A stretch of 32,150 bases of DNA from an uncultured Anaerolineales bacterium (GCA_964449185.1 CAYUYN010000005.1:1-32150), one strand, 5' to 3'; shown: positions 1 through 32,150, numbered from the stretch's first letter. Numbers and translations are program-made. Notes: generated from the sequence alone by a model not told the origin.

Positions 1-2807
1 GAAGCCGACCGCGGCCGGGGCGGGGGCTTTAGCAGGGCTTCCAGCTTGTAGGCATTGGTGCGGCGCGATAGCTCGGCTTCGATCCAATGGCCCGCGGCGG
101 CCCGGGCCGGGTGTCCCTCGCAGAAATGGGCGCGCAGATATTCGAGTACGTTGTCGGGGAGGTCAGCGAGGTGGGTGGCGATGACCGGCTGCTCCAGCGC
201 GGTGCGCAGCAGCTCGCCGGCCCGTTCCGTAAGCACCGGGCTCGTCTCCTGCAAGTGAAACACGGCCAGGGGCAACAACTCGGCCGAGGCGTCAGCGGCG
301 GAGGCGGCTTCAGGCGCGGCCAGCAGGGCCAGCACGCGCCGGATATCGATCTGGCTTTGCTGAAAGACCTCGGCCACTTCGCGGTTCCGCAGCGCGCCGG
401 CCGTGTCCAGATAGCCGCGCAAGCGCGACGCGTCGGGGATTTGCAGCGCGTCCAACCGAGCCTGCGTGCGCGCCACCAGCGCCGCATACTGCGTCCAGGG
501 CATGGCCCCGGCCGCGGTGCCATCGTCTTCAACCAGCAAGTGCCAGAGCAGAGCCTCGTCCAGCGCCGGCAGCTCGCTGAGCTGCTGGAAGAGAACATCT
601 TGGCCGCCGGTGCGGTAGGGAAGCCGCAGCGGCCCCGTGGCGGTCTTGGCCCAACCCAGCGCCTGCGTGGCCGTCAGACCGCTCACGGCCGGGGCCTGCA
701 CCGGCGAGGCGGCGATGGCCGCCAGCCAGTCGTTGCTCCCGGGCAGGTGGGTGAGCAATATCTGGATGTCCTCGGTGGCCACGGCCAGGTCGCCCGCCAG
801 CGAGCGAAAACCGGCTGCCAGCCACGCCGAGAAGACCGTGGCAAACAGGGCTTCATTGACCTGCGCGTAGCCAGGCGGGGTGCAGGCCCGCAGCAGCGAT
901 AGCCCTTTCCCCCGGCCCAAGAGAAAGTTCAGCGCCGGCCCGGCCCCCAGCAAGGCGCCCGCGGGCAGCCGCTCGAGCGCCCGCCACAGGTCTGGCAATT
1001 GCTCGGGCAGGGCCACGGCTTCGTTGAACAGCCACCATTCGCCAAAGCCGGCATCGTGCTCGGCGGCGTGCAGGCTGGCCTGCCACACAAACGGCACCAA
1101 GTCACGCGGCAGCGCGTGCAGCAGGCTGCCGGCGTTGGCGGTCTCGGGCTTGCTGGGGTCCGTGACCAGCGCGCGGCCCTCGGCCAGCAGCTCGCGCCAG
1201 GTGGCCGCGTCGCGGGCCAGCGCGCCATACCAGGCGGGCTGCACCGCCCGCTCCAGCAGGGCCGTGTAATTCTTCAGGTCGCCCTGCCCGGCGCAGCGCC
1301 ACAGCCACAGCAGGCCGGGCAGGTCGGCCGCCAGATCCATGATGCGCAGGGCTTCGCCGAACAGCGCCGAGTCCTGCTGAACCGTCGCCTTCATCGCGAT
1401 GGCCAGCTCGGAGCTGCGCCGCTGCAAGAGCAGCAGCTCCAACACGGGCTGGCCTGTGGCCAGGGTCAGGGGCGCCGTGCCGCCGGCCTGGGTCTTTGAC
1501 GCGGGCGGCAGACGCCGCGCCAGCAGGAGATCGTGGAACAGCTCGGCTTGGTCGTCCGGCGCCACAAGGTTCAGCGACGATTCTGGACTATTGGCCAGCG
1601 AAGCGCGCAGCAAGGCCCGCAGGCGTTCATCTTGCCGGGCGGCCCGGGGCACCGCCAGGTGCGCGGGCGCGTACAGCCACAGCAGGCCATGGTCGGCGTC
1701 GAAGGCCACTTGCAGCAGATCGAGGCGCAGCTCGGCGGGCAGGTCGGCCTGCCGCAGCAGGGCCAGCATCTCTTCCTTGGGCACGCGCCGCAGCAGCCCA
1801 AAGCGCCGCTCACCCAACCGCGCCAGCTCGGGGTAGAGCCGCAGCGCGCCGGCGCCGGGCAGGGGCCGCGCCTGCTTCTCGACCTTGTAGAGCTCAACCG
1901 CTTCGGCCGTGCTGACGTTCAGCGCCAGCAGGCTGGGCAGGGCCTCGTCGTACAGGGCTGCATGCTCCAGCGTGCTGATCGGGGTGTGATAGTTGTCGCT
2001 GAAGCGGCCGGCGCTGGGACCGGGCAGGAAGACGCGGTCGGCGGGCAGGGGCGCGGGCGCATCAGCCGGCAGCGGGAATAACCGCAAATGGACGTTTTGC
2101 ACGCTGACGTAGTCGAGCGCAAAGGAAAAGACGCCCAGCCGCGGCAGCACCCAATACTGCACGGCGTCAATCAGTTGCAGCTTTTCGATGAGGTCCTGGC
2201 CGGGCAGGGGGATGCTGATGGGCTGGGGCGTGCTGGTGGCGCCGGCCACACCCGGCTTGGCCGCGGCGCGCTGAGAGGCGCTGATCAGCGCATTGGTCAC
2301 AAAGCGGACGGCGTCGGGGTTGGGTGCCGTTGGGTCCACGCGTTCAAGCTGCGGGTTCCACGGGAGCAGTTGGCCGCCGGTGGTGTAGTCCTTCAGCCAA
2401 ACTTTGCTATCCGGATGGCGCGCGGCCAGCGCAAGGCCGGTGTACAGGCCGGCGCGCGCCGCGAAAGCCTGTTCGATCATCTCGCGGGTGAGAATGACGA
2501 AGCGCACCTGGTTGAAGGGCCGGTCGGTGCGCGGGTCGGCGCTCAGCTCGCCCTCGCGCCGGCGCTGCACGAGGGTGAACAGGTAGCCGCCCTCGAACAT
2601 CAGCAGCGCCGCCGAGACGCTTCCAACCTGAGCGGCGAAGGGTGAGCCTTCGGGGAAGACCAGGCCGCGGTTGAAGAGCTGCGGGCCGTACGGGGCGACC
2701 TCCGGGTCGGAAAAGGCCAGGGTGCTGAAGTCCAGTGCCCCGTTGGGCACAAAGACTTTGCCGTAGTCGACGTAGCGGGTGGAGAGCGGCACGTGCGGCC
2801 GGATCAT
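1..2807 (-). CDS. Large (>935 aa, 3'-truncated by window edge) protein downstream of the GTPase; putative GTPase-associated (GAP1-like) protein with alpha/beta N-terminal region and long helical C-terminal region
   Basis: Not in the ORF track because no stop codon lies in the window. Hand translation from ATG at 2807 (MIRPHVPLSTRYVDYGKVFVPNGALDFSTLAF...DRPFNQVRFVILTREM...) stays open to base 1 with GC-rich third positions. GAAGG lies 9 nt upstream; 71 bp gap after the GTPase stop. Function is inferred from context. Confidence 0.85.
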   Translation of the reverse strand, partial: MIRPHVPLSTRYVDYGKVFVPNGALDFSTLAFSDPEVAPYGPQLFNRGLVFPEGSPFAAQVGSVSAALLMFEGGYLFTLVQRRREGELSADPRTDRPFNQVRFVILTREMIEQAFAARAGLYTGLALAARHPDSKVWLKDYTTGGQLLPWNPQLERVDPTAPNPDAVRFVTNALISASQRAAAKPGVAGATSTPQPISIPLPGQDLIEKLQLIDAVQYWVLPRLGVFSFALDYVSVQNVHLRLFPLPADAPAPLPADRVFLPGPSAGRFSDNYHTPISTLEHAALYDEALPSLLALNVSTAEAVELYKVEKQARPLPGAGALRLYPELARLGERRFGLLRRVPKEEMLALLRQADLPAELRLDLLQVAFDADHGLLWLYAPAHLAVPRAARQDERLRALLRASLANSPESSLNLVAPDDQAELFHDLLLARRLPPASKTQAGGTAPLTLATGQPVLELLLLQRRSSELAIAMKATVQQDSALFGEALRIMDLAADLPGLLWLWRCAGQGDLKNYTALLERAVQPAWYGALARDAATWRELLAEGRALVTDPSKPETANAGSLLHALPRDLVPFVWQASLHAAEHDAGFGEWWLFNEAVALPEQLPDLWRALERLPAGALLGAGPALNFLLGRGKGLSLLRACTPPGYAQVNEALFATVFSAWLAAGFRSLAGDLAVATEDIQILLTHLPGSNDWLAAIAASPVQAPAVSGLTATQALGWAKTATGPLRLPYRTGGQDVLFQQLSELPALDEALLWHLLVEDDGTAAGAMPWTQYAALVARTQARLDALQIPDASRLRGYLDTAGALRNREVAEVFQQSQIDIRRVLALLAAPEAASAADASAELLPLAVFHLQETSPVLTERAGELLRTALEQPVIATHLADLPDNVLEYLRAHFCEGHPARAAAGHWIEAELSRRTNAYKLEALLKPPPRPRSA

Positions 2808-2878
2808 GGGCGGCGACCTTCGGTCATCAATGCAAAGCGGATGTGGGAGGGCGCGGCGGCCAGGGCCAGCAGGCGCCC

Positions 2879-3868
2879 TCAGTACTGCCGGGTCGGGTAG
2901 CCGATGTACCGCTCAAGCCGGTCCTGCTTGAAATACCAGCGCGGTATCCCGCCGCCGCCCTGCGCCAGCCGTCGCCGCTCCAAATGAGTGAACAACCAAA
3001 AGAACGGCGTTTCCACCTCAAACGGCTGCCAGCGGTCAGGCGACAGCAGGCTGCGCGTGCCGGGATCGAAGTTGGGCTGCTCGCGCGCGTCATCCAGGTA
3101 ACCGGCGGCTGAGACACAAAAGGCCTCGATGCGCATCTTGCTGGCGAAGCTCTTGAGCAGTTGAGCCATCTCGGCGCCGAAGTAGACCTCCACCACCTGC
3201 CAGGGGTTGCGGCCCTGCACGCCCAACTGGTCCACCTTGGTCACGCATACCGCCACGTGGCGCTCGGGCCGGGCGGCCGCCGCCAGCAACTGCAGCAGGT
3301 TGCTCATCATCTGGGTGTATTGGGCCTGGGTATATTGGAAGGAGACGCCAAAGCCCGGTGTGGGCGCCGCCGCGGGCGCGGCCGCGCCGCCAAACAGGGC
3401 GGCCAGGCCCTGACGCGCCGCCGCCGGCTCAGCCTGGACCGGTGCGGCTTCGGTCGTGGTCGTGTCGATCAGGCTGGGGTCGAGCACCGCGATGACACAT
3501 TGGGCATCGCGCAGCGGAACCATCACCACGTTGCTGTTGCCCTGCATCAGCAGCTCGCCCGGCGCGTCGCGTACCACGATGCTGTGGCTGTGCACGCTCA
3601 GCCGGTGGGCCGGCGTGTCGAACTCCGGGCGCACCTTGCGCTGGAACAGCCACACCTTGTCGTAGGCGTCGGAGGTGGCCTGGTTTTGCGGCGCCGCGCT
3701 GGGCGTAATCGCAGCCAGCGCTTGCGGCTGGGCCAGCACATATTCAAACTCGGCGTCGTCTTCGTTGAGGCGATGCAGCGAGCGCGCCAGGGACTGCATC
3801 AGCCAGGTCTTGCCCGAGCTGGAAGGGCCCCAAAACGCAATCTCACGCGGCAGGTTGTCGGTTGCCAT
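2879..3868 (-). CDS. TRAFAC-class P-loop GTPase (resembles GTPases of GAP1/double-GTPase systems)
   Basis: G1 GPSSSGKT, G2 candidate Thr (QATSD), G3 DAPGE, G4 TKVD, G5 VSAAG, C-terminal PFEVETPFFWL. GGAG/AAGG SD upstream. Confidence 0.85.
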   Translation of the reverse strand: MATDNLPREIAFWGPSSSGKTWLMQSLARSLHRLNEDDAEFEYVLAQPQALAAITPSAAPQNQATSDAYDKVWLFQRKVRPEFDTPAHRLSVHSHSIVVRDAPGELLMQGNSNVVMVPLRDAQCVIAVLDPSLIDTTTTEAAPVQAEPAAARQGLAALFGGAAAPAAAPTPGFGVSFQYTQAQYTQMMSNLLQLLAAAARPERHVAVCVTKVDQLGVQGRNPWQVVEVYFGAEMAQLLKSFASKMRIEAFCVSAAGYLDDAREQPNFDPGTRSLLSPDRWQPFEVETPFFWLFTHLERRRLAQGGGGIPRWYFKQDRLERYIGYPTRQY

Positions 3869-3884
3869 GCCTTACTCCAGCGCC

Positions 3885-5018
3885 TCAGCGCGGTCCCGTC
3901 ACGACGACGTAGCTAAAGGTGACCCGGGCTTCGCTGACGATTAGCTCAATGCCGCCCGCGGCGTACAGCCCGGCCGAATCTTCCAGCAGCACCTCAAACA
4001 CATCCGAGTCGTTTACCTGCACGGTCAGCCGGTTGTCGGCGGTGAAGCCGAGGCGCAGGTAGTCTTCCTGCTCGTCCGTGCAGGTGTTGGGGCCGGGGTC
4101 CACTGGTCGCGCAAACACCAGCTCGTTGATGGCATACACCCCCACCCGGCAGTTGCGCAGCACGCGCACCTCGTAGTAAGTCAGGCGGCCGGCGCGGAAG
4201 CGGACACCCACGTAGCTGTTGGAGAAGAAGTTCACCCGCGTAAACGAGGTGGCTAACTCGAAGGCCGGCACGTCCTGCAGGCGCTGGCTGGTGGGGTGCA
4301 GCTCATCCAGGCCGTTGGTGTTCAGGATGAGCTGCGCCTCGCCAAACTCGCTCAGCACCGGGGAGAGCGGCTCGCCGGCGCTGTTGGTCCAGCCGTTTTC
4401 ATTGCTGATCAGGGTGTCGTCGGCGATGACCTGGCGGCCATCGGCCATGCCCAGCAGGAAGGACAGATCGTAGATGTTGGGCTGGCAGGTGGGCGGGTTG
4501 GCCTGCACGCCGTCGCTGCGCATCCAGCCCACCGGCCCCTGGGCCGACCGTACCTGCAGCCAGCCGTTGTCTTCCAGCCGGCCGATGATGGTCACCAGGC
4601 TGTCGCGCGGCACGACCAGCGCGTCGCGCACCTGACCGCCCCCCGGCACCGGGTACAGCCGCTGGTCGGCCTCCGTTGTGCTGCCCAGGCACTCAACCAC
4701 GGCCGCTGGCGGGGTGGCGGTGGGTGTGGAAGTGGCAGTGGGGGTGTCGGTGGGGGTGTGCGTGGCCGTGGGCCGGAAGATTTCGGTTTGGGTCGCGCCG
4801 GCAATGGCCGTTTCGGTGGGCTGGTGGGCAATACGGGTGGCCGCGATCTCGGCGGTGGCCGTGGCGATGTCGGCGTTGGCAGCGACCGCTAACTGTGTGA
4901 GCCGGGCGCCGGTGCGGTCTGCATAATAAGGCGCATAGGCCGCGCCCACCAGTGAGCAGAGCAGCGTCAGGCCAATCAGGCTGGCCAGCACCGTCAGCGT
5001 CACGCGTAAATTCCACAT
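3885..5018 (-). CDS. Membrane-anchored/exported protein: N-terminal TM, Thr/Pro linker, bacterial SH3 domain, C-terminal beta-sandwich (ConA/LamG-like) domain
   Basis: Hydrophobic N-terminus; TATHTPTDTPTATSTPTATP linker; SH3b-like VTIIGRLEDNGWLQVRSAQGPVGWM; beta-rich C-terminus (YVGVRFR...YYEVRV...LTVQVND...GGIEL). SD GGAG. Confidence 0.75.
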   Translation of the reverse strand: MWNLRVTLTVLASLIGLTLLCSLVGAAYAPYYADRTGARLTQLAVAANADIATATAEIAATRIAHQPTETAIAGATQTEIFRPTATHTPTDTPTATSTPTATPPAAVVECLGSTTEADQRLYPVPGGGQVRDALVVPRDSLVTIIGRLEDNGWLQVRSAQGPVGWMRSDGVQANPPTCQPNIYDLSFLLGMADGRQVIADDTLISNENGWTNSAGEPLSPVLSEFGEAQLILNTNGLDELHPTSQRLQDVPAFELATSFTRVNFFSNSYVGVRFRAGRLTYYEVRVLRNCRVGVYAINELVFARPVDPGPNTCTDEQEDYLRLGFTADNRLTVQVNDSDVFEVLLEDSAGLYAAGGIELIVSEARVTFSYVVVTGPR

Positions 5019-5048
5019 GCAGGTTCTCCAGGGCTCCGTGGCGGCCGT

Positions 5049-5285
5049 TTAGAGCGCGCTCAGGCGGGTTTCCAGCGCAACCAGCACGCCGGCGCCAATG
5101 AGCACGGCCAACAGACCCTGGATTGCGATGACGACCCCCATCAGCATCAGCGTGCGAGCCTCGTGCGCGTAGCTGTACCCAATGAGGGGATAGCGGCGCG
5201 AGTGGCACAGCGGGCAGGCCAGGCCCAGGTTGGGCTCGCGCGGGCTGCCGCAGTGTTCGCACGACACGTACCGGATTCTCAGCAT
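5049..5285 (-). CDS. 78-aa zinc-ribbon protein with C-terminal transmembrane helix
   Basis: CEHC...CPLC pair, then hydrophobic LMLMGVVIAIQGLLAVLIGAGVLVAL. Strong SD AAGGAG 5 nt before ATG; 30 bp from the next gene. Confidence 0.75.
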   Translation of the reverse strand: MLRIRYVSCEHCGSPREPNLGLACPLCHSRRYPLIGYSYAHEARTLMLMGVVIAIQGLLAVLIGAGVLVALETRLSAL

Positions 5286-5310
5286 TCAGGCTCCTTGAAC
5301 CACGAGCCTG

Positions 5311-5319
5311 ACAATACCA
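5311..5319 (-). promoter_or_regulatory. Possible extended -10 promoter (TG-G-TATTGT) for the Zn-ribbon/SH3/GTPase operon
   Basis: Minus strand reads TGGTATTGT about 25 nt upstream of the ATG at 5285; no clear -35. Confidence 0.3.
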
Positions 5320-5495
5320 GAAGGGCCGAAAAACAGCCAGTGCCGGCCGGACGGCCAAAATACCCTTGCCAAGGCCGGTTTTTGTGCTCTGGCGGGCGCT
5401 TGCCGGAAAAAACGGGGCGTTCTTGGGCGGCCAGCGCTGCCCACCGCCAGCGAACACCCCGATCCCAGGCCAAAGAGAGTTCGCTCTTATGTCGT

Positions 5496-6350
5496 TCAGC
5501 CCTTGGTTGTCTGCCGCGCGTACGGGTTCTCCAGGTCGTTCTCGTCCAGCAGGAACTTGTAGTCTGGGTGCACGCTGGACTTGGACAGGCGATACGGCCC
5601 GGCGATGAAGGTGAAGTGGTAGAGCATGGTACCTGGGCCGCAGGCGGTGGGGTGATAGCCATGGCCCATGTAGGCGGCGTCGTTCTGGCGCAGGCTAAAG
5701 GCCTGGTCCATCTCGCCCTCGTCATCGAATTGCCAGATCAGCCCATAGCCCTGCGGCCTGGAGAACTGGAAGAAGTAGACCTCCTCATAGGGCACTTCGG
5801 TGTCGGGGGTGTCGTACTGGTGGCGGTGCGGCGGCATGGTCGACCAGTTGCCGGACGGGGTGATGGTCTCACCCGAGATGAGCTGGTTGCCGACGGTGTT
5901 GTCTGACCAACACACCATCCGCACGGTGCGCTCCCAGTTGCCCACGCCGCGCAGGCCCGTGCGCGTCTCAGCGGGCGTCACCAGGGCCGGGGGCATATGT
6001 TTGGCGGCCGGGGCGCTGCCCGCGCCGATGAGGGTAGGCCGCACGGCGGTAATGGTCACCCGCTCTTCGCGTGAGACCAGAAGACCGTAAGGCAAGTCGT
6101 TGAAGGGATCGCGCCGCGGGCCCATTTCGCCGGTCAGGCCGCTCGCCAGGCTAAAGCTGACTTGCCCGTGCACCAGCACCAGGGCGTACTCGCGGTCCCC
6201 GGCATCCAGGGTGTAGCTCTCGCCGGGTTGGAGACTGAGCGCGGCCATGCCCAAGGTCTTCAACTGGCTGTCCACGAGCGGGGTCCAGCCGGGCCTGATG
6301 GCCCGGCGAACCCTGCCACAGTCGGTGGCGCGTGCCTTTTCAGTCGCCAT
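5496..6350 (-). CDS. iolB: IolB/KduI-family cupin isomerase (5-deoxy-glucuronate isomerase-like)
   Basis: Motifs GETITPSGNWSTMPPHRH, EEVYFFQF, GYHP. Start moved to MATEK at 6350 (SD GGAGG); the ORF-track extension to 6446 runs through the promoter/operator. Confidence 0.85.
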   Translation of the reverse strand: MATEKARATDCGRVRRAIRPGWTPLVDSQLKTLGMAALSLQPGESYTLDAGDREYALVLVHGQVSFSLASGLTGEMGPRRDPFNDLPYGLLVSREERVTITAVRPTLIGAGSAPAAKHMPPALVTPAETRTGLRGVGNWERTVRMVCWSDNTVGNQLISGETITPSGNWSTMPPHRHQYDTPDTEVPYEEVYFFQFSRPQGYGLIWQFDDEGEMDQAFSLRQNDAAYMGHGYHPTACGPGTMLYHFTFIAGPYRLSKSSVHPDYKFLLDENDLENPYARQTTKG

Positions 6351-6373
6351 TTTTTGTCCTCCGAGATCGCCTA

Positions 6374-6402
6374 TTGACTTTGCCAGATGCTTATAATACA
6401 GT
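6374..6402 (+). promoter_or_regulatory. Sigma70-type promoter for the lacI-glycan operon
   Basis: TTGACT (6374-6379), 17 nt, TACAGT (6397-6402). A TATAAT also lies at 6392-6397. Confidence 0.6.
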
Positions 6403-6422
6403 GAACGCAACCGGTTGCGCAA
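6393..6422 (-). promoter_or_regulatory. Candidate overlapping divergent promoter for iolB
   Basis: Minus strand TTGCGC (6422-6417), 18 nt, TATTAT (6398-6393); the -35 lies inside the operator. Confidence 0.4.
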
Positions 6423-6430
6423 CCGGTTGC
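6407..6430. promoter_or_regulatory. Tandem LacI-family operator, (GCAACCGGTTGC)x2
   Basis: Two abutting perfect 12-bp palindromes with the central CG typical of LacI/GalR operators, just downstream of the -10 and upstream of a LacI gene. Confidence 0.8.
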
Positions 6431-6522
6431 CCAGGGAAATTTTCAAGCCGGCTCGGCATTAGGACGAGACGCCAGGCTGCTCGCCAGCATCCGTCTCCCT
6501 AGTCTTCTCCGCGGAGGCTGTT

Positions 6523-7533
6523 ATGAAGCGGCCGGGAATGGATGACGTGGCCCGCAAAGCCGGCGTTTCCAAAACGACCGTGTCGCACGTCGTCAACCAG
6601 ACGCGTTTTGTAGAAGATGAGACCCGCCAGCGCGTGCTGGACGCCATCTCCGAGCTTGGCTACCGGCCCAACTTCCTCGCCCGCAGCCTCACCACCCAAC
6701 GCACCGGCACGATCGGCATGGTCATCTCCGACTCGTCTAACTATTTCTTCGGCGAGATCATCAACGGGGTCGAAGAGATCCTGCTCCCCAAAAACTACGG
6801 CCTGATCGTCTGCAACACCAACGAAACCCTCGAGCGCGAAGCCCACTACCTGGACTTGCTGCTCTCCCAGCGTGTCGATGGCATCATCGCCGCCGCCACC
6901 AGCCAGCGCTGGGTGGAGCTGACGACGGCTGTTACCCAGCACACGCCCCTGGTCTTTGTGGACCGGTCCTTCAGCAATATGGAAGGCCCCTTCGTGGGCG
7001 TGGACAACCAGCAGGGCGCCTACCTGGGCGTGCGCCACATGCTGGACTGCGGCCACCAGCGCATCGGCATCCTGGCCGGCTACGACCGGCTGTCGACCAT
7101 GCGCGAGCGGCAGGCGGGCTACCTCCAGGCGCTGCAAGAAGCGGGCTGTCCCATCCGCGAGCACTGGATGGTCAGCTCGCCCCTGAGCATTGAAGGCGGC
7201 CGCCAGTCCATGCGCCAGATCCTCAGCCTCCCCGACCGTCCGAGCGCCGTCTTTATCAACAACAACCTCCTGAGCTTGGGCGCGCTGCTGGAGCTGCGCG
7301 AGGACGGCATCCGCTGCCCGGACGAGCTGGCGGTGGTGGGTTTCGACGATCATCCCTGGGCGGCGGTGGCCGACCCGCCCCTGACCGTGGTGCGCCAGCC
7401 GGCCCAGGAGTTGGGCCGCACCGCCGCCCGCCACCTGTTGGCGCTCATCGACCAGCAGCCCCTGGCCCAGCCCAAGGTCCTTTTGCAGTGCGAGCTGGTG
7501 GTGCGCCAGTCGTGCCGGAACCTGTCTGCATGA
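6523..7533 (+). CDS. LacI-family transcriptional regulator
   Basis: HTH MDDVARKAGVSKTTVSHVVN, hinge YRPNFLARSL, C-terminal VVGFDD...PPLTVVRQP. SD GGAGG. Confidence 0.95.
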   Translation: MKRPGMDDVARKAGVSKTTVSHVVNQTRFVEDETRQRVLDAISELGYRPNFLARSLTTQRTGTIGMVISDSSNYFFGEIINGVEEILLPKNYGLIVCNTNETLEREAHYLDLLLSQRVDGIIAAATSQRWVELTTAVTQHTPLVFVDRSFSNMEGPFVGVDNQQGAYLGVRHMLDCGHQRIGILAGYDRLSTMRERQAGYLQALQEAGCPIREHWMVSSPLSIEGGRQSMRQILSLPDRPSAVFINNNLLSLGALLELREDGIRCPDELAVVGFDDHPWAAVADPPLTVVRQPAQELGRTAARHLLALIDQQPLAQPKVLLQCELVVRQSCRNLSA

Positions 7534-9740
7534 GCCAAACCGAAACGGCCGACTTCTACGTCTCGCCCACCGGCAGCGACGCCAACCCCGGCACCGAGGC
7601 GCTGCCCTTTGCCACCGTGAGCCAGGCCCAGCGCGCCGTCCGCCAGGCACGCGCCGGCCAGGCCGACCCAGTGCGGGTGGCCCTGCGCGCCGGCACCCAT
7701 TACCTCCGTGAAACCCTGGTTTTTGGACCCGAAGACAGCGGCACGACGTACGGCTCCTACCCTGGCGAAATCGCCACGCTCAGCGGCGGCACGCCACTTG
7801 CTTGTGCGTGGCAGCCCTTCCGGGACGGCATTTTCCAGTGCGAGCTCCCGGCCGACAAAGCGGGCCAACTATCCTTCACGCAATTGTTTGTCAACGGGCG
7901 GCGCCAGGTGCGGGCGCGGTACCCTAATTACGACAACTCCAACCCCAAGCAGTACACCGGCTACATCCACGCGTCAGCCAAGCTGCCTGACGACCTGGCC
8001 GACCCGTGCCCTGGTCCCAACGATGACATGACCTTTTCCAGCGGGCCGGCGCGTGGCGTGCTCTTCGACCCGCAGACCTTCACCCCGCGGCGGTGGGCCA
8101 GGCCGGCCGAGGCCGTTATCCACATCTACCAGTCGCACTATTGGGGCAACCTCCAGTGGCAGCTCAAGCACATCGATTGGGAGCAGTACGCCGTGTGGTT
8201 TGGCGCCGGTGGCCAGCAAATGGGGGCGAAGTGGCACGCGGACCCGTGCGGGGTGAATCACAAATCACGCTTCTTTGTCGAAAACGTGTTTGAGGAATTG
8301 GATGCGCCCGGCGAGTGGTATTTGGACCACGAGCAGGGCGTTCTGTATTTCTTTCCGCCGGAGGGCGTGGACCTCTCGACCGCCGTGGTTGAAGTTTCGC
8401 GCCTCCAGCAGATCGTCCGCCTGATCGGCACGCCCGACCGGCCGGTGCGTCAGGTGGCCTTCGAGAATCTGCGTTTCGCGCACACCGCTGCAACCTTCCT
8501 CGAGCCATACTGCGTGCCGTCGCTGAGCGATTGGGCCATTCACCGGGGCGGCACGGCGTTTCTGGAGGGCACGCGCGACTGCGCCATACGCGACTGCTTC
8601 TTCGACGCGGCGGGCGGCAATGCGGTCTTCCTCAACAACTATAACCGCGGCGCCCGGGTCAGCGGCTGCCGCTTCACCGAGGCCGGCGAGAGCGCGGTCT
8701 GCCTGGTGGGCACCCTGGACATTACGGTCGGCACCCAGCGGCACTTCCCGTACGAGTGCGTGGTGGAGAACAACCTCATCCACGACTGCGGCGTCTTTGG
8801 CAAGCAGGTGGCCGGGGTCTACCTCTCGCGGGCTAAGCGCATCACGGTCGCCCACAACGAAATCTACGACATGCCCCGCGCCGGCATCTGCATCGGCGAT
8901 GGCACCTGGGGCGGCCACGTCATCGAGTACAACCACATCCACGACACCTGCCGCGAGACCGGCGATCACGGTCCGTTCAATGCCTGGGGCCGCGACCGCT
9001 ACTGGTGCCTGGTTCAGTCGCACACCCACGAGCCGGGCGCACGCGGCCATGCGGCCGGCCACGTCCTGGTTGATGCCATGGAAACGGTGGTGGTGCGGCA
9101 CAACTTCTTTGAAGAGGAAACCGGCTGGGGGCTGGATTTGGACGATGGCGCCTCCAACTACGACATCTACAACAATCTGTGCGTCGGCGTCAGCCTCAAG
9201 CTGCGCGAGGGCGCCTACCGCACTATCCACAACAACATCTGGGTGGATGGCGCCAACTCGGTCTGCTTCCACGTCGGCAACGCCGACAACCACGACCGCT
9301 ACTTTGGCAACATCGCGGTGATGACCATCGCCAACATGCAGCCCCAGATGGACCTGGACTTCCTCATGGGCAATGCCTACGGCGAAATTTACACCCTCAT
9401 CGCGCCGCCCGAGCACGGCCCGTGGCTGGAGGAGATTGACCGCAACTGCTTTTACAGCGACCTGGGCCACTTCGTGGCGCGCGCCCGCCTGCGCGGCGAG
9501 GCTGAGGGCCACAAGTATTCGCTGGCCGAGTGGCAGGCGCTGGGCTTCGACCAGAACTCAGTCTTCGCCGATCCGCTTTTTGTCGATCGCGAGCGCGGCG
9601 ATTACCGCGTTCGGCCCGAGTCGCCCGCGCTCAAGCTGGGTTTCCAGAATTTCGACATGGACCATTTCGGCCTGACCGAGGCGTTTCCACCGCATTGGCG
9701 GGGTAGGGGCGTTCAATTGAACGCTCCTACCCCGCCGTAA
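7530..9740 (+). CDS. Right-handed beta-helix glycoside hydrolase, GH141-like, no signal peptide
   Basis: N-terminal FYVSPTGSDANPGT..PFAT, QLFVNGRRQVRARYPN, FFVENVFEELDAPGEWYLD, parallel beta-helix repeats, DLDDGASN. ATGA overlap with the lacI stop supports the start at 7530. Confidence 0.75.
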   Translation: MSQTETADFYVSPTGSDANPGTEALPFATVSQAQRAVRQARAGQADPVRVALRAGTHYLRETLVFGPEDSGTTYGSYPGEIATLSGGTPLACAWQPFRDGIFQCELPADKAGQLSFTQLFVNGRRQVRARYPNYDNSNPKQYTGYIHASAKLPDDLADPCPGPNDDMTFSSGPARGVLFDPQTFTPRRWARPAEAVIHIYQSHYWGNLQWQLKHIDWEQYAVWFGAGGQQMGAKWHADPCGVNHKSRFFVENVFEELDAPGEWYLDHEQGVLYFFPPEGVDLSTAVVEVSRLQQIVRLIGTPDRPVRQVAFENLRFAHTAATFLEPYCVPSLSDWAIHRGGTAFLEGTRDCAIRDCFFDAAGGNAVFLNNYNRGARVSGCRFTEAGESAVCLVGTLDITVGTQRHFPYECVVENNLIHDCGVFGKQVAGVYLSRAKRITVAHNEIYDMPRAGICIGDGTWGGHVIEYNHIHDTCRETGDHGPFNAWGRDRYWCLVQSHTHEPGARGHAAGHVLVDAMETVVVRHNFFEEETGWGLDLDDGASNYDIYNNLCVGVSLKLREGAYRTIHNNIWVDGANSVCFHVGNADNHDRYFGNIAVMTIANMQPQMDLDFLMGNAYGEIYTLIAPPEHGPWLEEIDRNCFYSDLGHFVARARLRGEAEGHKYSLAEWQALGFDQNSVFADPLFVDRERGDYRVRPESPALKLGFQNFDMDHFGLTEAFPPHWRGRGVQLNAPTPP
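9697..9736. repeat. GTAG-type REP-like 40-bp palindrome inside the 3' end of the GH141-like gene
   Basis: GGCGGGGTAGGGGCGTTCAA / TTGAACGCTCCTACCCCGCC; 19 of 20 positions complementary, one G-T. Confidence 0.8.
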
Positions 9741-9787
9741 ACGCGAGCAGAACCCGCATCTCACCAAGGGGCATAGAGAGGCTTCTT

Positions 9788-11224
9788 ATGCAGACCGCGT
9801 TCGAACCGTCCTGGAACTCACTCAAGACCCACGTCACCCCGCGCTGGTTTCAAGAGGCCAAGTTTGGCATCTACACGCATTGGGGTGTCTATTGCGTCCC
9901 GGCCTTTGGCCCCAACGCCACCTGGTACCCGTACCACATGTATCGCAAGGGCACCGTCCAGTACGAGCACCACCTCAAGACGTACGGCCACCCGGGCACG
10001 TTTGGCTACAAAGACTTCATCCCCATGTTCACGGCCGAGAAGTTCGACCCGATGGAGTGGGCCGAGCTGTTCCGCCTCTCGGGGGCGCGCTATGCCGGGC
10101 CGGTGGGCGAGCACCACGACGGCTTCTGCATGTGGGACACCCAGTATTCGGAGTGGAGCGCGGCCAAGATGGGGCCCAAGCGCGACGTGGTGGGCGAGCT
10201 GGAAAAGGCCATCCGCAAGGAGGGGCTGCGCTACCTGGTGGCGCTGCACCACGCTGAAAATTGGTGGTTCTACCCCCACTGGAAGCCGGAGTACGACACC
10301 TACGACCCGCGTTACGCCGGCCTGTACGGCGACCCGCACGACCTGGATGGCAACGTGGGCCCAAAGCTGATGGAGCAGACGCGCCCCAGCCTCAAGTTCA
10401 TGGAGACGTGGAAGGGCAAGATCATCGAGCTGATCGACAAGTACGAGCCGGATGTGCTCTGGTTTGACTTTGGCCTGCGCGGACTGGCCGAGCAGTACAA
10501 GCAGGAGTTCATGGCCTACTACTACAACTGGGCTCAGTCCAAGGGCAAAGAGGTGGCGGTGACCTACAAGGCCTACGACTTGGCCCCCGGTTCCGGCGTG
10601 GTGGACCTGGAGCTGGGCCGCATGAACTTGTTGACTTACTACGACTGGATCACCGACACCACCATCGACGACGGGCAGGGCTGGGGCTATCTCAAGGACA
10701 CGCCCTACAAATCGGTCACCACCCTGGTGCACTACCTGGTGGACAACGTCAGCAAGAATGGCTACCTGCTGCTTAACGTCGGTCCCAAGCCCGACGGCAC
10801 CATCCCCGCCGAGGGCCATGCCCTGCTCAAGGACATCGGCAAGTGGATGGAGGTCAACAGCGAGTCCATCTACGGCACCACCAACTGGATCGCTTATGGC
10901 GAAGGCCCGACCCAAATGGAGAAGGGCGGCTCCTTCAACGAGAAGGATGTGGCCGGCTTTACCAACAAAGACGTGCGCTTTGCCGTGCGCGACAACGTGC
11001 TCTATGCCACGCTGCTGGGCTGGCCCGGCCAGGAAATCACCATCGAGACGCTCAAGCGTCTCTACGCGGCTGAAATCCAATCCATCCGCATGCTCGGCTC
11101 GGACCAGGAGCTGCGCTGGAAGCTAGACACGACGACGGGCCTCACGATTGAAACGCCCGCCGACAAGCCGTGCGAGCACGCCTACGTCTTCAAAATCACC
11201 CGCGGAGACCCGTATGGCCGCTGA
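9788..11224 (+). CDS. GH29 alpha-L-fucosidase-family hydrolase (copy A), cytoplasmic
   Basis: WFQEAKFGIYTHWG, EHHDGF, GPKRDVVGEL, nucleophile motif VLWFD, VSKNGYLLLNVGPKPDGTIP, ESIYGT; no signal peptide. Confidence 0.92.
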   Translation: MQTAFEPSWNSLKTHVTPRWFQEAKFGIYTHWGVYCVPAFGPNATWYPYHMYRKGTVQYEHHLKTYGHPGTFGYKDFIPMFTAEKFDPMEWAELFRLSGARYAGPVGEHHDGFCMWDTQYSEWSAAKMGPKRDVVGELEKAIRKEGLRYLVALHHAENWWFYPHWKPEYDTYDPRYAGLYGDPHDLDGNVGPKLMEQTRPSLKFMETWKGKIIELIDKYEPDVLWFDFGLRGLAEQYKQEFMAYYYNWAQSKGKEVAVTYKAYDLAPGSGVVDLELGRMNLLTYYDWITDTTIDDGQGWGYLKDTPYKSVTTLVHYLVDNVSKNGYLLLNVGPKPDGTIPAEGHALLKDIGKWMEVNSESIYGTTNWIAYGEGPTQMEKGGSFNEKDVAGFTNKDVRFAVRDNVLYATLLGWPGQEITIETLKRLYAAEIQSIRMLGSDQELRWKLDTTTGLTIETPADKPCEHAYVFKITRGDPYGR

Positions 11225-11309
11225 ACACTCAGCAGAGAGGAGCCAGGTCTAGCCAACTCGAGGGAAGGAGAAGGGGACAAGCCGATGCCGATGCCGGATG
11301 GAGCAAAAG

Positions 11310-13370
11310 ATGAAAACGCATAAACCCATGGCATGTCTGTTAGTGGCGGCCATCTTCCTGGTTGCCTGCGGCGCCCAAACGCCCACGACCACGGCCAACA
11401 CGGCCGTGGCGGCGCTCACCGCGACCACTGCCGCCGCTCCGGCGACCGAGGTCGCCAGTGAAGGCCCGTACACCGATTACTATTTCACCACCGTCGACGA
11501 GTACAGCGCCGCGACGGGCAATACCATCGCCGCCTTTGGTGAGGCGCCCATGCTGACCGCGCGGGTCGACAGCGGCGACCTGCCGCCGGTGGCCGAGCGC
11601 TTGCCCGCCCAGCCCGCCGTGGTGCGCACCCGCGAGGGCTCGGCCAGCCAGTACGGCGGCGAGATGCACCTGGTGGGCTTCTTTGAGGGCGCGGGTGTCT
11701 TCACCCAGTTCACCGAAGACACCCAAAAGGGCCTCATCTCCTGGGACGTCAGCTACAAGACGTTTTACCCCAACATCGCCCAGGGCTGGGAGCTCGCGTC
11801 GGATGCCAAGAGCCTCAAGCTGTTCCTGCGCGAGGGGATGAAGTGGTCGGACGGCGACGACTTTGACGCCGACGACTTCGTCTTCTGGTACGAAGACTTG
11901 CTGCAAAATGCGGAGCTGAACCCCGAGATCGACCCGGCCTACCAGCCGGGCGGCGAGCTGATGGGCCTCAATAAGCTCGACCAGTACACCGTGGAGTTCA
12001 CCTTCGCGGCGCCGTACCCGCGCGCGGTGGAAATCATCATTAATACCGATGAGATCTACCGCCCGGTACACTTCCTCAAGAACTACCTGCCGCAGTACAA
12101 TCCCGATGCCCAGGCCCTGGCCGAGAGTGAGGGCCTGGACTCGTGGCAGCTAGCCCTGGAGTTTCACCAGTCGTACAACGCCGACCCGAGCTCCCCGACC
12201 CTGCTGCCGTGGGTGCTCAAGGATGTCGGCTCGGACTCCGCGCTGTGGGAGCGCAACCCCTACTTCTGGCGCGTGGACTCAGACGGCAACCAACTGCCTT
12301 ATATCGACACCCTGCTGGTCAGCATCGCCACCGACCCCAATTCCACCAACCCGGTTAAGGTCATGGCCGGCGAAGTGGACTGGGAGATCATGGGCCTGAC
12401 GATCGAGGACTACCCGGTGCTCAAGGGCGCCGAGGCCCAGGGCGGCTACAAGGCCTACCTGTGGCCCGACAACGCGACTTCCACCGCGCTGGGCTTTGCC
12501 CTAAACTACACGCACCAAGACCCGATCCTGCGCGAGATCTTCAACGACCTGCGCTTCCGCCAGGCGCTGTCGCTGGCCGTGGATCGCGAAGACATCAACC
12601 AGACCATCTTCTTTGGCCAGACCGAGCCGTTTGTGGCGCCCGTCGGCCGCACCTGGACCGGCTTTGAAGACTGGATGGCCACCTACTACGCCGAGCACGA
12701 CGTGGACAAGGCCAATGCCCTGCTGGATGAGATGGGCCTGGAATGGGACGCCGCCCACCAGTGGCGCCTGCGCTCCGACGGCCAGCCCCTGATCATCCTG
12801 GGCGAGCACACCGTGGACTACCTGAGCTACGCCGACGACCTGCTGGCCATCGTGGCCAACAATTGGGCCGACCTAGGCGTGAACTTCCAGCCCAAGTTCG
12901 TGCCGGGCGATGTGCTGATCCCGCGCTACGTGGCCAACGAGCAGGACGTGGGCATCTGGAACAGCGACGGCGGCACCGAGCCTGCGGGCCACACGCAGTA
13001 CCCCATCCGTCTGATTCCGCCGTGGCACCATATGGGCACCGACTGCTGCGCCATGTCGTCGTACCCCTGGCGCCAATGGCTGGACACGGACGGCGCCGCG
13101 GGCGAAGAGCCGCCGGAGACCATCAAGCATCTCTTCCAGCTCTCGCAGGATTGGCTGGCCGCCGAGGCCGGCACGCCTGAATACGAGGCGCTGACCAAGG
13201 AGCTGATCAAGATCAACGTCGAAAACCTATACTTCTTCGGCACGGTCAGCGCGCCGCCGCGCGTGGTCATCACCAGCGACCGCATGGGCAACCTGCCCGG
13301 CACGGACGGCGCCTTTGGCTCCGAGATGCTCCGGCCTTACCTGCCCGAGGTCGCCTATATCAAGCAGTAA
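11310..13370 (+). CDS. ABC transporter substrate-binding lipoprotein, family 5 (oligosaccharide type)
   Basis: Lipobox LVAC, Thr/Ala linker, EAPML...GDLPPVAERLP, LREGMKWSDG, RNPYFWRVDSDGNQLPYID, FRQALSLAVDR; very acidic. GGAG 6 nt before ATG 11310 (alternative start 11298). Confidence 0.92.
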   Translation: MKTHKPMACLLVAAIFLVACGAQTPTTTANTAVAALTATTAAAPATEVASEGPYTDYYFTTVDEYSAATGNTIAAFGEAPMLTARVDSGDLPPVAERLPAQPAVVRTREGSASQYGGEMHLVGFFEGAGVFTQFTEDTQKGLISWDVSYKTFYPNIAQGWELASDAKSLKLFLREGMKWSDGDDFDADDFVFWYEDLLQNAELNPEIDPAYQPGGELMGLNKLDQYTVEFTFAAPYPRAVEIIINTDEIYRPVHFLKNYLPQYNPDAQALAESEGLDSWQLALEFHQSYNADPSSPTLLPWVLKDVGSDSALWERNPYFWRVDSDGNQLPYIDTLLVSIATDPNSTNPVKVMAGEVDWEIMGLTIEDYPVLKGAEAQGGYKAYLWPDNATSTALGFALNYTHQDPILREIFNDLRFRQALSLAVDREDINQTIFFGQTEPFVAPVGRTWTGFEDWMATYYAEHDVDKANALLDEMGLEWDAAHQWRLRSDGQPLIILGEHTVDYLSYADDLLAIVANNWADLGVNFQPKFVPGDVLIPRYVANEQDVGIWNSDGGTEPAGHTQYPIRLIPPWHHMGTDCCAMSSYPWRQWLDTDGAAGEEPPETIKHLFQLSQDWLAAEAGTPEYEALTKELIKINVENLYFFGTVSAPPRVVITSDRMGNLPGTDGAFGSEMLRPYLPEVAYIKQ

Positions 13371-13398
13371 CGCCGAGCTCGTAAGCCTCACGATCACC

Positions 13399-13489
13399 CA
13401 GACTCCCTCCCCGGTTGGCGGCGCGATGGTGCTGCGCATGCGCAGCCTCAGCGCGCCGCCAACGGGGGAAGGCTGGGGGTGGGGGTCTG
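13399..13489. repeat. Nested hairpin / REP-like element between the SBP and permease genes
   Basis: 12-bp stem GTTGGCGGCGCG (13414-13425) / CGCGCCGCCAAC (13452-13463) encloses the perfect 16-bp palindrome GCTGCGCATGCGCAGC (13431-13446); flanked by CTCCCTCCCC and GGGGGAAGGCTGGGGGTGGGGG. Confidence 0.75.
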
Positions 13490-13552
13490 ACCTGAGCTAC
13501 ACCCGTATCGGTGCCGTCTGACTCATAGGGGTTGCTTCCGAAAGCTGCTCAC

Positions 13553-14545
13553 ATGCTCAACTACCTGCTGCGTCGTTTGCTGTACATGGTGCTGCTGGTC
13601 GTCGTGTTGAGCATCGTCACCTTCCTCATCATCCAGCTTCCGGCCGGCGACTTCGTCAACACCCTGGCCCTGCAGTACGCCGCGGCCGGAGAGCACGTTG
13701 ACCAGACTCGCCTCAACAACCTCCGCCACCAATTTGGCCTTGACCAGCCCGTCTACATCCAATACTTGCGTTGGATCGGCAACGTGATCCAGGGCGACCT
13801 GGGCTGGTCCTTTCAGTTCAAGAAGCCCGTCGCCACCCTCATCGGCGAGCGGGTGCAGCTCACGGCCATCATCTCGCTGGTCACGCTGGTGATGACGTAC
13901 ATGCTGGCGGTACCCATCGGCATCTACTCGGCCGTCCGCCAATACACCCTGGGCGACTACTTCTTCATGTTCTTGGGATTTCTTGGCCTGGCCGCGCCTA
14001 GTTTCCTCCTGGCGCTGATCCTCATGGTGTTCCTGCTCAACCTGGGTCTCAGCGTGGGCGGCCTATTCTCGCCCGAGTTCCTGCGGGCACCCTGGAGCGT
14101 GGCGCGTGTGTTCGACCTGCTCAAGCACCTGCCCCTGCCCATCCTCATTATCGGGCTGGGCGGCACGGCCGGGCTCATCCGCGTCATGCGCGCCTCCCTA
14201 CTGGACGAGATCGGCAAGCAGTACGTCGTCACCGCACGCGCCAAGGGTGTCAGCGAAACGCGCCTATTGTTCAAATACCCGGTGCGCGCCTCGCTCAACC
14301 CCATCGTCAGCACCATCGGCTGGGAGCTGCCCGCCATCGTCTCGGGCGGCGTGATCGTGGAGATGGTGCTCAACCTGCCCACCACCGGTCCCATGCTCTA
14401 CAGCGCGCTGCTCAAGGAAGACATGTTCCTGGCCTCCAGCCTGCTGCTCTTCCTCAACTGCCTGACCGTCATCGGCACCCTGATCTCCGATATTGCGCTG
14501 GTCGTGGTCGACCCCCGCATCCGCTTTACGGCGCGCGAGAATTAG
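13553..14545 (+). CDS. ABC permease, DppB/OppB family
   Basis: MLNYLLRRLL, FGLDQPVYIQYLRW, GDLGWS, EAA-like YVVTARAKG, DPRIR. Confidence 0.93.
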   Translation: MLNYLLRRLLYMVLLVVVLSIVTFLIIQLPAGDFVNTLALQYAAAGEHVDQTRLNNLRHQFGLDQPVYIQYLRWIGNVIQGDLGWSFQFKKPVATLIGERVQLTAIISLVTLVMTYMLAVPIGIYSAVRQYTLGDYFFMFLGFLGLAAPSFLLALILMVFLLNLGLSVGGLFSPEFLRAPWSVARVFDLLKHLPLPILIIGLGGTAGLIRVMRASLLDEIGKQYVVTARAKGVSETRLLFKYPVRASLNPIVSTIGWELPAIVSGGVIVEMVLNLPTTGPMLYSALLKEDMFLASSLLLFLNCLTVIGTLISDIALVVVDPRIRFTAREN

Positions 14546-14548
14546 CCA

Positions 14549-15670
14549 ATGGCCGTGGCTGCGCCCTCCATCCCGCTGACTGCCGAGGAGAAATACTACC
14601 TCGCCTCGCAGTGGCAGCTCATGTGGCAGAAGTTCCGGCGCCACAAACTGGCTATCATCGGCGGCGGGCTGATGCTGACCCTCTACGTCATCGCGATCTT
14701 TGCCGACTTTATCTCGCCTTATCTGTCGGAACAGCGCTACCCGCGGTTCCCCTTCCACCCGCCCTCTGCCGTGCGTATTGTGGATGCCCAGGGCCGCTGG
14801 CAGCGGCCGTTCGTCTACGAAACCACGGCCGTGCGCGACCTGGAAACCCTGGGGCTGACCTACGACGTCAACCGCGATATTCGCCATCCCATCCGCTTCT
14901 TTGCCCGCGGCGAGCCATACAAGCTGCTGGGTCTGGTCCCGACCAACGTGCATCTCTTTGGCGTGGACGAGCCGGCCGGCCTCTTTCTCTTCGGCACCGA
15001 CCGGCTTGGCCGTGATGTGCTCACACGTACCTTTTACGCGGCGCGCCTGTCGCTGTCCATTGGCCTGGTCGGGGTGGCGTTGTCTTTTACCATCGGCGTG
15101 ACCCTGGGCGGCATCTCGGGCTACTTTGGCGGCGCGATCGATACGGTCATCCAGCGCATCATTGAATTCCTGATTTCGGTGCCCACCGTGCCCATCTGGA
15201 TCGCCCTCAGCGCCGCGCTGCCGCGCGAGTGGACCGTCATCCAAATCTATTTCGGCATCGTGGTCATCCTGTCGCTGGTGGGGTGGGGTGGCCTGGCGCG
15301 CGTGGTGCGCAGCAAGTTCCTCGAGCTGCGCGAGCTGGACTATGTGCTGGCCGCGCGCGTGGCTGGGGTGAGCGAGGCCGCGATCATCGCCGTGCACCTG
15401 CTGCCCAACTTCGCCAGCTACTTGATCGTGGCGCTAACCCTGGACATCCCGGGCGTCATCCTGGCCGAGACGGCTCTGAGCTTCCTGGGCCTGGGCCTGC
15501 GCGCGCCGGCCGTGAGCTGGGGCGTGCTGCTGGAAGACGCGCAAAACGTCCACAGCATCGCGCTGTATTGGTGGACCATCATCCCGGCCCTGTTCGTCAT
15601 GACAACCGTGCTGGCCTTCAACTTCCTGGGCGATGGTCTGCGCGACGCTGCCGACCCGTACAAGCTGTAG
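14549..15670 (+). CDS. ABC permease, DppC/OppC family
   Basis: FRRHKLAIIG, FGTDRLGRD, DYVLAARVAG, ETALSFLGLG, FNFLGDGLRDAADP. Confidence 0.93.
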   Translation: MAVAAPSIPLTAEEKYYLASQWQLMWQKFRRHKLAIIGGGLMLTLYVIAIFADFISPYLSEQRYPRFPFHPPSAVRIVDAQGRWQRPFVYETTAVRDLETLGLTYDVNRDIRHPIRFFARGEPYKLLGLVPTNVHLFGVDEPAGLFLFGTDRLGRDVLTRTFYAARLSLSIGLVGVALSFTIGVTLGGISGYFGGAIDTVIQRIIEFLISVPTVPIWIALSAALPREWTVIQIYFGIVVILSLVGWGGLARVVRSKFLELRELDYVLAARVAGVSEAAIIAVHLLPNFASYLIVALTLDIPGVILAETALSFLGLGLRAPAVSWGVLLEDAQNVHSIALYWWTIIPALFVMTTVLAFNFLGDGLRDAADPYKL

Positions 15671-15685
15671 CATGGGAGACGCCTG

Positions 15686-16729
15686 ATGACGGCTTCGATG
15701 GAGGTGGTGTCTCCGGCCAACGGCCGCACCCCACGACCCTTGCTGGAGGTCGAAGACCTGCGCGCGCACTTCTTCGTGAACGAGGGCGTGCTGAAGGCCG
15801 TCGACGGCGTCAGCTTTACCGTCCACCCGGAAGGGACCCTGGGCCTGATCGGCGAGAGCGGCTGCGGCAAGAGCGTCACGGCCCATGCGTTGCTGCGCAT
15901 CGTGCCTTCGCCGGGCAAGCTGGTGGGGGGCGCCATCAAGCTGCATCTTGACGACCGCACCGTGGACCTGGCGCAGCTCAGCCCCTCGGGCCGAGAAATC
16001 CGCCGCGTTCGCGGCAAGGAAATCGCCATGGTGTTTCAGGAGCCGATGACCAGCCTCTCGCCCCTGCACACCATCGGCGACCAAATCCGCGAGGCCATCC
16101 TGCTCCACCGCACCCGTGACCGCAAGGAGGCGCAAGCCATCGCCCTGGACATGCTGGCGCGCGTGGGAATCGCCAATCCGCGCCAGCGGCTCAACGAGTT
16201 CCCGCACCAGCTCTCCGGCGGCATGCGCCAACGCGCCATGATCGCCATGGCGCTCTCCTGCCACCCGAAGCTGCTGATTGCCGACGAGCCCACCACGGCC
16301 CTGGACGTGACCGTCCAGGCCCAGATACTCAGCCTGATCCAGGAGCTCCAACAGGAGTTTCACATGTCGGTGCTCTACATCACCCACGACCTGGGGGTGA
16401 TCGCCGAGGTCTGCCACAATGTGGCCGTGATGTACCTGGGCAAGATCGTGGAGTACGGGACGGTGCGTGACATTTTTTACCGGCCGCTGCACCCCTACAC
16501 CATCCGCCTGCTCAAGTCGCGGCCGACGGTGAGCCAGAACCCTGGCGAGCGGCTCGAGTCGATCCGCGGCCACGTCCCGGTGCCCTTGGATTTGCCGGTG
16601 CAGTGCGGCTTCGTGGACCGCTGCCCCGAGGTTATGCGCGGCCGCTGCGATGTGGCCGCCCCCGAGCTGATCGAGCAGGAGCCCGGCCACTGGGTGCGCT
16701 GCTTCTTGTACAACGGGCGAGGCCAATAG
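15686..16729 (+). CDS. ABC ATP-binding protein, DppD/OppD family
   Basis: Walker [30 protein letters not shown]-terminal Cys-rich oligo_HPY tail. Confidence 0.95.
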
Positions 16730-17806
<1,077 letters not shown>

Positions 17807-17818
17807 GGCGCGGCCCAG

Positions 17819-18229
17819 ATGGAAGTGTGGGGCTCCCTGCTGTTGCTGGTGGTGGCCTTTGGCGGGTTGGCCCTGCTGCTGGCCGCCTACACGCGCCGAA
17901 TTTTCAAAAGGGCTCTGACCGACCAATTCCGCGCTGCCGAAGATCTCACCAGCGGGCAACTGCCCAAGCGTTGGGTGACTGAGATCGACCGTCAGGTGGC
18001 GCTGGGTCGCCGCGTGCCATTCATGGCCACGCGGAAGACGGGCACCGAGCTACTGCTGTCTCGGCTGGACAAGCTGTCGGAGTTTTTTCAAAACGGCCCG
18101 TTTTACGACAGCCCCGATGCGAAGCATCTGTTGCTGGGGCGCCTGGAGGCCGTGCGCGACCGCTGGGCCGACCTGAGCTGGGACGCAATCAAAGCGGAGC
18201 AGGGGTTGAGAAAGACAACCTATGAGTGA
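17819..18229 (+). CDS. Hypothetical 136-aa single-pass membrane protein
   Basis: N-terminal hydrophobic helix then soluble helical domain. Fills the gap in the operon (12 bp after dppF, 8-bp overlap with the next gene). Confidence 0.7.
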   Translation: MEVWGSLLLLVVAFGGLALLLAAYTRRIFKRALTDQFRAAEDLTSGQLPKRWVTEIDRQVALGRRVPFMATRKTGTELLLSRLDKLSEFFQNGPFYDSPDAKHLLLGRLEAVRDRWADLSWDAIKAEQGLRKTTYE

Positions 18230-18569
18230 TACAGTCAAGCGGTCGGTCAAACGCGTCGGCATGGTGATCGGCCTCCGGCCGGAAAAGATCGAAGAGTACA
18301 GACAGCTCCACGACGGCCCGGGTGTCCGCGATCTGCTGTGCCAGGCTAACTTGCGCGACTTTTCCATTTTCCTCTGCCAGCTCGAGGACGGCCGCTATTA
18401 CGAGTTTGCCACCTACGACTACGTGGGCGATGATTTCGACGCGGACATGGCCTGGCTGGCTGCCCAGCCGCACAACCAGGACTGGCTGGCCGTGTGTGAC
18501 CCCATGCAGCTTCCGCTCAACGGCCAGTCGTCCTGGTCACAGATGGAAGAGATTTTCTACAACGAATAA
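18222..18569 (+). CDS. L-rhamnose/L-fucose mutarotase family protein (RhaM/YiiL-like)
   Basis: KRVGMVIGLRPEKIEEYRQLH, NLRDFSIFL, YVGDDFDADMA, W...CDPMQ.P, WSQMEEIF. Confidence 0.85.
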   Translation: MSDTVKRSVKRVGMVIGLRPEKIEEYRQLHDGPGVRDLLCQANLRDFSIFLCQLEDGRYYEFATYDYVGDDFDADMAWLAAQPHNQDWLAVCDPMQLPLNGQSSWSQMEEIFYNE

Positions 18570-20024
18570 GTGGAGACCAAACCCGTGACGGTCAGCAGCG
18601 CAGAAGCGACCTGGGCGGCCCTCGACAGCCGGCCCAACCCGGCCTGGTTTCAGCAGGCCAAGATCGGGATTCTCATCCACTGGGGCGTCTATTCGGTCCC
18701 GGGCTTCGCCATGGTCTATCCCGACCGGCGCTACGGCTACGGCGGGCACTCGTGCTGGTACGGCTCGCACATCAGCGGCATTAAGCCCCTGATCGCCGAG
18801 GAGCAGGCCAAGCTGCAGGCCTTTCACCGGCGCACGTTCGGCGGCGACCCGTCCTACGAAGAAGTCGCCGCCCAGTTCCGGGCTGAGCTATGGGATCCCG
18901 ACGCCTGGGCCGACCTCTTCAAGCGCTCCGGCGCGGGCTGGGCGGTGCTGACCTCGAACTTCCACGACGGCTACTGCCTGTGGCCCAGCCCGTACAGCCC
19001 GCATTGGAACAGCGTGGACGTTGGCCCCAAGCGCGACCTGCTCGGCGACTTCAGCGACGCCCTGCGCCGCGCCGGGCTGCGCAGCGGCTTCTACTACTCC
19101 GTGCTCGAGCACAACCACCCGTTGTACCCCGAGCCGAAAGACCTCAAGCCCTACGGCGACTTGCCGCGCTTCGTGCGGGAACACATGCAGCCGCAGTTGC
19201 GCGAGGCCGTGCGGCGCTATCGACCGGACTTCATCTATCTGGACGGCGAGTGGGAGTTCCCCGAAGACGAGCTGGAGATGCGCGACTTCCTGGCGTGGCT
19301 GTACCACGAATCGCCCTGCAAGGAAGACGTCGTCATCAACGACCGTCTGGGCAAGGGCTGCCGTGGGCGGCACGGCGGGGTGTACTGTTCGGAGATCGGC
19401 ATTGAGGAGAGCGGCACCGACCACGCCTGGATTGAAGACCGGCCGCTCAGCCGCGGCAATTGGTCGCGCAACCGCGCCGAGACCCTCGACGACTACCTGA
19501 GTGAACGCGACATGCTGCACCTGCTGGCGGGCACCATGGCTCGCGGCGGCAACCTGCACTTCGACCTGTCACCCTCCGCGGACGGCACCATCCCGATGAT
19601 CCAGCAGGAGCGGCTGGTGCAGTTGGGCGAATGGCTGGCGGTCAACGGCGAGGCCATCTACGGCTCGCGCCGCTGGTCGTTGACGCACGAAGGTCCGCCG
19701 GTGCCCACCCGTAACCCCGCGCTGCACAAGGTGGACAACCATTGGCTGTGGACGGTCACCACCGAGACACCCCAGGTCCACTACACGGCCCAGGACGGAG
19801 CGCTATACGCCATCTGCCTGGCCTGGCCCGGCGCCGCGCTGACGCTCACGGCACCCGAGCCGAGCGCCGGCACGGCAGTGCGCCTGTTGGGCCTGGAGCG
19901 ACCCTTGGCCTGGCGCCCCGCGCCACGCGGCCTGACCATTACCGTCCCGCCGCTTTCCGTTGCTGAGCTGCCATGTCGCCACGCCTGGGTTTTCAAGCTG
20001 TCCGGCGTGACCAATTTGCGGTAA
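18570..20024 (+). CDS. GH29 alpha-L-fucosidase-family hydrolase (copy B) with atypical -1 subsite motifs
   Basis: WFQQAKIGILIHWG, NFHDGY (normally KHHDG), GPKRDLLG, nucleophile motif IYLDGEW, VVINDR, GEAIYG. GTG start directly after the previous stop. Confidence 0.88.
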   Translation: METKPVTVSSAEATWAALDSRPNPAWFQQAKIGILIHWGVYSVPGFAMVYPDRRYGYGGHSCWYGSHISGIKPLIAEEQAKLQAFHRRTFGGDPSYEEVAAQFRAELWDPDAWADLFKRSGAGWAVLTSNFHDGYCLWPSPYSPHWNSVDVGPKRDLLGDFSDALRRAGLRSGFYYSVLEHNHPLYPEPKDLKPYGDLPRFVREHMQPQLREAVRRYRPDFIYLDGEWEFPEDELEMRDFLAWLYHESPCKEDVVINDRLGKGCRGRHGGVYCSEIGIEESGTDHAWIEDRPLSRGNWSRNRAETLDDYLSERDMLHLLAGTMARGGNLHFDLSPSADGTIPMIQQERLVQLGEWLAVNGEAIYGSRRWSLTHEGPPVPTRNPALHKVDNHWLWTVTTETPQVHYTAQDGALYAICLAWPGAALTLTAPEPSAGTAVRLLGLERPLAWRPAPRGLTITVPPLSVAELPCRHAWVFKLSGVTNLR

Positions 20025-20067
20025 GTGTCATCACGATCCAATCCACCAGAGTAGTTACGGAGATCCC

Positions 20068-21081
20068 ATGCGCAGCGTTGTCCTAACGGAACCCTTCAAA
20101 CTTGAACTGCGCGAAGCCGCCGCGCCCACGCCTGGTCCCGGCGAGGCGCTCGTGCGCGTGCGCCGCATCGGGGTCTGCGGCACCGACCTGCACGCCTACC
20201 GCGGGCGCCAGCCGTACTTCACCTATCCCCGCATCCTGGGCCACGAAATCTCCGCCGAAATCGTCGAGGTCGGCCCCAACCCGGCCGGGCTCCAGCGCGG
20301 CGACCTGTGCGTGGTCAGCCCCCACCTCTTCTGCGGCGCCTGCATCGCCTGCCGCCAGGGCAAGACGAACTGCTGCACCACCCTGAAACTCCTGGGCGTG
20401 CACGTCGATGGCGGCCTGCGCGAGTACATCGCGGTGCCCCAGCGTAACCTGCTGCGGGCTGACGGCTTGAGCCTGGAGCAAATGGCCATGGTCGAAAACC
20501 AGGGCATCGGCGCGCACGCGGTGGACCGCGCCCGGCTTCAGCCCGGCGAAAGCATCCTGGTCATTGGCGCCGGGCCGATTGGCCTCGGTGTCATCCAGTT
20601 TGCCCGCCTGGCGGGGGCGCGTGTGCTCGTGGCCGATACCAGCGCGCAGCGGCTGGCCTTTGCGCGCCAATGGCTGCAACCGGATCACCTGCTGGAACCA
20701 ACGGATGACCCTATGGCGCAGCTAAAGGCCCTCACCGGCGGTGATCTGCCGACGGCCGTCTTCGACTGCACCGGTAGTGCCGCCTCGATGACCAAGGCCT
20801 TTGGCTACGTGGCCCACAGCGGGCGTCTGGTCATGGTCAGCCTGGTCCAGGCCGACATCACCTTCCATGACCCCGACTTTCACCGGCGCGAGCTGACCGT
20901 GCTGAGCAGCCGCAATGCCACGCACGCCGACTTCGAGCGCGTCATCCGCGCCATGGCGGCGGGTGAGTTGGTGACCGAGCCGCTGACGACTCACCGCGTG
21001 GCCCTCGACGAGGTGGTGGCGGCCTTTCCCGCCTGGCTCCAACCCGAGTCGGGCGTGCTCAAGGCCATCATCGAGCTGTGA
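20068..21081 (+). CDS. Zn-dependent MDR dehydrogenase, YjjN/LgoD (L-galactonate 5-dehydrogenase)-like
   Basis: GVCGTDLHAYRGRQPYFTYPRILGHE, CGACIACRQGKTNCC, GAGPIG, DFHRRELTVLSSRNA. SD GGAG. Confidence 0.85.
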   Translation: MRSVVLTEPFKLELREAAAPTPGPGEALVRVRRIGVCGTDLHAYRGRQPYFTYPRILGHEISAEIVEVGPNPAGLQRGDLCVVSPHLFCGACIACRQGKTNCCTTLKLLGVHVDGGLREYIAVPQRNLLRADGLSLEQMAMVENQGIGAHAVDRARLQPGESILVIGAGPIGLGVIQFARLAGARVLVADTSAQRLAFARQWLQPDHLLEPTDDPMAQLKALTGGDLPTAVFDCTGSAASMTKAFGYVAHSGRLVMVSLVQADITFHDPDFHRRELTVLSSRNATHADFERVIRAMAAGELVTEPLTTHRVALDEVVAAFPAWLQPESGVLKAIIEL

Positions 21082-21095
21082 GGCGGAGAAGAACC

Positions 21096-21938
21096 ATGCG
21101 CATCGACTCGCACCAGCACTTCTGGCAATACGACCCCGCCGAGCATGTCTGGATGACCGACGCCATGGCCGACCTCAAGCGTGACCACCTGCCGGCCGAC
21201 CTGCTGCCCCTGCTTGAACAAACGGGCCTGGACGGCACGGTGGCAGTCCAGGCCCGGCAGAATCTCAAGGAAACCGAATGGCTGCTGGCGCTTGCGGATG
21301 AGTATGACTTCATTCGCGGGGTGGTGGGCTGGGTGGACCTGCTCTCACCCGATGTGCGCGACCAGTTGGCGTTGTACGCCGCGCATCCCCGGCTCGTTGG
21401 CGTACGGCACGTCGTCCACGACGAGCCCGACGACAACTTCATGCTGCGGCCCGATTTTCTGCGCGGCCTGGAGGCGCTGGCGGAGTTTGACCTCGCCTAT
21501 GACTTGCTGCTCTTCCCCAAACACCTGCCGGTGGCCGCGCAGGTCGTGCAGCAGTTCCCGCGCCAGCGCTTTGTGCTCGACCACATCGGCAAGCCGCTCA
21601 TCAAAGCGGGCACGCTCGCGCCCTGGGACGCCGACTTGCGCGCCCTGGCCCGCTTCGACAACGTTTACTGCAAGGTCTCAGGCATGGTCACCGAAGCCGC
21701 CTGGCGCGCGTGGCAGCCCGCGGACTTCGTGCCCTTTCTAGAGGTGGTCTTTGACTGCTTCGGCATCCAGCGCTTACTCTTCGGGTCGGACTGGCCCGTC
21801 TGCACCCTCGCCGCCGATTACCCGGACGTCGTTGACCTGGTGCGCGTCCACAGCGGCGCGCTGGGCGCCGCAGCGCAAGAGCGCCTGTTTGGGCGCAACG
21901 CGGAGGAGTTCTACAAGCTGCTGGCCGATAAGAGATAG
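21096..21938 (+). CDS. Amidohydrolase_2 / COG3618 sugar lactonase (L-fucono- or L-galactono-1,5-lactonase-like)
   Basis: MRIDSHQHFW, VAVQA, GVVGWVDL, GVRH, VLDHIGKP, CKVSG, FGSDWPV. SD GGAG before ATG 21096. Confidence 0.88.
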   Translation: MRIDSHQHFWQYDPAEHVWMTDAMADLKRDHLPADLLPLLEQTGLDGTVAVQARQNLKETEWLLALADEYDFIRGVVGWVDLLSPDVRDQLALYAAHPRLVGVRHVVHDEPDDNFMLRPDFLRGLEALAEFDLAYDLLLFPKHLPVAAQVVQQFPRQRFVLDHIGKPLIKAGTLAPWDADLRALARFDNVYCKVSGMVTEAAWRAWQPADFVPFLEVVFDCFGIQRLLFGSDWPVCTLAADYPDVVDLVRVHSGALGAAAQERLFGRNAEEFYKLLADKR

Positions 21939-21989
21939 GGCCTCGCAAGGAAAAAATAGAGTCTATAGAGCCGCGCTGGCGCGCTGGGT

Positions 21990-23309
21990 TCAGCGCACTC
22001 GCCGCAGCAGATCGGTGTGGGCGGCGTCCAACTCGTGACGGGCCTGGGCGAAGTCCAGGGTGGTCCAGGCATTGTCGCGAAACAGCCAGCGCCCATTCAC
22101 CATGACGTCGCGCACATGCTGACCGGTCACCGAGTAGACCAGCGCGGTGTAGGCGTCCTGTCCCCCGAGCGGGCCCCAGCCAATCTCGTCCAGGTCCAGG
22201 GCGATTAGATCGGCTTTCTTACCAACTTCCAGCGACCCAATCTCATTTTCCAGGCCCAATGCCCGGGCGCCTCCCAGCGTGGCCATCTCCAGGAGCTTGC
22301 GCGTTGGAACGGCATTGGGCGTGCGCTCGTGCAGGCTCATCAGCTTGCCCAGGATCTGCATCTCCTTGAACAGGTCGTAGCTGTTGTTGTTGGTGACGTT
22401 GTCCGTGCCCAGGGCGGTGTTGACCCCGGCCGCGTGCATGGCCAGGAGCGGCGGCACACCGGCGGCGTTGCGCATGGCCGAGGATGGCGCCAGCACCGCC
22501 GTGAATGGATGGCGCGCGAGCGTCGGCAGGTCCTCGACCGGCACCGTGATGCAGTGCGCGGCCAGCACGGGACGGCCCAGCACGCCCATGGCCTCCAGTT
22601 GCGGCACCGCGTTGCGCCCGTAGTGCTCGCGGCAGTAGCGGTCTTCCTCGCCGCTGGTGCCCAGGTGGACGTGCAGCCCGGTCTTGAACCGGCCCGCCAA
22701 GTCCAGCTCCAGCCGCATGGCGGCCTCGCTGTTGTCCACAAAGAAGGCGTGCGGTCCCACCCAGCCGTCGATCAGCGGGTCGCCCGCTAGGCTGATGAGG
22801 AAGGCCGTGGCCGCGGCCAACTCGCGCTCGCGCGCCGCCTCGCTGCCCAGCTCAACGATGCCGTAGGCCAGCGCCGCCCGCAGCCCGCTCTGGCGCACGA
22901 CCGGCGCGATGCGGTCCATCCAAAAGTATTGGTCGGCGAAACACGTGGTGCCGGTGCGGATCATCTCCGCGCACGAGACGGCCACCGCGGCCGGGATCAT
23001 CTCCGGCTCCATCACTTCTTCCAACACCCGGATCGTGTTGAACCAGCCATCCAGCGTGAACAGCGATCGGCCCTCGGCGTGGCCGCGAAACAGCGTCATG
23101 GGCGAGTGCGTATGCGCGTTCACCAGGCCGGGCATTACCAGGCGCCGGCCCAGGTCCACAGTGTGGTCGAAGCGGCGGGTGTTGAGTTGATCTGGCGGGC
23201 CGATTTCGACCAGGCGCTCGTTCTCCACGACCACATAGCCCGGTTGATAGAGGTGGTCGTGCGCATCCAGGGTCAAGACCTGTTCAGCTTGAAGCAGGGT
23301 GGCCGTCAT
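21990..23309 (-). CDS. Metal-dependent amidohydrolase, MtaD/AtzA-like deaminase family
   Basis: MPGLVNAHTH, EMIRTGTTCFAD, HVH, AAHC, LGTD, MATLGGARALG, GSLEVGKKADLI. True start is MTATLL at 23309; the rest of the 951-aa track ORF is mostly the antisense shadow of hemW. Confidence 0.88.
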   Translation of the reverse strand: MTATLLQAEQVLTLDAHDHLYQPGYVVVENERLVEIGPPDQLNTRRFDHTVDLGRRLVMPGLVNAHTHSPMTLFRGHAEGRSLFTLDGWFNTIRVLEEVMEPEMIPAAVAVSCAEMIRTGTTCFADQYFWMDRIAPVVRQSGLRAALAYGIVELGSEAARERELAAATAFLISLAGDPLIDGWVGPHAFFVDNSEAAMRLELDLAGRFKTGLHVHLGTSGEEDRYCREHYGRNAVPQLEAMGVLGRPVLAAHCITVPVEDLPTLARHPFTAVLAPSSAMRNAAGVPPLLAMHAAGVNTALGTDNVTNNNSYDLFKEMQILGKLMSLHERTPNAVPTRKLLEMATLGGARALGLENEIGSLEVGKKADLIALDLDEIGWGPLGGQDAYTALVYSVTGQHVRDVMVNGRWLFRDNAWTTLDFAQARHELDAAHTDLLRRVR

Positions 23310-23420
23310 CGGTAGTCTCTCTAAGGGCTTGCTGGCGCACAGGCGCGCAGTACCTGGGCAGTATCTTACTCCGAAAGAGGTGCGGCACGATTGCAGCGTG
23401 CCGGCCGCAGCTTGGAAGCG

Positions 23421-23484
23421 AGGCCCGAAGGGTTTCGCTGGCGCTATGAGCAGGTCGGCTGAATGGACGAAACCCTTCGGGTCT
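23421..23484. repeat. Inverted pair of REP-like units (REPIN/BIME-like)
   Basis: AGGCCCGAAGGGTTTCG (23421-23437) and CGAAACCCTTCGGGTCT (23468-23484): 16 of 17 complementary, 30-nt spacer. Each arm contains its own mini-hairpin CCC-GAA-GGG. Confidence 0.75.
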
Positions 23485-23545
23485 GGTGGTTGGCGGCAGG
23501 CGCCGCCCTGCACGTGGCGGCCTAGTACAAGCGGCAGGCACCGTG

Positions 23546-23551
23546 TAGAAT
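23546..23551 (+). promoter_or_regulatory. -10 box (TAGAAT) positioned for a leaderless hemW transcript
   Basis: TAGAAT ends 7 nt before ATG 23559; no SD sequence. Confidence 0.5.
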
Positions 23552-23558
23552 CAGCCGT

Positions 23559-24890
23559 ATGCTTGCTCACCTGCTTCCAGCCGGCGAGATCGGAGCCTCG
23601 CCGTCGGGCTTGGCGTCCGCGCCGCTCAGCCTCTACCTCCACATCCCCTTCTGTCAGGTTCGCTGCGCCTACTGCGATTTCAACACCTACGCCGGCCTGG
23701 ACGGCCTGATGGCGCCCTACGGCCGTGCCCTGGCACGCGAGGTGCGCGCCGTCGCGACGGCGGCTGATGCGGTTGACGCCAACCGTGCGGTTCACACGGT
23801 ATTTTTCGGCGGTGGCACGCCTTCGCTGTTGCCGTTGGCGTACTACGCGGAAATCCTTGCCGCGCTGCGCGAGGGTTTCGCGTTCACCCCCGACGCCGAG
23901 CTTACCCTGGAGGCGAACCCCGGCACGGTGGATCAGGCCTATTTGGATGGGCTGCGCGCGCTCGGCGTCAACCGGCTGTCGTTTGGCGTGCAGTCCACGC
24001 ATGCGGCCGAGCTTAAGCTGCTCGACCGGCTGCACAGTTTTGAGGACGTGCTCCGGGCCGTGGCTGATGCGCGTGCGGCCGGATTTGGCAGCGCCAATGG
24101 CGGCCTCAACCTCGACCTGATCTTTGCGGTCCCGCACCAGACGCTCGCCATGTGGCAGGCATCCGTGCTGCGGTCCCTGGCCCTGGCGCCCGAGCACCTC
24201 TCGCTCTACGCCCTCTCTCTCGAAAACGGCACGCCGCTCCGCTCCTGGGTCTATCGCGGCCTGCTCCCGCTGCCCGATCCCGACCTCGCCGCCGATATGT
24301 ATACCTGGGCCAGCGACACCCTGGCCGCGCATGGCTACCGGCAGTACGAGATTTCGAATTGGGCGATTGATGAGAAGTCGGAAGTCAGAAGTCGGAAGTC
24401 TGGCATCCAGGCTGCGTCGTCGCCCACTCTCATCTCTGACTTCCGCCCTCCCACCTCCATGCCCCGTTTCGCCTGCCGCCACAACCTCCAATACTGGCGC
24501 AACCAACCCTACCTTGGTCTGGGCGCCGGGGCGCATGGCTGTGCGGGCGGCTGGCGGTATTCCAACGTGCTGGCGCCGGGGGCCTACATCGAACGGCTGG
24601 AGGCGGACGTTGGGCGCGACTTCCCGTTCTCGCCAGCTCTGCTGCAATCGACGCCGGTCAGCGCCGAAGACGCCATGGACGAGACGATGATGTTGGGCTT
24701 GCGGCTGATTGGCGAGGGCGTGCGCGCGGCTGACTTCGAGGCGCGCTATGGACTGACTCTTACCGAAAAGTACGGCCGCCGGCTGCGGCATCTCCAGCAG
24801 TTGGGCCTGGTGGAATGGGACGCCGTGGGCGTGCGGCTGACGCACGGGGGGCGGCTGCTGGGCAACCGCGTCTTTCGGGAGTTTGTGTAG
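23559..24890 (+). CDS. hemW: Radical SAM heme chaperone HemW (HemN-like)
   Basis: SLYLHIPFCQVRCAYCDF (CxxxCxxC), TVFFGGGTPS, LEANP, NRLSFGVQS, YEISNW, CRHNLQYW (HNxxYW HemW motif), GLGAGAH. Confidence 0.93.
   Translation: MLAHLLPAGEIGASPSGLASAPLSLYLHIPFCQVRCAYCDFNTYAGLDGLMAPYGRALAREVRAVATAADAVDANRAVHTVFFGGGTPSLLPLAYYAEILAALREGFAFTPDAELTLEANPGTVDQAYLDGLRALGVNRLSFGVQSTHAAELKLLDRLHSFEDVLRAVADARAAGFGSANGGLNLDLIFAVPHQTLAMWQASVLRSLALAPEHLSLYALSLENGTPLRSWVYRGLLPLPDPDLAADMYTWASDTLAAHGYRQYEISNWAIDEKSEVRSRKSGIQAASSPTLISDFRPPTSMPRFACRHNLQYWRNQPYLGLGAGAHGCAGGWRYSNVLAPGAYIERLEADVGRDFPFSPALLQSTPVSAEDAMDETMMLGLRLIGEGVRAADFEARYGLTLTEKYGRRLRHLQQLGLVEWDAVGVRLTHGGRLLGNRVFREFV
24374..24456. repeat. Heptamer tandem repeat with degenerate inverted arm, in frame within hemW
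   Basis: GAAGTCG GAAGTCA GAAGTCG GAAGTCT (24374-24401) and CTCATCT CTGACTT CCGCCCT CCCACCT (24429-24456). TCTGACTTCCG (24435-24445) is the exact reverse complement of 24379-24389. Confidence 0.8.
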
Positions 24891-24896
24891 CGCGGG

Positions 24897-25967
24897 CTAC
24901 CTCTGGCGGTTGAGGAGCTGGTCGGTGAGCTCGTGCAGCGCCTGTCCGGCCGGCTCCTCCGCACAGGCCAGCGCCAGCGCGGTGAGCGCCTGCGCCGTGG
25001 TGGCCTGCACCTGCTGCTCCACGTAGCTGCGGGCGCCCAGTTGCTCCAGCATGGAAGCCAGGGCCTGGACCGGCTCGCCAGGCCGGTGCGGCTGCGCATA
25101 GGCAGCCGCAAATTCGGGCGAGCGCTCCAGCCCGTACACCACCGGCAGGCACTTCTTCCGCTTCTCCAGGTCGCTCGCCGCCGACTTGCCCGTCACCCCC
25201 GGGTCGCCCCAAATGCCCAGCAAGTCATCCTGCAACTGAAAGGCCACGCCCAGGTTCCAACCGAAATCATGAAAGTGGGCCAGCCGCTCCGCCGGCGCGC
25301 GCGCCACGGCTGCGCCCAGGTAGGTGGCGGCGGCAATCAAGGCGGCCGTCTTCTTTTCGATCATCGACAGGTACTCGGCCACGCTGATGCTGGGCCGCTG
25401 CTCAAAGCTCATATCCAAATGCTGGCCCTGTGTTAGGGCCAAGCAGGTGTAGTCCAGCTCGGCCAGTGCGGCCAGCGCCACCTCCGGCGCTAAACCCAGC
25501 TTCGGCAGGCGGTGCGGCGCCAGGTGGGCCAGGGTGAACATGGCATCGCCGGCGTTAATGGCCTGCGCCTGGCCCCATTTGATCCACACGGTCGGGCGCC
25601 CGCGCCGCAGCTCGCTGTTATCCTGAATGTCGTCGTGGATGAGCGAAAAGTTGTGGATGAGCTCCACGGCGGCGGCCAGGGGCAGGGCCTGTTCCCATTG
25701 CCCCCCGGCGGCTGTACAGCACAACAGGCACAGCAGGGGCCGGATACGCTTGCCCGTGCTGGTATTGTCGGTCCAGCCCAGATGGTAGGCCAGCATCTTG
25801 TAATACTCGCCCAAAAACTCAGGCGGCGTGCCATCGGTGGGTACCGGGGGCGTCAGGCTGCGCGCAGCCAGGGAGGCCACGACGTGGATTGGCCCGGAGC
25901 CAATGGCCCGGCGCAATTCGTCTTCCAAGGCGGCCAGGTAAGGCGGGGCAAGTTGTTCGAGTGACAT
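24897..25967 (-). CDS. Short-chain polyprenyl diphosphate synthase, archaeal/type-I GGPP synthase-like (IdsA/CrtE)
   Basis: GKRIRP, FARM NFSLIHDDIQD (Phe five residues upstream), RRGRPT, AINAGD, GQHLD, KKTA, SARM FQLQDDLLG. Start MSLEQL at 25967. Confidence 0.92.
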   Translation of the reverse strand: MSLEQLAPPYLAALEDELRRAIGSGPIHVVASLAARSLTPPVPTDGTPPEFLGEYYKMLAYHLGWTDNTSTGKRIRPLLCLLCCTAAGGQWEQALPLAAAVELIHNFSLIHDDIQDNSELRRGRPTVWIKWGQAQAINAGDAMFTLAHLAPHRLPKLGLAPEVALAALAELDYTCLALTQGQHLDMSFEQRPSISVAEYLSMIEKKTAALIAAATYLGAAVARAPAERLAHFHDFGWNLGVAFQLQDDLLGIWGDPGVTGKSAASDLEKRKKCLPVVYGLERSPEFAAAYAQPHRPGEPVQALASMLEQLGARSYVEQQVQATTAQALTALALACAEEPAGQALHELTDQLLNRQR

Positions 25968-25980
25968 GGTTGGTGGTACA

Positions 25981-26006
25981 GCTGCGGGCAGGCGCAAGCC
26001 CGCAGC
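25981..26006. repeat. Intercistronic hairpin between fni and the prenyltransferase
   Basis: GCTGCGGGC - AGGCGCAA - GCCCGCAGC, perfect 9-bp stem with no U-tract. Confidence 0.6.
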
Positions 26007-26014
26007 GGCCGGGG

Positions 26015-27043
26015 TTAGACTTTCACGAGCCGTGTCTTCTGAAGGGCGGCAATGCTGCCGGCGCCGGCCGCGAACATGGCAATGCGCAGCTCCCGGCCGA
26101 GCCCCTCGATTGTTTCGATCGTGGCTTCGGTCGATACGGCCGCGGCTTTGAGGAAGGGGCTGGCCAGGCCGCCCATGGTGGCGCCCAGCGCCACGCACTT
26201 GGCCACGTCAATCCCGTCGCGCAGCCCGCCCGAGGCGATGAGGCCCAGTTCCGGGGCGACACTGCGGACGTTGATGAGCGACTCGGCCGTGGGGATGCCC
26301 CAATCGATAAAGGCGGCCGCGATGCGCTTCTGCGCGGCCGTCCGGGCACGGTGCATCTCCACTTGCGACCAGGACGTGCCCCCGGCGCCGGCCACGTCGA
26401 TGGCCGACACGCCGGCCTCGGCCAGGCGGTAGGCTGAATCTTCCGACATGCCCCAGCCCACCTCTTTGCCAATGACCGGCACCGGCAGGGCGCGGCACAC
26501 CTCCGCCACTTTCTTCATGAGCCCGGCAAAGTTTGTGTCGCCCTCGGGCTGCACCGCCTCCTGCAGGGCATTGAAGTGCAGGATGAGGGCGTCGGCCTCG
26601 AGCATGTCTACCGCCCGCCGGCACTGGTCCACGCTAAAGCCATAGTTGAGCTGGACCGCGCCTAAATTCGCGAACAGCAGCACATCCGGCGCCACGGACC
26701 GCACCTGGAACGTGGCCGCCAGGGCCGGGTCTTCGAGCGCCACGCGCTGCGAACCCAGCCCCATGGCGATGCCGGTGGCCTGGGCGGCCTCGGCCAGGGT
26801 GTGGTTGATGGCGCGGGCGGTCTCGGTGCCGCCGGTCATGGAGGAGATAAGCAGGGGGAAACGCAGGGTCTTGCCAAACCAATCAACGCGGGTGTCCACC
26901 TGCGCCAGGTCCAGTTCGGGCACCGCCTCGTGGACAAAGCGATAGCGCTCCAGGCCGGTCGTCAGGCCGGAGCGCACGTCCTCTTCCAGGTTGATGCGGA
27001 TGTGATCGGCTTTGCGTGCCGTTGTGCCCGTAACTTCAGCCAT
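26015..27043 (-). CDS. fni: Type 2 isopentenyl-diphosphate delta-isomerase (FMN-dependent)
   Basis: [62 protein letters not shown]. Confidence 0.95.
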
Positions 27044-27086
27044 GCGTCGGGGTTTCTAATAGGTGAACGCCAGCCTTACGGCCGCA

Positions 27087-27115
27087 ATAGTACCAGCCGG
27101 GATTGCGCCTGTCAA
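27087..27115 (-). promoter_or_regulatory. Sigma70 promoter for fni-GGPPS
   Basis: Minus strand TTGACA (27115-27110), 17 nt, TACTAT (27092-27087). Confidence 0.75.
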
Positions 27116-27120
27116 CTAGA

Positions 27121-27135
27121 CTGACCGCCGGTCAG
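27121..27135. promoter_or_regulatory. Palindrome between back-to-back promoters (candidate regulator site)
   Basis: CTGACCG-C-CGGTCAG, perfect 7-1-7 dyad between the two -35 boxes. Confidence 0.45.
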
Positions 27136-27152
27136 CGTTTGGGCCGTGCGCC

Positions 27153-27180
27153 TTGACAAGCGGTCACCGTAACATACAAT
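27153..27180 (+). promoter_or_regulatory. Sigma70 promoter for acpP
   Basis: TTGACA (27153-27158), 16 nt, TACAAT (27175-27180). Confidence 0.75.
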
Positions 27181-27225
27181 GGGGCCGAACTTCACCTCGC
27201 CAACCAACCTTGAAGGAGATCCAAA

Positions 27226-27465
27226 ATGGCAGATACGCTTGAAGAAGTCACGGGAATCATCGTCGAGCTGCTCGGCGCCGATCCTGTGAAAGTGCAGCCC
27301 GAAGCTCGTTTCCGCGAAGACCTGGAAGCCGACTCGCTCGACCTGGTCGAATTGATCATGGCGTTTGAGGAGAAGTTTGGCGGCGAGATCTCCGACGAGG
27401 ACGCGCAGAAGATCACCACCGTGGGCGAGGCCGTCACCTACCTCGACAGCCGCCGGAAGACCTAG
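27226..27465 (+). CDS. acpP: Acyl carrier protein
   Basis: 79 aa, acidic, [20 protein letters not shown] phosphopantetheine motif, [24 protein letters not shown]. Confidence 0.97.
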
Positions 27466-27502
27466 ACCTGGCGGTTCGGCCGGCTTAGTTCCTTCGTCAT
27501 CC

Positions 27503-27540
27503 AAATGGGCGAGCCTTTGGCCTCGCCCGTTTTGATTCTT
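27503..27540 (+). terminator. Rho-independent terminator of acpP
   Basis: Stem AATGGGCGAG / CTCGCCCGTT (one T-G) followed by TTGATTCTT. Confidence 0.7.
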
Positions 27541-27550
27541 GCGGCCTCAC

Positions 27551-27748
27551 CGCGCCATCCACCTCAAGCTGGATGAGCTCATCCGCGGCGTACAGCACGC
27601 GCGCAACAGCCTGGTGGACCTGGAAAACTTGTCCGACGAGGAGCTTGACAAGCTCCAGGATGAGTTCCAGCGCTTCCGCGAAACGGCCGAGAAAGCCCAC
27701 GGCCGCGACAAGGCCCCGGAGCCGCACGCACCGCATCAGCACAAGTAG
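27551..27748 (+). pseudogene. 3' remnant of a low-affinity iron permease family gene
   Basis: RAIHLKLDELIRGVQHARNSLVDLENLSDEEL matches the conserved C-terminal half of this family. The N-terminal TM part (NTGTTIITFLMVFLIQNTQNRD type) is absent, and the only start (TTG 27539) lies in the terminator tail without an SD. Confidence 0.7.
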
Positions 27749-27772
27749 GGAGGCGCCAGGGCAAATCAAAGC

Positions 27773-29053
27773 CTACAGCGTCAGAAACCCGCGCGGGTTG
27801 GCCTGGTAGCCGGGGAAGATGGCGTCCAGCGCCGTGTTGTTGAGCCGCTTCTGGCAGACCTCGGCCAGCACGTCGCGGTAGTCGGTGGTCACGTCCAGGT
27901 CGCCCGGGCCAACCAGTTGCCCAGCGCCCAGGCCGGGCCACCGGCCATGGACTTGCCCGCCCACGACGTGGCCGCCCATGAGCATCATCAGGCTGCCATG
28001 CCCGTGGTCGGTGCCCAGGCTGCCGTTCTCCTGCACCCGGCGCCCGAACTCCGACATTGTGACAATGGTCAGCCGGCTGGCCCAGTCAAACAGGTCTGCG
28101 TGGAAGGCCGCCAAGCCCTGCGCCAGGTCGCTGAGCAGGCCGGCCATCAGCCCCTGGCTGCCGCCCTGCGCAAAGTGCGTGTCCCAGCCGCCTACATCGA
28201 TCGCCGCCACCTCTAAACCCACCTCCGCCTTGATCAGCATGGCGATTTGCCGCAGCCCCAGTCCAAATTCGCTGTCGGGGTAGGGCTGGTCGCCGCTGGG
28301 CTGGTAGCCCCGCGGGTCCAGCGCCTGTAGGGTGTCCAGCATTTCCAGAGTCTCCTGGCCCACCAGGCTCAGCTCGGGCTGCCCGGCGGCCTGCACGCCG
28401 CCATTGCCATAGAGCGAGGCCAGCCCGGCCTGCATCTGCGCCACGGCCCGCGCATCGCCGCCCAGGTGAAAGTCGGCGATCGAGCGCAGCGCCGAAATCG
28501 GCACGGCCCCGCTCAGGCTGCGCTGGGGCATCTGCCCCAGGCCCACGGCTCGCAGCGGCGAAGAGTTGCCTGTGTTCGTGGTCGCCAGGTGCCGCCCAAT
28601 CCAGCCGGAGGCCGGGCCGCGCTCGTCGTCGACCCCGCGCTCCATGAGTTCCATGGCCCGGAAGTGGCTGCGCGACTCGTCCGGCGCGCCGCAGGCGTGG
28701 ATGGGCGCCAGTTGCCCTGCCTGCCAGGCCGGCAGCAGGGGCCGCAGGGCGGGGTGCAGACCAAAGAAGCCATCCAGGTCCACCGCGCGCAGCCCGGCCG
28801 CCGCGCGGCTGTCGTCGGGCCGGGGAATGCCCAGCGTGGGCCGCCGCGCGTAGTAGGCGCTCTCGCCGTGCGGCACGATGATGTTGAGGGCATCCGCCGC
28901 GCCGCGCAGAAAGACCACCACCAGGGTGTCGCCGCGCGGGGCGGACTGCCGTGGGGCAAAGGCCAGGCGCGGCATCCATTGGGGCCAGGCCACGGTGCCG
29001 CCCAACACGGCGGCGGATTGCAGAAAGCGGCGGCGAGTGATGCTCAGGTTCAT
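27773..29053 (-). CDS. DUF1501 domain protein with Tat signal
   Basis: TRRRFLQ signal; LVVVFLRGAADALN, FGLHPAL, SRSHF, GWIGR, GGWDTH, SEFGR, GTDHG. SD GAGG. Confidence 0.9.
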   Translation of the reverse strand: MNLSITRRRFLQSAAVLGGTVAWPQWMPRLAFAPRQSAPRGDTLVVVFLRGAADALNIIVPHGESAYYARRPTLGIPRPDDSRAAAGLRAVDLDGFFGLHPALRPLLPAWQAGQLAPIHACGAPDESRSHFRAMELMERGVDDERGPASGWIGRHLATTNTGNSSPLRAVGLGQMPQRSLSGAVPISALRSIADFHLGGDARAVAQMQAGLASLYGNGGVQAAGQPELSLVGQETLEMLDTLQALDPRGYQPSGDQPYPDSEFGLGLRQIAMLIKAEVGLEVAAIDVGGWDTHFAQGGSQGLMAGLLSDLAQGLAAFHADLFDWASRLTIVTMSEFGRRVQENGSLGTDHGHGSLMMLMGGHVVGGQVHGRWPGLGAGQLVGPGDLDVTTDYRDVLAEVCQKRLNNTALDAIFPGYQANPRGFLTL

Positions 29054-29086
29054 GGTGTCCTCTCTAACATTATTGCGTCAATTCAA

Positions 29087-30589
29087 TTAGCGCCATTGGA
29101 ACGCCGGCGCGCTCAACAGTCCAGCCGTCAAGATACTCGGCAGGTCTTCGGCCTGGGCGCCCGCCGAACGCAGGGCGCCCAGCAGGTCGGCGCCCGCCGC
29201 CATGGGCAAGGGCGCGCCCAACAGATGCTCGCCCAACCCGGCCAGCAGCGCCTCGGGCGAGTTGCCCGCGCCCGGCAGCTCCACCGTGGTGCCTTCCAGC
29301 TCGTTGCGCGCCACGGCCAACGCAAACTGCCAGCGCGGCATCAGGTTCCCCTGCCAGGGGGTGGCACGGTCCGGGTAGCCATCCGGGGTAGGCCACGAGA
29401 AGTAAGGCTGGCCCATCCGCAGCAGGTACTCTTGCAGCCGGGGGCCGCCATTGGTCTCGGCGTTCAGCGCGCGCAGCGCGGAAACCACGAAGTGCACTGG
29501 GCGCTTGAACTTGGGCGCGGCGACCGGCCTGGTTCCCGCCAGCCCATCGAGCAGGATCACGCGCAGCACGGCCTTGAGGTCGCCCTGGGTTTTCAGGAAG
29601 GCCGCCGCCGCTCGCTCTACGATCTCCGTTGGCGGCTCGTCGGCCAGGAAGCGCCGCGCCAGCTTGGTGGCGATGAAGCGGGCCGTGGACGGATGCCCGG
29701 CCAGCAATTCCAGCACTTGCTCGGCCTCGGCCTGGCCGTTTGGCTGCAGCCGCAAACCGAGCACTTCCTTGACGCCCTGGTCGTGTTGGTCAACGTCGAA
29801 CTTGAACTGGCCGCGCCAAAAGTTGGGCTTGACCGTCCAGCCGGTCAGCGCGCGCGCCAGCTCCATCACATCCCTTTGCGAATAGCCGCCGTTCACGCCC
29901 AGGGTGTGCAGCTCCATCACCTCGCGGGCGTAATTCTCGTTGGGCGCGTTCTTGCCGTTGACCTGGTTGTCCAGATACACCAGCATGGCCGGCGAGTGGG
30001 CCGAGGCCCACAACAGATCGCGGAAACGGCCCAGGGCGTGTGGGCGCACCACTTCACGGTCATCAATAGTCTTCAGGAAGAAGCAGTCGCCCTTTTCGGC
30101 GCTGATGTTGAAGTGGTCGGTCCAGAATTCGACCAGCAGCTCATACAGTTGCCGCCGGCTGTACACCTGGCGCACCAGCGTGGCCTGCCGCAGCTCGTTG
30201 GGCACCGTGGTGGTATCCAGGTCGTCAAACAGCCGGTTGCTGAGCGTGGCCAGATCGTCGGAGCTCATGCCCAGCGTCTCAAAGCGGCGCAGGCGCCAAT
30301 CGGTCGGGCCGTCGTCGAGGGTCTCGGGAGCGAGCTGCTCCTCGATCCAGCCGGCCAGGCCGATTTCGGCCACGCGCCAGCGCTCGGCGATGCGCGGCCC
30401 AAACGTCAGGCGGCTGAGGGCCTGGTAGGTGCCGGCGTCCAGGGCCGGCCAGGGATCTGCGGCGGCGGGTTCAGCCGGACCCCCCAACCGCGAGTACACC
30501 GGCGCGCAGGCAGTCACAACCGCGCTGGCCGATACCAGCCCGGCGAGCCGCAGGAAATCGCGACGAGACAGGGCTTTGGTGGTGGACAT
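29087..30589 (-). CDS. DUF1800 domain protein, probable Tat lipoprotein
   Basis: SRRDFLRL plus lipobox VTAC; RLTFGP, FWTDHFN, SPAMLVYLDN, PNENYAREVMELHTLG, DVMELARALTGW. Confidence 0.9.
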   Translation of the reverse strand: MSTTKALSRRDFLRLAGLVSASAVVTACAPVYSRLGGPAEPAAADPWPALDAGTYQALSRLTFGPRIAERWRVAEIGLAGWIEEQLAPETLDDGPTDWRLRRFETLGMSSDDLATLSNRLFDDLDTTTVPNELRQATLVRQVYSRRQLYELLVEFWTDHFNISAEKGDCFFLKTIDDREVVRPHALGRFRDLLWASAHSPAMLVYLDNQVNGKNAPNENYAREVMELHTLGVNGGYSQRDVMELARALTGWTVKPNFWRGQFKFDVDQHDQGVKEVLGLRLQPNGQAEAEQVLELLAGHPSTARFIATKLARRFLADEPPTEIVERAAAAFLKTQGDLKAVLRVILLDGLAGTRPVAAPKFKRPVHFVVSALRALNAETNGGPRLQEYLLRMGQPYFSWPTPDGYPDRATPWQGNLMPRWQFALAVARNELEGTTVELPGAGNSPEALLAGLGEHLLGAPLPMAAGADLLGALRSAGAQAEDLPSILTAGLLSAPAFQWR

Positions 30590-30592
30590 GGC

Positions 30593-31126
30593 TTAGGCCT
30601 GGGGCACGCCGGCGGCGGCCACAACGGGACTGACGACGGTTTGGCGCTCACGCGCCGGCTGCCAACGCAGCAGCGCGAACACGGTGGCGCCCAGGCTGAC
30701 CACGATGGCCACCGGCACGACCACCACCCAGCCGACGAAGGGCAGGGCCGCGGCCAGCTCCAGCACCACGGCCGCGCGCACAAAGGCGGCGGCCGGCGAT
30801 AGGCGGCTTTCGCTCTGCAGGCGGCGTGCCATCACGGCCGCCAGGCCGGAGGCACCCAGGCTGGCGACGCTGAGGCTGGCGGCGACGCCGACCCAGCCCA
30901 ACAGTTGAGCGGGACCAATCGGCAGGGCGATGAGGAGGGTGGTGGGGATGACGATCAAGGCCGTCACCACGCCGCCCAGCCAAAAGCACTGCCACGGCGT
31001 TTGCTCCAGCCGGACGCGCGCGCGCTCCACCGCGGCCGGGAACAGCAGCCACCAGGCGGTGAGGAAACCGGGGAAGACGATGCCAAGACTGAGCAGGATG
31101 CCAAAGATGGCGGTGACGTCGGACAT
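30593..31126 (-). CDS. Multi-pass membrane protein (paralog of 31547-32047)
   Basis: About 5 hydrophobic segments; SD AAGGAG; 3 bp from the DUF1800 start; shares LFP..V.R.R, GLA...RL and P.VGW....P....LGA motifs with the upstream gene. Confidence 0.85.
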   Translation of the reverse strand: MSDVTAIFGILLSLGIVFPGFLTAWWLLFPAAVERARVRLEQTPWQCFWLGGVVTALIVIPTTLLIALPIGPAQLLGWVGVAASLSVASLGASGLAAVMARRLQSESRLSPAAAFVRAAVVLELAAALPFVGWVVVVPVAIVVSLGATVFALLRWQPARERQTVVSPVVAAAGVPQA

Positions 31127-31141
31127 GGGAGACTCCTTGGG

Positions 31142-31169
31142 AACTGGTAATTGGCAATTGGCAATTGGT
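31142..31169. repeat. Heptamer tandem repeat (AATTGGC-like) x4
   Basis: AACTGGT AATTGGC AATTGGC AATTGGT, immediately upstream of the SD of 30593-31126. Confidence 0.75.
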
Positions 31170-31220
31170 CATGCGTCGGCCCAATGCGTTCGCGGGGGCG
31201 ATTGAGTTGGGTCTATGGGG

Positions 31221-31250
31221 TATTACAGGCTGGGAGGGGGGAATGTTGCA
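31221..31250 (-). promoter_or_regulatory. Candidate ECF-sigma promoter for the membrane protein-DUF1800-DUF1501 unit
   Basis: Minus strand TGCAAC (31250-31245), 17 nt, TGTAATA; similar to the AAC...(C)GT ECF consensus such as SigW TGAAAC-N16-CGTA. Confidence 0.4.
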
Positions 31251-31272
31251 GGAGAGGGTAATACGGCCGTTC

Positions 31273-31296
31273 GTAGTGACGCCGCCCCGCGGCGTC
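31273..31296. repeat. Single GTAG-type REP unit
   Basis: GTAG-T-GACGCCG-CCCCG-CGGCGTC: GTAG foot plus a perfect 7-bp stem. Confidence 0.6.
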
Positions 31297-31357
31297 TGTG
31301 ATTTTTATGCGCGTTTACAGGCCGTGAATGCTCTGTGACAAATCATGGCAAAAACGA

Positions 31358-31486
31358 TGTCATTTCGACACGCCACGAGCGGCTGGCGTTAGCGTCCACC
31401 ATGCGGCGCGGAGAAATCTCACCACGAGATTTCTCCGCCCATTACCTTGAGCGCAGGCACAAGCACACCTGGGCGTCGAAATGACA
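31358..31486. mobile_element. 129-bp non-autonomous palindromic element (TGTCAT...ATGACA type)
   Basis: Perfect 12-bp terminal inverted repeats TGTCATTTCGAC (31358-31369) / GTCGAAATGACA (31475-31486), with central 13-bp hairpin GCGGAGAAATCTC-ACCAC-GAGATTTCTCCGC (31408-31438). Confidence 0.7.
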
Positions 31487-31546
31487 CTGATCGCGAGTCT
31501 TGTGCATGGCATTTTCGAGGCAGAGACCCTGTTAGTTTTGCCCCCG

Positions 31547-32047
31547 TTACCCCGCCACCACCTCACCCTTGGGCCGTGTGTACAAGAAGCTAAGCACAAA
31601 CGCCCCCAGCCCGACGATAGCGGCATACGGCAGCAGCGCGAACCAGCCCACCACCGGTGTCGCGCAAGCGAGGGACAGGGCCAGCGAGCCCCAGATGGTG
31701 CGCGCGGCGGGACCTTGCGACGGCGCCAGACGCTCGCCGACGAGCTGCACCAGGCCGGCGAGGCCGAAGATCAAGCCAATGGCGATGACGGCCAACACGA
31801 GGGTGCCGGGGATGGAGAAGAGCGTGAACCCCAGGTTGTCGCTAAGCACGAAGAACGTGAAGGCCAGGGCCGAGAGGAAGATCCAATTGAGCACGCCGAC
31901 TCCAAAGGCGCGGCTGGGTGACGCGTCGGCCATGGCGCGCGTGCGCGCGACGCGATTGGGAAAGAGGGCGTTGACGACCAGAAAAAAGGCCGTCAGCGTC
32001 AAGCTGCCAAGGACGACCGCCGCGCTCAAACCAAGCAGTTCATTCAT
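31547..32047 (-). CDS. Multi-pass membrane protein (paralog of 30593-31126)
   Basis: About 5 TM segments. GGAG 6 nt before ATG 32047 (MNELLG); in-frame ATGs also at 32050 and 32053 overlap the upstream stop. Confidence 0.85.
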   Translation of the reverse strand: MNELLGLSAAVVLGSLTLTAFFLVVNALFPNRVARTRAMADASPSRAFGVGVLNWIFLSALAFTFFVLSDNLGFTLFSIPGTLVLAVIAIGLIFGLAGLVQLVGERLAPSQGPAARTIWGSLALSLACATPVVGWFALLPYAAIVGLGAFVLSFLYTRPKGEVVAG

Positions 32048-32049
32048 CA

Positions 32050-32150
32050 TCATCTCCGCGCGGGATCGCGCTGGGGGTGGTGCAGCAGCCAAACGTGGCT
32101 GAGCAGCCATAGCAAGCCGGTGCTGGCGGCGACCGCCAGCAGCAGGTTGA
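32050..32150 (-). CDS. 3' end of an upstream membrane protein (partial; possibly anti-sigma-like)
   Basis: Hand translation ...NLLLAVAASTGLLWLLSHVWLLHHPQRDPARR-stop. TGA at 32052-32050 overlaps the next ATGs. Anti-sigma identity is only a guess. Confidence 0.55.
   Translation of the reverse strand, partial: NLLLAVAASTGLLWLLSHVWLLHHPQRDPARR

Follow-up and report, generated by a model that had tools for sequence, protein, structure and literature searches.

A conserved four-gene membrane cassette around a DO-GTPase homolog in Anaerolineales, and its possible place among GTPase-centric conflict systems

We describe here four genes, Z, S, G and L, at the start of a 32,150-nucleotide stretch of DNA (the window) from an uncultured Anaerolineales bacterium. 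The four genes are one conserved unit, far beyond chance, and the GTPase at its centre, G, is on profile comparison a homolog of the DO-GTPases. DO-GTPase/GAP1 systems are among the largest predicted, computationally defined families of prokaryotic conflict systems and are linked to a multicellular habit. We lean modestly towards the view that the cassette represents a branch, not described so far and with a split architecture, of the DO-GTPase ('GTPase-centric') conflict systems, working as a self-contained, membrane-anchored sensor-switch. The 'conflict' label is itself a prediction, since no experimental test of any DO-GTPase system was found in the literature searched. A description of the Z-S-G-L combination was likewise found neither in that literature nor in PADLOC, and the impression from the first inspection of the sequence, that the combination is uncharacterised, thus holds.

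The four ORFs are co-oriented on the minus strand (Table 1) with gaps of 30, 16 and 71 nt, and motifs resembling a Shine-Dalgarno sequence, read from the sequence, precede all four starts (AAGGAG, GGAG, GGAG and GAAGG); the layout first noted in the sequence is confirmed. The window begins at base 1 of contig C5. The C-terminal remainder of gene L, a P/A-rich linker and a TM helix, is encoded at the end of C607, another contig from this genome, so that some 125 codons of L, and no more, lie to the left of the window edge. The idea that the operon continues beyond this edge was not borne out by the leftward extension, as C607 supplies the C-terminal part of L and ends without extra operon genes; the four-gene cassette comes to about 5.6 kb in total. 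At the other end, a hairpin followed by a T-run might conceivably mark the 5′ boundary of the transcription unit; shuffled sequence gives an expectation of 3.6 terminator-like sites in 6.6 kb, where three were observed, and this hairpin is not significant alone.

Table 1. Features of the cassette and its upstream border, in window coordinates
Feature	Position	Strand	Description
Gene Z	5049..5285	-	78 aa; Zn-ribbon + TM
Gene S	3885..5018	-	377 aa; type-II membrane protein: TM + SH3 + beta-sandwich
Gene G	2879..3868	-	329 aa; cytoplasmic TRAFAC GTPase, DO-GTPase-like family
Gene L	3..2807	-	first 935 codons of ~1,050 aa; ORF open at contig end
Shine-Dalgarno AAGGAG	5291..5296	-	5 nt 5′ of Z start codon; read from sequence
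Terminator-like hairpin + T-run	5334..5349	-	between upstream KduI/IolB gene and gene Z

The cassette is kept, with its order Z-S-G-L, in all six GTPase-positive related Anaerolineales genomes. Its occurrence is patchy: the GTPase gene was found in 7 of 61 relatives, in 6 of 22 genomes of the same family, in none of 38 from the order's other families and in 2 of 401 in a phylum-wide sample. None of the flanking ORFs of at least 150 aa is common to the window and the six relatives' loci, nor is any shared among those loci, and the cassette takes a different position in each genome. The DUF1800 and polyprenyl synthetase genes of the window are syntenic in the same relatives, on contigs other than the one that carries the cassette. 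Further afield, a GTPase profile search of 1.84 billion representatives gave 362 clusters at E ≤ 1e-3, and on distant low-GC metagenome contigs the order Z-S-G-L recurs with one to five copies of G. Of 30 distant loci, 13 extend for 1.5 kb or more upstream of the first GTPase gene, with an S homolog in 9 and a Z homolog in 10 of them, and 14 extend for 1 kb or more downstream of the last GTPase gene, with an L homolog in 11; all four families are adjacent across distant loci despite identities of 22–38%. The conserved co-occurrence on which the original prediction of a joint system had been staked is thus found in the neighbourhoods of close and of distant GTPase homologs.

G (P0003) carries the intact G1–G5 set first noticed in the sequence, with GPSSSGKT (G1) at 14–21, T65, DAPG at 101–104 (DAPGE at 101–105), TKVD at 210–213 and SAA at 253–255 (SAAG at 253–256), together with a clade-specific A/P-rich insert at 138–176 and the C-terminal residues W280, P282 and PFFW at 288–291. 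Its AF2 model (pLDDT 61.6) has 33 Foldseek matches at E ≤ 1e-3, headed by TRAFAC GTPases that include Nog1, YsxC/EngB and Sar1 (best E 4e-5). The comparison with the two DO-GTPase profiles came out in part as expected: the best Pfam match of G is DO-GTPase2 (PF19993; E 2e-4), though its 21.6 bits stay below the gathering cut-off of 27 bits, and DO-GTPase1 (PF19975) scores 12.8 bits. Among 30 family representatives, DO-GTPase matches fall at 16–25 bits. Alignment of the family (A5, 60 sequences) by hhalign with bona fide DO-GTPase2 (A8, 15 Chloroflexota proteins encoded beside GAP1-N2) gave 98.5% and E 1.7e-15 across 249 columns, the C-terminal PFFW/PFLW motif among them. This score, together with the restricted occurrence of the gene among relatives and in the phylum sample, argues for grouping with the DO-GTPases, and against a housekeeping family. 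According to the paper that describes these systems (PMC7159879), a conserved Walker B glutamate (DxxGE) marks DO-GTPases; at the position read from A8, where it is invariant, G has E105, and 6 of the 60 sequences in the family alignment have Glu. The criteria further include one or more N-terminal Zn ribbons, present in 60% of DO-GTPases, and pairing of paralogs, seen in 38% of systems. G has no Cys ribbon and is the single GTPase at the window locus; the ribbon sits two genes upstream, in Z.

The closest known relatives are the GAP1-N2-type DO-GTPase ('GTPase-centric') conflict systems of Kaur, Burroughs, Iyer & Aravind (eLife 2020; PMC7159879). Like them, the cassette has a TRAFAC GTPase homologous to DO-GTPase2 and, directly downstream (71 nt after G, the position of GAP1 in known systems), a protein of about 1,000 aa with a TM helix at its end, which these authors report as frequent in GAP1-N2 systems. 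Both also have Zn ribbons, TM helices and extracellular SH3/beta-sandwich domains, both occur in Chloroflexota and other filamentous bacteria, and both are predicted to act at the membrane. Unlike them, the cassette encodes Zn ribbon plus TM and SH3/beta-sandwich plus TM as separate small genes and not as GTPase fusions, has one GTPase that scores below the Pfam cut-off, and lacks an FNIII-repeat protein (no fn3 match in the four proteins), S carrying SH3 and beta-sandwich instead. Above all, its large protein is without detectable GAP1-N2 or GAP1-M.

This last difference bears on the alternative that the cassette is a true but highly divergent GAP1-N2 system, with domains un-fused and with L a GAP1 in which the N and M domains have diverged too far for profiles to detect. 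L, at about 1,050 aa, is close in size to the Chloroflexota GAP1-N2 proteins (979–1,157 aa), and its gene order and C-terminal TM are those of GAP1. The ZnR, TM, SH3 and beta-sandwich elements that Kaur et al. report from GAP1-N2 systems also speak for this alternative. Its N-terminal region (residues 1 to ~260) is conserved, with invariant G16, K17, R83, E85, R96 and Q217. In an ESM Atlas search of residues 1–290, the nearest clusters are GAP1-N2, GAP1-N1 or GAP1-M (0.94, 189 shared features), and GAP1 families account for 10 of the 10 best matches that have a family; the proximity of this N-terminus to GAP1-N2 is a lead from protein-language-model features. On the other side, hmmscan gave no Pfam match for L at all, and the GAP1 Pfam models (PF20012, PF20013 and PF20014) match none of 27 close L homologs (E ≤ 10) and none of 8 distant ones (E ≤ 0.01). 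Against 11 bona fide GAP1-N2 proteins, hhalign gave 0.03–0.2% for whole proteins and for N- and M-domain sub-alignments (0.1% for the L M-domain sub-alignment A6M against GAP1-M, A4M), although the best alignment, itself not significant, falls on the GAP1-M region. A six-frame search of the whole genome with PF20014 (GAP1-M) found nothing at the L gene. The initial expectation of a GAP1 partner thus survives as a language-model lead to GAP1-N2, and the profile methods did not sustain it; with the FNIII component also missing from the cassette, we regard a hidden GAP1-N2 system as quite possible but rather doubtful.

Beyond its N-terminal region, the model of L shows an alpha-solenoid (residues ~290–925, about 640 residues) ahead of the linker and TM helix. 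A Foldseek comparison of residues 290–925 with the PDB ranks the Ran complexes of CRM1 and importin-13 highest (E 1.3e-3). Since TM-scores are 0.11–0.16 and no match reaches E ≤ 1e-3, this likeness is that of a generic solenoid and no homology is claimed; what L shares with CRM1 or importin-beta, the HEAT/ARM partners of the small GTPase Ran, is a structural analogy only.

We now turn to the two upstream genes. S begins with a TM helix (residues ~4–27) and an A/T/P-rich stalk, followed by an SH3-like domain (~110–178) flanked by the conserved C110 and C178, and by a C-terminal beta-sandwich (~179–377) with the conserved pair C290 and C313. The SH3 assignment draws on a sub-threshold Pfam match (SH3_3, E 0.0019) and on profile matches to SH3 domains from the PDB (E 0.0013–0.05), and an ESM Atlas lead places S near 3-keto-disaccharide-hydrolase/GH16-like clusters (score 0.93, 160 shared features). 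Domains of these kinds would usually bind cell wall or glycans. In Z, a Zn ribbon formed by C9, C12, C24 and C27, invariant in 17 of 17 aligned homologs, precedes a TM helix that starts at about residue 43. In P0196 the GTPase itself carries a Z-type ribbon, and in at least 10 representatives N-terminal TM helices form one polypeptide with the GTPase; we count these fusions as evidence for a putative contact between Z and G. Z, S and L have one TM helix apiece, and the membrane topology of the four proteins is compatible with an outside-in input, in which a trans-membrane signal would reach the GTPase switch.

On the sensor-switch reading that we prefer, the four proteins may work as follows. 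First of all, S would display its SH3 and lectin-like beta-sandwich domains outside the cell and sense an envelope or cell-wall cue, for example damage or attack by an invader. S is nearly without a cytoplasmic part, and the signal would thus travel by TM–TM contacts to Z and/or to the tail-anchored L. Second, the cytoplasmic Zn ribbon of Z could keep G at the membrane, an in-trans stand-in for the fused N-terminal Zn ribbon of canonical DO-GTPases. Third, cycling of G between GTP and GDP may be governed by the conserved N-terminal region of L, some of whose invariant residues (Arg, Glu and Gln) could operate at the nucleotide pocket of G, while the alpha-solenoid would serve as assembly platform or output. 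Finally, no enzymatic effector domain was recognised by Pfam in the window's cassette, and the Anaerolineales form would thus exert its output by altering the membrane or envelope, or by recruiting factors encoded elsewhere. A bolder proposal, which we put forward tentatively and do not expect to hold in full, is that GTPase-centric membrane systems include a third class, as yet without a name, of which the cassette shows the most reduced form. In this class, a free-standing ZnR-TM adaptor (the bearer of TIR or caspase death domains in sister loci) and an extracytoplasmic SH3/lectin-like receptor would couple outside-in envelope sensing to DO-like GTPases, with a tail-anchored alpha-solenoid partner that is not detectably a GAP1; if true, bacteria would have in it an immune or stress pathway that runs from a transmembrane receptor to a GTPase and is made of single-pass proteins.

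The main rival to a conflict function is a non-immune module for envelope signalling or morphogenesis, in which S monitors the condition of the cell wall or of a surface glycan and the GTPase and the solenoid protein L organise a process close to the membrane, such as wall remodelling, filament septation or surface-layer assembly. The S domains, of kinds typical of wall or glycan binding, would suit it, as would the missing effector and the metabolic surroundings: the cassette is flanked by carbohydrate-utilisation genes in the window and by assorted metabolic genes, not defence islands, in the relatives. Between genera, moreover, G and Z are conserved at 76–82% against 64–71% for two comparison proteins, and the cassette core thus shows no sign of an arms race. 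However, the patchy occurrence and the shifting genomic position fit such a module poorly, and so do the TIR and caspase domains carried by the Z module in sister loci, the association with EAD7 and FGE-sulfatase, and the company that related GTPases keep on a Nostoc plasmid; we consider it unlikely, though a reading to be taken seriously. That the four genes are mere neighbours without a common function, or that the GTPase is a housekeeping enzyme, is highly improbable and contradicted by synteny, as the four families stay together at such low identity and the GTPase was not found in most of the related genomes searched.

As for known anti-phage GTPase systems (PADLOC-DB v2), a P-loop GTPase in an accessory cassette is the common feature, and the four proteins have no meaningful match: no PADLOC-DB 2.0 family matches Z, S or L, and G matches only Csx3 (E 0.029), on the P-loop. 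The metabolic flanks, the missing effector and this lack of a PADLOC match are observations that run against the conflict reading. The cassette is missed or scored too low by the present models of Pfam, NCBIfam and PADLOC, and GTPase-centric systems would gain a family of at least 362 sequence clusters (50% identity). Here the Zn ribbon, the membrane anchor, the extracellular sensor, the switch and the scaffold do not share one polypeptide but come separately, and the proposed contacts between Z and G, G and L, and S and Z or L can thus be tested protein by protein.

The sister loci, where TIR or caspase domains are joined to the Z module, offer a direct read-out. These effectors overlap the repertoire described for GAP1-N1 systems in the same paper (PMC7159879). 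Unlike those systems, the cassette has no GASH or GAAD domain, no GAP1-N1 match and no effector, and the sister-locus effectors sit on the ZnR-TM module and not on GAP1 or an EAD/GAAD adaptor. Elsewhere in the wider family, neighbours include FGE-sulfatase, FHA+ZnR and Prok-RING proteins and one family GTPase itself carries EAD7, both of which connect the family to conflict systems; related GTPases are also found on a mobilizable plasmid of Nostoc, with vWA and dynamin genes as neighbours.

The four-gene arrangement described in the original prediction is present as stated: Z (Zn ribbon with a transmembrane (TM) helix), S, G (the GTPase) and L follow one another as minus-strand ORFs, separated by gaps of 30, 16 and 71 nt, and each start is preceded by a Shine-Dalgarno-like motif (AAGGAG, GGAG, GGAG and GAAGG). 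The genome is assembled as 4.63 Mb in 671 contigs, of which the window covers bases 1-32,150 of contig C5. The tail of L in this same genome is found at the end of another contig, C607, so that an assembly gap divides the L gene. The earlier suggestion that the operon might continue past the left edge thus finds there the tail of L and no further part of the cassette. The hairpin upstream of Z carries little weight, its class occurring at 3 sites per 6.6 kb against 3.6 expected.

Features of the cassette and its flank in the window
Feature	Position	Strand	Remarks
Z	5049-5285	-	78 aa
S	3885-5018	-	ORF, 377 aa
G	2879-3868	-	ORF, 329 aa
A/P-rich insert in G	3341-3457		~40 residues, residues 138-176 of G (P0003); pLDDT <50
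L	3-2807	-	ORF, 935 aa, open at contig end
Terminator-like hairpin	5349-5334		between upstream KduI/IolB gene and Z
Carbohydrate-utilisation cluster	5496-21938		also holds Zn-ADH and amidohydrolase_2
KduI/IolB	5496-6446	-	in the cluster
LacI regulator	6523-7533	+	in the cluster
GH141-like beta-helix protein	7488-9740		in the cluster
GH29 alpha-L-fucosidase	9788-11224		in the cluster
Opp-type ABC transporter	11298-17806		in the cluster
GH29 alpha-L-fucosidase	18570-20024		in the cluster
DUF1800/DUF1501 pair and polyprenyl synthetase	24897-30589

The four genes are kept together well beyond close relatives. A word-indexed search returned 58 homologs of the GTPase, nearly all 72-94% identical, and an exhaustive profile search extends the family to 362 clusters at E<=1e-3, 121 of which reach 1e-30, with full-length homology at 24-44% identity. 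The GTPase occurs in 2 of 401 genomes of an even phylum sample at E<=1e-10. A scan of metagenome contigs gave 44 loci, 30 of them distant (23-35% identity, GC 34-65%), and ORFs in the distant loci were classified by profiles and jackhmmer. Where at least 1.5 kb is available upstream of the first GTPase, an S homolog is found in 9 of 13 loci and a Z homolog in 10; where at least 1 kb is available downstream of the last, 11 of 14 loci contain an L homolog, and the co-occurrence of the four genes is thus retained at this distance. Examples of complete loci, with the order Z-S-G(1-5)-L, are L056, L058, L067, L069, L070, L082, L083 and L084, and one cassette of this type lies in a genome of the same order (G249, 44.6% GC). 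The exceptions either lack S and take a TIR or caspase form (L057, L061, L064, L065) or encode a GTPase that itself bears fused TM helices (L073, L080, L081).

The surroundings, on the other hand, are not kept. In the window the cassette borders on carbohydrate genes of fucose and uronate type, which form a cluster; in the relatives (Anaerolineales genomes carrying the GTPase) it is flanked by assorted metabolic and regulatory genes, and the gene past L varies and is mostly convergent. No flanking ORF of at least 150 aa is common to the window and the relatives' loci, nor is any shared among those loci. DUF1800 and the polyprenyl synthetase of the window are 64-71% identical in four genomes of the same family and are still linked to each other there, on contigs other than the cassette's. 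Because the flanks differ while this linkage stays elsewhere, the cassette is the sole conserved block, at a different site in each genus.

G carries the motifs GPSSSGKT, T65, DAPGE, TKVD and SAAG, together with a family-specific C-terminal W..P..PFFW..E. Its AF2 model (mean pLDDT 61.6) retrieves TRAFAC GTPases in Foldseek, with 33 matches at E<=1e-3. The A/P-rich insert is found in the Anaerolineales clade and is absent from a 33%-identical homolog, P0062. Compared by sequence with solved structures, the GTPase profile gave only P-loop matches (E>=0.33), and an NCBIfam search returned nothing meaningful. Among Pfam families G comes closest to DO-GTPase2 (E 2e-4; 21.6 bits, cut-off 27), and members of the G family score 16-25 bits with the Pfam DO-GTPase models. 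Bona fide DO-GTPase2/GAP1-N2 loci over the cut-off, our reference set, occur in 15 of 301 Chloroflexota genomes and not in the genome studied here. When the G family alignment (60 sequences) was compared by hhalign with 15 DO-GTPase2 proteins from this set, the probability was 98.5% (E 1.7e-15) over 249 columns, from the P-loop through the PFFW/PFLW motif. The proposed tie to DO-GTPases is thus upheld by hhalign, though under the Pfam cut-off. G therefore belongs to the DO-GTPase superfamily, where its branch escapes the Pfam models. Within the family alignment, the Glu that follows DxxG in G is present in only 6 of 60 sequences, GKD replaces GK[ST] at residue 21 in 14 of 60, and the Walker B Asp (residue 101) is Asn in 13 of 60; the latter two variants suggest inactive paralogs in loci with two to five GTPase genes.

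L was expected to be a GAP1 protein, and here the comparison is less favourable. It resembles GAP1 in its position in the locus, in size (full-length L in relatives has 1,004-1,112 aa, Chloroflexota GAP1 979-1,157 aa) and in ending, after a P/A-rich linker, in one TM helix, which is frequent in GAP1. GAP1 Pfam models, however, match none of 27 close L homologs (E<=10) and none of 8 distant ones (E<=0.01). In hhalign, alignments of 27 close or 15 diverse L sequences against 11 GAP1-N2 proteins reach 0.03-0.2%, as do sub-alignments of the N and M domains, and in a set of 5.8 billion proteins the diverse profile found only the 30 proteins of the close Anaerolineales group and no GAP1 bridge. The N-terminal region (residues 1 to ~260) is strongly conserved, with G16, K17, R83, E85, R96 and Q217 invariant; over residues 1-280 the L model has pLDDT mostly <60. 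Residues 290-925 form a predicted alpha-solenoid (pLDDT ~90), for which Foldseek with the L model gave generic HEAT/ARM solenoids and none at E<=1e-3. In the ESM Atlas, which gives leads and whose calibration for protein parts is not established, the clusters nearest to residues 1-290 all bear GAP1-N2, GAP1-N1 or GAP1-M (best scores 0.94, 0.93 and 0.93, with 189, 186 and 185 common features), and all 10 of the best 10 family-bearing matches are GAP1. Since the sequence tests fail and this lead is the sole positive sign, L is not classed as a GAP1; it holds the place of one. A complex prediction for L(1-290) with G scored 0.00, which counts neither way on binding. Elsewhere in the genome, a six-frame GAP1-N2 match on contig C65 (8149-8376, minus strand, 21.8 bits, E 4.8e-4) is probably due to chance; it lies antisense to a 933-aa ORF, on a contig with no nearby homolog of the GTPase, Z, S or L.

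In Z, a four-Cys Zn ribbon (C9, C12, C24, C27) is accompanied by a GYSYAHEA motif, and a C-terminal TM helix starts near residue 43. S opens with a TM helix and an A/T/P-rich stalk. These are followed by an SH3-like domain, which Pfam SH3_3 matches below its cut-off (E 0.0019) and for which the S family profile gives E 0.0013-0.05 with SH3 domains in the PDB. The C-terminal domain of S comprises ~200 residues, and for it the ESM Atlas offers, as a lead only, clusters named 3-keto-disaccharide hydrolase or GH16-like (0.93, 160 common features). The conserved Cys pairs of S, C110/C178 and C290/C313, fit an extracytoplasmic location. Elsewhere in the family, a Z-type ribbon is fused straight to the GTPase (P0196), and in at least 10 representatives the GTPase begins with TM helices. 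Each half of Z is thus joined to the GTPase in other proteins, an argument for Z as the membrane tether of G.

The topology predicted from the sequences, with S, Z and L all single-pass membrane proteins, places S outside save ~3 cytoplasmic residues, and the Z ribbon, all of G and ~930 residues of L inside. In the mechanism we propose, S would sense a wall or envelope cue, and TM-TM contacts would relay the signal to Z and/or L. The Z ribbon would hold G, the N-terminal region of L, with its invariant residues, may regulate the nucleotide state of G, and the solenoid could serve as platform or output.

Whether such a switch would act in immunity or in the envelope can be weighed from the sister loci. 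In L061, L064 and L065 the Z module stands at the C-terminal end of a TIR_2 protein, and in L057 at that of a Peptidase_C14 (caspase) protein. Neighbours in sister loci include an FGE-sulfatase protein, FHA plus Zn-ribbon proteins and a Prok-RING protein, and GTPases from the 362-cluster search (P0133, P0159, P0132, P0181, P0143) are fused to EAD7 (in one), to an N-terminal ParA/MinD-like domain or, in ~1,500-aa proteins, to GAF-GAF-REC. Kaur et al. (2020, PMC7159879) name these same domains in their conflict systems. The immune reading is drawn from the sister loci and from a distribution that is patchy and shifts in genomic position. Four points weaken it. First of all, this cassette has no effector. 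Second, PADLOC gives no match. Third, the flanks are metabolic. Finally, G and Z are highly conserved. A non-immune envelope module is a serious rival. The context at five relatives' loci consists of metabolic genes, with one RVT_1 and one AAA_16-TPR gene near two loci, too few to count as a defence island, and a search of a phage collection with G gave no match. At one relative's locus (L009 16933-17982, genome G014) a reverse-transcriptase (RVT_1) gene and then an ABC-ATPase gene lie 1.8 kb upstream of the cassette.

Among the papers that our literature search brought up on DO-GTPases (double-GTPases) and on GAP1, the 2020 eLife study (PMC7159879) is the only one on these systems, and its supplements (Figure 1-source data) may list some members; a 2026 preprint on ParA mentions DO-GTPases in passing. 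Fused ZnR, TM, SH3 and beta-sandwich modules are already part of the GAP1-N2 systems described in the eLife paper, and the cassette is therefore a variant of the GAP1-N2 kind, with a partner protein unseen by current models. Two further arrangements were seen. A protein of conserved size (~175 aa), which starts with a TM helix and has no Pfam match, follows L in L083 (7058-7591), L084 (6453-6980) and L090 (16238-16771), where L is of a subtype with an internal TM helix at about residues 640-715. On the mobilizable plasmid pNsp_h of Nostoc sp. ATCC 53789 (L093, 6829-16631), two family GTPases (E 3e-18 and 1e-11 against the G family alignment) are preceded by a dynamin-family gene and followed by an 812-aa protein without similarity to L or GAP1 and then by two vWA proteins.
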